Positions 1 through 64,000 of a DNA stretch of 64,000 nucleotides are shown here, in pieces (the first letter of the stretch is position 1; the number at the start of each line of letters is the position of its first letter). The translations under genes were made by a program, and so were the position numbers. The notes beneath the pieces were generated by a model that ran no database searches, was not told where the DNA came from, and saw nothing but the letters and a program-made list of their open reading frames with translations. The stretch lies in assembly GCA_947246685.1 (NCBI GenBank), contig CAMXSN010000004.1, positions 11,117-75,116 of the forward strand, written 5' to 3'. The stretch is from an uncultured Clostridia bacterium (GTDB taxonomy: Bacteria > Bacillota > Clostridia > Christensenellales > UBA3700).

Positions 1-2469
<2,469 letters not shown>

Positions 2470-2605
2470 TTAATTGCTATAGCGCATATTTTTTATATAA
2501 TAACATATTTTATCTATAATTTCAATACAAACGTCCATACAAAATAGCATAGTCTGTCAAATTAAATTTTTTGACGAAATATATAATATTTTTTTATCAA
2601 ATCCG

Positions 2606-2634
2606 TTGACAATCTCCTACGTGCATTCTATAAT
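2606..2634 (+). promoter_or_regulatory. Sigma-70-type promoter, TTGACA-17 bp-TATAAT
   Basis: Exact consensus -35 (2606-2611) and -10 (2629-2634) hexamers with a 17-bp spacer, about 110 bp upstream of the regulator/pot genes. Confidence 0.6.
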
Positions 2635-2650
2635 CTAGATTGTTTAATAA

Positions 2651-2702
2651 TTCTAAACAATTTGTTTATTGTTTTCAAACTTCTTAAAAAATTTGTTTAG
2701 AA
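2651..2702. promoter_or_regulatory. Inverted repeat TTCTAAACAA ... TTGTTTAGAA, candidate operator
   Basis: Perfect 10-bp arms at 2651-2660 and 2693-2702, plus a direct repeat AATTTGTTTA, between the promoter and the XRE-cupin regulator start. Confidence 0.35.
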
Positions 2703-2745
2703 TTACTAAACTGGAAAACAAACGTAAATTCAAGGAGAACCCGAT

Positions 2746-3279
2746 ATGGATCTGGGCATCAAAATTAAGCGATTGAGACTGCAATGCGGACTTACTCAAG
2801 AAGAACTGGCGGACCGATGCGAATTGACAAAAGGCTATATCTCGCAACTGGAAAACAACCTTACCTCTCCGTCGATAGCGACTTTGATAGACATATTGGC
2901 AGTGCTGGGAAGCGATCTCAAATCATTTTTCAACGAAGAGACGGAAGAGCAGATTGTATTTAGCGAACAGGATTTCTTTGAAAAAGAAGACGACGGCGAG
3001 CTCATCACCTGGCTCGTGCCCAACAGTCTAAAAAACGAAATGGAACCGATACTTCTCACCTTACAACCAAACGTCGGTACAACCGAGGATATGCCCCACG
3101 AAGGCGAAGAGTTCGGATTTGTACTGGAAGGAGAAGCCACGCTTCATCTAGGCAAAAAATCCTATGAACTGCGCGAAGGCAATTCGTTCTATTTCACCAG
3201 CAAGAAAAGACATTATATAGAAAACAAAAGCAACAAAACGGCAAAAATATTATGGGTATCCAGCCCCCCGACATTCTGA
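2746..3279 (+). CDS. XRE-family HTH plus cupin-domain transcriptional regulator (PuuR-like architecture)
   Basis: 177 aa. N-terminal HTH ([28 protein letters not shown]) and C-terminal cupin ([17 protein letters not shown]...LREGNSFYF). RBS AAGGAGA upstream. Sits directly before the pot genes. Confidence 0.8.
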
Positions 3280-3296
3280 TAACAAGGAGTAAGCAT

Positions 3297-5012
3297 ATGA
3301 ACAACGATACAAAGACCACTCCCGAGCAAAACGGCGGAGATTATATTATCCAACTTAAAGGATTGACGAAACAGTACGGAACGAAAACCGTCGTCAAAGA
3401 CATTAACCTCGATATCAAGCGAGGCGATTTCGTCACTTTTCTCGGACCGAGCGGATGCGGCAAAACCACGACTTTGAGAATGATTGCGGGATTTGAGATA
3501 CCCACCGAGGGCAAAGTGCTTTTCGACGGCAAAGACATAGCCAAACTGCCGCCGCATAAAAGACCCGTCAACACGGTCTTTCAAAAATATGCGCTATTCC
3601 CTCACCTCAACGTGTTCAACAATATAGCGTTCGGACTCAAACTCAAAAAGATACCCGTCGTATATACCAAACCCAACGGCGAAGCAGCGGAAAAACAGAT
3701 AAAACTAAGGGACTTTCTCGTCAATCCCGATACAGGTTCTCCGGATTTTTCAATTGCCGCAAAAGACTATTTTTCTTATAAAGAGCAAGGCTACGTCAAG
3801 CTGTGCAAGATAAAAAAGACCGTAAATAAGATGACAAAGAAAGGCCGCGTCAAAAAACTTGTCAACGGATATAGATATTATATCGACGAGAAAGTCAGAC
3901 GCGCTCTTAAAATCGTGGGATTGAGCGATTACGAAACGAGAGACGTCAACTCTCTTTCCGGCGGACAGCAACAGAGAGTCGCCATTGCCCGCGCTATCGT
4001 CAACGAACCGAAAGTGCTGCTGCTAGACGAACCGCTTGGCGCGCTCGATTTGAAAATGCGTCAGGAAATGCAAATAGAGCTCAAAGAAATGCACAAGACC
4101 TTGGGCATAACGTTTATCTATGTAACCCATGACCAAGAAGAAGCTCTGACAATGAGCGACGTCGTTGTCGTAATGAAAGACGGAGTTATCTGTCAGGAAG
4201 GTACTCCTATCGATATATACAACGAGCCGACAACGGCGTACGTTGCGGACTTTATCGGAGAGTCCAACATACTCGACGGCACCATGATAGACGACTATAA
4301 AGTCAATATAGTGGGCGTGGAATTCGAATGCGTCGACGCGGGATTCGGACAAAACAAACCCGTCGATATCGTTATCCGTCCCGAGGATATCGAAGTCACC
4401 GTCAAAGAAAAGGGGCAACTTGCAGGAATCATCAAATCCAGTACGTTCAGAGGCGTGCATTACGAAATGGTGTGCGAATGCAACGGATATGAATTTACTA
4501 TTCACAGCACAATCGAATCTCCCGTGGGCAAAGAAGTCGGATTGCGCGTGTCTCCCGAAAATATTCAAATTATGAACAAGGAACACGTCGACAACACAGT
4601 AAAAGCCAAATTCACTTCCAATTCAACGATGGAAATATTCGGCGGCGTGTATGATTTCAATCCGGAAAAGCTCTTTGAAAATTGCATATACGACAGCGAA
4701 AACGATATATTGAAGATCAACGGCGAGGAATATACCCTCAAAGGCGAAGAAGCGACCGTCAATTTTGCGTTTACCGATATAGATATGACCGACGACGAAT
4801 ATGCGGCTCCTCTTGCCGGTAACGTGGAAAGTATGATCTATAAGGGCAAAAACTATCTTGTCGATATAAAGACCGACGACAACAACCACGTGTACGCCGA
4901 CACAGAATATCTGTGGGACAAAGGCGACAGAGTCGGCATCAAAATAGATACCGATAAATTCGGGCTCGTAGAATGCGCTATGCTCGCACGCAAGGAGGAT
5001 GGCAATGTTTAA
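3297..5012 (+). CDS. potA: Spermidine/putrescine ABC transporter ATP-binding protein, atypically long (571 aa)
   Basis: Walker [10 protein letters not shown], signature [14 protein letters not shown], Walker [13 protein letters not shown]-loop VTHDQEEA. Start placed at ATG 3297 behind AAGGAG (3284-3289) rather than the ORF-track ATG 3252, which overlaps the regulator. Confidence 0.85.
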
Positions 5013-5790
5013 GAAATTCATGGCCGCTCCCTATGCGGTATTTATGACGCTTTTCGTGCTTCTGCCGCTTGCGCTCGTGCTTGTGTTCGCGTTTATAGAC
5101 GCGAGCGACGGGTCGTTCGATATGCTCGCCAACTTCAAGGAATTAGCAAAGGAAGACGCGCTTGGCAAAGTCGTCAAAAATTCGTTGGTCGCAGGCTTGT
5201 CCACCAGCGTCATATGTCTGTTGCTAGGCTACCCGATAGCTTATTATCTCAACAAACCGGAGTTTAACAAAAAAGGCGTAATGATAGGACTTTTTCTCGC
5301 TCCCATGTGGGTCAACTTCTTGTTGAGAATGATGGCGACAAAAGCTGTGTTCAACGTCATCGGCGTAAAAATGGGAATGGGAACGGTTATATTCGGTCTT
5401 TCTTATGAATTTCTACCGTTTATGATAATGCCGCTCTACACCACTATACAGAAAATAGACAAGTGCTATATCGAAGGAGCAAGCGATCTCGGCGCAACTC
5501 CTTCGAGAGCATTCTGGAAGGTCACCGTTCCGCTGTCTATGCCCGGTATACTGAGCGGACTGACGATGGTAATGATACCGTCTATCACAACGTTTGCCGT
5601 CACGGAAATCATGTCCAACGGCAAGATGATGCTTCTAGGCGATTTCATATACAGTCTTAAAGCCGACAGTCTCAATATGGCGGCTGCGATATCGTTTGTA
5701 TTGCTGATATTCATGGCAATATCTATGGTCATCTCCAACAAATATAACAAAGACGGCGACGGCGCCAGCAAGGGAGGCGGATTATGGTAA
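5005..5790 (+). CDS. potB: Spermidine/putrescine ABC transporter permease
   Basis: Polytopic membrane protein with an EAA-type loop ([21 protein letters not shown]). The second ATG (5005) is preferred for its spacing to GGAGG at 4994-4998, but ATG 4999 is also possible. Confidence 0.8.
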
Positions 5791-6605
5791 GAAAAATATT
5801 CGTACGAACCTTTATCGCCGCGGTGCTGATAGTGCTGTATTTGCCCATAGTATGGATGATAGTGTTCTCCTTTACGGATACTCCCTCATTCAGCAATTGG
5901 AACGGATTTACGTTTGACAACTATATCAATTTGTTTACGGGCAACGGATCCAACGCGGACAAAATACAGGAGGCTATATGGAACACCCTTTTCGTAGGAT
6001 TTTTCGTAAGCCTGCTATCGACGGTGCTCGGCACGCTCGGCGCGATAGGTTTGCACGCAATCCGCAGTAAAAGGATAAAAACCGTATACAACACCGTCAA
6101 TCAAATACCGCTCATTAACAGCGAAATCGTGACGGCGATAGCGCTTGCACTCGTATTCAATCTATTTGCGACGACTTTAAGAATTACCGACGGAAGCTGG
6201 GGAGTTACGGCGCTCAAATTAATATTGGCGCAGACGTCTTTCTGCGCGCCGTACGTATTGCTCAACGTACTGCCGAGATTGCAAAAATCCGACAACAAAA
6301 TATACGAAGCCGCGCTCGACTTGGGATGTACTCCTGCAAAAGCAATGTTCAAAGTCGTTCTGCCCGACATTCTGCCGGGAATCATCGTCGGCGCTCTGCT
6401 TGCATTTACGTTATCCATTGACGACTTTGTAATCACCAAAGTCAACGTGACTTCGTTCGAAACGCTGTCCACGCTGCTCTACGGTCTCAAAAACGGCAAA
6501 CAGCCTTTGCCTGCCGACATAAGAGCGTTGTTTACTATCATTTTCTTCGTCGTGTTCTCTTTGATGATGGTGCTTTACAAGCCCCGCAAAAAAACCGACA
6601 ACTGA
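5784..6605 (+). CDS. potC: Spermidine/putrescine ABC transporter permease
   Basis: 273 aa with six hydrophobic segments and an EAA loop (YEAALDLGCTPAKAMFKVVLP). Overlaps the potB stop by 7 nt. Confidence 0.8.
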   Translation: MVRKIFVRTFIAAVLIVLYLPIVWMIVFSFTDTPSFSNWNGFTFDNYINLFTGNGSNADKIQEAIWNTLFVGFFVSLLSTVLGTLGAIGLHAIRSKRIKTVYNTVNQIPLINSEIVTAIALALVFNLFATTLRITDGSWGVTALKLILAQTSFCAPYVLLNVLPRLQKSDNKIYEAALDLGCTPAKAMFKVVLPDILPGIIVGALLAFTLSIDDFVITKVNVTSFETLSTLLYGLKNGKQPLPADIRALFTIIFFVVFSLMMVLYKPRKKTDN

Positions 6606-6620
6606 GTAGGAGGCATATAG

Positions 6621-7976
6621 ATGAAAAAAAGAATCACTGTTTTTGCTCTGCTCGCCGTAACGGCGCTTTCGCTGGCCTTCCCGTTCGTGATGGCGGGATG
6701 TCAGCCGCGCGACGAAATACTAAAAGTTTACAACTGGTCGGAATATATAGGCGAGGGAGTCATAGAAGAATTTCAGGAATACTATAAAGAAGTTACGGGA
6801 AAAAATATCACCGTAAAATACGATCTTTTCGACGAAAACGAATTGATGTACGCGCAAATCAAAACCTCGAGAGCCGATTACGACGTGGTGTGTCCCTCGG
6901 ACTATATGATAGAGAAAATGGCGAAAGAAGGTATGCTCGTTCGTCTTCAAGAAAATCTAGACGATCTCGGCTTCGGAGAAATCGAAGATTATCGCGACAA
7001 TATCTCGCCGATGCTCATGTCGGGAAATTTGGAAGACGGCTATTTCTTCGATTACGACAAAGACCCCAAGACTGGAGAATACAACGTATACAGCCGCACT
7101 TACACAATGGGCACGCTGGGAATACTCTACGCCAACGACTCTAACGCTTACAAGAAGAGTTCATACGGCAAATACTCGTCAATGAGCGAATACGTCGAAG
7201 CCAACGGTTGGGCGGTGCTTTGGGACAAAGCGTTCGATCAAAGAATAATGATGAAGAATTCTCTGCGCGACACGTACGCGATAGGCGCAATCTATACGCT
7301 TCTCAACGAACACTCTAAATATTACGGCACAATGCCGTCCGTTACGCCTTCCCTCGCGCTCAACGCAACAGACGCGGCCAACGTCAAGAAAATAGAACGC
7401 AATCTAATAACACAAAAGGCAATCCTAAGCGGATACGAAAACGACGAAGGCAAGGAAGTGATAATCCAAGGCGACATTGACATGACGCTGCAATGGGCGG
7501 GCGACGCGGTATATTCGTTGACGTCGTTGCAGGAAGAACTCGGCAAGGAACGCGATATGAGCTATTTCGTGCCCAAAGAGGGCTCTAACCTTTTCGGCGA
7601 CGCTTGGTGCATTCCCAAATACAGCGCAAATAAAACCGCGGCAAATCTGTGGATAAACTTTATGTGTCGATCGGATATAGCGATAGCCAATATGGATTAC
7701 GTGGGATACACTTCGGGCGTAGTGACGGAAGAAGTCTTTGATTATATATGCGAAAGCTGGGCAAGCGAAGACGAAAGCGGTATATTCGTAGACCTGGATT
7801 ATTTCTTCGGCGAAGACTGCGGCTTTGACACGACGCTGTACGTAGCCGAAGAAGACTACAATGCGTTTGAGGCTCAGTTCCCCACTTGGGAAATTATTCA
7901 ACGCTGCGCGGTAATGAAAGATTACGGAGCTAAAAATTCGGCAATGAACCGCATGTGGCGCAACGTAAAAGCCTAA
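6621..7976 (+). CDS. potD: Polyamine-binding lipoprotein (PotD/PotF family), enlarged (451 aa)
   Basis: Signal peptide with lipobox FVMAGC. PotD-like VYNWSEYI and VCPSDYM motifs. Last gene of the pot cluster. Confidence 0.75.
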   Translation: MKKRITVFALLAVTALSLAFPFVMAGCQPRDEILKVYNWSEYIGEGVIEEFQEYYKEVTGKNITVKYDLFDENELMYAQIKTSRADYDVVCPSDYMIEKMAKEGMLVRLQENLDDLGFGEIEDYRDNISPMLMSGNLEDGYFFDYDKDPKTGEYNVYSRTYTMGTLGILYANDSNAYKKSSYGKYSSMSEYVEANGWAVLWDKAFDQRIMMKNSLRDTYAIGAIYTLLNEHSKYYGTMPSVTPSLALNATDAANVKKIERNLITQKAILSGYENDEGKEVIIQGDIDMTLQWAGDAVYSLTSLQEELGKERDMSYFVPKEGSNLFGDAWCIPKYSANKTAANLWINFMCRSDIAIANMDYVGYTSGVVTEEVFDYICESWASEDESGIFVDLDYFFGEDCGFDTTLYVAEEDYNAFEAQFPTWEIIQRCAVMKDYGAKNSAMNRMWRNVKA

Positions 7977-8032
7977 ACTTTAACAATTACAAAAAGAGAT
8001 ACGGGACGGAGAATATCCGTCCCGTATTTATT

Positions 8033-9727
8033 TCAATTCTTTTTACCGCCTCTTTTTGCCGTCTGCTTATAACTGTAATTGAGTTCGTCTTCAAACAAAG
8101 CGCTCAATCTTCCCTTACGCGATTGCGGCTTTTGCTTTTTGCCGCCGTCGGCGCGCTTTCTGCCCGATGCGTCGGACCTTACGGATCCGGCGCCTTTTTT
8201 CTTTGCCGCGCGATCGTCTGACTTCTTTGCGATACGCGATTTGTTTTTAGGTCCGAAAGATTTCTTCGCTGCCGCCGATCTGCTGTCGGAAGAATTTGTT
8301 TTTTCCTCTTCTTTTGCCTGCTGAACGTTGAGTTCTCTGTTGCCCAATTTGACGCCTTTGAGCTTAAAAATCTTGCTCTCGCCGCCTTTGACGACGGATA
8401 CAAAGCTGTAGGTGTCTCTGATCTTTACGTCGGCTATCTCATATATCTTGAGTTGCGTAACCGACAAAATTAGTTTGATAAAGCTATCTTTGTCCAGCAG
8501 ATCTCTCTTGCCTGCGTTGATAAAAAACCTGCTTTGATTGTCGTGGAAATCTCTCAATTTATTGGATGCGTCTTTAGGAAGCGTAAAGCTATCCGACACC
8601 GCGCCTAAATCCTTATATTGAAGAGCGTTGTCCGATACTTTCTGATAAGACGGAACGTATCCCACCTGCGAAGAATCTATGAGCGTATACGCCGCGCCGT
8701 CTTTGTCAGCGCGCGCGGTGCGTCCGATCCTATGCACGTAAAAATCGCAGTCTGTCGGCGGATCGAAATTGATAATAGCCTGCACGCCGTCCACGTCGAG
8801 TCCTCTCGCCGCGACGTCGGTGGCAACTAATATACTTATTTCTTTTGCCTTAAACCGCTTGATGATCTGCGTACGGGCGCTCTGTGGCAAATCCGAGTGA
8901 ATGACCGCGGCGCTTCTGCCTTTTGACGTCAACGCATAACATACTTTATCTGCGCGTGTCTTGGTATTACAGAATATCATTACTACTCCGTAATTTTCCG
9001 AGTCTATAATTTTCAAAGCTGCGCCCACTCTTTGCGCGTCTTTGACCACGCTGTAAAACTGTCTGATCTTGGGAATCTCCTCACCGCCGAGAGTAGTCTT
9101 GATATATTCGGGAGAACTAGTGATATGCTCGATAAAATCGCGTATATTCTTGGGGATAGTGGCAGAAAAGCAAAGTCTTTGGCAGTCTCCTATTTTTCCG
9201 TTGATCTTTTCTATATCGCCTCTAAAACCCATATCGAGCATTTCGTCGCATTCGTCGAGAACGAAAACTTTGACGTCCGATAGTCGCAAGGTGCGTCTGT
9301 CGAGATGGTCGAGCATTCGCCCGGGCGTTCCGACAACAATCTGAGGCTTTTTCCTAAGACAAAACAACTGCTTTTGAATATTCTGTCCTCCGTAAAGTCC
9401 CGCAATCCTCACTCTTTCATAATATTTGACTAGTCGTTGAAGAACTTCGCAAATCTGTATAACGAGTTCCCGAGTGGGGCACAGTATCACGGCTTGCACG
9501 CAATCGTCTTCTCTGTCCAACCTCTGCAATATAGGCAACAGAAAAGCCAGCGTCTTACCGGTGCCGGTGGGCGCCTGCGCGACTACGTCGCCCCCCTTAA
9601 TCGCCGAAGGAATCACTTGCGACTGTATCTCCGTGGGCACGCTGAGTCCCTGCTCGTCAAGACTTCTGAGCAATTCCTCCGCCAGCCCGAAATTTTCAAA
9701 ATTGATGTTTTGTTCTTTTATATCCAT
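8033..9727 (-). CDS. DEAD-box ATP-dependent RNA helicase with DbpA-type RNA-binding domain and basic tail
   Basis: Motifs AQAPTGTGKT, PTRELV, VLDECDEML (DEAD-box variant), SAT, HRIGRTARA. The C-terminus has a DbpA-like fold segment and a Lys/Arg-rich tail. Confidence 0.9.
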   Translation of the reverse strand: MDIKEQNINFENFGLAEELLRSLDEQGLSVPTEIQSQVIPSAIKGGDVVAQAPTGTGKTLAFLLPILQRLDREDDCVQAVILCPTRELVIQICEVLQRLVKYYERVRIAGLYGGQNIQKQLFCLRKKPQIVVGTPGRMLDHLDRRTLRLSDVKVFVLDECDEMLDMGFRGDIEKINGKIGDCQRLCFSATIPKNIRDFIEHITSSPEYIKTTLGGEEIPKIRQFYSVVKDAQRVGAALKIIDSENYGVVMIFCNTKTRADKVCYALTSKGRSAAVIHSDLPQSARTQIIKRFKAKEISILVATDVAARGLDVDGVQAIINFDPPTDCDFYVHRIGRTARADKDGAAYTLIDSSQVGYVPSYQKVSDNALQYKDLGAVSDSFTLPKDASNKLRDFHDNQSRFFINAGKRDLLDKDSFIKLILSVTQLKIYEIADVKIRDTYSFVSVVKGGESKIFKLKGVKLGNRELNVQQAKEEEKTNSSDSRSAAAKKSFGPKNKSRIAKKSDDRAAKKKGAGSVRSDASGRKRADGGKKQKPQSRKGRLSALFEDELNYSYKQTAKRGGKKN

Positions 9728-9826
9728 ATAGTTAAATCCAATGCGTCAATCGACGGTAAAGCCGTTGACCTATATTATTATATCGCATAACTTGATTTTT
9801 TCCAATCGTTTGGGTATACTTAACGT

Positions 9827-10558
9827 ATGAAAACGGCAATTATATCAGGCGCGTCGAGAGGAATCGGCAAAGCAATAGCATCAGCGCTGGCAAAACAAGG
9901 TTACGCGATCATAATAAATTATCTCAACTCGGAAGACCAAGCCGAGTTATTATGCGCTAAAATTCGTTCATCGGGCGCTGTGGCGCAAACGTATAAGGCG
10001 GACATGTCGTCTCCCGACGAAATAAAAGCCATGACGGATTACGTAAAAGAATGTTACGGCACGATAGATCTAATAGTCGCAAACGCGGCTATAGGTTCGT
10101 ACGGGCTATTGATAGACCACTCCGACAGCAATATCGCCCAAGTAATATCGACAGATCTTATAGGTGTGATAACACTCTGCCGCGAAGGCGCAAAAGCAAT
10201 GCTAAGCCAAAAAAGCGGCAATATAATCACGATTTCCTCTATGTGGGGAGAAGTGGGCGGAAGCTGTGAAAGCGTCTACTCGGCAGCAAAAGGCGGCGTC
10301 ATAGCATTCTCAAAAGCATTGGCAAAAGAGCTTGCTCCCAACGGAATCAGAGTTAATTGCGTTTCACCCGGATTTATCGACACGGATATCAACGCCAACC
10401 TCTCGGACGCCGATAAAGCGGCGCTCGTAAGCGAAATACCTCTCGGCAGAGCGGGAACGCCCGAAGACGTCGCCGACGCGGTAGTTTGGCTCTCCGACGA
10501 CAAATCCTCTTATATTACAGGGCAAGTCATATCCGTCAACGGCGGTCTGATAATATAA
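9827..10558 (+). CDS. Short-chain dehydrogenase/reductase, FabG-like
   Basis: 243 aa. Cofactor motif ISGASRGIGKA, NAA, catalytic SxxxxxxxxxxxxYSAAK (VYSAAKGG). Confidence 0.85.
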   Translation: MKTAIISGASRGIGKAIASALAKQGYAIIINYLNSEDQAELLCAKIRSSGAVAQTYKADMSSPDEIKAMTDYVKECYGTIDLIVANAAIGSYGLLIDHSDSNIAQVISTDLIGVITLCREGAKAMLSQKSGNIITISSMWGEVGGSCESVYSAAKGGVIAFSKALAKELAPNGIRVNCVSPGFIDTDINANLSDADKAALVSEIPLGRAGTPEDVADAVVWLSDDKSSYITGQVISVNGGLII

Positions 10559-10735
10559 ATTTCTGCTTCAATTAAGCGAAAACGCGTTCAAAACTAACGC
10601 TTAACGGAAACAATATGGTTGAAATCGTTCGAATAAGGTTCCGAGCGGATAGCAATACCGTCTCCGCTTTCATATATTGTACAGACGTAAACACATAAGA
10701 ATACGTACGCAAATCACATTACATAAAAGGATCGA

Positions 10736-11950
10736 ATGAAACGTCTTAAAGATTATAAATATACTTTCAATTCCTGCTGTATCGGAAGCGGGATTCAGGC
10801 GATTGGAATAAGCTTGCCGCCATTGCTGTTCGTGAGTTTTCAAGACAGTTTTAATATATCCGTTACTCAGCTTACCGCGCTGGTCACGTTGACTTTTCTC
10901 GTCCAGCTGGCAATCGATGCCGCAAGTGCAAAATTTATAGACAAAATAGGTTATCGCGCAACCGCTATAACGTCGCATGCATTCGTATTTGTCGGACTGA
11001 TACTGACGGGGGTGCTGCCATATACGCTATCATCGCCGTACGTCGGATTGATCATCGGCACAATATTTACTTCAATAGGATGCGGACTGATAGAAGTCGT
11101 GATCAGCCCTCTGGTCGAAGCCATCCCCGACAAAAAAGCCGGTAAGATGTCGCTGTTGCATTCTTGCTATTGTTTCGGATACTTATTCGTCGTGCTGATC
11201 AGCGTAATTTATTTTGTTATATTCGATAGAAATAGCTGGCAGTTCCTCGTATTCGGCTTTGCCGCAATTCCTCTACTCAACGGAATCTTCTTTTTCTTCG
11301 TGCCGTGCACTTCCCTCGACGAACAGCGCGGAGAGAGTATGTCAATCGGATCGCTGCTCAAATGCAAGCTGATGTATCTATTCGTATTGCTTATTCTCTG
11401 CGCGGGAGCCTGCGAACAGGCTATGTGTCAATGGGTATCTTATTTTGCCGAAAAAAGCCTCAATCTCAGCAAAGCCACCGGCGACCTTGTAGGTCCGTTC
11501 AGCTTTGCGTTGCTGATGGGATTGGGCAGATTATTTTATGGACTTTTCGGTTATAAAATACATATCAAAAAAGTTTTGCCGATATGCGGTTTCTTCTGTC
11601 TTGCCTGCTATATTGTGGCAGTTGCAAGCTCCGTTGCGATAGTATCGCTAATCGCCTGCGCTCTATGCGGGCTTGCAGTTAGCGTAATGTGGCCGGGAGC
11701 GCTGGATATGGCGTCAAAAAATATCAAAAACGGCGGAACGGGTATGTTTGCTCTGATGGCTCTCGGAGGGGATATCGGCTGCACTTTGGGACCTAGCATA
11801 GTGGGATACGTGACAGACGCGTCTCCTTACGGGCTCAAAGGCGGACTGTCCACCGCGCTGATTTTCTGCGCGCTGTTTATAATAACCTCGCTTATTCTTT
11901 TCAAAACGGATAAATCGGAAAACGCGATAATTCAACCGATATCCGATTAA
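10736..11950 (+). CDS. MFS-type transporter
   Basis: 404 aa with about 12 hydrophobic helices arranged as two 6-TM halves. Substrate not identifiable. Confidence 0.65.
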   Translation: MKRLKDYKYTFNSCCIGSGIQAIGISLPPLLFVSFQDSFNISVTQLTALVTLTFLVQLAIDAASAKFIDKIGYRATAITSHAFVFVGLILTGVLPYTLSSPYVGLIIGTIFTSIGCGLIEVVISPLVEAIPDKKAGKMSLLHSCYCFGYLFVVLISVIYFVIFDRNSWQFLVFGFAAIPLLNGIFFFFVPCTSLDEQRGESMSIGSLLKCKLMYLFVLLILCAGACEQAMCQWVSYFAEKSLNLSKATGDLVGPFSFALLMGLGRLFYGLFGYKIHIKKVLPICGFFCLACYIVAVASSVAIVSLIACALCGLAVSVMWPGALDMASKNIKNGGTGMFALMALGGDIGCTLGPSIVGYVTDASPYGLKGGLSTALIFCALFIITSLILFKTDKSENAIIQPISD

Positions 11951-12034
11951 ATTGCTTAAATGTAAATACGACGGCATAACGTGATACGCTATGCCGTCGC
12001 GTACAATCAATTTACCGACAACCGAAACGAACGA

Positions 12035-12379
12035 TTACTTTCTTATGACCAATATATCCTCCAAAGTCAGATCGCAAAGCTGACAGTAGATATATAGATC
12101 TTCGATAGAAATTATCGATCTGGCGTCTTCCCAATTTGCAACCTGAGAATCCGACCACCCCGCAACCGCGCTGGCAAGCTCGTTTCTTGAGATATGATTG
12201 TCCATATCATAGGTGCAAGTCTTGCACTTTTCCCCGCCTTCGCAATATGTTTTTGCATCTTCCTGACTGCGGCAATAGGCGCACACTTTCTTAATTAAAT
12301 TTATGTTATGTCTTCTTAGATATTCGAGCTGTTTGCCTGTTCTTACCCAATCTATGCTTTTGCCGACCAATTTTTGCAT
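12035..12379 (-). CDS. Small Cys-rich protein with C-terminal XRE-like HTH
   Basis: Start moved to ATG 12379 (MQKLVGKS...). The C-terminal ISRNELASAVAGWSDSQVANWEDARSIISIEDLYIYCQLCDLTLEDIL resembles the HTH_XRE consensus. A central CxxC...CxxC cluster is present. Confidence 0.5.
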   Translation of the reverse strand: MQKLVGKSIDWVRTGKQLEYLRRHNINLIKKVCAYCRSQEDAKTYCEGGEKCKTCTYDMDNHISRNELASAVAGWSDSQVANWEDARSIISIEDLYIYCQLCDLTLEDILVIRK

Positions 12380-12571
12380 GACGATCACCTTTTTTGTTAT
12401 ATTATTTTTGATTATAGCACAACTTAAATGAAGATTCAATATTTTTGTATCTGATTTTATTCAATATAGCATTTAGATATTTGGAAATATAAAATTTGCT
12501 AAAAATCAATGATGTATTAAACTTTATTTAAGCTCATTCGATACAAAATACTTCTCCGATAAAAAAATGTA

Positions 12572-12600
12572 TTGACAGTGATTATTTTTTATTTTATAAT
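12572..12600 (+). promoter_or_regulatory. Sigma-70-type promoter, TTGACA-17 bp-TATAAT
   Basis: Exact consensus hexamers at 12572-12577 and 12595-12600, 44 bp upstream of the lipoprotein ATG. Confidence 0.6.
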
Positions 12601-12643
12601 TAGTATATAAAAATATGAATAACTTAAGGAGGTTATCACAATT

Positions 12644-14473
12644 ATGAAGAAAAAGAAACTCATTGTCTGTCTTCTTTCTTTGGTAATGGTTCTGTCTCTT
12701 TGTCTTTCACTCTTCGCAGGATGTGACAAAAATAAAGATAATGGTCAGACAAAAGAACCGACTGTTGCCGAAGTATTGCAGACAGCACTTGAGAATACTG
12801 CCAAGGGCAAGTATCTCAACAACATGGAAATAAGCGCAAACCTCTCCGTAGAGACTACTTACGGAACCAGCACGAACAAGTACAACGTAAATTTCGTAGC
12901 TGATTTGGATTTCGATACTTCCAAAACAACGAAAAATAACGCTTTCTCTTTGGAAATTACCGACGCTACCGACAATTCCAAGCTGGTCACCGCGTACTAC
13001 TACGAAGAATCCACAGACGTATATTTGAGCTTTAAGTCCGGAGATTCTATGAAGAAATTCAAAATCAAAGGCGTTAATATCAAAGACGTTCTTGTTAAAA
13101 ACCATGCTACGATAGGCGACGAAGCTGCGGAAAGCATCAACGACGACGTTATCTCCAGCGTAAGCGGTGTATTCGATATTTTCCCCATCATCGGTCAGTT
13201 CGGAGATTTCTCCATGTCCAAAGATAAGAAAGTAGTAACTTTGTCTCTTGACCTTGGCGAATTGCTCAGCCAGCCGCCGAGTGAAGATGAAGATAACCCC
13301 TCTTTCATTGACATTCTCGCAGGTTTGGGTGGAGATGAAGGTCAAGGCGGTATAAACGAGACTCTTACAGCTATCGGTCTCGATATGCAGCTTACAGATC
13401 TTGCTACAATTCTTCCCGCTTTGAAAGTAGCTGTCAACGTTAACCTCGAAGGAACGGGCGACAATGTTAAGATCACCGGCTTCGGAGTCGACCTCGACTG
13501 CAAAAAGCACGAAATCAAAGTCATGAAGACCGCAGAAGGCGATGAAGAACAAGAAGCATTGCTCGACATCGTTATCGCTAAAGATTTCAGCGCAAAACTT
13601 GGTTTGGATCTTGCTTTCAAGAGTGTTGAAACCGACCTTAAATACCCCGATAACTATGATGACTATATTGAAATCGGCGCTTTGAATTTGACCGCAGGCG
13701 GTTCCTTCACTATTGACAAGGATATCGTACAATCTATCGGCGGCGTGCTAAACATCAACATTCCTGCAGGCGCTTACGATCTTGAACTTGCTTTGAATGC
13801 AGATCCGTCTTGGGCTGTAAATTACGATTTCACTGCAAACCAAAACAACATCATGAAGATTGTTACCGACGTACTGAATAATGCCGTTAACTATCTCAAA
13901 CTTGACATCAAGTATCAAGAGGCCGGCAAAGGATCTCTCATAATGGTTGAGATTTGGAAAGAAGGTTCTCAGATCAAGGCTTCCGCTAAACTCGGCGCTT
14001 TGACGGGTAACGACACCACGATTACCGGTTTGCCGCTCAAAAACCTTCTCGATATAGTACAAGGCATCATCGACGGTTTGACACCTGCTCCGAAGCCCGA
14101 AGAATCCGGCGACGTATCTGGTGACGCTTCCGGCGACGTATCTGGTGACGCTTCCGGCGACGTATCTGGCGATGTATCCGGTGACGCTTCCGGCGATGCT
14201 TCCGGTGACAAAATCAACTTTGCAGAAATCGCTAAGTATGTTAAAGCTTTGCAGCTCGTTGCTAAGGACGGTCAAATCTCCGCTTCTTTCAAAGAGACTG
14301 CAGTAGGTAAACTCGACGGTAAGGACATTGTTTTAGGCGGTAAAGTAACCGTTAACAGCACCGGCGTAACGATTGACGCAACGTTGGCAGGACTTCTCTC
14401 CGAGAAGTTGACCGTACAGATCAAGTTGTCTTCTTTCACTTTTGGCGACGCTCCAACAAAGCCTGCTAAATAA
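12644..14473 (+). CDS. Large secreted lipoprotein of unknown function with (SGD[VA])n repeat
   Basis: 609 aa. Signal peptide plus lipobox LFAGC, RBS AAGGAGG upstream, and an internal low-complexity tandem repeat. Confidence 0.8.
   Translation: MKKKKLIVCLLSLVMVLSLCLSLFAGCDKNKDNGQTKEPTVAEVLQTALENTAKGKYLNNMEISANLSVETTYGTSTNKYNVNFVADLDFDTSKTTKNNAFSLEITDATDNSKLVTAYYYEESTDVYLSFKSGDSMKKFKIKGVNIKDVLVKNHATIGDEAAESINDDVISSVSGVFDIFPIIGQFGDFSMSKDKKVVTLSLDLGELLSQPPSEDEDNPSFIDILAGLGGDEGQGGINETLTAIGLDMQLTDLATILPALKVAVNVNLEGTGDNVKITGFGVDLDCKKHEIKVMKTAEGDEEQEALLDIVIAKDFSAKLGLDLAFKSVETDLKYPDNYDDYIEIGALNLTAGGSFTIDKDIVQSIGGVLNINIPAGAYDLELALNADPSWAVNYDFTANQNNIMKIVTDVLNNAVNYLKLDIKYQEAGKGSLIMVEIWKEGSQIKASAKLGALTGNDTTITGLPLKNLLDIVQGIIDGLTPAPKPEESGDVSGDASGDVSGDASGDVSGDVSGDASGDASGDKINFAEIAKYVKALQLVAKDGQISASFKETAVGKLDGKDIVLGGKVTVNSTGVTIDATLAGLLSEKLTVQIKLSSFTFGDAPTKPAK
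14105..14209 (+). repeat. 12-bp tandem repeat (about 9 units) encoding SGDV/SGDA
   Basis: Alternating units TCCGGCGACGTA / TCTGGTGACGCT read directly in the sequence, in frame within the lipoprotein gene. Confidence 0.9.
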
Positions 14474-14506
14474 GAAGTTGACTTAGGTCGATAACGAAAA
14501 CATTGA

Positions 14507-14536
14507 GCAGACCGCTAATGCGGTCTGCTTTTTTAT
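14507..14536 (+). terminator. Rho-independent terminator
   Basis: GCAGACCG-loop-CGGTCTGC followed by TTTTTTAT, 34 nt after the lipoprotein stop. Confidence 0.8.
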
Positions 14537-14582
14537 TTGATAATACGCTTCTACTGCGCTTTGATAAGAAGTAAAACGGATG

Positions 14583-15033
14583 GGATTCTTCGACTCACTC
14601 AAAATAACGGAAAGTACTGTGATAAGTCATTTCGACCGCAGTGGAGAAATCTAATCAGTATAAACTACTGTTGAGATATTTCGACTACGTTACACTCCGC
14701 TCAATATGACATAAAAATATTTGGCAATTCTACTAAGATTGTCATTACTATCGCAAGTTTGTCTATTCACTATTATTTTGTCATTCTGAGCGTAGTCGTA
14801 AGGAGCGAAGCGACGGTATAGCGATTGCTACGTTATGCTATTAACGTCAATCGCGTCAGCATCTCATCCGTTTGTTTTATATTGTTGAGACCCGTTCGAC
14901 TTCACTGCGTTTCGCTCAGGGTGACATTGAAATACTTTTTAGTTGAATAAGATCAGTTATTCTTATCTAAGATACTTAACTAATAAGTCCTGTCATATTG
15001 AGCGGAGCGATAGCGCAGTCGAAATATCTAATC
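14583..15033. repeat. Cluster of about six copies of a ~40-nt REP/MITE-like repeat in alternating orientation
   Basis: Family core GTCAYNCTGAGCG...GTCGAA(ATATCT). Copies lie near 14583-14608 (rev), 14627-14657 (fwd, partial), 14673-14712 (rev), 14780-14816 (fwd), 14887-14927 (rev) and 14991-15033 (fwd). No ORF is present. Confidence 0.7.
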
Positions 15034-15076
15034 AATCACAGTGTTAAATACTGTCAAATTATTTTCGTTAAAACGT

Positions 15077-15105
15077 TTGACAATATTCAAAGAAAAGTAT
15101 ATCAT
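15077..15105 (+). promoter_or_regulatory. Sigma-70-type promoter TTGACA-17 bp-TATCAT
   Basis: Hexamers at 15077-15082 and 15100-15105, immediately upstream of the TPP riboswitch-like leader. Confidence 0.5.
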
Positions 15106-15124
15106 TCAAATATACAACATAATA

Positions 15125-15225
15125 TTCGCCGTGGGTGCTGTAAAAAGCTGAGATTATACCACTTGAATCGGACAAGGTAATGCTTGAACGAAAGAGCGCA
15201 AAATTTCTTTGCACCCCGTATAATC
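15125..15225 (+). promoter_or_regulatory. TPP (THI-box) riboswitch
   Basis: GGGTGC...GCTGAGA...ACC...GAATCGGACAAGGTAATGCTTGAACGAAAG resembles the THI element (CUGAGA and the CAAG-GUAAUG-CUUG P5 analogue). A weak hairpin plus T-run follows. A ThiT gene lies downstream. Confidence 0.6.
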
Positions 15226-15287
15226 AGTACTGGGGGCATTTTTATTTTCATTTGTCGGCGGAAATATATTTTTATAAGGAGTCAAAT

Positions 15288-16283
15288 ATGAACAACATCG
15301 CCCTTTTGACAGCTGTCAAGACCGCCGACGGGGACGTTTTGCCGCCATTGCTTTTTTGGCCGCTGCTTGTCCTCTTCTGCACACTTTTTTTATTTATGCT
15401 TCTCTGTTACCTCAAAAAGCGCGCTCCCAAAGCAATGCAGATATCGATCTATATATCAATAGCGCTCTGCGTCGTCAGCGCAATCGTTTGTATAGCGTTG
15501 ATTGGCAAACACTTTGCCAACACTTACAAAAACGACGGATACATATCTCTATATCTCAAAAACGCTCCGCTCTATATTGGAGCCACCGTAATTTTCGCGC
15601 TCATAATATTATCGGTATTTTTGCTAGGCAAAAATGATAATTTCAAATTCGATTCGCGATCGGTAGCATTCGCCGCCGTATGTGTGGCAATGAGCTTTGC
15701 GCTATCTTACGTCAAAGTATTCAGACTGCAGCAAGGAGGCAGCGTCACTCTCGCGTCCTTGCTGCCGCTTTTGATATTCTCATACATTTTCGGAGTAAAA
15801 AAAGGCTTTTTGGTGGGAATCATTTACGGAGTATTACAAGCCATACAAGATCCGTGGATAATCCACCCAGCTCAATTTTTGCTGGACTATCCTATAGCTT
15901 TCTCCGCCGTAGGTATGGGGGGCGTATTTGCAAACATCAAGGCTTTGAAAAAATGTCCTCAAATATCTTTACTGCTAGGAGGCATTTTCGCAAGCGTAAT
16001 ACGCTATTGCGCGCATTTCTTCTCGGGCGCGTTTGCATTCGGCGCATACGCAGTAGACAAAGGCTACACGAATTTTTATACTTACAGTCTTGCATATAAT
16101 TCTTTTGTATTCATAGATATTCTTATCGCGCTAGCCGTAGGGGTAATTCTGTTTTCTTCTAAGGCTTTCGTCAACGAAGTAGTATATAAACAGCGCGCAA
16201 AAATAACTAACGCGCGCCTTGCCTCCACTCCCGTCGAACAAGCAACAGCAAAAAGCGCAGACGAAAACGATATCAACGTCTAA
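15288..16283 (+). CDS. thiT: ECF-transporter thiamine-specific S component (ThiT/YuaJ family) with extra N-terminal membrane domain
   Basis: Start at ATG 15288 behind AAGGAG. The C-terminal half (GGSVTLASLLPLLIFSY...PAQFLLDYPIAFSAVGMGG) matches my recollection of ThiT. The N-terminal ~140 aa add further TM helices. Confidence 0.7.
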   Translation: MNNIALLTAVKTADGDVLPPLLFWPLLVLFCTLFLFMLLCYLKKRAPKAMQISIYISIALCVVSAIVCIALIGKHFANTYKNDGYISLYLKNAPLYIGATVIFALIILSVFLLGKNDNFKFDSRSVAFAAVCVAMSFALSYVKVFRLQQGGSVTLASLLPLLIFSYIFGVKKGFLVGIIYGVLQAIQDPWIIHPAQFLLDYPIAFSAVGMGGVFANIKALKKCPQISLLLGGIFASVIRYCAHFFSGAFAFGAYAVDKGYTNFYTYSLAYNSFVFIDILIALAVGVILFSSKAFVNEVVYKQRAKITNARLASTPVEQATAKSADENDINV

Positions 16284-16347
16284 TCCAAGACCAAACAATA
16301 AAAACAGCGTCGATAAACGCCGCTGTTTTTATTGTTGCCCCGACTTA

Positions 16348-18264
16348 TTATTCGAGTTCGAACGCGCCGGTATAAAGCTGATAATATTGTCCCCTTTGCG
16401 CAATAAGCTCTTCATGATTGCCTTTCTCTATTATTCTGCCGTGATCCAACACAATGATAACGTCGGAATTTCTGACGGTAGAAAGTCTGTGAGCAATTAC
16501 AAAGACCGTTCTGCCTTCCATAAGTCTGTCCATACCCTGCTGTACGAGAGATTCCGTACGAGTATCTATAGACGACGTGGCTTCGTCAAGTATCATTACG
16601 GGCGCGTCCGCAACGGCGGCTCTTGCAATTGACAAGAGCTGTTTTTGCCCTTGCGACAGATTTGCGCCGTCTCCCGAAAGCACCGTATTGTATCCGTTTG
16701 GCAATCGCGTAATAAAGTCGTGCGCATTTGCAAGTTTTGCCGCGTCGATACATTCTTCGTCGCTTGCGTCAAGCCTTCCGTAACGAATATTGTCCATTAT
16801 CGTGCCCGTAAACAGATTGGTGTCTTGCAATACTATACCGAGCGAACGGCGAAGGTCGCCTTTTTTGATCTTGTTGACGTTGATGCCGTCGTAGCGTATC
16901 TTGCCGTCGGCAATGTCATAAAAACGGTTGATTAGATTGGTTATGGTAGTTTTACCCGCGCCGGTCGCGCCGACAAACGCAACTTTCTGTCCCGGATGAG
17001 CGTGGATCGTCACGTCGTGCAATACGAGTTTGTCTTCGTCGTAACCGAAATCCACTTCGTTAAGTTCGATATCGCCGCTGAGCGGTTGGTACGTCAAAGT
17101 GCCTTCCGCCTTATGGGGATGTCTCCAAGCCCATTTACCGGTGCGTTCTTTGCATTCGACGTATTCGCCGTTTTCTTCCCGCGCATTTACGAGCGTAACG
17201 TATCCTTCGTCAGTCTCCGACTCTTGATCAAGCAAGCGGAAAATCCTGTCCGCGCCCGCAGTAGCCATAACAACGGAGTTGAGCTGCATAGATACCTGCG
17301 ATATATTGAAAGTAAACTGCCTGCTCATATTCAAAAATCCGACGATTGCGCCCATTTCTATACCGCCGACGGCGAGTCCCGTCAGCGTGAGATTGCGCGC
17401 TTTGGCAAGCACCAACGCGCCGCCGACGATTGCGACAACGACGTAGAGCACATGCCCTATATTGCCTAGCGTGGGCATAAGGATGTTGGCGTATTTATTA
17501 GCCTTCTCGCTGTCCTTGAAAAGCGCGTCGTTAATGTTGTCAAAATCTTCTTTAGACTGCTGTTCGTGACAGAATACCTTGACGACTTTCTGTCCCTGCA
17601 TCATCTCTTCGATAAAGCCTTCCGTCCTGCCCAAAGCTATCTGCTGTCGCATAAAATACTTCGCGCTCTTACCGCCTATAAGTCTTATCGTCACAACCAT
17701 AACCGCAACTCCGGCAAGAACGACCAACGTCAGCCATATGCTTGACACAAGCATTGCCACAAGAAGAGTCAATATCGCAACAAACGAAGCATACGCCTGC
17801 GGAATACTCTGCGATATAAGCTGTCTTATTGCGTCGGTATCGTTGGTGTAAATACTCATTATATCGCCGTGCGTATTGGTGTCGAAATACTTTATTGGCA
17901 ACGATTGCATTTTTTTGAACATATCATTGCGGATGTGGTATAAGAATCCCTGCGTAACGTGCGCCATAATTCTGTTGTATACAAACGAGGCGATAAGTCC
18001 CGCAACGTATATGCCGGACATAATACCTATGATTGTAAACAGTTTATCCTTGACCGTGTCCCAACCGTTGGCAACGCCGGGAGTAATTATGTCGTCGACG
18101 ATCCTCTCTATAAATATCGACGAGCTGATAGCCGCCATAGAGTTCAAAGTAATACATAGAATAACTACGATAAGTTGGATCTTGTAATATTTGAACATAT
18201 ATCCCACGAGACGGGAAAGCAATGCCAAAGTGCCGCCTCTCTTATTTGTTTTCTGAGATTTCAT
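16348..18264 (-). CDS. ABC exporter, fused permease/ATPase (heterodimer partner)
   Basis: 638 aa. N-terminal 6-TM domain, then Walker A GATGAGKTT, signature LSQGQKQLLSIARA, Walker B ILDEATSSID. Confidence 0.9.
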   Translation of the reverse strand: MKSQKTNKRGGTLALLSRLVGYMFKYYKIQLIVVILCITLNSMAAISSSIFIERIVDDIITPGVANGWDTVKDKLFTIIGIMSGIYVAGLIASFVYNRIMAHVTQGFLYHIRNDMFKKMQSLPIKYFDTNTHGDIMSIYTNDTDAIRQLISQSIPQAYASFVAILTLLVAMLVSSIWLTLVVLAGVAVMVVTIRLIGGKSAKYFMRQQIALGRTEGFIEEMMQGQKVVKVFCHEQQSKEDFDNINDALFKDSEKANKYANILMPTLGNIGHVLYVVVAIVGGALVLAKARNLTLTGLAVGGIEMGAIVGFLNMSRQFTFNISQVSMQLNSVVMATAGADRIFRLLDQESETDEGYVTLVNAREENGEYVECKERTGKWAWRHPHKAEGTLTYQPLSGDIELNEVDFGYDEDKLVLHDVTIHAHPGQKVAFVGATGAGKTTITNLINRFYDIADGKIRYDGINVNKIKKGDLRRSLGIVLQDTNLFTGTIMDNIRYGRLDASDEECIDAAKLANAHDFITRLPNGYNTVLSGDGANLSQGQKQLLSIARAAVADAPVMILDEATSSIDTRTESLVQQGMDRLMEGRTVFVIAHRLSTVRNSDVIIVLDHGRIIEKGNHEELIAQRGQYYQLYTGAFELE

Positions 18265-20020
18265 CGTCTACCACCTCCTTGTCGTTGTTTTTATTCTGCG
18301 AATAATATACTTCCTTATATATCGGATTACGAGCAAGCAACTCCTCGTGCGTTCCCACGTCGGCTACGCTGCCGCCGTCCATAATTACGATCTTATCGGC
18401 ATCCTGAACAGACGCAACTCTCTGCGCAATGATAAATTTCGTCGTGTCGGGAATTTCTTCTGCAAACGCTCTGCGAATCAACGCGTCTGTCTTGGTGTCC
18501 ACAGCGCTGGTCGAGTCGTCCAATATAAGCACCTTTGGCTTTTTGAGCAAAGCTCTGGCAATGCAAAGTCTCTGCTTCTGTCCGCCTGACACGTTGCTGC
18601 CGCCTTGCTCGATAAACGTATCGTATTTATCGGGGAACGACATAATAAAATCATGCGCCTGCGCAAGTCTGCATACTCGCTCCAATTCTTCGTCGCTGGC
18701 GTCGGGATTTCCCCAACGCAGATTCTGTTTGATCGTGCCCGAGAAGAGCACGTTTTTCTGCAACACAACCGCAACGTTGTCGCGCAAAGTATCGAGGTCG
18801 TAGTCTTTGACGTTGATACCGCCTACGTATACGTGACCGCCGGTCGCGTCATAGAGTCTGGGGATCAAATTGACAAGCGACGTTTTGCTGCTTCCCGTAC
18901 CCCCTAATATCCCCACGGTCTCGCCCGACTTGATATCCAAATTAACGCCTTTGAGCGCGCGTCTGTCGGCTTTGATATCGTATTTGAAATCCACGTCCTC
19001 AAAGCGCACGTCGCCGTTAGCTACCTGATAAACGGGATTGTCCGGATTATGCAGATTGCTCTCTTCGTCAAGCACCTCTACGATACGCTTTGCCGAAGTA
19101 TTGGACATAGATATCATTATCATGACCATATTCAACATCATCAGCGACGATAGTATCTGCGAAGCATATACTATCAACGAAGACATCTCGCTCGACGGCA
19201 CTTCCGCTTTAGCGCCGTCCTTGATACCGAACATAGGCACTATAAAACAAATCATAAGTATGCTGAACCACATGCAGAACTGCATCAAAGGATTGGACAA
19301 CGCGATAATCTTTTCGCCCTTGAGGAAATCATAACGCACGTCGTTGGACGTTTTGCCGAATTTCTTTTCCTCGTATTCGTCTCTGACGTAAGACTTGACG
19401 ACCCTTATTCCTTTAATATTCTCCTGAATAGATTCGTTCATAGCGTCGTATTTTTTGAATACTCTGGTAAATATCGGATCTACGAGTCTGAACATTATAA
19501 ACAAGCCTACGCCGAGCACGGGTATCACCGCAAGAAAGACAAGCGCAATCTTGACGTTGATCACAAACGCCATTATCAGAGAAAATACCAACATTATCGG
19601 CGATCTCACCGCGATTCGCACTATCATCATATATGCCATCTGCACGTTGGACACGTCGGTGGTCATTCTGGTAACAAGGCTCGGCGCGGAAAATTTGTCT
19701 ATATTGGAAAAGGCAAATCCCTGTATGCTGTAATACATATCTTTGCGAAGATTTCTCGCAAATCCTGTGGACGCGGTAGCGGCAAATTTGCCTGCAAGAA
19801 CGCCGAAAAGCAACGAAAACGCCGCGAGCGCCAACAACACTCCGCCATATAGCAAAATCGTCTTGATAGAATTGTCTATCTGTATCTTTTCAAGCATCTC
19901 GACCATGTAGAGCGGAATTATACATTCCAGCGCCACTTCCAGCGTAACGCACACCGGCGACAGAATAGACGCAGCCTTGAACTGCCTTATACTGCCCATT
20001 AATTTCTTTAACATATTCAC
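18242..20020 (-). CDS. ABC exporter, fused permease/ATPase (heterodimer partner)
   Basis: 592 aa. Walker A GGTGSSKTS, signature VSGGQKQRLCIARA, Walker B ILDDSTSAVD. Overlaps the downstream partner by 23 nt. Confidence 0.9.
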   Translation of the reverse strand: MNMLKKLMGSIRQFKAASILSPVCVTLEVALECIIPLYMVEMLEKIQIDNSIKTILLYGGVLLALAAFSLLFGVLAGKFAATASTGFARNLRKDMYYSIQGFAFSNIDKFSAPSLVTRMTTDVSNVQMAYMMIVRIAVRSPIMLVFSLIMAFVINVKIALVFLAVIPVLGVGLFIMFRLVDPIFTRVFKKYDAMNESIQENIKGIRVVKSYVRDEYEEKKFGKTSNDVRYDFLKGEKIIALSNPLMQFCMWFSILMICFIVPMFGIKDGAKAEVPSSEMSSLIVYASQILSSLMMLNMVMIMISMSNTSAKRIVEVLDEESNLHNPDNPVYQVANGDVRFEDVDFKYDIKADRRALKGVNLDIKSGETVGILGGTGSSKTSLVNLIPRLYDATGGHVYVGGINVKDYDLDTLRDNVAVVLQKNVLFSGTIKQNLRWGNPDASDEELERVCRLAQAHDFIMSFPDKYDTFIEQGGSNVSGGQKQRLCIARALLKKPKVLILDDSTSAVDTKTDALIRRAFAEEIPDTTKFIIAQRVASVQDADKIVIMDGGSVADVGTHEELLARNPIYKEVYYSQNKNNDKEVVDDEISENK

Positions 20021-20086
20021 CTCCTGTCAGATTAGACTGCCTTCAACGCGGCAATCTCGATTGATATATAAAATTTGTTATCTAAG

Positions 20087-20518
20087 TTATAATTTTTCCA
20101 TATTGGATTTGACCTTTGTCAGCAATCGCATAAGTTCGTCGATTTCATCTCGGCTCATGCCTTGACAAAGTTTGTCTTCAACGTTTTCGATCTCGCGTTT
20201 AAGATTTTCGTGAATACGCACGGCTTTTTGCGTAAGCACGACTTTCTTCAATCTGCCGTCGCCGCTTACGCTTTCGCGCTCTATCAAACCGTATTTCTCC
20301 ATTTGCGACAACAAATTTGTTACGCTCGAACGCCTTATCGACATCTCTTCTTCGATATCTTTCTGATAGACGTCCCTGTGCGAATTTGCATATAAGAATC
20401 CGATTACGTAGCCGTAGCCGCCTCTGACTTCGTTGTCTAAAAATGCCGGCAGCGAATTTATGTATCTCTTTATACCGTTGCTTATCGCCCTGATTTCAAA
20501 TCCGATGGATTTATCCAT
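20087..20518 (-). CDS. MarR-family transcriptional regulator
   Basis: Start moved to ATG 20518 (MDKSIGFEIR...). Winged-helix segment IRRSSVTNLLSQMEKYGLIERE. First gene of the ABC exporter operon. Confidence 0.8.
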   Translation of the reverse strand: MDKSIGFEIRAISNGIKRYINSLPAFLDNEVRGGYGYVIGFLYANSHRDVYQKDIEEEMSIRRSSVTNLLSQMEKYGLIERESVSGDGRLKKVVLTQKAVRIHENLKREIENVEDKLCQGMSRDEIDELMRLLTKVKSNMEKL

Positions 20519-20533
20519 ATCTTCCCTCAAATA

Positions 20534-20561
20534 AATAATTGTTAGAAGTCTAACAATTATT
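20534..20561. promoter_or_regulatory. Perfect 13-bp inverted repeat, candidate MarR operator
   Basis: AATAATTGTTAGA-AG-TCTAACAATTATT, 16 bp upstream of the MarR start codon. Confidence 0.5.
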
Positions 20562-20720
20562 ATATGGGCTAAAATTTTTAATGTCAACAAAAATGTTAAT
20601 CTCGAATGTAAAGTTTTGCCAAAATCAACTATAACGCGTCATGCCGTTCTTCCTATAAAAATAGATAATTATAATATTAATATCAAATTTACAAATAATA
20701 AGTCCAAAGGAAATTTAGCT

Positions 20721-21230
20721 ATGACAAAAAATCTTAAAATATTCACTGCTTTCGGTACGATTGCAACCGTATGTCTTGGATCGCTAGGTCACTTTGTATA
20801 TAATTGGTCAGGAAAAAATTATATAGCAGGCTTGTTTTTTGCGACCAACGAAAGCGTGTGGGAACACGTTAAATTGGCATTGCTGCCTATGATGTGTATA
20901 TTCCTTTTGGGAGCGTTTGTTCTCAAAGGCGCAAATAACTTTCCTGCCGCGGCGTTTTTTGCAATGGCAACGGTTATTATTTCTATTCCGCTGGCATTTT
21001 ACGGTTATACGGCAATAGCCGGCAAATCAATACTTGCAGTGGACATTGCTATATTCGTAATCTCTATTGCGTTGGGATATTGCTCGGCATTCATCCTATT
21101 TAGAGCAAAACAGCGACGCTGGCTGAATGCCTTATCTCTAATCGGATTGGGCGCCGTAATCGTATGCTTTATGACCTTTACCTACAACGCTCCCGATTGG
21201 TTTTTATTCAGACAGCCTGCGTTTGCTTAA
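20721..21230 (+). CDS. Polytopic membrane protein, unknown function
   Basis: Start at ATG 20721 (MTKNLKIF...). About five hydrophobic helices. No motif recognised. Confidence 0.6.
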   Translation: MTKNLKIFTAFGTIATVCLGSLGHFVYNWSGKNYIAGLFFATNESVWEHVKLALLPMMCIFLLGAFVLKGANNFPAAAFFAMATVIISIPLAFYGYTAIAGKSILAVDIAIFVISIALGYCSAFILFRAKQRRWLNALSLIGLGAVIVCFMTFTYNAPDWFLFRQPAFA

Positions 21231-21234
21231 TATC

Positions 21235-22893
21235 TCATCCTGCCACGTTGTTGCCAAATCGCTTGATTTTTTTGGTTGTGGTCTTTTCGAGCGTCTTATC
21301 AAGAATTTCTAGTATATTAATTCTCTTATAAGACGGCATTTTTTGATTGATATCTTTAACTATTTTGTTGATAGCCGCAAGTATTTCGCTCGGGCTGGGA
21401 ACGCGTCCGAGCATTTTTTTAAGAAATTCCACGTTGGGAAATATTTTTGCTTTGACTTCAACTTTCCCTCTCTCCTCGGATGCAAGAACCAATACATCTT
21501 CCACCTCGGGATATACGGAGAGCTTAGCTTCGAGTTCTTCGGGGTAGATATTCTTTCCGTTTTCCGTGACGATAACGTTTTTGCTTCTGCCCGTAATATA
21601 TAGCGCTCCGTCGGCATCCATCCTACCCAAATCGCCCGTGTGGAACCATCCGCCGTCAAATACTCTGTCGGTACCCTCTTTGTCTTTGAAATAGCCAAGC
21701 ATTACGTTTTCTCCGCGGGCAAACACCTCGCCCACTCCCTCGTAATTGGGACTGTCGATTTTCAATTCGACGCCAGGAATAGCTATGCCCGTAGATTTGG
21801 GATTGAAATAAAAATCGCTATTGCCTGCCAAAAGCGGCGAACATTCGGTAAGTCCGTATCCCTGCAAAGCTCTTATGTTGAGAGAAGAAAAATCTTCTAC
21901 TATAGACGAATCCAAATCCGCGGCGCCGACGATAAAGAGGCGCAATTTTCCTCCCAAATTATTTTTAACCTTAGAGCATATTATATTTTTCACAAGCGAT
22001 GGCAACGACTTCATCGCCATAGCAAATGGCATTGTTTCAAAACGATTTTTGTATGCCTGAGGACACTTCTCTTTGACCGAAGAAGTAACCTTCCTGTCCA
22101 AAACCTTTAGCAGCGCAGGCACTACCACAAGCACGGTCGGAGAATACTCGACTATGTTTTTTGCAACTTTCATTATGCTGTCCGCATAAGTTATGCATGC
22201 GCCTCTCGACAGCATAAGAATACAGTTGAGCGTACATTCGTACGTGTGATGCAACGGAAGAATAGAGAGCGTCCTGTCGCTCTTTTTTATCTTGACAATG
22301 CTCACGGTCGATCGTATGTTAGCTAGGATATTCGTCTGCGAAAGACACACGCCTTTGGCGCTTCCCGTCGTGCCGGAAGTGAATATGAGTATCTTCATCT
22401 CATCTTTGCCGATATTTATAGCATCAATCTCGGATTTTTTGTCGGCATCGCCTGCGGAATATACTGTATCTATCTCGTCAAAAGACATAAACTTTTTGCA
22501 TTTGACAGATGCTTCTGATAATCCCTTTATATATTTTGCTTGGGCGCATACAGCCGCGCAATCCGCATAATCGACAAAATTGGCCATATCTTCCACGCTC
22601 AGTTCTTTATCCAACGGAACGACAATTCCCACGGTCGCCGCCGCAAGATAGGACAGCGCCCATTCATAAGAATTTTTGCCTACTACGGCAATATATTTAT
22701 CTTTTAATCCCATGGAAATAAACGAGGAACACAGCGCATAATAGCGGCTGCGCAATTCGCCGTAAGATATTTTTCTGTAAGAAGTATTCGTTTCTCTGAC
22801 AAGAAAAGCCGTTCTGTTTCGGAATTTCTTTGCGGAAGTGTTGATAAGCGCTCTGAAATCGCTTATCATAGTCTCTTTATAGCAAGTCTTCAT
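21235..22893 (-). CDS. AMP-dependent acyl-CoA synthetase/ligase (long-chain fatty-acid CoA ligase-like)
   Basis: 552 aa. AMP-binding motif IFTSGTTGSAKGV, GYGLTE, TGDLGRMDADG. Confidence 0.85.
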   Translation of the reverse strand: MKTCYKETMISDFRALINTSAKKFRNRTAFLVRETNTSYRKISYGELRSRYYALCSSFISMGLKDKYIAVVGKNSYEWALSYLAAATVGIVVPLDKELSVEDMANFVDYADCAAVCAQAKYIKGLSEASVKCKKFMSFDEIDTVYSAGDADKKSEIDAINIGKDEMKILIFTSGTTGSAKGVCLSQTNILANIRSTVSIVKIKKSDRTLSILPLHHTYECTLNCILMLSRGACITYADSIMKVAKNIVEYSPTVLVVVPALLKVLDRKVTSSVKEKCPQAYKNRFETMPFAMAMKSLPSLVKNIICSKVKNNLGGKLRLFIVGAADLDSSIVEDFSSLNIRALQGYGLTECSPLLAGNSDFYFNPKSTGIAIPGVELKIDSPNYEGVGEVFARGENVMLGYFKDKEGTDRVFDGGWFHTGDLGRMDADGALYITGRSKNVIVTENGKNIYPEELEAKLSVYPEVEDVLVLASEERGKVEVKAKIFPNVEFLKKMLGRVPSPSEILAAINKIVKDINQKMPSYKRINILEILDKTLEKTTTKKIKRFGNNVAG

Positions 22894-23110
22894 AATTAAT
22901 CCTTATATACAAAATCGGCGCTCAATAATGCGCAACCGCTCTTGACAAAATTATTATTTAGATGTTAATATTATATCAACAGAGTGTCGGAAAGTCAACA
23001 AACAGTATTTTACGCAATGTATTGTTGAAGTATATTTTCAACCGATGTTGATGCTAAACCGACAAATTACGCGACGGTGTCGTGTAAATTTATTATAAAC
23101 GGAGTGTAAG

Positions 23111-23686
23111 ATGAAAGAAACAAGACGCGTTAGAATGACAAAACAGATGATCAAAGACGCTTATCTGGAACTTGTCAAAAAACACCCAAACAAGAGACTT
23201 TCAGTGACTGATATCTGCAAAGTCGCCGACGTCAACAGGTCGACGTTCTATATGCATTACGAAGACGTCAACCAACTTCTTTCGGAAATCGAATCGGATA
23301 TTCTCGACAGAATTCCCAATCCCGTCGATATGCCCGACCTATCGTCTTACAACGACAGATTTCTCGGTCTTTTGGAAGACTGTTTTAATTATATTCGCGA
23401 GAACAAAAAACTATTCAGCATTTTGAGTACCAAACTCGACAACGGCAGTTTCAACAAACGTCTTATCGATACCGTATTGAAAAATTACCGTCAGCAAAAC
23501 CTGCTGTCCGGCACGCCTTTTGACAAATATATCTATATCTACTGTATCAACGGCGTCATGGGATTGCTTAGAGAATGGCTCGACGAAGATTTCCCCATAA
23601 ACGCAAGACAAATGGCGGAAATTGCGTATAAAATGTCTATTCAGGCTACTACGGAACTTGTCGACGCGGAGATTCCGCAACAATAA
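23111..23686 (+). CDS. TetR-family transcriptional regulator
   Basis: 191 aa. N-terminal HTH LSVTDICKVADVNRSTFYMHY. Divergent from the acyl-CoA synthetase gene. Confidence 0.8.
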   Translation: MKETRRVRMTKQMIKDAYLELVKKHPNKRLSVTDICKVADVNRSTFYMHYEDVNQLLSEIESDILDRIPNPVDMPDLSSYNDRFLGLLEDCFNYIRENKKLFSILSTKLDNGSFNKRLIDTVLKNYRQQNLLSGTPFDKYIYIYCINGVMGLLREWLDEDFPINARQMAEIAYKMSIQATTELVDAEIPQQ

Positions 23687-23723
23687 AAACAGCCGTCAGC
23701 TCTCATTGAGTCTGCGGCCGTCT

Positions 23724-23801
23724 TTGGTACCGGTGATCGGAGTTGAACCAATGACCTGTCGGGTATGAACCGACCGCTCTAACCAACTAAGCTACACCGG
23801 C
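23724..23801 (-). tRNA. tRNA-Met (anticodon CAU), elongator type; could alternatively be a lysidine-modified tRNA-Ile2
   Basis: Minus strand GCCGGTGTAGCTTAGTTGGTTAGAGCGGTCGGTTCATACCCCGACAGGTCATTGGTTCAACTCCGATCACCGGTACCA. It forms a cloverleaf with an encoded CCA. One extra C sits in the anticodon arm (see findings). Confidence 0.75.
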
Positions 23802-23811
23802 TAAAAAATAA

Positions 23812-23886
<75 letters not shown>

Positions 23887-24002
23887 ATATTTTGTGAACG
23901 CTTTACAATGATAATGTAAAAAAACTTTTTTGTCAAGAGTTTTTGAATGTTTTCGCTAAAATTTTATCTACGGTGAATTATATGGCTGACTAATCGGCGT
24001 TA

Positions 24003-24869
24003 TTACGGCTTGATCAAACATTTTTTATATTTCAAATAACCTTCTTGATTGTCGCTCTCTCGCACCACGGTAACATCTCTGTTTAACATGCGCATCAATG
24101 CAGAAAGCAATCTGCCGCCGCCGACAATCAAATGTCTCCTCTTGGGTTCCAACCCGTTGATATTCAACCTGTCTTGCATATTGGTGTCATAGATCATTTT
24201 TGTAATTTGCTCTACGTCGCTCAACGACAACTTATAATTATCCACAAGCTCAGGTTGATAAACTTTCATATCCTCTTTAATCGCTACAAATGTTGACGCC
24301 GTGCCGCCTATCGAAAGCAAGGTGTCGAACTGCGGTAATTTCCCGTATCCTTTGATTGCGTCGCCTATATATTCGTCGATTTTTTTCAAATCTTCCCCGC
24401 AAGCGTCGTGTATTCGCACAAGTCCTATGGGCAGACTCTTTGCATAATCAAGTCCTTTTGCGTCGCCTACCGCAAGTTCCGTGCTTGCTCCTCCGATATC
24501 CATTACGCAACATACACCGTCGGTATACGCTCCTGCAAATCCTAGTTTTGCCTCTTCCTCGCTCGGCACCACGTCTACGTTTATACCGCGTATTTTCAAC
24601 ATATTCAAGAACTCTTCTCTATTGTCGGCGCTTCGCACCGCCTCCGTAGCAAATACGTAAATCTCGCGACAGCCTTCCCTATTAGCTTCCCGATAAAAAT
24701 CCTCAACGGCGTCTGCGCTCGTCATCATACTGTCAAGCTGCAACCTGCCAGTAGCGGCAAGCCCTTTTCCAAGACCCGTGGTATTGATTTTTTTATAAAC
24801 TCTTTGCAATTCTTCGCTGATCAGCAGCCTTACGGAATTCGAGCCTATGTCTATCACCGCATATCTCAT
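24003..24869 (-). CDS. Ppx/GppA-family phosphatase (exopolyphosphatase-like)
   Basis: Start moved to ATG 24869 (MRYAVIDIGSNSVRLLI...). ASKHA-fold phosphate motifs DIGSNS and MDIGGASTE. Confidence 0.8.
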   Translation of the reverse strand: MRYAVIDIGSNSVRLLISEELQRVYKKINTTGLGKGLAATGRLQLDSMMTSADAVEDFYREANREGCREIYVFATEAVRSADNREEFLNMLKIRGINVDVVPSEEEAKLGFAGAYTDGVCCVMDIGGASTELAVGDAKGLDYAKSLPIGLVRIHDACGEDLKKIDEYIGDAIKGYGKLPQFDTLLSIGGTASTFVAIKEDMKVYQPELVDNYKLSLSDVEQITKMIYDTNMQDRLNINGLEPKRRHLIVGGGRLLSALMRMLNRDVTVVRESDNQEGYLKYKKCLIKP

Positions 24870-25001
24870 AATAGCTATTATAATAAATAAAATAGCCACG
24901 CGCAACAAATTGCGCATTTTTGCATAAATTTAATTTAATTCCGATAAATCAGTTGACATTAATCGATATTTATATTATATTTAACTAGCAAATTTGAATA
25001 T

Positions 25002-25076
25002 GGCTCCATGGTCAAGCGGTCAAGACATCGCCCTTTCACGGCGGTAACTCGGGTTCGATTCCCGATGGAGTCACCA
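25002..25076 (+). tRNA. tRNA-Glu (UUC)
   Basis: GGCTCCATGGTCAAGCGGTCAAGACATCGCCCTTTCACGGCGGTAACTCGGGTTCGATTCCCGATGGAGTCACCA. Very close to the Bacillus-type tRNA-Glu. CCA is encoded. Confidence 0.9.
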
Positions 25077-25187
25077 GACGAGGGGTATACGAACACCCCG
25101 AGAGAGAAGTCGATATATCGGCTTCTTTTTCTTTTGCGCTTGTCAAACAGACCGTCGATAATGCGCGGCATATCTTCGACAATTTTG

Positions 25188-25216
25188 TTGACATCTATCT
25201 ATAAATTTTATATAAT
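25188..25216 (+). promoter_or_regulatory. Sigma-70-type promoter, TTGACA-17 bp-TATAAT
   Basis: Exact consensus hexamers at 25188-25193 and 25211-25216. A leader of about 110 nt precedes pnuC. Confidence 0.6.
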
Positions 25217-25334
25217 AAAAAAGCTTAAATAGGTTCGCAAGCGCTACCGAGTGCTTGCAAATGCAACGGCATTTTACTTATATCGTCAGGTCTTAGAAGA
25301 TATAAGCAAAGTGCTATTTTTTTTTGGAGGCACA

Positions 25335-26036
25335 ATGAAAAAGTTTCTAAAAAGTATTACTCTCGTTGAATGGTTGATTTGGAGTATAAGCGTAATATCG
25401 ATTATTGTGTTTTTCTTTGTTTTCAAAAACACGCAATATCTTTATTTAGTCGACTCGTTAATCGGCGCAACCGCTTTGATATTTGTTTCAAAAGGCAATC
25501 CTATCGGTCAATTTTTAACAATAATATTCAGCATATTTTACGGTATAATTTCGCACTCATTTAATTACTATGGCGAAATGATAACCTATTTGGGAATGAG
25601 TGCGCCTATTGCTCTATGGGCTTTAATCTCGTGGCTAAAAAACCCGTATAAAGGGAACAAAAGCCAAGTAAAAGTCAATTCGCTATCAAAAAAAGAATGG
25701 TGCCTATTTTTAACTGCGGCAGTCGTAATAACAGTATCGTTCTACTTTGTGCTGCAAGCATTAAAGAATGCTAATTTGGTTATAAGCACCGTTTCCGTGC
25801 TTACCTCTTTTTTGGCGGCATATTTAACGGCAAGGCGAAGCCGTTTTTATGCAATAGGTTACGGCGCAAACGATATAGTTTTGATAATAATGTGGAGTAT
25901 GGCAAGTTACGAAAATATTACATATTTACCTATGGTGATTTGTTTCGTTGCTTTCTTTGTTACGGATACTTACGGCTTTATAAATTGGAGTATTATGAAC
26001 AAAAAACAAAAAGCGGGAGAGATAAAAAATGTTTAG
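25335..26036 (+). CDS. pnuC: PnuC-family nicotinamide riboside (or related vitamin) transporter
   Basis: Start at ATG 25335 behind GGAGG (25326-25330). 233 aa, about 7 TM. Segments such as SKGNPIGQF...YGEMITYL...WLKNPYKGN match my recollection of the NMN_transporter family. Confidence 0.7.
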   Translation: MKKFLKSITLVEWLIWSISVISIIVFFFVFKNTQYLYLVDSLIGATALIFVSKGNPIGQFLTIIFSIFYGIISHSFNYYGEMITYLGMSAPIALWALISWLKNPYKGNKSQVKVNSLSKKEWCLFLTAAVVITVSFYFVLQALKNANLVISTVSVLTSFLAAYLTARRSRFYAIGYGANDIVLIIMWSMASYENITYLPMVICFVAFFVTDTYGFINWSIMNKKQKAGEIKNV

Positions 26037-26505
26037 AAAAATGAGAAGATTTAAGCAAGAATTAAATCAAAATGAAATTGAACGAATTTTACAATTTAAC
26101 ACCTCTGGCGTTTTGGCACTAATCGATAATAACGGCTATCCGTATTCCGTGCCTTTAAGTTACGTTTATTCAAAAAATAAAATATATTTTCATAGCGCAA
26201 AAGCCGGTAATAAAATCGACGCGATAAAAAACTGTAAAAAAGCAACATTTTGTGTCGTTGATAAAGATAATGTGCAAACCGAAAAATACACTACTTTTTA
26301 TAAAAGCGTGATAGCATTCGGTAACGTTGAAATCGTTGACAATAAGGATGAAGCCCTATCAGCAATTAACGGATTAGGCGAAAAATATTATCCTAATCAT
26401 AGTAACGAATTACAAAATGAAATCGAAAGGTTCAAAACGGCGTTTTTAATAATAAGATTTGATATAGAACATATAACAGGCAAGCAAGCTATTGAATTAT
26501 TGTAA
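26029..26505 (+). CDS. Pyridoxamine 5'-phosphate oxidase-family (FMN-binding split-barrel, NimA-like) protein
   Basis: 158 aa. MRRFKQELNQNEIERIL...GVLALIDNNGYPYSVPLSYVY...IYFHSA pattern is typical of this family. Overlaps the pnuC stop by 8 nt. Confidence 0.7.
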   Translation: MFRKMRRFKQELNQNEIERILQFNTSGVLALIDNNGYPYSVPLSYVYSKNKIYFHSAKAGNKIDAIKNCKKATFCVVDKDNVQTEKYTTFYKSVIAFGNVEIVDNKDEALSAINGLGEKYYPNHSNELQNEIERFKTAFLIIRFDIEHITGKQAIELL

Positions 26506-26669
26506 ATACTTTCGGATTATTATTAAATAAAGATCTTTAATTTACGTTTTTCCGCTAAGTTACGTTTGTGACATTAGTCCATAAACAATAAACATTTATG
26601 AGGTAGTTGCATCAATATTATAAATTGACGGATATAAGTATCCGTCAATTTATAATATCAACTACAGTA

Positions 26670-27959
26670 TTAATTTGCAATATAATCCCACACTACCGGG
26701 CTAGTGCCGTTCCACGTTTTATCCCAATCGTTCGAGGGGACGGACAGTTGGCAATAAATCGTAAGTTTAGGACAATTGACAAAAGCCAGCGAGCCTATTT
26801 TAGTGACTCCGACCGGTATTATTACGCGCGTCAATTGGACGCAAGAAGCAAATGCTCCCTGATCTATATCGGTAATTCCAAGCGGAATATTGATATCGTT
26901 CAAACTGCTGCAGCCCGCAAAAGCAAACATGCCGATTTTCGTCAAACCGGTACTGAGCTCTACTCTTTGCAAATTTTTGCAATTTTTGAATACGCCGTCG
27001 CAGAGGATCTGCACTCCCGACGGAATAGCTATCTCTGTCAAATTGACGCAGTTTTCGAACGCATAAAACCCGATATACGTCACTCCCGACGGAATTTGCA
27101 CTTCGGTCAAATCCCTGCACCCCTTAAATGCGCCCGAACCGATGCTTTTCACATAATCGGGAATTACGCTGTTGTTGCAGCCTAAAATCAATTTGTCGGT
27201 TTGTTTTTCGATCAAGCAATTGCCCTGGCTCTTAAATACGGCATTATCGGCTTCGACCTCAATGCTTTGGAGATCGACGCAATTATAAAAAGCATACCAA
27301 TCTACTTCGGTAATTTCTTTGGGGATTGTCAATGCCGTAACCAACTGGTTATTGAGATACAATTTGCGAGCATATTCAAGCGGATTGGCATCGCTCACTC
27401 CAAAATCGATTTTTAACCAACTAGTCATATCAAAAATGTATACGCCCTTCAATCCGTCGCACCCGTCAAAAGCAAACGAACGGATTTCCTTAATACCGGA
27501 AGGAATAGTTATACTGATCATTTCCTCGCAATCTTTGAAGGCTTTGCTGCCGATACAGGTAACAGCTTTACCCTCGTACGTTGCCGGCACAGTAACGTTG
27601 GCTATGCGATTATTCTCTGCCAAACCTTTGAGCGTATACGACTCATTGTCGGGATTAAGTTCGAAAACAAAACCGTTATAATTTATCTGTTTACATACTT
27701 TGCATTTGCCGTCGCCGTCAAAATCGTGTTCGGCTTTGTCATTGATGACTTCGTGTTCGCACGCTGCCGCATGCCAATGGAAGCGGTTATCCGACGACCA
27801 TTCGCTCTCGAAAGAATGCTCATGATTCTGCACGGTCGAATCGGATTTATTACCGTCGCCGCTTTGAGTATTACCCGCAGAATTATCGCAACCTGCCGCC
27901 AACAAAACTATGCTTATAAATGTAATTACCGTTAATAATACGAATATCTTTTTATTCAC
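26670..27959 (-). CDS. Leucine-rich-repeat (BspA-type) surface lipoprotein
   Basis: 429 aa with a GTG start. Signal peptide plus lipobox LLAAGC. Repeated units of the form IPxGVxxIGxxAFxxCxxLxxI. Confidence 0.8.
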   Translation of the reverse strand: MNKKIFVLLTVITFISIVLLAAGCDNSAGNTQSGDGNKSDSTVQNHEHSFESEWSSDNRFHWHAAACEHEVINDKAEHDFDGDGKCKVCKQINYNGFVFELNPDNESYTLKGLAENNRIANVTVPATYEGKAVTCIGSKAFKDCEEMISITIPSGIKEIRSFAFDGCDGLKGVYIFDMTSWLKIDFGVSDANPLEYARKLYLNNQLVTALTIPKEITEVDWYAFYNCVDLQSIEVEADNAVFKSQGNCLIEKQTDKLILGCNNSVIPDYVKSIGSGAFKGCRDLTEVQIPSGVTYIGFYAFENCVNLTEIAIPSGVQILCDGVFKNCKNLQRVELSTGLTKIGMFAFAGCSSLNDINIPLGITDIDQGAFASCVQLTRVIIPVGVTKIGSLAFVNCPKLTIYCQLSVPSNDWDKTWNGTSPVVWDYIAN

Positions 27960-28170
27960 CCTTCGTCCCTCCGATTTTTTACAAAGTAATTCTTGCGCAA
28001 ATAAAAATAAGATAAATATTATAGCTTGGAAAACTCTTATGCTCGCCGATAATGAGTTTTCCTATACAATATTATAGCGTTTGTCAATTAAATGTGCAAG
28101 CGCTTTTATTAAAGATATAAATTGATAGCGTAATTTATGATTTTATTAAGATTATTATAGATATAAAAGA

Positions 28171-29484
28171 TTATCTCTTTGCCGTGAACAGCATAAACCC
28201 GAGCGTAAAGAAAAACTCTTCGCTGAGAAATTCGCTTTCAAGACGCTCGTAATTATCCTCAAACCATTCGGCTGCTTTTACATAATTATCGTCGTCTGGA
28301 TATTTTTTTGACAGAATACGCATATCTTCGCGAATAAAAGAAAAATATACGTCGAATAGCGCTTCTCTTTCGTCAAATGACATTCCTGCGGTGGAAATCA
28401 GCGCGTTGCGCATTTTCACATCGGCAAAACCACACTTCCTGAGCATAGTATAAATTTCTCTTCCGCTTTTGCGATAGCCGGAGAATTCGCTGAAATTGCA
28501 AATTTGGATTGCTTTGGCAAATAATCCGTCCTTATCGGGATATGCAAGATTAAGCCCATCGTCTATGTCTTTTATGATAAACACGCCGTCTGGGACGAGA
28601 AATTTTCTCAATACCCTAAGCAACGCATAAGGCTTTTTCAAATGCAAAATGAGCATCGAAAGGTTGACGACGTCAAACTTTTCTATCCTCTCTTCTCTGC
28701 AAATTTCATCAAGAGTTTTTTCAAAATCATGTGTCTCAACATCAGCCTGATAAAATCTAAAAACGTCAGAGCCATAATTTTGCGTCGCTTGCTCAACGGA
28801 TTTGCCGTCGCAATCGATGCCTACGACTTTGCGAATATTGCCCAAAGGCGCGAATCTGCTATATAGATTATCCCCGCAATTACAGCCCAGATCCAATGCG
28901 TATACATCTTTGCGAGAATTAACGACGTCTTCATATAACTCGCCGTCGAAATCTCTCAAAATTCTCTCCTGCGCTTGCAAACGTCTCAATTCTTTGGTAT
29001 TGTCCGCCGTAAAAAATTTATTTTCGGACCGTTGAGCGCTTACGGAGGGCGCTATATCTTCTCTGCCGAGAATTTTCTTGACTCTGGACTTCAAATTCTC
29101 TATTGAATTATAGAGAGGGCTGTTAGTCGCGTCTATCCAATGCATACGCTTGATATAATATTCCATAGCTCTAGAAAACTGATCGTTGGAAATCTTGAAC
29201 GGCATGATAGTTATACTTTGATTTTGTTCGATATTACGTTTATACGCCATCTCGACTTCGTTGAGAACGTGCGCTGAATTGGACGATTCGCCGTTGAGAA
29301 CAAGTACGAATACGGAAGTATTTTCTATCGCCTCTACTATACTCGTAGCATAATCGCCGATAACGTCGCGCGGCGCATACCAACATCTTATTCTATCCTG
29401 CTCAAAAGCAGCCACTATCGAATCCGCTATAGCCTTCGACCCATGTTCGTAACTGACGAATACGTCGTTTTTCATATCATCCAC
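28171..29484 (-). CDS. TIR-domain protein fused to a class I SAM-dependent methyltransferase
   Basis: 437 aa. N-terminal TIR (DVFVSYEHGSKAIADSI...RCWYAPRDV...VFVLVLNGESSNSAHVLNEVEMAY). C-terminal MTase motif I (VYALDLGCNCGDN) and post-I/II (VVGIDCD..., FDVVNLSMLILHL). Confidence 0.8.
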   Translation of the reverse strand: MDDMKNDVFVSYEHGSKAIADSIVAAFEQDRIRCWYAPRDVIGDYATSIVEAIENTSVFVLVLNGESSNSAHVLNEVEMAYKRNIEQNQSITIMPFKISNDQFSRAMEYYIKRMHWIDATNSPLYNSIENLKSRVKKILGREDIAPSVSAQRSENKFFTADNTKELRRLQAQERILRDFDGELYEDVVNSRKDVYALDLGCNCGDNLYSRFAPLGNIRKVVGIDCDGKSVEQATQNYGSDVFRFYQADVETHDFEKTLDEICREERIEKFDVVNLSMLILHLKKPYALLRVLRKFLVPDGVFIIKDIDDGLNLAYPDKDGLFAKAIQICNFSEFSGYRKSGREIYTMLRKCGFADVKMRNALISTAGMSFDEREALFDVYFSFIREDMRILSKKYPDDDNYVKAAEWFEDNYERLESEFLSEEFFFTLGFMLFTAKR

Positions 29485-29622
29485 CGCCTAAATTGATTTT
29501 ATATTATTATACCATACGACAATAATCGTCAGCAAGTATTTTACTGTAAACAGCGCTAATCGACAGGCGGAAAAATCTACGCCGACTGATAAGAACAATT
29601 ACGTCAAGAAATTGCCAATTTA

Positions 29623-29651
29623 TTGACACTGACATTGAAATAGGCTATAAT
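29623..29651 (+). promoter_or_regulatory. Sigma-70-type promoter, TTGACA-17 bp-TATAAT, for the TIR-led operon
   Basis: Exact consensus hexamers at 29623-29628 and 29646-29651. The -10 box abuts the ORF-track ATG 29652, so the real start codon must lie downstream. Confidence 0.6.
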
Positions 29652-29681
29652 ATGATTAAAAGTGTCGAAAGGAAAAGGATT

Positions 29682-30881
29682 ATGTGCGAAATTGTCAAAC
29701 CTAAATGTTATGACGATAGGGAAACTTATCGAGAGTTCGATAAATACATGTTTATCAGTTACGCTCATCTCGATCAAGATCAAGTATACGCAACTCTTAA
29801 TTTACTATACGATAAGTGCCTAAATTTTTGGTATGACAAAAAGCTGAACGCCGGCGACGCTTGGGATGAAAAAGTGAGAGACGTAATCGTAAACGAAAAT
29901 TGCAAAGGGATTATACTCTTCATGAGCAAAAACAGCGTAAAAAGCGCGGCCGTGGAAAAAGAGCTTTGCATATACGATCAAATAGTCAAAGAGCGCGGTC
30001 GAGACAATTTCAAACTGATTACTGTGTCGTTAAACTCGATGAACGCAAACGGAGCCGTAAGAGACGCTTATGTTTCTCTCTCCTCTTTGAAAAATTCCGA
30101 ACTCGATATACATCTTCCGCCTGAGCGCGCGATAAATTTCTTGCAAAAAGTTACAAACACCGCGATATACGTAAGCAAGACAGACGCAAATTATGCAGAT
30201 AAAATCATAGATTCTCTCAAAAATTTCGACAGCGAACTGTTCTGCAGCGACGACGTGGCTCTGTCAAAACTGGACAAGCTACCTATAACAGATAAGGAAA
30301 ACGGCAAAACGATACTTTCTTTTGGCAGTTATCCGCAAGAAAAACGAACCGACGTCAAACCGTATTTGCAAAACGGCGAAATAAAAATAAAAAATAAATT
30401 ATATTCGGTAAAAAACGCCATAGCATTCGAACATACGCCTATACAGTGGATCGTCACGGAAAACGATAACCAAGCCGTCACCGCAATATCAAAATTTGCG
30501 CTCGACCGTACCAAACGAGCAGACGCGGACGATTTTATAAACGCCTTCTGTGAAAAGGCATTCGACGAAGAAATAAGAAGCAGCGTAATTTCCATAGAAT
30601 TATGTTCTTTGCAAGACTTGGAAAAATATGCGGAACTGCTCTGCCCGGATGAAGAAACGCCGTATTGCAAATCATACGGCAAAACTGGATTTTCCACCTT
30701 GCTATGGTTAATTGACGGCAACGGAGAAAAAGTATGTTATAGCTCAAACGGCGGAAAGTATACGCAGAAAGCGCTGCCATACGGTTCCGACAGCTTGTCC
30801 TGCGCGCGCCTTAAAATAAAAATTAATATAAACGAATTGATAAGTAAAAATATGACAGGAGAAAAATATGGAACAGATTAA
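29682..30881 (+). CDS. TIR-domain protein with C-terminal DUF6273-like domain
   Basis: Start moved to ATG 29682 (MCEIVKP...). TIR segment YMFISYAHLDQDQVY...NFWYDKKLNAGDAWDEKV...ILFMSKNSVKSAAVEKEL. C-terminal FGSYPQ...PIQWIV motif. Confidence 0.8.
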   Translation: MCEIVKPKCYDDRETYREFDKYMFISYAHLDQDQVYATLNLLYDKCLNFWYDKKLNAGDAWDEKVRDVIVNENCKGIILFMSKNSVKSAAVEKELCIYDQIVKERGRDNFKLITVSLNSMNANGAVRDAYVSLSSLKNSELDIHLPPERAINFLQKVTNTAIYVSKTDANYADKIIDSLKNFDSELFCSDDVALSKLDKLPITDKENGKTILSFGSYPQEKRTDVKPYLQNGEIKIKNKLYSVKNAIAFEHTPIQWIVTENDNQAVTAISKFALDRTKRADADDFINAFCEKAFDEEIRSSVISIELCSLQDLEKYAELLCPDEETPYCKSYGKTGFSTLLWLIDGNGEKVCYSSNGGKYTQKALPYGSDSLSCARLKIKININELISKNMTGEKYGTD

Positions 30882-30948
30882 TAATTACGCCAACGTCACT
30901 GAAGACGTTGTCAACACCAAAAACGCTACCCCCCCCCCCAGAATATAA
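30868..30948 (+). other. Translationally coupled start segment (26 codons) of the next gene, cut off from the main frame by the C11 tract
   Basis: GGAG at 30857-30860, then ATG 30868, which overlaps the TIR gene stop by 14 nt. It reads MEQINNYANVTEDVVNTKNATPPPRI-stop. The frame of 31164..33080 is open from 30903 but has no ATG/GTG/TTG before 31164. Confidence 0.6.
30929..30939 (+). repeat. Homopolymeric C11 tract
   Basis: Counted directly: C at 30929-30939. A length of 12 or 9 C would fuse ATG 30868 to the 31164..33080 frame. Confidence 0.95.
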
Positions 30949-31163
30949 TTGAGAGTGATGACGCCCTTGATTTAGACGATATTTTAGAAAAATCATTTTC
31001 TTCATCGGAAGAAAATAATTTAGTTTTCAACAGATACAAAGACAAAAAAGAAATCGCTCAAAACATAGCGAACGTTTTTTTCAAATATAAATACCGCAAC
31101 GGCGGTTTTTTCAACAATGATTTAGAAAAGTCCCAAATAGGACTGATTACACAGTGTCTCGGT

Positions 31164-33080
31164 ATGCAGATCGCTTCAAGTATTTCCGCTTTGAACTTAG
31201 ATCTGTCTTCAAACGACTATTCAAAAAAAATAAATAAAACGCTTAACGATATTTTCGAAAGTCTCAACGTGCCGAAAAATTATCGCGAACTAATCTTTGA
31301 CGAAAAAGTTGAAGCATTGTCATTTAATATGTCACCCTTTATAGAAATCGACGATAAAAATAATGTTGCCGACCTCAGTCCCGAAGAGAATGCTCAACTG
31401 AACGATCCAACTGAAAGATTGAAATTCAAATCGTGCGTAGAATCGGCATCCAATGTGCTTAAAGCGCTTGCAGAAACACGCGATATGATTGGAAGACAAA
31501 TCGACATAGGCAAGCCGTTGGCGTTGACCTTCTACGGAGAATCCAAATCGTCCGAAGAAATGCTGGATATTTTGAACACGGTCATCAAATATACGGTTGA
31601 ATGGATTAGCAGCGCATGTATAAAAGCAAAAACAGAAATTATCTATAAAATAGACGGCGAACAAGTATATAATGACGAAAGAGATATCGTCAAATATATA
31701 GGTTGGAACTTTTTTAAGATCAACAACCAAAACGAAAATTATGAACCGTCGCTTTATATGACTTTCTCGGTATGCTCCGCATATATGTCGCTCGCCAACT
31801 CAATCGGCAATGCGCGTAATCTTTATAGCAAATATGAAAAAGAATTATCTAATCAGTCGACAGACGGCGATATAGAAGATCTTATCAGAAAAAAATTCCT
31901 GACACAGCAACATACTGCTCAAGATTTGCGCAATATGGAATTGTATCTTTCTATCAAAAATGTTTTCAAACAATTCCAAGAACAATGTATCTTCTCCGGT
32001 CGCTATGAAGAAATGATGTGCAAAGGTTTGATCAACGGTCAACCACCGTTGGACTTGTCGTCCGAGTTCATTGGACTCAATTATACCAAGGTGCTATTCT
32101 CCGACATAGAAAACAGCACCACAAACGACGCCGTAATCAATACCGTATATCACGTGCTAATACTTATATATTCTGGTCTTGATTTAGACTATGCACAAAA
32201 GAAAAAGGTAGATGAATTCTACGACGAAATGCAGTACGCTCTGCAAAACGTGCTGAGATGTTATAAATTGCTATCCAAAAAAGACAAGAGCTACATAATC
32301 GAACAATACGTGCTCTCGTTCAAAGAAAAAATGCCTGCCGACATTGCGTCTGTGGCAAAAAGATTGCGCAGACAGCGTATTCAGGTAGCAAGCGTATTGC
32401 CTTTGTTGATAAAAGCCTATAACGAAGTCAGCCGATATCTTGTGCGTTATCCTCAAAAACAGACAATAGAATATTTGTCGCTTATCATGCAAAACAGGAC
32501 CGATTCGGTGAGAAAAAATAAAATCGTCAAAGAATGGTCTTGGGATCGCGACGGCTACAATCTCAACAGCGAGAATTATTACGTAAAAGCAATAGTCGAC
32601 TTCTATGACTATTACGAAAATTATGAAAAACGCTTTATCGATTCCGACGCCGATCTTCAACAAAAACTCAGCGAATACGACAGCAAAAACAACCAGATAA
32701 TTGACAACTTAAAAGCCGCTCAAACCAAAGAACTCAAAGATATTAAGCAAAAGTGGGACGAAGAAAAATCCCAACTTATCGCCGCTACACACAATCCTTT
32801 GATAGAACAACTAGAAATTATGGTGCGCAAAATTATTGAAGACAACTTTGAAGAATTGCTCAAAACTACTTTTAACAAAATTATCTGCGAATCGGACGAA
32901 GACGAAGAAAGTTTGCGCAGAATTTTCAATAAGTTGGTATTCCACACTATATTTGAAAATAATAAGCAAACCGCAACCAACTCCCTTAACGGAGACAACG
33001 GCAAATTAATATATACTAAAATTAAAAACTACTGCAAACAAAATTTCAGTGCAATTGAAAAAATATTAGGTGAAAATTAA
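31164..33080 (+). CDS. Large uncharacterised protein (638 aa from ATG 31164; about 737 aa if joined to ATG 30868 across the C tract)
   Basis: Long ORF, same strand and tightly packed in the TIR operon. No catalytic motif recognised. Predicted helical, with a coiled-coil-like stretch (DADLQQKLSEYDSKNNQIIDNLKAAQTKELKDIKQKWDEEK). Confidence 0.75.
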   Translation: MQIASSISALNLDLSSNDYSKKINKTLNDIFESLNVPKNYRELIFDEKVEALSFNMSPFIEIDDKNNVADLSPEENAQLNDPTERLKFKSCVESASNVLKALAETRDMIGRQIDIGKPLALTFYGESKSSEEMLDILNTVIKYTVEWISSACIKAKTEIIYKIDGEQVYNDERDIVKYIGWNFFKINNQNENYEPSLYMTFSVCSAYMSLANSIGNARNLYSKYEKELSNQSTDGDIEDLIRKKFLTQQHTAQDLRNMELYLSIKNVFKQFQEQCIFSGRYEEMMCKGLINGQPPLDLSSEFIGLNYTKVLFSDIENSTTNDAVINTVYHVLILIYSGLDLDYAQKKKVDEFYDEMQYALQNVLRCYKLLSKKDKSYIIEQYVLSFKEKMPADIASVAKRLRRQRIQVASVLPLLIKAYNEVSRYLVRYPQKQTIEYLSLIMQNRTDSVRKNKIVKEWSWDRDGYNLNSENYYVKAIVDFYDYYENYEKRFIDSDADLQQKLSEYDSKNNQIIDNLKAAQTKELKDIKQKWDEEKSQLIAATHNPLIEQLEIMVRKIIEDNFEELLKTTFNKIICESDEDEESLRRIFNKLVFHTIFENNKQTATNSLNGDNGKLIYTKIKNYCKQNFSAIEKILGEN

Positions 33081-33094
33081 AAGAGGTACGATAT

Positions 33095-33991
33095 ATGAAA
33101 ACAATTTCTTTCTTTTCTTATAAAGGCGGTTCAGGAAGAACGTCTTTGGCTTACAACAACATCCCACTTATTGCTCAAAATTTACACGCGTCCCCTACGC
33201 ACCCGCTTGTAGTAATGGATATGGACATCGACAGCGCAGGCTTGTCTTTTCTATATAGGAATAAGATAAAAAACTGCCGTCTTTTCGTGCAAAACATCTA
33301 TTCCAACATACCGGGAATACTAGATGACAGAACCACTATACCGGAAATAGGCGACCATCCGTTTTTCAAAGCTTTGATACCGATAGGAGACCTATACGGT
33401 ATGGATGAAAAAAGCATTCTCTTTATGCCGGCTAATACGGAAAACTCCACAAATATCGAGCTGGATACATACAACTTAAAAAGCAATCCGCTCAAATTGA
33501 TCATAGAAAATATTTATGAAGAATACGAATGTTGCGGCGTTATACTCGACTGCCCAACCGGTAAGCAGATGACGGCGACTGCAAGTTTGAAGGTCTCCGA
33601 CATAATCGTGCTGGTAATGCGCATAACCGCTCAATTTAGAAACGGAACGTATTCTTATCTCAAATGGTTCGACAGCAGATACTCCGACAAAAGATTGATA
33701 ATTGCTCCCAACGCTGTGCCAAACGACGAGATTACGTTGGAAAATATGCCATACGACTACGAAGCGGTCAAATATAATATTCAAGAGACTATAGCGGATA
33801 TTCTGAACGAACACGGCCACACAAATACGGCTGATTTCACGTTGCTTGAAAACGGAAGATTCGGCGTCCCCGAAGTGGTAAGATTCAAATTCAAAGAAGA
33901 CGTCCTACTCTTACTGCAATCAAGACGTCCCGACGAAGAGAAAGCTCTTCAGATTTATCGCGTATTATCGGACGCGATATGCAAAGGTTGA
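33095..33991 (+). CDS. ParA/MinD-superfamily P-loop ATPase with variant Walker A (KGGSGRT)
   Basis: 298 aa. Deviant Walker A SYKGGSGRTS, Walker A' VVMDMDIDSAG, Walker B GVILDCPTG. RBS AGAGG lies 14 nt after the previous stop. Confidence 0.75.
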   Translation: MKTISFFSYKGGSGRTSLAYNNIPLIAQNLHASPTHPLVVMDMDIDSAGLSFLYRNKIKNCRLFVQNIYSNIPGILDDRTTIPEIGDHPFFKALIPIGDLYGMDEKSILFMPANTENSTNIELDTYNLKSNPLKLIIENIYEEYECCGVILDCPTGKQMTATASLKVSDIIVLVMRITAQFRNGTYSYLKWFDSRYSDKRLIIAPNAVPNDEITLENMPYDYEAVKYNIQETIADILNEHGHTNTADFTLLENGRFGVPEVVRFKFKEDVLLLLQSRRPDEEKALQIYRVLSDAICKG

Positions 33992-33998
33992 ATGCGTT

Positions 33999-36317
33999 AT
34001 GGACAAGAATTCAATTACGGACAAAAAGAATAACGCCGTGCAAACTATTCTCGCAAGAATTCCCGACGAGAATTTGCGCGCGATCATATTCGGCAATAAA
34101 GGACGCGACTTTTCCGCTAAAACGCTGAACGATTCGGAAGAACTCCTAGAATATACGTCAAGACTGCTGACTGTTGCTTTTCATTTCGTATATTTCAGAT
34201 ACCGCAAATGGGTGCTGGTAGACAACTGCATTGACAACGGTCCCGAAAATAACGACCTTGTCCGCATATTCAAAGTGCTCAAAAATTTGTATCTATCCTA
34301 TGATTTGTCATACGACATAATCGAAAGCATATTAATGGACGTGCAGATAGACGTCGCTCTAAACGGAGTTATATCGCAAGAACTGCGTATATTGCAGGAG
34401 ATCGGACACAGCCCCGATTACGCCAAGATGACTTATCTTGCCAAACAGGCGAGAACGCGCGCCAGATTCAACGACGATACTCCTCTCAGCGACCGAATCG
34501 ACGAATTCGTAAGATTTACAAACAACTTTATGTTTACCCGTTTTCTCAAGGCGTCGTATGAAACCATAGACGGAGTAACTTATTACGACAACGGAGAAAT
34601 ATCTCAACGCACACTACAACGCTGTCTGTGGGAAAGTTCCGGCGCATACAGCCATTTCAACGGTGCTGAAGATCCTTTTAACGGCAAGATAGAAACATAC
34701 GACTGTATTATCAAAATTGCTAAAAATCATTATTTCCTCAATAGTCTTGACTTCATAACTCCCAACAGAGACGTCGTATCTGGCAACGATTTGTTTAATT
34801 CGGACGATGACACGGACTTTATAGGCATAAAACTCAACTATTCCTCCTTCCAATCGAGCAATGATTTCGTAACGGTGATAATAAGCGACGACGAAAGCCT
34901 TATCGACGATAAGTACGGAGAAAAGTTTTTCTTTATAAAACAATCGTGCAAACAATATTGCGAGGATAATTTTCTCTTTGACGGAACAAATGACGAAAAA
35001 CCTTTAATAGAGGATTTCTATTCTATTAATTACAAATATATACGCAATCTTGCCTTGGCGATCGTAGACGTGCTTGACGACGATCATAAAAATAAGATAT
35101 GCCATACTTTCTCCAAGGAAGATCGCTACAAGTTGCTTTTCCCCAACGACGGTTCGTCCAAACTAGCCTCGTTGCATTGGGACGTCATCATCGCCATTCT
35201 CATGGTGGAAGAAGGCGCCGGCAAATTATTGCGAATACTTTTTGAAAACAAACAGACGTTCAACGCTCTCGCGAAAAATCTTGAGTTGCGGTTTGGCCGC
35301 GAACGTTTCACCGCCGACCAGCTTATCAAGACCTCAAAACGCGAGATTGACAACGATATCAAAAACCTTGCCAAACGAAGTCCGTTCGGCAACGTAAACC
35401 CAAAAGACAGCGAAACTATACGCATAGACGAAGAGTCCCGCGCAATCGTAGTCAACGTGACTAAAGCAGTCAACGGCAACAATATAATGACGGGAAAAGT
35501 CGGCTTTCCGCTCAGCATACGATCGCATATTCAATTGCTCGAAAGCATAAAAGACGATACCCACGACAGCAACAAAAGCAAATTTACGCTGCTTAAAGCT
35601 ATCGTCAATCAAGCTCTGACCACTTTGATTAAATTCTACAGAGCCTTTCTCGCTTACGCTCAGATCAAAAAAGAGTTTGAAAACGAATCGTATTACAGAG
35701 TTCTTACGGACAGCGAAATCAACGCATATCAAACGAGAGCGCAAAACGCTTTCGAGAACAAACGCGAAGAAAGTCATGCGATTTTCGACGGCAGAGAGGA
35801 CGACTTCCCGTTTATTATGGAACAACTGAAATCTTTGTGCAAAGATTGCGCGCCGGGCGGCGATAAATATGCGCTTTTCAAATATACTCTTGGCAGACAG
35901 CAACTGCTCGACCACGAATTTGTGGAAAATGCTTTGTTAATCTGCAACGAGAATTATTTATCTCCCGACGACGATTTTATAGAAGACGCATTCAACGCCG
36001 TTATCGACGTGCTGAATTATCTGCAGACCGGCGAGAGAAACAAAAGAAAGTCTCGCGCTCGAAAAGAACTGTCCATGAATGCGATATTCCCATACGTTGC
36101 CACTTATCAATACGCAAAGCAAACAGGCGACGGATACCATATCAACAACTTCTCTATCATTTCCGATAAGGGATATGAAAACTCTGTCAAAGTCATGAGC
36201 GAATTTCGATATGATCTAAATGAAAAATATTACTGTCTGCCAAACAAGCAACGCTCCGCTCAATCTCTTAACCTATGGATCGAGCCTATTATGATCAATT
36301 ACAAAAACAAGGATTAA
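33999..36317 (+). CDS. Large uncharacterised protein (772 aa)
   Basis: Long ORF that starts 7 nt after the ATPase stop. No recognisable domain or motif. Confidence 0.75.
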   Translation: MDKNSITDKKNNAVQTILARIPDENLRAIIFGNKGRDFSAKTLNDSEELLEYTSRLLTVAFHFVYFRYRKWVLVDNCIDNGPENNDLVRIFKVLKNLYLSYDLSYDIIESILMDVQIDVALNGVISQELRILQEIGHSPDYAKMTYLAKQARTRARFNDDTPLSDRIDEFVRFTNNFMFTRFLKASYETIDGVTYYDNGEISQRTLQRCLWESSGAYSHFNGAEDPFNGKIETYDCIIKIAKNHYFLNSLDFITPNRDVVSGNDLFNSDDDTDFIGIKLNYSSFQSSNDFVTVIISDDESLIDDKYGEKFFFIKQSCKQYCEDNFLFDGTNDEKPLIEDFYSINYKYIRNLALAIVDVLDDDHKNKICHTFSKEDRYKLLFPNDGSSKLASLHWDVIIAILMVEEGAGKLLRILFENKQTFNALAKNLELRFGRERFTADQLIKTSKREIDNDIKNLAKRSPFGNVNPKDSETIRIDEESRAIVVNVTKAVNGNNIMTGKVGFPLSIRSHIQLLESIKDDTHDSNKSKFTLLKAIVNQALTTLIKFYRAFLAYAQIKKEFENESYYRVLTDSEINAYQTRAQNAFENKREESHAIFDGREDDFPFIMEQLKSLCKDCAPGGDKYALFKYTLGRQQLLDHEFVENALLICNENYLSPDDDFIEDAFNAVIDVLNYLQTGERNKRKSRARKELSMNAIFPYVATYQYAKQTGDGYHINNFSIISDKGYENSVKVMSEFRYDLNEKYYCLPNKQRSAQSLNLWIEPIMINYKNKD

Positions 36318-36321
36318 ACTT

Positions 36322-36927
36322 ATGACGGATATGCAATTCAGACAATTCTGCGACAACGACAGCATAGAAGAACTTGCACAGCTTATAATGGACACCGACC
36401 CGTATATCTATGCGGACTTATTCGGCAGCAAAAACGTAGCTCGCAAAGTATTGCCGTATCTATTTAGACTGGATAAAGGTATTTTTCGCAAAAATTCTTA
36501 TTATATCTGCCTGCGCAACGGCGAAATCGTCGCAATGGCTACGCTTTTTAAGGCAGATGACACGTGGGATCAATCGAGCGTAAAAACCGCTTTTATCGAG
36601 GCAGGAGAGCCTCTTCCCGAGTCATTTGATGCAGTAAGCGAATATTTCAAAAGCGCGCACAACTATACGCCGGGTACAAAAGCCTGCAACGTGTGCGTTT
36701 CCAAAAATCTGCGCGGACAGGGACTCGGCGATTTTATGGTCAAGCAATTGATTCGGTTGGCAGGCAATTCGGATATATGTCTCAGCGTAATGCAAGACAA
36801 TATCGCGGCAGTAAAATTATATCAATCCAACGGATTCAAAATAATCTACGAATTCGACGACTACGGAGGTTACGGCAATGCGCCCATAAAATGTTACTTT
36901 ATGATAAGATTTTATTCATTAACATGA
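36322..36927 (+). CDS. GNAT-family N-acetyltransferase
   Basis: 201 aa. Acetyl-CoA motif A VCVSKNLRGQGLGDFMVKQLIRLA and C-terminal AVKLYQSNGFK. Starts 4 nt after the previous stop. Confidence 0.8.
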   Translation: MTDMQFRQFCDNDSIEELAQLIMDTDPYIYADLFGSKNVARKVLPYLFRLDKGIFRKNSYYICLRNGEIVAMATLFKADDTWDQSSVKTAFIEAGEPLPESFDAVSEYFKSAHNYTPGTKACNVCVSKNLRGQGLGDFMVKQLIRLAGNSDICLSVMQDNIAAVKLYQSNGFKIIYEFDDYGGYGNAPIKCYFMIRFYSLT

Positions 36928-36943
36928 CAATTGTTATGCAAAC

Positions 36944-36978
36944 AAAAAGCGCATCACGGACTGTGATGCGCTTTTATT
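36944..36978. terminator. Bidirectional rho-independent terminator
   Basis: AGCGCATCAC-GGACT-GTGATGCGCT (36948-36972) flanked by an A-run and a T-run, between the convergent GNAT and YegP-domain genes. Confidence 0.8.
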
Positions 36979-36996
36979 TAATATTGACGATAATAA

Positions 36997-38013
36997 TTAA
37001 TCTTCGGCTTTGACGATATCGGCATGAGCCGCAGTGTTGGCAATGGATCTCATGCCGGTCTTGCATGCTTCTTTGGAGAGATAACCGTCATTGGGAGTAC
37101 ATACTACCTCGCCGTTTGCGGCAAGCAGTCTAAATCTGAATTCCCCTCTAGCATCCTGGAATATAATCCATTTGGGGCATTTCTGCTCCTCGATATTGAT
37201 AAGCGTCTGATCCTCGATCGGCGCAATCTTCGCGTTCTTTATTACGCTGTTGATACCAGACTTAAGCGCGCTGAGCGAAGAGTATGTGCCGCCGTTGGTA
37301 GCGATTACCTTATGATTTGCGGCATACAGCTTATAGACATAATTACCTTTATCCGTCTTTCTGTATTCAAATCTGCCCTTTTTCTTTACAGGAGCTTCCG
37401 CAACGGCTTTCTTCTCGGTATTTGCTTGGGCAACTTCCTTGACTTTCTTTTCCGCCGGTTTGGTCTCTTTTACGGGAGCGCTCTTTGCTGTTGCTTTCGC
37501 CGCGCTCTTCTTTTCCGTTTCTTTGGCTTTTACTGCCGTTGTCTTCTTGGTTTCTGCTTTCATTTTCGGTTTTTCCTCCCTCTTAGGCTCCGGCTTAACT
37601 ACTTCCTTTGCCGATGTATTTTCTTCTTCTTGTTCTTCTTCTAAATCTTCGTCCGTTTCGAACTGCTCTTCTTCCTCTTCGTATTCTTCTGCGGCAACAA
37701 CTTCCTCTTCCGCCTCTTCTTGAAGTTCGTCTTCTTCGACTGTCTCTTCCAGCTCTGTCGAATCTTCAGCTTCCGCGATCTCCTCTTCTGTCTCTTCTTC
37801 CTGAGTAAACTCTTCTTCGATCGTTTCTTTTTGCTCGACTTCTTGCGATTCTATCGTTTGACTTTCTTTAGAAACGACTTCCTGCGCATCGATCTCTTCT
37901 TGCTCTTCTATTGAATTTTGATTTGCTTGCTCCTCTTTTTCCGCCGTTTTAATTTGCAATTGTGCGGCAAGCATTTCCTCTTTTCTCTTCTTTTTCTTCC
38001 TGAAAAAACACAC
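36997..38013 (-). CDS. Glu/Lys-rich low-complexity protein with two C-terminal YegP (DUF1508) domains
   Basis: 338 aa. Long acidic and basic low-complexity N-terminal part. Two repeats of the pattern F.(F/Y)R.....G...(F/Y).L.A.N..(V/I)(I/V)....(Y)SS/SK.A...G(I/M).S(V/I). Confidence 0.7.
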   Translation of the reverse strand: MCFFRKKKKRKEEMLAAQLQIKTAEKEEQANQNSIEEQEEIDAQEVVSKESQTIESQEVEQKETIEEEFTQEEETEEEIAEAEDSTELEETVEEDELQEEAEEEVVAAEEYEEEEEQFETDEDLEEEQEEENTSAKEVVKPEPKREEKPKMKAETKKTTAVKAKETEKKSAAKATAKSAPVKETKPAEKKVKEVAQANTEKKAVAEAPVKKKGRFEYRKTDKGNYVYKLYAANHKVIATNGGTYSSLSALKSGINSVIKNAKIAPIEDQTLINIEEQKCPKWIIFQDARGEFRFRLLAANGEVVCTPNDGYLSKEACKTGMRSIANTAAHADIVKAED

Positions 38014-38398
38014 TGTTGTATACTTCCTTTACCTTAACTACTCCCATTCTATCACATAAAATAGTTAAATTCAATGGAAATCGTCAATTTTCTTTATAAA
38101 TTTTTAGTAATATTAACCTTTTTTCGACAAATTCGGATACCCTCTTCTCAAAATCGGATGCTTGCGAAAATACCTGTCTGACAAATTGATTTTCAACGCT
38201 TGCGCCACGCTTTTTGCCGCCAATTTTCTTTTGCAACAAGGCTATTATTTTTTGGCGAAAAGTCAAATTAAAATCGCCGTTTGCAAAAAATATATAAAAT
38301 GAAGAAAATATTTTGACAAGCCGTTAAAAGTATGATATTATACATTATGCAACAGCGATTAAATATTTTACTCGATAGAGCAAGATTTTCAGTTGATT

Positions 38399-38489
38399 GG
38401 AGAAATACCCAAGAGGCCGAAGGGGCTCCCCTGCTAAGGGAGTAGTACGTGAAAGCGTAGCGAGGGTTCAAATCCCTCTTTCTCCGCCA
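38399..38489 (+). tRNA. tRNA-Ser (GCU)
   Basis: GGAGAAATACCCAAGAGGCCGAAGGGGCTCCCCTGCTAAGGGAGTAGTACGTGAAAGCGTAGCGAGGGTTCAAATCCCTCTTTCTCCGCCA. Class II tRNA with a long variable arm and encoded CCA. Confidence 0.9.
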
Positions 38490-38645
38490 AGAGCAATCGC
38501 GTTCTAACGCCGACAAAATGCAGTACATTTTCATTAACGGACTTGCGGGATTTGTCACAAGGTGGCAACCCAAGCCGCTAACGTATGAAAACAACTACAA
38601 TGTTCGGGAAAACGGAAAGTTCGTCAGAGCGCAGTAAAAGAAAAA

Positions 38646-38671
38646 AGCAACGGTACCCCGTTGCTTTTTTC
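38646..38671 (+). terminator. Rho-independent terminator
   Basis: AGCAACGG-TACC-CCGTTGCT followed by TTTTTT, about 155 nt downstream of tRNA-Ser. Confidence 0.7.
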
Positions 38672-38898
38672 TATCTCCCACCCAAGAGAACCCACCCTAA
38701 TGGGCGTAAATCAAAGTAAATACTTTTCGTCATAAATTTACAAATATCTATCGTTTTTACGCCAAAAGTGTGACAGTGTTACATAGTGGCGTAGGTAATA
38801 CTATACGCCACTGCGGGCGGCTGTCGCCGCCCGCTGCCTGTATTGGCTTATGATTGCGTTACACGTTACGGGGTGGCGTATAAAAGTATTACTAATGA

Positions 38899-39057
38899 TT
38901 ATTTATTTTCGGGTGCTTTTTGCACTATTACTTTTCCGTCTTTTACGGCGATAAGCATTTTGCCCTTGCATTTCGGGCAATAGATTTCTATTGTAGAGCC
39001 GTCGCCCGCTTTAAGTAGTTTATACCCGCATTCGGGACATACAACGTAATAAGTCAT
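38899..39057 (-). CDS. Small zinc-ribbon protein (52 aa)
   Basis: Below the ORF-track size cutoff. GAGGAG RBS, then MTYYVVCPECGYKLLKAGDGSTIEIYCPKCKGKMLIAVKDGKVIVQKAPENK, with two CxxC pairs. Confidence 0.55.
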   Translation of the reverse strand: MTYYVVCPECGYKLLKAGDGSTIEIYCPKCKGKMLIAVKDGKVIVQKAPENK

Positions 39058-39071
39058 TGATTTGCTCCTCA

Positions 39072-39245
39072 TTATTTTGTTTTGGTTGTTACAGTTCCAT
39101 TGCGAATTATGATATGTATATATTTATCACATTTTTGACATTTTATATAGCCGTCCATACCGTTCTGCGCTTGCACAAGTACGGTTTTACAATGCGGACA
39201 ACACGCATAATATAACGCAATTTTCGATTTAGTAGTTTCTTCCAT
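39072..39245 (-). CDS. Small zinc-ribbon protein (57 aa)
   Basis: [57 protein letters not shown]. Paralogous in layout to the neighbouring small ORF. Its start overlaps the thiE-HAD stop by 17 nt. Confidence 0.5.
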
Positions 39246-40542
39246 ACAATGACGGGGCTTTACTAAAACTCATAATAAAACTATCTGCTAACGACAATAT
39301 TTCGGGTATATCTTTCCGTGAATAATAATCATAAACGGCGCAAACTTTTGCTCCCGCTTGCTTAATAGATTTCATTGCGCTTAACACATCTTCAAAAAAT
39401 AAGCACTTTTCGGGAATGCTTTGCATTTCCCGTACTGTTTCAATAAAAAAGTCGGGGTATTCTTTTCCGCGTTTTGAATTTTCGGCAGTACAGTAACAGT
39501 CAAATAATTCATATATTCCGTTATTTTTCAGCGCAGGAATAAAAAGAGACGGCGGCAAATTTGTGGCTACGCCTAATTTAATACCGCGTTTTTTTAGTTT
39601 TCTTAAATAGGCTTTTGTGTGTGGTTTTAACTTTATATTGTGTTCGTATTCGTATTGTGCCATATTGCGCCATTCGTTTATCAATTCGGTTGTTGTTTCG
39701 GGCAAATCAAATAATGTTTTGGTATATAATGCCGCTTCTTTGAAATTCAATGCACTGACTTTTACAATATAATCTGGCGGTACGGTATAGCCGCGTTTTG
39801 ACAAAAATGCAATGTCAATCTTTTCCCATAAATCATTTGAATTGAAAAGCGTTCCGTCTAAATCAAATACAGCACATTCTATATTGTCTAAATTTAATTT
39901 ATTATCTGCCGAGCGGCGATACGAAAACGCTTTTTTCATACGTTGCGTTTCGTTTTGAATATTATTGCTTGAAATTATAGCAGATACAACCGCCAGCCCG
40001 TCAATATTTATTCCGTCAAAATATGATAAGCGTTCCGTATTGATACCGCCAATCACAACAATGGGCAATGTACTTGCAGAGCAAATTCTTATTAGTTCGT
40101 CGCGTGTTACGATTTCGGCGTTTGTTTTTGTATTCGTTGCAAACATAGCCCCTACGCCGAGATAGTCCGCTCCGTATGCTTCGGCTAAAACTGCCTCTTT
40201 AATCGTTCGTGCAGATACGCCCAATATTTTATTTTTGCCTATCATTTTTCGCGCTGTTTCTATCGGCATATCGTCAACACCTATGTGTACACCGTCGGCA
40301 TCAACAGCAAGCGCAATATCAATTCTATCGTTGATGATTAAAGGCACACCGTATTTATCTGTTATTTGCTTAATGCTACACGCAAGTTTGTAAAATGCTT
40401 TCGTAGATAAATCTTTTTCGCGCAACTGAATAAGAGTACACCCGCCGAGAATTGCTTGCTCGACGGCAATTTCCAAAGTGGGGGTACTCATCAAATTCCT
40501 ATCGGTAACGAGATAGATACTGTAATCAATTTTCGGTTTCAT
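39229..40542 (-). CDS. thiE: Thiamine-phosphate synthase fused to a HAD-family phosphatase
   Basis: 437 aa. N-terminal ThiE (YLVTDRNL...IQLREKD...[21 protein letters not shown]). C-terminal HAD motif [13 protein letters not shown]. Confidence 0.85.
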
Positions 40543-41341
40543 TTAATAGCCCGCCTTTTTTATAAAGTTCATAAAAATGATTTGTCGGTCCGCAACCTTT
40601 TCCGATACTTAAAGCGTGTTGTATTGCCGTAGTTACATAATCTTTTGCATTTTTTACAGCAGTAGAAATATCATAACCGAGTGCCAAATTTGAGGCGATT
40701 GCGGACGACAAAGTGCAACCCGTTCCGTGCGTGTTTTTAGTGTTAATTCGTTGCGTTTCAAAACGATAAAATTCTTTTCCGTCAAACAGAATATCAACTG
40801 CGTTTCCAATATAATGACCGCCCTTTATAAGTACGCTTTTACAGCCTAAACCGCAAATTTTAACAGCGGCTTTTTTCATATCTTGTTCGGTATTGATTTT
40901 GATTTTCGTTATAATTTCCGCTTCGGGAATATTAGGTGTGAGAACGGTTGCAATCGGAATTATCGTTTCAATTAGTGTGCCGATTGCATTTGGTTGCATT
41001 AGCGCGCACCCGTTTTTTGCGTACATAACGGGGTCAATAACAATATGTGCGGGCTTGTATTCTTTCAATTTATTTGCAACTATTTTCATACAGTCCGTGT
41101 CTGATAACATACCGACTTTCACGGCATTTACTGTTATGTCCTCAAAAACCGCGTCAATTTGTTTAGCAATTATTTCGGTCTTAATATTTTGAATATCTAT
41201 AACGCGACTTGTATTTTCGGCTACTACGGAAACAATAACACTCATACCGAATACACCGTGCGCCGAACACGTTTTTATATCGGCTTGTATTCCCGCGCCG
41301 CCGCTACAATCAGACCCCGCAATACTCAATACGGTTTTCAT
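40526..41341 (-). CDS. thiD: Hydroxymethylpyrimidine/phosphomethylpyrimidine kinase
   Basis: 271 aa. [21 protein letters not shown] and [11 protein letters not shown] motifs. Confidence 0.9.
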
Positions 41342-41973
41342 ATAATTTGCTCCTTTATGTTATTTGAATAAACTAAAATCAAAGTTCCCGATTTTACCGA
41401 AATAAAACTTTCTTTTCCTATAAACTCATTGCTTACACCGATAGGAAAATGGTTGTATAATACGGCGTTTTTTAATTCAAATTTTAGACCGCTGATTGTT
41501 ACGCCGTCAGATTTTTCCGTTAAAGAAAAGACGGAAATATAGCCGCTTGCTTTATTATCAAAAGAAATTCGCTTGTTTTTAATTGCCGTTATAATGCAAT
41601 TATCGTCATATAAAAAACCTTGTTTGTCTTTCTCCGATAGAAAAGCCAAAGTTTGAATATTTGCTATTGTATGGTCAATTCTGCCGCCCGTGCCGCAATA
41701 AATTTTGAACGTATCAAAACCTAACTGTATGCCTTTACGTACTGCCGCCAAAGTGTCGGTATCGTCCTTATCAACGTTCAATTTTATAACTGTCGCATTT
41801 AACGGCGTTTCGGTTATAGAATCGAAATCGCCTATAATTAAATCAGACTTAATTCCAGCCTCTTGTAAATACTTTAATCCACCGTCGGCGGCTATGATAT
41901 AATCGCCGTTTTGCGGAGTAAAATCAAGCCCGTAATTTTTGCCGGCACCGACTATATAACACGTTTTATTCAT
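41338..41973 (-). CDS. thiN: Thiamine diphosphokinase
   Basis: 211 aa. AADGG, IIGDFDS, KDDTD, GGRIDH and VSNEF motifs of TPK. Confidence 0.8.
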   Translation of the reverse strand: MNKTCYIVGAGKNYGLDFTPQNGDYIIAADGGLKYLQEAGIKSDLIIGDFDSITETPLNATVIKLNVDKDDTDTLAAVRKGIQLGFDTFKIYCGTGGRIDHTIANIQTLAFLSEKDKQGFLYDDNCIITAIKNKRISFDNKASGYISVFSLTEKSDGVTISGLKFELKNAVLYNHFPIGVSNEFIGKESFISVKSGTLILVYSNNIKEQII

Positions 41974-42632
41974 ACGCTTTCCTTTTCAAAAACCATTTCC
42001 CAAAAATAAAGTTCGTGTAAACTTGCTTGACGGAAAATTTCTTTTAATTTTTCTTGCCGTTTGACGGGTAGGCAATCACATTTTTTATCGGCGTAATGCG
42101 CCCAAAATTCGCAACTCTTGATATATTCGTCATTTGCGTAATCGTCGATTAAAGCCCAATACGGCGATTTTTTAATATTAGAATGATTTTTTACAACTTC
42201 GGTAAACACATAACAGTAGCCAATCATACACGGCAATACAGCCATTAAAATTTCGGGTATATCGTTATTTTCCGCAATAGAAAGCATATAGTCCGTATAA
42301 TTTCTATTTACTTTTGTTGCTTGCATAAGTTCTATATCGTCATCGGTTATGCCGAATTGATTTAGATAATTAAGGCGAACGGCAGATTCACCGTCCGTTA
42401 CAAAACTTAAAATATTATAAAATACTTGCAAATCTTTTAAGGTGGTAGAGCGGTACATAGCCATAGCATAAACACGCGCGTATTGTTTTAGATAAATACT
42501 GTCTTGTATTATATAAAACTTAAATTTTTCAAACGGCAATGTTCCTTTTGCCAATTCTTGCACAAAATCTGATTTGTAGCATTTTTCCCATACGTCCATT
42601 GTTTCATTGATTGTTTGTTTGATAAAAGCCAT
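41970..42632 (-). CDS. tenA: Thiaminase II / aminopyrimidine aminohydrolase
   Basis: Start moved to ATG 42632 behind GGGAGG. TenA-like FIIQDSIYLKQYARVYA and C-terminal YFWEM segments. First gene of the thi operon. Confidence 0.8.
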   Translation of the reverse strand: MAFIKQTINETMDVWEKCYKSDFVQELAKGTLPFEKFKFYIIQDSIYLKQYARVYAMAMYRSTTLKDLQVFYNILSFVTDGESAVRLNYLNQFGITDDDIELMQATKVNRNYTDYMLSIAENNDIPEILMAVLPCMIGYCYVFTEVVKNHSNIKKSPYWALIDDYANDEYIKSCEFWAHYADKKCDCLPVKRQEKLKEIFRQASLHELYFWEMVFEKESV

Positions 42633-42719
42633 TTTCGCCTCCCGTTTTTTAATATAAAAAGAGCCTCCCATTTTGGAAAGCCCTTTCACAAAGTCATTTT
42701 GCACACGACAAAGGAAATT

Positions 42720-42793
42720 GCTTCCCTTTATCGGTATTAGCCGATAGGTCTAACGGTCAGTCTTACCTTTTTCAACTTTTTACAGTTCCCGTG
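42720..42793 (-). promoter_or_regulatory. TPP riboswitch, promoter-distal copy (degenerate)
   Basis: Minus strand CACGGGAACTGTAAAAAGTTGAAAAAGG...CTGACCGTTAGACCTATCGGCTAATACCGATAAAGGGAAGC. The 3' half fits the THI-box consensus, but CUGAGA is replaced by UGAAAA. Confidence 0.55.
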
Positions 42794-42814
42794 CAAATGT
42801 TATATATTCAGTTG

Positions 42815-42848
42815 TATAAAAAATGCGCCTTTCATATAGGAAAGCGCA
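42815..42848 (-). terminator. Intrinsic terminator (expression platform of the first TPP riboswitch)
   Basis: Minus strand GCGCTTTCC-TATAT-GAAAGGCGC followed by ATTTTTTAT, between the two riboswitch aptamers. Confidence 0.6.
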
Positions 42849-42864
42849 ATAATGATTAAACACT

Positions 42865-42950
42865 ATTTTGCTCCCTACGTCGGTATTAACCAACAGGTTC
42901 AAAGGGTCAGGTTTTGCCTTCTCAACTCCATAGAGTTCCCCTGCATTTGC
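42865..42950 (-). promoter_or_regulatory. TPP riboswitch, promoter-proximal copy
   Basis: Minus strand AGGGGAACTCTATGGAGTTGAGAAGG...ACCCTTTGAACCTGTTGGTTAATACCGACGTAGGGAGC. Close match to the THI-box consensus. Confidence 0.8.
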
Positions 42951-43365
42951 AAATATAATATCACTTTTGAAAAATAAAGTCAAATAATTCTATGACATTA
43001 AATCACATTCGATATTATTTACATTTCGACAATATCATTAGTTTTTTAACAGCATAACCAAATAGTACGCCGTATTTTCCGTGATATAATTATTGTGTAT
43101 GAGTATATTCTTTTGCATAAGAATTACATAGTTTTGTTATTCGCTTGTGCTTACCGTCTGGGGACGGAATACGCCGCCTTGACAAATTGTAAAGGGCGAC
43201 GATTTATCTCCCGTTAGGCATAAAACCGTCGTCGCCTACGGCGCAAACCCTTGACAATTTGCCTGCGGCGGCATTTTTGGCTGATTAAGACGGTAAGCAC
43301 CAAAGCGAACAACAAAATTTTAAGCCGCAGTCCGCACACACGCAGACAGCGCAAAGGAGTAGACA

Positions 43366-43752
43366 ATGAAAAACGCAGTTATCTACACACGGAGTGCAAG
43401 CCCCAACGAGCAAGCAACCAACGCACAACTTGAAATTTGCCGCGAGTATGCAAACACGCACGGCTATAATATCGTTGCGGAATTTTCAGACAACGGCTAT
43501 TCGGGAATGACTTTTGACCGCCCCGCATTTATTGCTATGAACAACTGCCGCGACAAGTGGGAAACATTGATTGTTTATTGCATAGACAAGTTATCGCGCA
43601 ATAGGCGTGATTTTTGCAAGTATAGAAAAACATTGCGCAACGAGGGCAAAGAAATTGTATCAACTGTCGAGCCGCTTTCGGACGATATTTTTGCAACGAT
43701 AGAGAGTTTGCAAGAGTTTTATACTTATCAAAAAGGAGTACAACACAAATGA
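43366..43752 (+). CDS. Stand-alone resolvase-domain protein (serine recombinase N-terminal domain only, possibly degenerate)
   Basis: 128 aa. MKNAVIYTRSASPNEQ... and IVYCIDKLSRNRRD. The canonical YxRxSSxxQ is altered. The stop overlaps the next ATG (ATGA). Confidence 0.6.
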   Translation: MKNAVIYTRSASPNEQATNAQLEICREYANTHGYNIVAEFSDNGYSGMTFDRPAFIAMNNCRDKWETLIVYCIDKLSRNRRDFCKYRKTLRNEGKEIVSTVEPLSDDIFATIESLQEFYTYQKGVQHK

Positions 43753-45320
43753 AGAACGCAGTTATTTACGCCCGTTTCAGTTCGTCGGGACAAAATGAAC
43801 AGTCAATAGAGAGCCAAATTCGCACTTGTACAGAGTTCGCGGAAAGTCAAGGCTACGCGATTGTCAAAACGTATTCGGACAAGGCAAGGACGGGAACAAA
43901 CGACAGCCGCCCGTCGTTTCAGCGTATGATAAAAGACGCCGCCAGCGGGCAATTCCAATACATAATCGTTTATATGTTTGACCGCTTTGCCCGCAATCGC
44001 CGCGACAGCATTATGTACAAAGAAATGTTAAAGCAAGATTACGGCATACGGGTATTATCGGCAACCCAGCCCATCAGCGACGACGAGGGCGGCGAGTTCT
44101 ACGAAATGTTTTTGGAATGGAACGACGAGAAATACAGCAAGCGATTGTCAAAGCGTGTGCGCAACGGACTTGACACCAGCGTGGAAAACGGCACGTTTTG
44201 CGGCGGTTTTCTGATTTACGGCTACAAGATACGAAAAGAGCCGATAGCGGGCAAACGCGAAAGGTTTATAAAGTACGTTGAAATCGACGAGGAGCAAGCG
44301 GAAATCGTGCGCTATGTTTTTACCGAATACGACAAGGGCGTGCCGAAAAAGGAAATTGCCGACGCGCTCAACGCACAAGGCAAGCGATTGAACGGCAAGC
44401 CGTTCACGGGCAAATCGTTTGACAAGTACATAGTAAACCCGAAATATACGGGCGAGTTCTATTTTGGCGAAAGGCTATGCACGCACACATACCCTGCTAT
44501 TATCGACAAAGCACTTTTCGAGCGCGTGCAAAAACGACTTGCGGCAAACCGCTATTTTGCGGGCGGTATGGCAACGGCGCGTGTGCCTTATCTTTTGACG
44601 GGCAAAGCCTTTTGCGGCAAATGCGAAACGGCTATGGTCGCAGACGGCGGCACAAGCAAGACGGGCAAAACACATCAATACTATGCTTGTAAGCAAAAGA
44701 AAAAAGGCGTATGCGACAAGCACCGCGAGGAAAAAGACAGGTTGGAATTTTACGTTACGCAAATGGTACACGACTTTTTGAGCGACAAGGAAAACGCAAG
44801 AAAAGCCGCCCGTGATACAATCGCGTATTACGACAAGCGAACGGGCGCGGACAATATAAAGAGCCTTGACAGCCGCATAGCGAAAGCCCGCAAGGACATT
44901 GAAGAAATGACAACGGCGTTTATCGAGGCAAAAAGCGCGTTGTTACGGGAAACTATCGAAAAGAGAATGACCGATTACGAAATACTGATAAAAGATTTAG
45001 AGAGCCAAAAAACGCAGTTAGAATACGAGCGCGGTTTGCAAGTCAGCGAAAACGACATACTGGACTATATCGCCGACCTATTGAAAGGCAACCCCGCAGA
45101 CAAGGAATATCAAAAGCAGATAATCGACAACCTTGTTTACAAAGTGTTTGTTGCCGACGATTATATAAACCCGCTTTTAGTTTTGGGGAACGGCAAGGAA
45201 ATTGAAAACGTGCGATTGTCAGAGGTCAAAGACGTTTTGGAAAAACTTTTCGGCGCAAGTGTTCAATCGCAACTACCACTCGCCCGCCAGTTGAAACCTA
45301 AATCGAACATCTCGGTTTAG
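43749..45320 (+). CDS. Large serine recombinase
   Basis: 523 aa. MKNAVIYARFSSSGQNEQSIESQ, VYMFDRFARNRRD, recombinase domain, a Cys-rich zinc-ribbon (CGKCETAM...YYACKQKKKGVCDK) and a coiled coil. Confidence 0.9.
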   Translation: MKNAVIYARFSSSGQNEQSIESQIRTCTEFAESQGYAIVKTYSDKARTGTNDSRPSFQRMIKDAASGQFQYIIVYMFDRFARNRRDSIMYKEMLKQDYGIRVLSATQPISDDEGGEFYEMFLEWNDEKYSKRLSKRVRNGLDTSVENGTFCGGFLIYGYKIRKEPIAGKRERFIKYVEIDEEQAEIVRYVFTEYDKGVPKKEIADALNAQGKRLNGKPFTGKSFDKYIVNPKYTGEFYFGERLCTHTYPAIIDKALFERVQKRLAANRYFAGGMATARVPYLLTGKAFCGKCETAMVADGGTSKTGKTHQYYACKQKKKGVCDKHREEKDRLEFYVTQMVHDFLSDKENARKAARDTIAYYDKRTGADNIKSLDSRIAKARKDIEEMTTAFIEAKSALLRETIEKRMTDYEILIKDLESQKTQLEYERGLQVSENDILDYIADLLKGNPADKEYQKQIIDNLVYKVFVADDYINPLLVLGNGKEIENVRLSEVKDVLEKLFGASVQSQLPLARQLKPKSNISV

Positions 45321-45614
45321 GTTTTTTCTATGCCCTTGTATTCGTGGGAATATGCCGCATATAACGCCGTTAAATGCGTTGTATGGCACAAAAGCGGTTT
45401 TGTCGTGAGTTCGTACAAATAAGATAAAGCGGACGGTTTATGCCGCGAAAGCCGCTTGACGTGAGAAAGGGGCGTGTTAGGCTGGAATGCCAAAGGCAAA
45501 CCAAAACCCGACAGATTTTCAATCGGTCGGGTTGCGCGTTTCGCCCTTATTTGCCTATATACACGCCCCTGCGAGGCTCACGTCAAGCGGAACGTGGAAT
45601 AAATAGTCCGCGTA

Positions 45615-47108
45615 TTAGATACGCATAATCAGTTGAAAGTCAATCATTCTCGGCTGTTTCATATTCTGAATATAAATCGGGTACGGCACGTTTTCCGTAT
45701 AAAAGGAAAAGCCCTGACTTTCGTCAAGGCTCATCGTTTTGGGGCTGTTGTAGACGATTATCATTTTATCGTCAAACAACCGAATTTCTTTTATTAGGTA
45801 ATTGATTAGCATTTGCGGCGATTGCTCCAAAGCAAGTTTGTAAAAGTCGGCAATCTCTTGGCGGCTTAACTTAAACGCCGATTGCGCTTTCTCTATGCGT
45901 ATCTGCTTTTCGAGTTCTTCCGAAAGCGTTTCGAGTTCTCTAAGCCGTTTCATAGCGGTGTTGCTCGTGCCGCCGCACTCTATCGCGGACATAATGTTTT
46001 GTATGGCGTTTTCGGTTTGGCGTTGCTCTTTTACAAGTCGTGTCAATGCCGAATTTGCTTTTATGTAATCGTCTTGCATTTCGAGCAAAGTGTTTACAAT
46101 ATAGTCCATATTGCTTTGCAACTGCGTTATTACGTTTTCAAGTACATAGTTTTCGAGAACGTCTTTTCGCGCTTGGCTCTTTTTGCAACCGTTGCCGTTT
46201 TTGCGTCCCAAACACTTGTAGTAACGTTTCTTTTCGCCGTTCTTGGCTGTACCGCACTCCGCGCTTACGGGACTGCCGCAGTAGCCGCATTTCATTTTGT
46301 TGCGAAGTAGGTAAACGACTTCGGTACTGCGTTTGCCGTAATGGTTTACGTCTATCTTGGCGCGTACTTTATTGAACGTGTCGGTGTCCACGATTTGCGG
46401 ATAGATATTGTCAAACACTTCGTCGTTATGGCGGTATATGCCCGAATACTTTTCGTTTTTGAGTATGTTGTAAACGGTGTTTCTTGCAAACGGTTTACCG
46501 CGATTGAATATGCCTTTTGCGGTCAACGCTTTTATAATGTCTTTAACGCAAACGCCCATAGCATATTGCTCGTAAATGAATTTTACCGTTTCGGCTTTGT
46601 CTTGGTCTATGACTACTTTATGGTTTTCCACTTTGTAGCCGTAGATTATAAAACCGCCCGTAAAATTGCCTTTACTGCGTGTTTCACGCATACCGCGTTT
46701 TACCTTTTGGGAAAGCTCGGCGGAATAGTATTCGGCATAGCCCTCCAACATACTTTCGAGTATGATTGCCTCGGGACTGTCGGGAATATACTCGGTAGCG
46801 GATACAACTTTTACGCCGTTGTCTTTAAGCGTTTTCTTGTGCATAGCCGTTTCGTACTTGTTACGGGAAAAGCGGTCAAACTTGTAAACAAGTATCATAT
46901 CCCATTCGCGTTTTGCGCTGTTTTTAATCATACGCTGGAAATCGGGGCGGTTGTCGTTCGTACCCGTCATAGCGCGGTCTATGTAGGTATCGATTATTAC
47001 AATGTCGTTGGACTTTGCGTACTCGTTGCAAACACGAAGTTGACCTTCTATGCTTTGCTCCGATTGGTTGTCGCTCGAATATCGAGCATAGATGACTGCT
47101 GTTTTCAT
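45615..47108 (-). CDS. Large serine recombinase
   Basis: 497 aa. MKTAVIYARYSSDNQSEQSIEGQ, VYKFDRFSRNKYE, zinc-ribbon CGYCGSPV...YYKCLGRKNGNGCKK and a coiled coil. Confidence 0.9.
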   Translation of the reverse strand: MKTAVIYARYSSDNQSEQSIEGQLRVCNEYAKSNDIVIIDTYIDRAMTGTNDNRPDFQRMIKNSAKREWDMILVYKFDRFSRNKYETAMHKKTLKDNGVKVVSATEYIPDSPEAIILESMLEGYAEYYSAELSQKVKRGMRETRSKGNFTGGFIIYGYKVENHKVVIDQDKAETVKFIYEQYAMGVCVKDIIKALTAKGIFNRGKPFARNTVYNILKNEKYSGIYRHNDEVFDNIYPQIVDTDTFNKVRAKIDVNHYGKRSTEVVYLLRNKMKCGYCGSPVSAECGTAKNGEKKRYYKCLGRKNGNGCKKSQARKDVLENYVLENVITQLQSNMDYIVNTLLEMQDDYIKANSALTRLVKEQRQTENAIQNIMSAIECGGTSNTAMKRLRELETLSEELEKQIRIEKAQSAFKLSRQEIADFYKLALEQSPQMLINYLIKEIRLFDDKMIIVYNSPKTMSLDESQGFSFYTENVPYPIYIQNMKQPRMIDFQLIMRI

Positions 47109-47139
47109 TTGAGAAATCTCCTTTTAGATTAGATTTTTT

Positions 47140-47294
47140 ATTTACCTTTCGGCGGAGCGAAAATAAACGGCAACGCAAAAGTCATAACGCATAAATTGCT
47201 TTCCGTTCTTTTCCGCAAGGGCTACGCAAGTAGTGCATTTTACCCTTGCGAAAAAGTGCGTTGCCGTTTACGCTCCACCGGACGAAAGGTAAAT
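47140..47294. repeat. 155-bp structured element: 38-nt imperfect inverted repeats enclosing an inner 8-bp hairpin
   Basis: Arms at 47140-47177 and 47257-47294 (ATTTACCTTTCG...TAAACGGCAACGCA and its complement). Inner CGCAAGGG/CCCTTGCG at 47213-47220 and 47243-47250. Confidence 0.8.
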
Positions 47295-47297
47295 AAT

Positions 47298-48185
47298 TTA
47301 ATTGGCTGTGGGCATTTGCGCTAATACTTCGAGCGTGGCTTTGCCCCAAACAACGCCGTTACTGTCTATGCAAGTGAAATCGTCGAATAAAATCACTTTC
47401 TTATCGTCAATTCCCGTCGGGCAAATAATATCTTCGTCGAGAATACTGCCCTTGATATAAGTCGGCAATTTACCGCCGAATACAAGTTTTTCACCGCTCT
47501 TTTCTATGTATTTGAGTAGATAGCGAACGGAACGCTCTATATCTCGGCTGCATATCTCTTTGAAATCGTTTCGCCCGAACCTTTCGAGAAAGTGCGTATT
47601 TTGGTATGTCGTTTGCTTGCGGTGTTTTTTCGTGTCGTAATCGGTTACGGTTTTTAATTCGCCTATCATAGCGTTTTCGGGTATGTGGAATATACCGTGA
47701 AAATGCAAACGCTGTTTGTCTGGACTGCGTTCCCATACGCCGATATATTTCCAACCGTTACGGCTTACGGCGTGTTTTAAGGTATTGCGTAAAGTTTCTT
47801 TGAAAGTGTTTTCGTCGTGCTTTGCGCTGTCGAACGTGAAAGTTACAAAATAGTTCCAACTTTGCAAGCGGACTTTACGCCATAACCGTGTACGGCGTTT
47901 TGCCGCATTGATTTTCTTGCGTTCAATGTTTTGCTCGGTATATGCCTTTGCTTGCTCGGCGGTTTCAAATTCGCCTTGCAATTTCTCGGTAATATACTTT
48001 TTCCGCTCGCGCTTGGGTAGGCTTTGGCTTTCTTTGTACGCCGTTTCAAACGCTTGCTTTTGGGTGTCTTGGGTCGTTGCTTTTTTCGGCGGCTGTTTTT
48101 TATGCTTACCGCTCTTAAAATTGTCGGGCGGTATAGCGATAAAATGACTGCCGTCATTGTAGATTTTTGCATCTGTTATTGGCAT
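47298..48185 (-). CDS. HUH-superfamily rolling-circle replication initiator (Rep)
   Basis: 295 aa. Motif 1 FVTFTF, motif 2 LHFHGIFHI (HUH), motif 3 VRYLLKYIEKSG (catalytic Tyr region). Confidence 0.75.
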   Translation of the reverse strand: MPITDAKIYNDGSHFIAIPPDNFKSGKHKKQPPKKATTQDTQKQAFETAYKESQSLPKRERKKYITEKLQGEFETAEQAKAYTEQNIERKKINAAKRRTRLWRKVRLQSWNYFVTFTFDSAKHDENTFKETLRNTLKHAVSRNGWKYIGVWERSPDKQRLHFHGIFHIPENAMIGELKTVTDYDTKKHRKQTTYQNTHFLERFGRNDFKEICSRDIERSVRYLLKYIEKSGEKLVFGGKLPTYIKGSILDEDIICPTGIDDKKVILFDDFTCIDSNGVVWGKATLEVLAQMPTAN

Positions 48186-48473
48186 TGCGATGTTCTCCTT
48201 TTTGTTGTTTTTTGGAAAAAGAAAAAACGGACAAAATACAAAACAATACTTTTCATTGTTCCGTACTTTGCCCGTTTCGTGCGGCGCGTTCCTTTTTTAT
48301 TCGGAAATCTTTTACGCTCGCTTATTTGGCTGTACAAACATACAATACGCCTATTCGTTAAGCCGATATATTCAATTTTCGTGGGGCGGCGTGGCACGTT
48401 GCGCCCCTAACCATACATACATTTTTTTGAGTTGTCGTAGCACGTTGCAACTCTAACCGATAAATACAATACG

Positions 48474-48611
48474 TTAATTTTCTTTCTTTTCTTTTGCTAA
48501 TTCCAAAACTCTTGCGTACAGCGTTTCAAAGAATAGCCGCCGTTCGCTCTCTTGTAATGCCGTTATATCTGGCGTTCCGATAGTAACGACTTTGAGTTCG
48601 GTTTTCAGCAT
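48474..48611 (-). CDS. Small hypothetical protein (45 aa)
   Basis: Strong AAGGAGG RBS, then MLKTELKVVTIGTPDITALQESERRLFFETLYARVLELAKEKKEN. Below the ORF-track cutoff. Upstream of and on the same strand as Rep. Confidence 0.4.
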   Translation of the reverse strand: MLKTELKVVTIGTPDITALQESERRLFFETLYARVLELAKEKKEN

Positions 48612-48676
48612 TTTTCGCACCTCCTTGTTTTAGATTTTATAGGGTTGTCTATGGCAAAATAAAACACCCCTCACTT

Positions 48677-48889
48677 AATAGCCACGAGAAATAGCAAAAG
48701 TACACGGTCTTTCCGAAAATTTCATCAAAATTTAATAAAAGTCCGTATTTTAGCCGATTTTGCCGCTGTTTTTATGCTTACAATATTTAGGCTTGAAAGT
48801 CGTATTTTATCACGGTCTTTCCCGAAAAAATTTTGTCCTTACATCAAATAGCCTTGAAAACGGCAAAAGTCCACGCTTTTCATAAAAAA
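48677..48889. repeat. Three imperfect ~44-bp direct repeats (iteron-like)
   Basis: Copies at 48677-48720, 48785-48829 and 48847-48889. Shared core ATAGCCnnGAnAA...CAAAAGTnCACGGTCTTTCCGAAAA. Non-coding stretch. Confidence 0.65.
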
Positions 48890-49176
48890 TAATTTGAAAA
48901 AATTTTGCCCGTTGCTTATACGCGATAGCATTATACCATACTGCGAAAAATAATGCGGTTGCATTGAAAGGTAGTTTCGGGGAACGAAAGGGTTACAAAG
49001 TAACAATGCGGCGCATAACGTAGCGGGAGTATTCGGGAAGTGAAAAGCAAGTAAACGGCGGCAACGTAAAAAAATCGGGGCCGCACGGTAAGCCTGCGCG
49101 TGCGCCCCGATTTTAGTTGCCACCCTTGCTTTTTACGTTACAGCGGCTTTGTTCTTTTCGGTTGTGTTCGGTTTGT

Positions 49177-49230
49177 GGCGGGTGCTTGACGGCGGCGCAA
49201 GCCGCCGCTTGTATAAGTCAAGCACCCGCC
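49177..49230. repeat. Nested GC-rich palindrome
   Basis: Perfect 14-bp arms GGCGGGTGCTTGAC (49177-49190) and GTCAAGCACCCGCC (49217-49230) enclose the GGCGGC-GCAA-GCCGCC hairpin (49191-49206). Confidence 0.9.
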
Positions 49231-49287
49231 AAAGTGCCATTTGGAAATTTTTCGTTCAACATTTTCTTTTTACTCTATATATTGCCA

Positions 49288-49316
49288 TTGACTTTTGCCA
49301 TAAAAAATGCTAAAAT
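49288..49316 (+). promoter_or_regulatory. Sigma-70-type promoter TTGACT-17 bp-TAAAAT for the R-M cassette
   Basis: Hexamers at 49288-49293 and 49311-49316, about 30 bp upstream of the HTH gene. Confidence 0.5.
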
Positions 49317-49347
49317 AGTGCTAATCAGATGATAATGGAGACGCACT

Positions 49348-49548
49348 ATGACTTATGCCGAAAAAATAAGACAATCGAGAGAAACCCTTTTGATGACGCA
49401 AGGTGAGTTGGCAACCGAACTCGGAGTCAACTCGATTACCGTTTGCAGATGGGAAACAGGCAAAACCGAACCAAGCATAAAAGCGAAAAAAGCTTTTAGA
49501 GATTTGTGCGAACGGAAAGGACTTACTTTCGACGAAAACAATGGATAA
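49348..49548 (+). CDS. Small XRE-family HTH protein, candidate R-M controller (C) protein
   Basis: 66 aa. LLMTQGELATELGVNSITVCRWETGKTEPS. First gene of the vsr/dcm/REase cassette. Overlaps the vsr start. Confidence 0.65.
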   Translation: MTYAEKIRQSRETLLMTQGELATELGVNSITVCRWETGKTEPSIKAKKAFRDLCERKGLTFDENNG

Positions 49549-49972
49549 AACTCAAGAAGAAATTACGCGAAACATGCATAGCAATAAATGCAGAGATACA
49601 AAACCGGAGTTATTGTTGCGCAGCGAACTATGGAAACGCGGATTACGATATAGGAAAAACTATAAAAAATTAGTCGGAAAACCCGATATCGTATTTGTAA
49701 GAAAGAAAATCGCGATTTTCGTAGACGGAAAAATGTGGCACGGATACGACTGGGAAAATCAGAAAAACGATTTCAAATCGCATCGAGATTTTTGGATTCC
49801 TAAAATAGAACGCAATATCGCTCGTGATAAGTCTGTGAATCAGCAATTGAAAAACGACGGTTGGACTGTGCTGAGATTTTGGGATTTTGAAATAAAAAAG
49901 CACCTTTCGGATTGTGCAGACAAAATAGAAAACATATACAACGAAAAAAAGATCATCGAAACGGAGATATAA
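49541..49972 (+). CDS. vsr: Very-short-patch repair endonuclease
   Basis: 143 aa. CRDTKPELLLRSELWKRGLRYR, PDIVFVRKKIAIFVDGKMWHG. Confidence 0.9.
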   Translation: MDKTQEEITRNMHSNKCRDTKPELLLRSELWKRGLRYRKNYKKLVGKPDIVFVRKKIAIFVDGKMWHGYDWENQKNDFKSHRDFWIPKIERNIARDKSVNQQLKNDGWTVLRFWDFEIKKHLSDCADKIENIYNEKKIIETEI

Positions 49973-49973
49973 G

Positions 49974-50981
49974 ATGTTAAAAAGTATTGATTTATTCGCA
50001 GGTATCGGCGGCATTCGGCTCGGGTTCGAAAATGCCTTCGGCGACGAATTGAAAACGGTATTCGTCAGCGAATGGGACGAATACGCTCAAAAAACTTATA
50101 AGGCGAATTTCCACACCGATTTCGAAATCGCCGGCGATATAACGAAAATAAAGGAAACGGATATTCCCGACTTCGATATATGTCTTGCGGGATTCCCTTG
50201 TCAGGCATTCAGTTTGGCAGGACAGCGCAAGGGCTTCAAAGACGATTATAAAGGAATGTCTCGCGGCACGTTGTTTTTCGACGTGGCGAGAATTTGCGCC
50301 GAGAAAAAACCGAAAGTAATTTTCTGCGAAAACGTAAAAGGTTTGACGATACACGATAAAGGAAGAACATTCGAAATTATTACCGAAACGCTCAAAGAAA
50401 TCGGTTATACTCCGTTCGAGCAAATATTAAACAGCCGCAATTTCGGCGTTCCGCAAAACAGAGAACGTATTTACATTGTAGCATTCAGAAACGATATTGC
50501 ACCGAAAGAATTTATCTTCCCCGCGAAAACCGACGACACCAAACGTATTCGCGATATTATGGAAGAAAACCCCGTTCCCGCGAAATATTATCTCAGCACC
50601 TGCTATATGGATACGCTTATCAGACATAAAGAACGCCACGCGGCGAAAGGTCACGGATTCGGATACGAAATTCGAGATCTTGACGACGTATCGGGCGCAA
50701 TCATTTGCGGCGGTATGGGCAGAGAAAGAAATTTGATCATAGATAAAAGACAGACGAATTTAACGCCTACCACCCACATTAAGGGCGAAATCAATAAAGA
50801 CGGCATCCGAAAAATGACTCCGAGAGAATGGGCAAGACTGCAAGGTTTTCCGGACGATTACAAATTCGTTTTGGCGGACGTTCATCTTTACAAGCAATTC
50901 GGAAACAGCGTAACGGTTCCCGTAATACAAGCAATAGCGGAAAAAATCAAAGAGGTACTCGATAAAAATGGCAGAGATTAA
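49974..50981 (+). CDS. dcm: DNA (cytosine-5)-methyltransferase
   Basis: 335 aa. Motif I DLFAGIGGIRLGF, motif IV GFPCQAFSLAG, motif VI ENVKGL, motif VIII QNRERIYIVAF, motif X QFGNSV. Confidence 0.9.
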   Translation: MLKSIDLFAGIGGIRLGFENAFGDELKTVFVSEWDEYAQKTYKANFHTDFEIAGDITKIKETDIPDFDICLAGFPCQAFSLAGQRKGFKDDYKGMSRGTLFFDVARICAEKKPKVIFCENVKGLTIHDKGRTFEIITETLKEIGYTPFEQILNSRNFGVPQNRERIYIVAFRNDIAPKEFIFPAKTDDTKRIRDIMEENPVPAKYYLSTCYMDTLIRHKERHAAKGHGFGYEIRDLDDVSGAIICGGMGRERNLIIDKRQTNLTPTTHIKGEINKDGIRKMTPREWARLQGFPDDYKFVLADVHLYKQFGNSVTVPVIQAIAEKIKEVLDKNGRD

Positions 50982-52134
50982 AGGGAAAAATAAGGGCGAA
51001 TGGTCCGAAATGTACATTTTCTTCAAACTGATGTCCGACAGAAAGGTTTACGTCGCGGACAAAGATATGAATAAACTGAAAGACGTGTTCTTAAATATCG
51101 TCAGTATTATTCGCGAAGAAGTTGCAGGTAAAGAATATCGTTATTTTACGGGCGATAAAGTGGTTATCACGCTTAACGGCGAAACCGTAATGACTTTGGA
51201 TTCTTCATTGTTTACGGAAAAAGCCGCACGCGTTTGGAAAATGATAACCGAAAATAAAGGCAATACGACTTTTACCGATGAAGAAATCAAAGAATTTCTC
51301 GAGTCGATTTTCATCCACAATATATCTGCTCCCGCGCAAAAGAAAAACGATTATTTCGGCGGCACGAAAGATATCGTTCTCGATACGATAGATTATCGTT
51401 CCGGCGTAAGCCAAATAATGGGCTTTTCCTGTAAATCGGATATCGATGCCGCATCGACGTTATTCAATGCAAGCGGAGATAATACTAATTTCGAGTACTA
51501 ATTGGTCGTAAATATAAACGACGATGTAATGAACGAATTTAATTCGTTATTTAACGAAGTGGTCCGTAAAGGCGTAGTCTGTCACGACGTGGCAACCGGC
51601 AGCCGTATGAATTATTTGAAGTCCTGTGGCATCGATGTAAAATTCGTAAATCCCGTAAAGGAAACCGCAAGACAAAATTTGATACGTTGCGGCGGTTTGG
51701 AAACTCCTGCCGTTGTTGCGGAAATGTTGAAATATTACTACTACGACAAATCGGGAACGGATACTTCTCTCGACGAAGCGATTAAACATCTTGCCGAGTC
51801 CGATCCCGCAGGTTATTCTTTCGGCGAGTTGTACGATACATATCATCTGAAAATAGCAAATCTTTTGTATTCTATGTTCACGGGCTTGCGTTTTTCCAAA
51901 CCGTGGAACGGCAAATCCGATGTGAGCGGCGGATATATCGTTGTTAAACGCGACGGCGACGTCGTTGCCTTCCACTCCTGCATTGCCGACGTATTCAAGG
52001 ATTTTCTTGTGGACAAATTGAAGTTCGAAGCCCCGTCTTGCAGTCGTCACGATTATATGTCGATTTATAAAAAAGACGACGGCAAATACTATCTGAAATT
52101 TGCCCTGCAATTCAGATTTAAATTGAAAAAATAA
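50968..52134 (+). pseudogene. HpaII-family restriction endonuclease interrupted by a single in-frame TAA (51499-51501)
   Basis: ORFs 50968..51501 and 51502..52134 share one frame and are separated only by TAA. The combined ~388 codons fit a single REase. The N-terminal NKGEWSEMYIFFKLM...VSIIREE matches my recollection of the HpaII family. Confidence 0.6.
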
Positions 52135-53060
52135 TGCGAGTATGCAGTTTGTTTTGCGGAATCGGCGGAATAGACCTTGCCTTTACGCAAGCCGGGCATG
52201 AAATCGTATGGGCTAACGATATCGATAAATATGCCTGCATGACCTATCGGCACAATTTTCCCGATACGGTTTTGGCCGAGGGCGATCTTCGCGCAATCGA
52301 TAAACACGATATCCCCGATTTCGATATACTTGCGGCAGGGTTTCCTTGCCAACCGTTTTCGGTTTGCGGAAAACAAAAAGGCTTTTCGGACGAACGAGGA
52401 AATTTGTTCTTCGAAATCGGAAAAGTAATCGATGCAAAAAATCCCTCTACCGTGTTTTTAGAGAATGTTGCAAATCTTACGGAACACGACCACGATAAAA
52501 CGTTCAACGTTATTCATAACGAACTTGCGGGGCGCGGATATTTTATTCGCTATCTTGTTGCAGACGCTTGCGATTATGGTATTCCGCAACATAGAACGAG
52601 AACGTATATCGTCGCATTTTCGGACAGAACCGCCTGCGAAAATTTTACGTTTCCGGAAAAAGTTCCGCTCGAGAAACGAATAACCGATATTATCGACGTA
52701 GCCGTAAAAGCGGACGATAAATATTACTATTCGCCCGATTCGGCAATGTATCAACGCTTAAGCCGATATATTACCGACGAAAAACAGTTGTATCGATTTG
52801 CGGATTACGGTATTCAATCGAGCAAAAACGGCATATCGTTTACGCTCAAAGCGAATATGGGAACGTATTACGACCGTGTGCCGATTATAAAAGATAATTT
52901 CGGCATACGAAATATCACACCGACGGAATGTCTTGCTTTGCAAGGTTACCCGAAAAACTTCTCTTTTCCCCTTGCTATTCCCGAGAAAGAACAATCCAAA
53001 CAAGCGGGAAATACAGTGTGCTTATGTGCTGTAAATAAAATCGTAATGCAAACACATTAA
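52134..53060 (+). CDS. Second DNA (cytosine-5)-methyltransferase
   Basis: 308 aa. SLFCGIGGIDLAF, GFPCQPFSVCG, ENVANL, QHRTRTYIVAF, QAGNTV. The start overlaps the previous stop (TAATG). Confidence 0.9.
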   Translation: MRVCSLFCGIGGIDLAFTQAGHEIVWANDIDKYACMTYRHNFPDTVLAEGDLRAIDKHDIPDFDILAAGFPCQPFSVCGKQKGFSDERGNLFFEIGKVIDAKNPSTVFLENVANLTEHDHDKTFNVIHNELAGRGYFIRYLVADACDYGIPQHRTRTYIVAFSDRTACENFTFPEKVPLEKRITDIIDVAVKADDKYYYSPDSAMYQRLSRYITDEKQLYRFADYGIQSSKNGISFTLKANMGTYYDRVPIIKDNFGIRNITPTECLALQGYPKNFSFPLAIPEKEQSKQAGNTVCLCAVNKIVMQTH

Positions 53061-53164
53061 ATCGGAATTATGGCAAAAATTTAAGTATACTAATTAAATT
53101 GGTTAGAAAATCGAATTTTCAATATAGTAATACTTATGGAATAGTCTCAGTTAAGGAGTATAAG

Positions 53165-55174
53165 ATGCGTATCACCCAAATACAAATTAAGAATTTTAGA
53201 ATTTTGCAAAATTCTATTATGGACTTTGATAGAGATATCTGCTTATTGTTAGGCAGGAACAATACCGGAAAAACATCATTCATGGTATTGATTGAGAAGT
53301 TCTTGAAAAACGGTGATTTTGATTTTAATGATTTTTCTATTAATCTAAGAAGTAAACTTTTTGCATTTGATGAAAAAACAGATGTGAATGAATTAGCAAT
53401 CCAATTGATAATGACACTTGAATATGATGGTAGTGACAATTTGTGCCACTTATCCGAGTTTATACTTGATCTTGATCCAGAATGCAAAACCGTTAATTTG
53501 TTGTTTGAGTGTTCTATCAAAAAAGATAAATTGCTTGAGGGAATAAAAAATATAGGGACAGTGCCTGTAGCTAAATTTGTGACTAATCATATTAAGGATT
53601 ACTTGCAAAAAAAAGTTTATACGTTTAGTTCTACTGACGATTTGAAAACCGAAAACAGATACAAGCTCATTGAAAAAGAATTCAAGGATGTTGAAAAATT
53701 AATTGATTTTGAAATTATTCACGCAAAGCGTAGTGTGTCGAGTTCGGAAGAGAAAAACGGGGCAAAGGTTCTTTCTAAACTAACCACAGATTACTATAAT
53801 CAATCAACCATCAATGCTCAGGATAAGTTCGAAGAGATAAATGCTTTGATATCCAAAATGGACGAAGATTTAGGAAAAAGTTACGAGAAATTTTTTAACA
53901 ACTTTCTTGCAAATGCTAAAGAATTCTTGAGCATGAGCAATCTTAAGGTGGTTTCTAACTTAAAAGCCAAGGAGATTGTCAATGACTCTTCCGAGGTTGT
54001 ATATGGCGATTTGACGCAACGATTACCCGAACATCTTAATGGCTTGGGACATATGAATATTTTGTTTTTGCTATTGAGCATAGAAATTAAGAAAGAGGCG
54101 TTTAAAGCTAATAACAAGGATATAAAGTTGTTGTTGATTGAAGAGCCTGAAGCACACACGCACCCTCAAATTCAATATATTTTTGCTCAAAAGATAGAAA
54201 GTATATTAAAAGAGATTCCAAATATGCAAACTATAATTTCTACTCATTCACCGCATATCGTTTCAAATCATCCATTTGAAAATATTAGATACATGTCTCT
54301 AAAAAAGAGCGATGATGGCGACAACATAGAGATTAAAAATTTCTATAGTGAATTGAGTCAAAAATATGTTGGAGAGGAAAAGGAATTTTCTTTCTTGACT
54401 CAATATTTGAGTGTGCAATCCTCTGAATTGTTTTTTGCCGATAAAGCGATTTTTATAGAAGGAATATCGGAAGGTATCCTAATCGATTATTTCGCTAACC
54501 AATATGACATAAAAATGAAGATGGAAGAAGCAAAAAAGAAAGAGGCGGATGCAGAGTATAAATCAAATTATATACCATTGTCAGCTCAAAATATTACAGT
54601 AATACAAGTGGGCGCTAATGCTAAGGCGTTTAGACATTTCATTGAATTTCTTCATATTCCCACCCTTATTATAACTGATATAGATACAGTTTATCGTAAA
54701 AATGGTACGAAGAAAGCAACATATCCTGCTTGTCAAGTCTTAGATGCTGAGTGTTGTAATACTTCTAATGCAACAATTAAATACTATTATGCAGCTCCAG
54801 AATTTATATACGGTTGTTCAGCACATGCTATTTGGCTTGAAAATATTAAAAACCACTCTCAAAAATGTATAAGCGAATTTGTAAAAGTGAGCTATCAGAG
54901 TGAAGAAAACGGATATTATCCAAGAAGCTTTGAAGATGCATTTATAAATGTGAATTTAGCAGCATTGAAAAAATATCAAGATCAGTTATTGGGATTGAAA
55001 AACGATGATGAAATTGATGTCAATAATAATATTTATGATTTGACACAAAAGATAATTGATAAAAAATCAGATTTTGCCTCATCTTTGCTTTACATTGCTT
55101 ATACTGATAAAAATGTTGAATGGACAACCCCTAAATATATACAGGAAGGATTAGAATGGCTACAGACTCGTTAA
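53165..55174 (+). CDS. gajA: OLD-family ATP-dependent endonuclease (ABC-type ATPase plus TOPRIM), GajA-like
   Basis: Start at ATG 53165 behind AAGGAG. ITQIQIKNFRIL, Walker A GRNNTGKTS, LLLIEEPEAHTHPQ, TOPRIM Glu in AIFIEGISEG and DxD in LIITDIDT. Confidence 0.7.
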   Translation: MRITQIQIKNFRILQNSIMDFDRDICLLLGRNNTGKTSFMVLIEKFLKNGDFDFNDFSINLRSKLFAFDEKTDVNELAIQLIMTLEYDGSDNLCHLSEFILDLDPECKTVNLLFECSIKKDKLLEGIKNIGTVPVAKFVTNHIKDYLQKKVYTFSSTDDLKTENRYKLIEKEFKDVEKLIDFEIIHAKRSVSSSEEKNGAKVLSKLTTDYYNQSTINAQDKFEEINALISKMDEDLGKSYEKFFNNFLANAKEFLSMSNLKVVSNLKAKEIVNDSSEVVYGDLTQRLPEHLNGLGHMNILFLLLSIEIKKEAFKANNKDIKLLLIEEPEAHTHPQIQYIFAQKIESILKEIPNMQTIISTHSPHIVSNHPFENIRYMSLKKSDDGDNIEIKNFYSELSQKYVGEEKEFSFLTQYLSVQSSELFFADKAIFIEGISEGILIDYFANQYDIKMKMEEAKKKEADAEYKSNYIPLSAQNITVIQVGANAKAFRHFIEFLHIPTLIITDIDTVYRKNGTKKATYPACQVLDAECCNTSNATIKYYYAAPEFIYGCSAHAIWLENIKNHSQKCISEFVKVSYQSEENGYYPRSFEDAFINVNLAALKKYQDQLLGLKNDDEIDVNNNIYDLTQKIIDKKSDFASSLLYIAYTDKNVEWTTPKYIQEGLEWLQTR

Positions 55175-57168
55175 TAAAGGCTATTGATCAATGTAAACAA
55201 TGCATCGACGAAAAAATTAGTTTTGTTCTTCAAGGTGGTGCCGGCAGCGGCAAAACAGAATCGCTTAAAGAGTTGTTGATATATATTAATCAAACAAATC
55301 CTAAAGCAAAAGTAATGTGTATTACCCATACCAATGTTGCAGTTAATGAAATACTAAGTAGAACTGGAAATGCTTTTCCTGTATCAACTATTCATTCTTT
55401 TCTTAACGGTTTGGTTAAAGACTATAAGAAAAATATATATACCGTTATTGGAGAACTGTTTTTCATTCCGGAATTTGTTGCTACCGAAAAAACGGAAAAT
55501 GTTTCCGATAAAGATTACAAAAAGAATGAATATGATCGATATAAGAAAATGTATGAAAAATATGCAGATAAGCATTATCAATTAACTCATGAATCTGTAG
55601 AAAAAATAGTTGGAAAAAAAGATTACGATAATAATCCTGAAACATTTAACAAACTTCTTAACGATGGCATCAAAATTATCAATAATAAGATTGCTGAATA
55701 TATATCTTCAAAGGATTATTCTACAATAGGTTATAACGATACCAAATTTGATAGCTTTAAGGATCTAACATATGGTCATGACGGTTTGTTGGAAGTATTT
55801 CATCTACTAATAAATAAGTATCCATTGTTGTCAAAAATGATCGCTGATCGTTATAATTATATATTTATCGATGAATATCAAGATACAAATGCTGACATCG
55901 TTTGTGATTTAATACAAGTTTCTCAAAGCAGCGGACTAACATTATGTTTATTTGGAGATAGTATGCAATCCATTTACAGTGATGGAGTTGGTAATGTGGA
56001 TAAGCACATCTGCGATTCTTTAATTTCAATTCCAAAACCTGATAATTATCGTTGTGCTTATGAAATTATCAAATTTGTGAATCCCCTACGATTAGACGGC
56101 TTAGAGCAAGAGGTGGCGCTTAAGACCAATGCAAAAGGAGAAGTTGAATCCGAAGAATCACGTCATGGATTTGTAAAAGTTTTATATTCTATATGCGAAC
56201 AAAAACCTACTTCTCATAGTTCTGATGAAGAAAAAATAGCATATCAATCAAAAATTGATGCATTAATTCTCAAGGCGAAGGAATATTGTTCACCTGCTAA
56301 AATATTGATGCTGACAAACAAGGCAATTGCAGAGAAAAACCACTTTCAAAAACTTTATAAAGTGTTTGATGATAAGTATTCTGAGGTTGGAGATCAAATG
56401 GAAAAATATTTGTCTTCGATTCAAGTTTTAGAATTCTGCGATATTTGTAATGCTTATCTCCGTGGTGAATATAATACGCTAATACAATCTATACGATTAA
56501 ATGGATACGTTATTCGAAACCTTTCAGATAAGAAAAAGATCAATGATATTATGTCAAGTATTGTAGCTAACCATGAGTTGTCAATGTGGCAGGCGATCGA
56601 ATTAGCGGTAGAAAAGAAACTTATAAAGCTGTCCGATAGTTGTGTTAATAAAATCGATCAAGAAAGAGCTTTTGTGGAACAATGCAACAGAGATGAATCC
56701 TATCAAAAATTCAAAGAATCGTATCTTTCTGGAAAGAATACATATAATAAAATTAAGGATGCTATCGATATTCCATCTAAAGATGTTTTTGATGTTTTTG
56801 AAGCAATATATAAAAGAGAACGCTTTATAAATGAATTACTGTCACCTGATTTGAAATTCATTGAGGCATTAAACTATTCCAAGTATTTAGCTGAAGATAC
56901 GGAATATATTACCATGCACAAAACAAAAGGTTCAAGTATTCAAAACGTTATTGTTGTTATGGATGAGTTCTTTTGGAATGAATATAAATTTTCTTCTTTG
57001 TATTCGCCTGACAGCGATGGCAACACTAATAGAGTAATTAATTCAAGAAAGCTAATTTATGTTGCTTGTTCGAGAGCAATATCGGGGTTAGTGTGCGTAA
57101 AAGTATTAACCCTTGATGAAGTTGAAGCTTTTAAACAGGCGTTCCCTCAAGCCGAGGAAATTTCTTAA
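55156..57168 (+). CDS. gajB: UvrD/PcrA/Rep-like superfamily 1 helicase, GajB-like
   Basis: 670 aa. Walker A GGAGSGKTE, motif II YIFIDEYQDTN, ITMHKTKGSSIQNVIVV, YVACSRA. Overlaps the OLD gene by 19 nt. Confidence 0.7.
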   Translation: MATDSLIKAIDQCKQCIDEKISFVLQGGAGSGKTESLKELLIYINQTNPKAKVMCITHTNVAVNEILSRTGNAFPVSTIHSFLNGLVKDYKKNIYTVIGELFFIPEFVATEKTENVSDKDYKKNEYDRYKKMYEKYADKHYQLTHESVEKIVGKKDYDNNPETFNKLLNDGIKIINNKIAEYISSKDYSTIGYNDTKFDSFKDLTYGHDGLLEVFHLLINKYPLLSKMIADRYNYIFIDEYQDTNADIVCDLIQVSQSSGLTLCLFGDSMQSIYSDGVGNVDKHICDSLISIPKPDNYRCAYEIIKFVNPLRLDGLEQEVALKTNAKGEVESEESRHGFVKVLYSICEQKPTSHSSDEEKIAYQSKIDALILKAKEYCSPAKILMLTNKAIAEKNHFQKLYKVFDDKYSEVGDQMEKYLSSIQVLEFCDICNAYLRGEYNTLIQSIRLNGYVIRNLSDKKKINDIMSSIVANHELSMWQAIELAVEKKLIKLSDSCVNKIDQERAFVEQCNRDESYQKFKESYLSGKNTYNKIKDAIDIPSKDVFDVFEAIYKRERFINELLSPDLKFIEALNYSKYLAEDTEYITMHKTKGSSIQNVIVVMDEFFWNEYKFSSLYSPDSDGNTNRVINSRKLIYVACSRAISGLVCVKVLTLDEVEAFKQAFPQAEEIS

Positions 57169-57262
57169 GATTGAAAATGAAATATGAGTCATAATATCAC
57201 TATATATAAGAGAAACCCTATTGTAAAAATTCGATTTACGTTACTATTGCTCCGCCATTAGT

Positions 57263-57302
57263 GAATAATACGAACCCACGCCAAAGTGAGTTCGTATTAT
57301 TC
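57263..57302 (+). terminator. Long hairpin, possible terminator after the helicase gene
   Basis: 13-bp stem GAATAATACGAAC / GTTCGTATTATTC with a 14-nt loop. Only a short T-run follows. Confidence 0.35.
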
Positions 57303-57530
57303 TTTGAAAGAGATTACTTCGGCGTTTGCGTTGGAATGAATATAGCGTCGCCGGAACCGCCTACACCGACAGCGTGGAAAACACAAAAGCGTGATGAGAA
57401 CGGCAACTTTACAAAATAGCGATAAAGGCACTTTAAGAGAAATCTCGGAGTGCCTTACTGTTTGCTTGATTAAGTATTTTGGTTTTGCTATAATAATTGT
57501 ACGATAAACAGTAATTTGAGGAGATATTTT

Positions 57531-57878
57531 ATGTTTAATGAAATATGCATATATGAGGCAAAACTTACCAAGTTAGATGAAATTGAAGAACTAATGAGAG
57601 AAGTAGCAGAATTTTATTTGAACCAAGATGGTGTTATTGATGTACACTATATAAAACGTACTCACCGACAAAAAGATTTTAATGCTGTTAAAGAGGGTGA
57701 ATTGCCTGTTCGACTCACGAGAAATGTCGGCAAGGTAACATATGTTTTATATTGGGTGCTGGAAAATGAAGAAGCTCATGCAAGAGTCTCAAAACTCGGT
57801 GTAGAAAAATTCTATAAACGTTGGAATAGGTGTTTAACCACAATGCCTAAAATAATATTAGGCGAAAACATCGTTTAA
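57531..57878 (+). CDS. Small hypothetical protein (115 aa), possibly a dimeric alpha/beta-barrel (ABM-like) fold
   Basis: GAGGAG RBS 8 nt before ATG 57531. No firm motif. The fold guess is weak. Confidence 0.45.
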   Translation: MFNEICIYEAKLTKLDEIEELMREVAEFYLNQDGVIDVHYIKRTHRQKDFNAVKEGELPVRLTRNVGKVTYVLYWVLENEEAHARVSKLGVEKFYKRWNRCLTTMPKIILGENIV

Positions 57879-57976
57879 CATACAACTTCCCGTTTGTCGG
57901 AGACTTAATATAGAGCGAAAGGTAAAAGATATTTTGATAAATAAGTTGAGAGAAAAAACTTTGGTAACTGTCAAAA

Positions 57977-58156
57977 ATGAAGTGGAAACAAATGAATATC
58001 CATGCCGATAAAATAGTAATCACATATAACTTTACAGAACAACCGCCAATCAAAGGAAAACACTTTGATAATGCGGAAAATATAGAAAAGCAGGCTCTAA
58101 ACCCTGCTTTTTCTCTTAATTTAGGTTCGCATAAACGGGAAAACTCTCCGCTATAG
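57977..58156 (+). pseudogene. Possible C-terminal remnant of a large serine recombinase
   Basis: 59-codon ORF MKWKQMNIHADKIVITYNFTEQPP...GSHKRENSPL. The DKIVITYNF segment resembles the conserved C-terminal strand of clostridial large serine recombinases. No RBS, and the upstream frame is broken. Confidence 0.3.
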
Positions 58157-58388
58157 CCAAAAGATTGCTATTTGGCAAAACATAGGTGAGATGATTTTCA
58201 TCTCACTTTTTGTTTATACTCATAAATTATCCAAATATTAAATCAATTTTCGATATAATACATTAACGAAAATACGTCGCCTCAAATTGTCAAAAAGTAT
58301 TGTGCAAGATCGACTAATATGATAAAATATCAATGTATAATCGCTTGTAAAGTTACAAAGCGGTAATAATTTATGACGAGGGATTCTT

Positions 58389-60239
58389 GTGAAAATAAAA
58401 AATAATACGGATAAAAACATTGCTGCTTCGGCAAATGAGAAAAATTATGAATTCGAAGATATGGACGCGGTATACGTCAACAGCTCGGATAGATATTTGC
58501 AGGAAGATTACTGTAAAATCTTAGACGGTAGTAAAAAGAAAAATCTCAAATTATGGGCATGGAAAAACGATAAAGTCTTTGCCGAATTTGCTGTATTATG
58601 TGCGGGAAAAAATCTTGAAAACGTCAAAGTATCTGTTTCGGATTTGATTGGCGATAACGATAATATTCCGTCTTCAAATATTAAATTGTCGTTTGTAAGA
58701 GAAGTCAAAGCCTATACCGGGCACGCAGGATGGTACGCAAACAATCCCAACAACGCGATGCCCAAAGGCGAAAGAAAATACTTCCCCGAGGTGATTTATT
58801 CCGACGATCCCGTATCGATTTGCCCTGATAAATTTCAATTGGTTTGGCTAGAAATCGAAACTCCTAAAGATATATTGTCGGGAGAATACAGCGCAACCGT
58901 TACCGTTGGAGCTGACAATACCGATAAAACCGTTACGCTTGACCTTAGCTTAGAAGTATTGGACGTAACGATGCCGGATTGCGAAAGTTATTCGTTTGAC
59001 GTAGAATATTGGCACCATCCATACAACGTAGCTTATTATTACGGCGTAGAGGCTTTTTCGGAAGAACATCTCAAAATCCTCAAAGACCATATGCTGCTCT
59101 ACAAAAGTGTCGGCGGTCACGCCGTCACTGCAAGTATCGTCGAAGAAGCTTGGGGCGGTCAAACTTACGGTTTTGACAGAGATATTCACTATCCCTCCAT
59201 GATAAAATGGATAAAAACCGATAACGGCGACTGGAAATTCGATTATTCCCATTTTGACAAATGGATAAGTCTCAACAAAGAATTGGGAATTGCTGATAAG
59301 ATAATATGTTATAGCATGATGCCGTGGAAAAACGTCGTCAGATATTACGACGAATCTAAGAGAAAAATAAAAAAATTAAAAGTAAATACCGTCAACAAAA
59401 CAAAATACGGCAAAATATGGCAACCATTTTTGCAATCATTCGTCAAACATCTTGACGAAATGGGTTGGTTTGACAGCGCGTATATAGGATTTGACGAGCG
59501 ACACAATATGGGGACCGCGCTTGACTTGATAGAAACGGTAAAAAATAAGGACGGACGCTCGCTGAAAACGTCGGCGGCATTCAACGATTTCAAACACAAC
59601 GCCGCCGTCTTCAACAGACTCGACTATGCTTCCGTAGGGTTGGATCAAATCAGAAATAACCTGCAAGACTTTAAGGCGCAAGTGAGCATAAGACGGGATA
59701 ATAAGCAAGAAACCTCTATGTATACGGCGACGGAACACGTTCCCAACAGCTTCACGAAATCTATTCCCGCAGAAAGCTACTGGACGGCTATGTTTGCCGG
59801 TTCGCTGAATACCACGGGCTTTTTGCGTTGGGCATACGATGCGTGGGTGAAGAATCCGTTGGAAGAATCCACCCACTGCTCTTTCCCCGCCGGCGATTGT
59901 TTCCTAGTCTATCCTTCGCATAAAAACGAAAAGCCGAAAAGCAAATTCTCTTTGCGTTTGGCAAAGCTTGACGAAGGAGTGAGAGACGTCAACAAACTCT
60001 ACATGTTGCGCGAAATATCGCCGCAGATTGCCAAGGAAGTTCAAAAGCTGTTCGATGAAGTAAAAGGCGGCGAAGAAAATTACTATGAATTTAATACAAT
60101 GGCAAAGACAAATATATGGGGCCGCAAAGCTAAATGGCTCACTGAAAAAGGGAAAAACGATTTGCTCAACGATATGGAAAATATAAAAGGTCGAATTTAT
60201 TTGATTTCTAAAGCTTATTGCGATAAAAACGACCTCTAA
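58389..60239 (+). CDS. DUF4091/GH123-like glycoside-hydrolase-domain protein (function uncertain)
   Basis: 616-aa ORF with a GTG start behind GAGGGA. The overall pattern (LWAWKNDKV...VSDL...IKLSFVREV; WHHPYN; GFDERH) is reminiscent of DUF4091 proteins, from recollection only. Confidence 0.5.
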   Translation: MKIKNNTDKNIAASANEKNYEFEDMDAVYVNSSDRYLQEDYCKILDGSKKKNLKLWAWKNDKVFAEFAVLCAGKNLENVKVSVSDLIGDNDNIPSSNIKLSFVREVKAYTGHAGWYANNPNNAMPKGERKYFPEVIYSDDPVSICPDKFQLVWLEIETPKDILSGEYSATVTVGADNTDKTVTLDLSLEVLDVTMPDCESYSFDVEYWHHPYNVAYYYGVEAFSEEHLKILKDHMLLYKSVGGHAVTASIVEEAWGGQTYGFDRDIHYPSMIKWIKTDNGDWKFDYSHFDKWISLNKELGIADKIICYSMMPWKNVVRYYDESKRKIKKLKVNTVNKTKYGKIWQPFLQSFVKHLDEMGWFDSAYIGFDERHNMGTALDLIETVKNKDGRSLKTSAAFNDFKHNAAVFNRLDYASVGLDQIRNNLQDFKAQVSIRRDNKQETSMYTATEHVPNSFTKSIPAESYWTAMFAGSLNTTGFLRWAYDAWVKNPLEESTHCSFPAGDCFLVYPSHKNEKPKSKFSLRLAKLDEGVRDVNKLYMLREISPQIAKEVQKLFDEVKGGEENYYEFNTMAKTNIWGRKAKWLTEKGKNDLLNDMENIKGRIYLISKAYCDKNDL

Positions 60240-60397
60240 AAAACGTATATGTTCTTGCGGCGCGCGTGATTATTGAAATCTCGTATTTCTGTAGATAAAT
60301 ACTACGCCAAAATACGACGCCTATATCTAAATACCGTTAGATTGACAATCTTTGAGATCTTATGATATAATTAATAAAATATTTACGGAGATATAAA

Positions 60398-60940
60398 ATG
60401 GCAGAAAACCTTAAAACTACAGTAGATTCTAACGGACCTACTTGGCAAAGTAAAAATAACGGCAAAAAGAAGTTGATATCTCTCCTGATTTGTTTGGCGG
60501 CTATAGTCGCATCAATGATTCTTGTCTTCGTGGGCTCGAAAGCTGACAATCAAGCCGTTATGATAATATGCTTAATCTTAGCGATCGTATCGATTGGCTC
60601 AACCATAGCCGTATTAATAATTTCTAAGGTCACTTCTCTCAAATGGGATATTTCAAATCTTTTATTCTACACAATGGAAGACGGATTTTATTTTACAAGC
60701 GTCGTTAACCAGGATTCGTATTTCCAAGCTGACTGGAATGAAATAACCGGATTTTCCGCAGTCGAAACAGGCAATGACACCGCAACGGTAACGATCTATT
60801 TCGACGGCATAGCATACGCAGGTTCTTTCGGAAAAATCAAATCGCTCAAAATGGTCAAGATAAACGAATATTCCAAGCTCAAGGAAGTGTTTATATCGCA
60901 AGGAATCAAAGAAACACAAGCGGATAATAAAAGCAAATGA
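60398..60940 (+). CDS. Membrane protein with two TM helices and a soluble C-terminal domain, unknown function
   Basis: 180 aa, GGAG RBS, hydrophobic segments LISLLICLAAIVASMILVFVG and VMIICLILAIVSIGSTIAVLII. Confidence 0.6.
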   Translation: MAENLKTTVDSNGPTWQSKNNGKKKLISLLICLAAIVASMILVFVGSKADNQAVMIICLILAIVSIGSTIAVLIISKVTSLKWDISNLLFYTMEDGFYFTSVVNQDSYFQADWNEITGFSAVETGNDTATVTIYFDGIAYAGSFGKIKSLKMVKINEYSKLKEVFISQGIKETQADNKSK

Positions 60941-61269
60941 AATGGGCAATGAGTCTTATATGTCCGACGCTTTTGATCATAATAGGCATATTGGCGCTTT
61001 GCATCAAAACAAATCGCAATTACATCTTCGGCTACCGCACGAAAAGGAGTATGGCAAGTCCGGAAAATTGGAAATACGCCAATAAAGTAATGGGAATTGC
61101 TATGATTGCTATCAACGTCGCCTTGCTAGTTCCGATATGTCTGCTCATCGTCTTTGTCGACAATACGCTCGCGATCGTGGGGTCGGTACTCGCGCTATTG
61201 ACTATAGGACTTTTGACAGTGATAGCCATCACCGAATACAAACTTAAAAAACACGGTTCAAACGATTGA
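60937..61269 (+). CDS. SdpI/YhfL-family small membrane protein
   Basis: 110 aa. NYIFGYRTKRSMASPENWKYANK motif between TM helices. 4-nt overlap with the upstream gene. Confidence 0.6.
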   Translation: MKWAMSLICPTLLIIIGILALCIKTNRNYIFGYRTKRSMASPENWKYANKVMGIAMIAINVALLVPICLLIVFVDNTLAIVGSVLALLTIGLLTVIAITEYKLKKHGSND

Positions 61270-61349
61270 TATCGCATTGCCAATCAATTAAAAATAAACG
61301 ATCCCGTCTGCGCGCAGACGGGATCATGTTTTTGCTTATTGTTATACGA

Positions 61350-61553
61350 TTATTCGCCAGCAACTTCATTGAGTTTTTTGACAAGCTCGTCCACGTCTAC
61401 GCCGTGTACCATCGCAGCTTCCTCTATCGTCTCGCCTCTCGCCATCGCGCAACCGAAACAATGCATACCTATACTCAAAAGAGTCTCTGCAATTGCCTCG
61501 CTGTTTTCATGTTGAAGAGCTTCTGCGATAAGCATATCTTTTGTTATTGCCAT
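61350..61553 (-). CDS. DUF1858 / hybrid-cluster-protein-associated redox disulfide domain protein
   Basis: 67 aa. GMHCFGCAMARGETIEEAAMVHGVDVDELVKKLN is the typical signature of this small family. Confidence 0.7.
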   Translation of the reverse strand: MAITKDMLIAEALQHENSEAIAETLLSIGMHCFGCAMARGETIEEAAMVHGVDVDELVKKLNEVAGE

Positions 61554-61619
61554 AAGTCTGCCTCCTGTAACTCTATTATGCTCTAATTATATATTATTAT
61601 GTTGAGTTTGGCTATTGAT

Positions 61620-62693
61620 TTATGCGAAAAATTTCAAATATATCCACGCAGCCAATCCTATTGCCGCGGCAACCGCCAGCACTATCGAGCCGATCTTGAC
61701 AGGCGATTTGGGATATTTGCCGATCATCCTACCGCTGCGTCCGTTGACAATACAAGGATAATTCTTTTTACGGTAAAGATAATTGAATATCCATATCGGT
61801 ACAAGTACGTATTTATAGGTTCGTTGGCTATAATTGCAGTCGATGTGCACGTAATCAACCACGTCGGCGTTGTAACCTTCGACTATTGACCGTCTAAGAC
61901 TTTCGCGCATAACTGTCTGCGCGTCTTCCCAACTCTCGTCCAAACTCTTGTCATATCTCTCGGCAGAATATCCCGACAGAAACTGCGAATGGTATTCCAC
62001 CGCATTATCCGAATCGAACCCACCCAATTTACTTAGGTTGGTCTGCGTAATAGATTTGCTCGCTTCTATCTGAACGTCATTGAAAAAGTCGGATATTTCA
62101 CCGCTGTCATGATACCATCTGATACGCGTTTCCGTACGTCTATTCTTGCCGCTGCCTACCGTTACGGTATAATATTTGCCGTATCTTATGGAATAAAGGG
62201 CATCGCATTGAGCGTCAAATGTAAACACCGGAATATACGTCCCCTTGCACGGCTGACGGTCTGCGAACTTTTTAAGTTTCGACGGAGCCAACGTTTTGCT
62301 TTTGAGCCAGCGTCTGTAAATATCGGGAACATCGGTCTTGCTAATGCCGAAAGGCAATATCGCATTGGGGCGCAATCCTTCCAAACCGTCGGCGTCGACT
62401 ACGTTGGAGGCATTGCAGAACGGACAGTTGGACACAACCTCGAAACTAGGCAAAATGCTTACCGCTCCGCAGGAACGGCATTTAACGCTTTTGACTTCTC
62501 CCCATCCGACGAATTCGTTTTCTACTCCCTCGTAAAACTCCAACTCTTGCGCGTCTGCAACCGGCTGGCATTCCTCCAGCGTGTTGCAGTAATCGCACTT
62601 AAGTTTTTTGCTTTTGGGATCGTAATACAAAAAGTTGCCGCAATTGGGACATTTATATATTTCGCTGTCAAGCTTTTCCACGTCTGACATCAA
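61620..62693 (-). CDS. Zinc-ribbon-rich membrane-anchored protein, YdjG-like
   Basis: 357 aa. CPNCGN...CDYCN, CRSCGA...CPFCN zinc ribbons, and a C-terminal TM helix (IGSIVLAVAAAIGLAAWIYL). Downstream partner of the SPFH gene. Confidence 0.6.
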   Translation of the reverse strand: MMSDVEKLDSEIYKCPNCGNFLYYDPKSKKLKCDYCNTLEECQPVADAQELEFYEGVENEFVGWGEVKSVKCRSCGAVSILPSFEVVSNCPFCNASNVVDADGLEGLRPNAILPFGISKTDVPDIYRRWLKSKTLAPSKLKKFADRQPCKGTYIPVFTFDAQCDALYSIRYGKYYTVTVGSGKNRRTETRIRWYHDSGEISDFFNDVQIEASKSITQTNLSKLGGFDSDNAVEYHSQFLSGYSAERYDKSLDESWEDAQTVMRESLRRSIVEGYNADVVDYVHIDCNYSQRTYKYVLVPIWIFNYLYRKKNYPCIVNGRSGRMIGKYPKSPVKIGSIVLAVAAAIGLAAWIYLKFFA

Positions 62694-62710
62694 TTGCTCC
62701 TAAATATTGA

Positions 62711-63868
62711 TTAGTCTTGTTTGGTGCCGCATTCTGGACAGAATCTTTGATTTTCTTTGAGTTTGCCTCCGCACTGCTTGCAGACTCTTTCTCCCACTCT
62801 GGCTCCGCACTCCGGGCAGAACTTAGCTCCTTCCGCGAGCTCGAATCCGCAACTGACGCACGTCTTTTTAGGCGGTTGCATGTTTGCTCCGCATTCGGGG
62901 CAGAATTTTGCGCCTTTATTGACCTGCGTATGACATGCGGGACAATCTTCCGTCTCTACCGATACTTCGGCTTCTTTCGGCTGATTGACAGCCGGCTCGG
63001 ACACTTCGGACATATTGTCGGCAAACACTTTGCCGAATCCCAATCCTGCGCCCATACCGATACCCAAGCCGCTCACGCCCGAGGTATTGTTTGCGGCGGC
63101 TTTCATAGCCTCCAAAGTTTCGAGCTGAGCATGTTCGCGCATAGCGCCTTTCATTACGCCGACGTTGGTGCGCTTGTCAAGCATCTTTTCCACTTCTTCG
63201 GGCAAAGACAAATTCTCGATAATAAGCGATTTGAGGTCGATACCTATCTTATCGAATTCCTCTCCGACCTTTATCTTTGCCAGATCGGCAAGATCGTCAT
63301 AATGAGCGGCAAGATCAAGAGCGGGAATTTTAGCCTCGGCAATCACGTTAGACAACGCCGACGTAATTATCTTCTTAAAATATTCGTCCACGTTTCTCAC
63401 AGTAAAACTGTTCATCGATCCGATAAGCTCTCTCAAAGCGTTGGTGGGCGTGCCTACAGCAAAAGAATACACGCCGTATCCTCTTACTCTTACCGCTCCG
63501 AAATCCTTATCTCTCATCATCACAGGATTGGCTGTGCCCCATTTCATATTGATAAACTGTTTTGTGGAAATAAAGTATACGTCGCCCGTATAAGGACTTT
63601 CCCAAAGATACTTCCAATTATATAGCTGAGTCAGCAAAGGAAAGTTTTTGATATCGTCGAGTTTATACGTGCCCGGTCCGAAAACGTCGGCTAATTTACC
63701 CTCTTGGATAAACAAAGCTTTTTGACCTTCTCTGACTACGAGCATTGATTTTCTCATTATCTCTTCTTTTCTATCCAAAGGATATTTATAAATAATGTCA
63801 TTGACGTTGTCCGTCTCCCATTGAATGACTTTTCTGAATTGTTTTTTCATGAAATCTCCGAATCCCAT
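62711..63868 (-). CDS. SPFH-domain protein (YdjI-like, virion-core-protein-like) with C-terminal zinc ribbons
   Basis: 385 aa. N-terminal FMKKQFRKVIQWE...VREGQKALFIQEGK...GTYKLD. The C-terminus has repeated CxxC...FCPECG zinc-ribbon units. Confidence 0.7.
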   Translation of the reverse strand: MGFGDFMKKQFRKVIQWETDNVNDIIYKYPLDRKEEIMRKSMLVVREGQKALFIQEGKLADVFGPGTYKLDDIKNFPLLTQLYNWKYLWESPYTGDVYFISTKQFINMKWGTANPVMMRDKDFGAVRVRGYGVYSFAVGTPTNALRELIGSMNSFTVRNVDEYFKKIITSALSNVIAEAKIPALDLAAHYDDLADLAKIKVGEEFDKIGIDLKSLIIENLSLPEEVEKMLDKRTNVGVMKGAMREHAQLETLEAMKAAANNTSGVSGLGIGMGAGLGFGKVFADNMSEVSEPAVNQPKEAEVSVETEDCPACHTQVNKGAKFCPECGANMQPPKKTCVSCGFELAEGAKFCPECGARVGERVCKQCGGKLKENQRFCPECGTKQD

Positions 63869-64000
63869 AATATTGTCTCCTCTTGCTTAGGACGAATCTT
63901 CGTCCCGAATACACATATATTGTAATATTTTGTTTATATATCTGTCAAGAACCAAATTATGCAGTTATTACACAGTTTGTTCAATTTTTGCACGGCGCGA

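Follow-up and report, generated by a model that had tools for sequence, protein, structure and literature searches.

The genes and signals of the operon

In the window (the whole 64-kb stretch of DNA that was analysed), a scan for ORFs and signals delineates a single transcription unit of ~7.3 kb, with a promoter, five close-set genes on the plus strand (g1 to g5) and a strong terminator. The features, in window coordinates, are as follows.

28171–29484, minus strand: divergent accessory gene, N-terminal TIR domain and class I SAM-dependent methyltransferase, 437 aa (TIR_2, E 1.7e-14)
29623–29651, plus strand: operon promoter, sigma-70-type, TTGACA-17-TATAAT (12/12 consensus matches; top site within 28–39 kb)
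29682–30881, plus strand: g1, TIR domain and C-terminal DUF6273-like (C-type-lectin-fold) domain, 399 aa (TIR_2, E 9.2e-10)
29961–29963, plus strand: codon of the catalytic-position Glu of g1
30868–33080, plus strand: g2, ~737 aa, predicted (α/α)6-toroid core and C-terminal coiled coil (structural model, Foldseek)
30929–30939, plus strand: poly-C tract, C11 here (OFF), g2 codons 21–24, probable slipped-strand phase-variation switch (length variation)
33095–33991, plus strand: g3, ParA/MinD-class (SIMIBI) ATPase, 298 aa (AAA_31, E 1.1e-6)
33122–33142, plus strand: variant Walker A motif of g3, KGGSGRT
33999–36317, plus strand: g4, 772 aa, predicted helical domains, central β-domain and C-terminal β-barrel (structural model)
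36322–36927, plus strand: g5, GNAT acetyltransferase (RimI-like), 201 aa, swappable tail enzyme (Acetyltransf_1, E 6.3e-11)
36945–36975, no strand assigned: intrinsic terminator hairpin, common to the operon and a convergent DUF1508 gene (14-bp stem with 6 G-C pairs, 3-nt loop)
38399–38489: tRNA-Ser

The ATG of g2 (30868) overlaps the stop of g1 (30881) by 14 nt, the other junctions are 33080/33095, 33991/33999 and 36317/36322, and the terminator hairpin is preceded by an A-run and followed by a T-run. The promoter, the five-gene unit, the strong terminator and the downstream tRNA-Ser had all been reported in the initial annotation and were recovered here. The same annotation took the block to be more AT-rich than its flanks; with a GC content of 0.403 for the operon vs 0.417 for the window and 0.394 for the 25–43 kb surroundings, this claim fails, and the idea of a compositional island was dropped. 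The initial assignments of g1 (TIR), g3 (ParA/MinD-fold ATPase with KGGSGRT), g5 (GNAT) and the divergent gene (TIR-methyltransferase fusion) are borne out by the respective family matches.

The start of g1 is almost certainly ATG 29682 rather than 29652, because the latter abuts the −10 box and the 399-aa call is obtained in 8 of the 9 g1-bearing loci. The catalytic-position Glu (E104 in the numbering of the 409-aa ORF, E94 from ATG 29682) is invariant in 54/54 non-duplicate relatives, which favours catalysis over scaffolding. The tail of g1, initially described as DUF6273-like, appears to be remotely linked to DUF6273 at the family level: PF19789 is matched by 3 of the 31 aligned relatives (best E 1.5e-4) and is the only family to recur among them, but the window copy itself has no DUF6273 match at E≤0.1. 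The DUF6273 domain binds ligands and has a C-type-lectin fold (PMC10743442). The divergent gene also matches Methyltransf_31/11/12/23/25 in Pfam and has a Glu at the catalytic position ('VLNEVEMAY'); such a fusion accompanies the system in the Anaeroplasmataceae MAG of locus L017, downstream and on the same strand, and was found in no lineage other than these two.

The g3 ATPase retains the signature Lys, the Walker A′ Asp-x-Asp and the Walker B Asp, with the P-loop Lys replaced by Arg (conserved residues K10, G11, G12, R15, D42, D44 and D152). Its family comprises 252 representative clusters, and KGG[SAT]GR[ST] is present in all 115 sequences with a recognisable Walker A-type motif among the 150 listed, with no KGGxGK variant among these 115. 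The match to NF047398 ('KGGVGR-motif variant AAA ATPase'; 41.8 bits, E 1.4e-10, model positions 2–183 of 190) falls short of the curated cutoff of 90 bits, so that, judged by sequence, g3 is best described as a distant relative of this family and not a member by the NCBI threshold. ParA_partition and MinD are more remote (20.8 bits with a cutoff of 180 and 19 bits with a cutoff of 201.75, respectively), g3 is also far under the BcsQ cutoff, and no ParB, MinC or MinE families were detected with Pfam in the neighbouring proteins. PHROGs yielded generic ParA and acetyltransferase matches only. Membership in PDC-M28B (PADLOC, E 4e-4) was rejected, the weak match spanning the P-loop only.

For the two large proteins, g2 and g4, searches of Pfam, NCBIfam, PHROGs and PADLOC found no family, P-loop families included, and their models contain no NTPase fold; sequence searches of the PDB with g1 and g3 and with profiles of g2, g4 and the g1 tail returned nothing credible. 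They are not the orphans they were initially taken for, given that 74 and 20 homologue clusters were found for g2 and g4, respectively. The AlphaFold model of g2 (pLDDT 75, pTM 0.73) resembles the toroids of cellobiose 2-epimerase, AGE and GH76 (Foldseek probability up to 1.0, TMt 0.4–0.57), with E-values that are weak (4e-3 at best). Most g2 positions conserved in at least 90% of the sequences hold aromatic or structural residues (G, P, W, F, Y), with no obvious acid/base or metal-binding set among them. For the g4 model (pLDDT 79), Foldseek gave no match in PDB or BFVD at E≤1e-3 and only OB-fold-like matches that are weak and local, so nucleic-acid binding was not assigned. The roles proposed for these two proteins rest on models without significant structural neighbours (E≥4e-3).

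The terminal gene, g5, has rimI as its top NCBIfam match (39.7 bits, under the cutoff) and shows the motif A 'RGQGLG'. It is preceded by the 772-aa g4 after a 4-nt gap and followed by the convergent gene, and no small RHH/DUF1778 ORF, the partner expected in GNAT toxin-antitoxin pairs of the TacT/AtaT type, lies beside it.

The poly-C tract in g2

The C11 tract is the sole G/C run of at least 8 nt in the window. The window copy of g2 leaves the frame after codon 24; the addition of one C restores the 737-aa protein, and this C12 version (P0021, 737 aa, 100% identical) occurs verbatim in other assemblies. Across 14 independent assemblies of the window lineage, the tract takes the forms C11, C12, C13-equivalent, C14 and C6AC3, leaving g2 in frame in 9 and out of frame in 5 (in frame at C12, out of frame at C11 and C14). 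The initial annotation, which had g2 interrupted by a C11 tract, located the tract correctly, but the tract is more than an interruption: it probably works as a length-variable ON/OFF switch and is the best-documented functional feature of the locus.

Homopolymer-controlled genes are known as contingency loci, phase-variable restriction-modification systems among them. The likeness lies in a long G/C homopolymer placed early in a gene or in a promoter spacer, here in the 5′ coding region of g2, that toggles the frame and differs in length between the sampled populations. The difference is that the unit under control is a five-gene TIR/ParA-like operon rather than a methyltransferase or a surface antigen. 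In L031, a G10 tract lies in the TIR gene, where G9 or G12 would restore a protein of 393/394 aa; in L017, a G9 tract lies in the spacer (18 nt) of a promoter with 12/12 consensus matches; in L028, a promoter scan placed a G10 tract outside any consensus promoter, and it is therefore counted merely as an upstream tract.

All homopolymer lengths derive from short-read metagenome assemblies, some with 3–6x coverage, and carry sequencing noise. On a rival reading, the frameshift would represent decay or an assembly error, and the length differences, homopolymer noise. Substitution errors indeed cluster near the tract (L010, L013 and L015), several contigs end there, and the positional enrichment of G/C tracts in the system compared with the flanks is non-significant (p=0.26). 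Nevertheless, g2 is otherwise undamaged and does not differ from the in-frame copies, C11 is common to two independent assemblies and C14 occurs in others, an 11-C run is expected only ~0.004 times per 64 kb (as estimated from GC content), and G9–G10 tracts recur in unrelated lineages, where they occupy different control points of this system. Decay or noise is, on this evidence, very improbable.

A fixed trio with exchangeable enzymes

The conserved core of the system is the g2-g3-g4 trio, not the TIR protein. This gene order recurs in about 80 metagenomic loci, g4 invariably sits after g3, and synteny is kept down to 24% identity. The initial description of a TIR-led multi-gene system thus holds for the conserved unit but not for its leader: the TIR gene may lie upstream, lie downstream or form a fusion with the GNAT, and a TIR beside the core is missing altogether from several relatives (L049, L050, L063 and L064). 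The TIR domain is, therefore, not a universal effector. Where homologues are named, their sources are Clostridia, Bacilli and Anaeroplasmataceae MAGs. Gut, rumen-type and termite metagenomes commonly contain the family; a scan of a genome collection with g4 recovered one locus only. Neither the scan of viral contigs nor tblastn with g3 detected relatives in phage, plasmid and viral-contig collections. Within the window lineage, no presence/absence polymorphism was seen, the system being present on every contig with the identical DUF1508 neighbour. The components diverge at different rates, with 0.6–0.7 bits per residue for the enzymes vs 0.2–0.28 for the g1 tail, g2 and g4, which evolve about three times faster. 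The proteins of the operon are currently 'hypothetical' in public records. No description of the system was found in literature searches (KGGVGR ATPases, ParA-like/SIMIBI proteins or AdoMetDC with TIR, antiphage systems), and a modularity-network preprint does not mention it. This fixed trio with swappable enzymes is a previously undescribed gene-cluster family.

The flanking enzymes are exchanged by class and include TIR–DUF6273-like proteins, GNATs, tandem AdoMetDC-like domains (PF02675, 6e-27), radical-SAM/SPASM proteins, PRMT-like enzymes (PRMT_C/PrmA, 9.6e-20) and an agmatine/peptidyl-arginine deiminase-like enzyme (PAD_porph, 296 bits, while under the agmatine-deiminase equivalog cutoffs); an AA_kinase match (8.7e-19) is found among the associated enzymes as well. 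The GNAT is fused to g4 in L034, L037, L040, L041 and L048, and AdoMetDC-like genes take its place in other classes. The radical-SAM protein of class D is most similar to PapB, anSME and W-cofactor maturases; its reading as a viperin was abandoned, because the pVip scores (49–55 bits) are below those of the SPASM maturases (76–79 bits) and the protein has a Cys-rich SPASM-like tail. Several of these accessories, namely the PRMT-like, PAD-like, RimI-like GNAT, radical-SAM/SPASM and AdoMetDC-like ones, are not classical defence effectors.

This repertoire accommodates two explanations other than defence. The accessory enzymes' closest families mostly act on proteins or peptides and two of them target arginine, the ATPase has an invariant Arg in the P-loop, several loci have housekeeping neighbours, and phage or plasmid copies were not found in the collections searched, all of which would fit a system of protein modification or cellular organisation, in which the ATPase, g2 and g4 place or scaffold a complex, and protein-modifying enzymes (arginine methyltransferase, arginine deiminase, N-acetyltransferase and a radical-SAM/SPASM maturase) see to its maturation or regulation, the TIR being an interaction or regulatory domain. 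The invariant TIR Glu, however, favours catalysis; a conflict system is the better fit for the way unrelated enzymes replace one another at fixed places, for the patchy distribution and for the fast evolution of the non-enzymatic partners; neither a substrate motif nor a gene for a small precursor came to light; and phase variation in several lineages is unexpected of a housekeeping positioning system. This explanation is unlikely.

Alternatively, the locus might encode a biosynthetic or signalling pathway for a small molecule derived from arginine, polyamine, SAM or NAD, with the g2 toroid serving as a cyclase- or epimerase-type enzyme. The recurrence of AdoMetDC-like, agmatine-deiminase-like, AA_kinase, radical-SAM and SAM-methyltransferase genes points in this direction, as do the resemblance of the g2 model to sugar epimerase/GH76 toroids and the ADP-ribosylglycohydrolase and Macro genes near some loci. 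This explanation is quite improbable, in view of the weak Foldseek E-values and the lack of an obvious acid/base or metal-binding set among the conserved positions of g2, as well as the absence of an enzyme common to all classes, and hence of a conserved chemistry, and of a conserved transporter or regulator of the kind usual in biosynthetic clusters.

Relation to known systems and the favoured reading

As noted initially, none of the canonical TIR partners (ThsA, CD-NTase, STAND, Argonaute) was detected by Pfam, NCBIfam or PADLOC, and the locus matches no named PADLOC system, with only weak generic matches to the TIR domain. The Thoeris systems likewise have a TIR protein that possesses the catalytic Glu, with a variable region for recognition at its C-terminus or next to it, but the PADLOC ThsB1 model matches g1 weakly (E 0.0029, 15 bits), there is no SIR2, STALD or Macro match in the eight window proteins, and the present system adds three conserved genes and dispenses with the TIR in some relatives. 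CBASS and Pycsar do not fit because there is no CD-NTase or cyclase, the PADLOC 'SAVED_TIR' match covering the TIR domain alone (residues 32–125); Avs and TIR-NLR, because there is no STAND NTPase (NACHT/NB-ARC), the sole NTPase being SIMIBI ParA/MinD-like; and SPARTA/TIR-Argonaute, because there is no Argonaute/PIWI domain in the operon, the Aga_TIR matches of PADLOC being confined to the TIR region (34–128). From ParABS, MinCDE and BcsQ, g3 differs in lacking ParB/parS, MinC/E and cellulose-synthase partners and in having Arg for the P-loop Lys.

A close parallel is with the actinobacterial VMAP-ternary/FxSxx-COOH peptide-processing systems of Kaur, Burroughs, Iyer & Aravind 2020 (PMC7159879), where predicted-inactive MinD/ParA-like domains are already part of TIR-containing conflict systems. 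For both, the prediction is a conflict system that is regulated and depends on NTP, and in both, TIR domains occur together with radical-SAM/SPASM proteins (here, in class D relatives) and with a MinD/ParA-like domain whose P-loop is degenerate and which is predicted to be inactive. In contrast, the window proteins include no vWA, MoxR, VMAP, zincin metallopeptidase or AP-ATPase/STAND with TPRs, and no small FxSxx precursor is present among the annotated proteins; the ParA-like unit, an accessory domain there, is here a stand-alone gene between g2 and g4, two large proteins undescribed there; and the hosts are Bacillota from gut-type metagenomes rather than multicellular actinobacteria or cyanobacteria.

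The genomic context is mixed. Some flanks suggestively contain defence or mobile-element genes, with matches (counted without a control set) that include LeoA/LeoBC, MADS, DpdF, LmuA, AriA and Dsr2, along with RhuM, DUF1016, AAA_21, TraG, Macro and ADP-ribosylglycohydrolase, and a canonical ThsA (SIR2-STALD) adjoins L034, the sole case among about 80 relatives. Conversely, the housekeeping neighbours at several loci, including L001, L003 and the window, count against defence.

Taken together, the chances are about even that the locus is a new phase-variable conflict or defence system with a predicted TIR NADase effector, most likely directed against phages or mobile elements. This reading is favoured by the operon anatomy, the fixed g2-g3-g4 order combined with flanking enzymes that change from class to class (defence systems being known to exchange accessory genes around a constant core), the invariant TIR Glu, the retained nucleotide-binding residues of g3 and the fast evolution of the non-enzymatic parts, the relation of the g1 tail to ligand-binding DUF6273, the tract-length variation across 14 assemblies, the independent homopolymer tracts in other lineages, the defence and mobile-element genes in some flanks and the precedent of MinD/ParA-like domains in known TIR systems. 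It is weakened by the lack of a PADLOC model beyond the generic TIR, of a compositional island, of phage or plasmid copies and of presence/absence polymorphism in the window lineage, by the TIR-less relatives, by the housekeeping surroundings of several loci, by the non-significant tract placement, by the noise in homopolymer lengths, by the g2 and g4 models that have no significant structural neighbours and by the accessory enzymes that fall outside the classical defence effectors.

Under the defence reading, the constant module of g2, g3 and g4, the conservation of which is observed directly, would have g3 dimerise in an ATP-dependent manner, as a switch or latch that hydrolyses ATP slowly or not at all, with the fast-evolving g2, g4 and C-type-lectin-like g1 tail as putative recognition surfaces. 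A trigger would cause the module to release or activate its enzymatic partners, which in the window would be the g1 TIR, predicted to be an NAD+ glycohydrolase or a generator of an ADPR signal, and the RimI-like GNAT, with the linked TIR-methyltransferase an optional extra. Expression is probably phase-variable via the g2 poly-C tract, which itself varies in length, and with ON and OFF alleles, the population would hold armed and unarmed cells; such phase variation suggests a system that is costly or under fluctuating selection. A more general version, entertained only tentatively, casts g2-g3-g4 as an immune sensor-switch platform of a new kind, in which a stand-alone KGGxGR ATPase would form a stable, ATP-bound latch with two fast-evolving recognition proteins, the whole module being phase-varied in several lineages. 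The platform may deploy interchangeable enzymes that act, by destruction or modification, on essential adenine-nucleotide cofactors or on targets that contain arginine: NAD+ in the case of TIR, SAM in the case of the AdoMetDC-like and radical-SAM proteins, and arginine in the case of the PAD- and PRMT-like enzymes.

If the locus is a defence system, a SIMIBI ATPase with a Lys-to-Arg P-loop would join STAND, ABC/SMC, AAA+ and helicases among the NTPases of bacterial immunity, and TIR domains would be seen to work with partners that lack detectable relatives. The swapping pattern suggests candidate effector chemistries as yet untried in phage defence, namely those of SAM decarboxylase-like, arginine deiminase-like and arginine methyltransferase-like enzymes, and the platform version, if true, would extend bacterial immunity by a new class of NTPase as well as by new effector chemistries. 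The recurrent homopolymer switches provide a natural ON/OFF genetic handle, with the suggested fitness cost being measurable. Given that the proteins are annotated as 'hypothetical' and the family is common, establishing the function of the system would annotate hundreds of protein clusters.

The operon in the window

The initial annotation placed five same-strand genes in one transcription unit between a promoter and a terminator, and all of these elements are found in the window:

29623–29651 (+): promoter TTGACA-17-TATAAT, perfect, the best-scoring site within 28–39 kb
29652/29682–30881 (+): g1 (ORF call), TIR protein with a C-terminal tail domain (g1C)
30868...33080 (+): g2 (ORF call, split), predicted toroid and coiled-coil protein
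33095–33991 (+): g3 (ORF call), ParA/MinD-type ATPase
33999–36317 (+): g4 (ORF call), predicted helical/β-barrel protein
36322–36927 (+): g5 (ORF call), GNAT
36945–36975: terminator, a 14-bp G+C-rich hairpin with A and T runs on its flanks

The gene junctions are likewise as described, with a 14-nt overlap of g1 and g2 and subsequent gaps of 14, 7 and 4 nt. Because ATG 29652 sits immediately next to the −10 box, the real start of g1 is almost certainly ATG 29682 (399 aa), called in eight of the nine loci that include g1. The domain assignments of g1, g3 and g5 hold (TIR_2, AAA_31 and GNAT matches, respectively), the divergent gene (28171–29484) indeed encodes TIR_2 fused to a class I SAM methyltransferase, and the tRNA-Ser gene lies at 38399–38489. 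The impression that the block is AT-rich was mistaken: the GC content of the operon is 0.403 vs 0.394 in the surrounding 25–43 kb.

The Glu in the catalytic position of g1 (E104 in ORF numbering; codon 29961–29963) is invariant in 54 relatives. Homologues of g3 form 252 representative clusters; those that are named appear as ‘hypothetical protein’ or ‘BcsQ’ and belong to MAGs of Clostridia, Bacilli and other Bacillota. The Walker A motif reads KGG[SAT]GR[ST] in 115 of the 115 sequences with a Walker A-type motif among the 150 listed, and K10, G11, G12, R15, D42, D44 and D152 are conserved at the level of at least 90%; g3 therefore keeps the signature Lys as well as the Asp residues that bind Mg/water, with Arg in place of the P-loop Lys. 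The predicted catalytic residues of the TIR and the predicted nucleotide-binding residues of g3 are both preserved. The best model for g3, NCBIfam ‘KGGVGR-motif variant AAA ATPase’, scores 41.8, below its cutoff of 90.

Neither g2 nor g4 has a match in Pfam, NCBIfam, PHROGs or PADLOC; g2 homologues make up 74 clusters and those of g4 only 20, with one g4 relative in an Anaeroplasmataceae MAG. In the predicted structure of g2 (pLDDT 75, pTM 0.73), a long C-terminal coiled coil accompanies an (α/α)6 toroid that is similar to sugar epimerases and GH76 (probability up to 1.0, E 4e-3), and the most conserved residues of g2 are mainly aromatic or structural. For the g4 model (pLDDT 79), neither PDB nor BFVD contains a significant neighbour. 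The g1C domain appears remotely similar to DUF6273, which adopts a C-type-lectin fold and, in phage DGR targets, forms the variable domain that binds ligands (PMC10743442, PMC11792537). Scored against the window proteins, the TIR, g3 and GNAT reach 0.6–0.7 bits per residue, and g1C, g2 and g4 reach 0.2–0.28.

A conserved core with class-wise exchange of enzymes

A metagenome scan contributed 80 loci in addition to the other gene contexts, and the loci were analysed with our own ORF calls and purpose-built HMMs. The order g2-g3-g4 is kept in essentially all loci with enough flank, and the flanking enzymes vary by class.

Classes of related loci by the enzymes that flank g2-g3-g4
Class A: upstream TIR-g1C; downstream GNAT (window, L001, L003, L017, L024, L031, L097)
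Class B: upstream TIR-g1C; downstream tandem AdoMetDC-like
Class C: upstream PAD_porph-type deiminase; downstream AdoMetDC-like
Class D: upstream AA_kinase and radical-SAM/SPASM; downstream TIR-g1C
Class E (distant soil forms): upstream PRMT-like arginine methyltransferase; downstream CxxCxxCC protein

In class A, the GNAT is fused to g4 in some loci, and in others a TIR follows the GNAT or is fused to it. Class C loci have an upstream TIR protein or no TIR beside the core (L049, L050, L063, L064). The identity of the class E g2-like protein was confirmed with hhalign (E 2.9e-5), and the TIR-methyltransferase is linked to the system in the window lineage and L017 only. The core idea of a new multi-component TIR-associated system survives, but its centre is the g2-g3-g4 trio, with the TIR and GNAT as swappable modules.

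The amino-acid-kinase-family gene of class D (275–290 aa; conserved in L067, L071, L074, L076, L080 and L089) lies three positions upstream of g3, directly 5' of the radical-SAM gene where the latter is called; the radical-SAM protein weakly matches ‘viperins associated with kinases’, yet has a SPASM-like tail. Two proteins of ~700 aa, one carrying an RyR domain and the other without a Pfam match, recur as a pair immediately upstream or immediately downstream of the system in 12–16 loci across classes (e.g. L097:2172-6514, L079:1823-6404, L037, L065, L017:3433-5766); absent from the window and without a PADLOC match, the pair may be an optional addition to the system or a distinct system located beside it.

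The enzyme repertoire also bears on an alternative, in which the system would serve protein modification or positioning: each of the PRMT-like, PAD-like, RimI-like and rSAM/SPASM enzymes has relatives that act on proteins, two of the enzymes target arginine, and the P-loop Arg of the ATPase is invariant. A small-molecule pathway is a further alternative. For none of Thoeris, CBASS, Avs, SPARTA, ParABS/Min and GNAT toxin–antitoxin does the window operon show the full set of defining features. The nearest described domain vocabulary is that of the actinobacterial VMAP-ternary/FxSxx-COOH peptide-processing conflict systems, in which TIR, rSAM/SPASM and a MinD/ParA-like domain predicted to be inactive occur together (PMC7159879). 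None of the hallmarks of those systems (vWA-MoxR-VMAP, zincin peptidase, precursor peptide, AP-ATPase) was detected among the window proteins. No description of the g1–g5 gene set was found in the literature, and later naming is possible because PADLOC-DB dates from 2023.

Homopolymeric tracts and the frame of g2

The C tract had been regarded as a mere interruption of g2; the gene is indeed split, but the tract is now read as a phase switch. C11 at 30929–30939 is the sole G/C run of at least 8 in the 64 kb. With C11, the g2 frame from ATG 30868 ends after 26 codons; with C12, it continues to 737 aa, and the identical protein (P0021) is found in other assemblies. Among 14 independent assemblies of the window lineage, g2 is in frame in nine and out of frame in five, with the length variation coming partly from low coverage and homopolymer noise.

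State of the g2 tract in assemblies of the window lineage
In frame: C12, 6 assemblies
In frame: T+C12, 1 assembly
In frame: C13 with an A-to-C change, total length unchanged, 2 assemblies
Out of frame: C11, window and L107
Out of frame: C14, L007
Out of frame: C14-equivalent, L015
Out of frame: C6AC3, L009

Plain decay of g2 or an assembly error is the alternative to be weighed here: substitutions concentrate at the tract and several contigs end there; C11 is common to two assemblies and the remainder of g2 is intact. The length-variable tract toggles the predicted frame of g2, and we take it to be a phase-variation switch that is OFF (out of frame) in the window. About 150 nt past the premature stop, a small hairpin with a T-run behind it (31093–31106, +; weak match, 5-bp stem) might contribute polarity at the level of transcription when g2 is OFF.

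In unrelated lineages, too, control points of the system carry long G tracts. In L031, G10 within the TIR gene (845–854) splits the ORF just upstream of the catalytic ‘AIEKEIEL’ motif, and G9 or G12 would restore an intact 393/394-aa TIR-DUF6273-like protein. In L017 (Anaeroplasmataceae MAG), a 12/12 TTGACA-18-TATAAT promoter (3433–3462) with a spacer consisting largely of a G9 run, which looks like a candidate promoter-spacer phase switch, heads eight genes (RyR-domain protein, TIR, g2, g3, g4, GNAT, TIR-methyltransferase and a ~690-aa protein). In L028, G10 lies 83 nt upstream of g2, outside any consensus promoter. All four runs of at least 9 in ~1 Mb of non-duplicate loci fall within or just upstream of the system operon; position alone, system vs flank, is not significant (p=0.26).

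Genomic context and predicted function

PADLOC matches (E<1e-8) among 129 flanking proteins include ThsA, LeoA/LeoBC, MADS, DpdF, LmuA, AriA and Dsr2. In L034, a canonical Thoeris ThsA (13886–15310, −; SIR2_2 and STALD/SLOG; PADLOC ThsA1 3.5e-187 among the flank set) directly follows the g4-GNAT fusion gene, with three small unannotated genes behind it. RhuM, DUF1016, TraG, Macro and ADP-ribosylglycohydrolase genes occur at other related loci, and several loci sit amid housekeeping genes. This uncontrolled context evidence is only suggestive of defence. No copy of the system was found in phage, plasmid and viral records.

In the window, the convergent gene 36997–38013 (−) encodes a long acidic low-complexity N-terminus and two DUF1508 (YegP/HVO_2922-like) repeats; it adjoins the system in all assemblies of the window lineage and not in other lineages. 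Just past the TIR-methyltransferase lies a BspA-type leucine-rich-repeat protein gene (26670–27959, −; LRR_5, 3.8e-55) with a weak lipoprotein-signal match. A TPP riboswitch (42855–42952, −; 62.9 bits) precedes a thiamine salvage/biosynthesis operon (~39229–42704; TenA, TPK, ThiD-like, ThiE-HAD). Two large serine recombinases (43749–45320, +; 45615–47108, −), accompanied by a small resolvase and a rolling-circle Rep-like gene annotated on the same-lineage contig L104, probably mark an integrated mobile element covering 43749–47108 and beyond, ~7 kb from the operon. A markedly low-GC block (53000–58000; 0.30–0.35 vs 0.42 for the window) contains two large ORFs, 53099–55174 (+, 691 aa) and 55156–57168 (+, 670 aa).

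In the proposed mechanism, g3 would serve as a latch that dimerises in an ATP-dependent manner, recognition surfaces would be provided by g2, g4 and g1C, and the GNAT together with the TIR (by cleaving NAD+ or through a signal derived from ADPR) would be the outputs of an anti-phage or anti-mobile-element system. With its operon structure, constant core and swapped enzymes, the operon family is real, conserved and unannotated; that its predicted function is in conflict or defence is a reading we consider evenly balanced.
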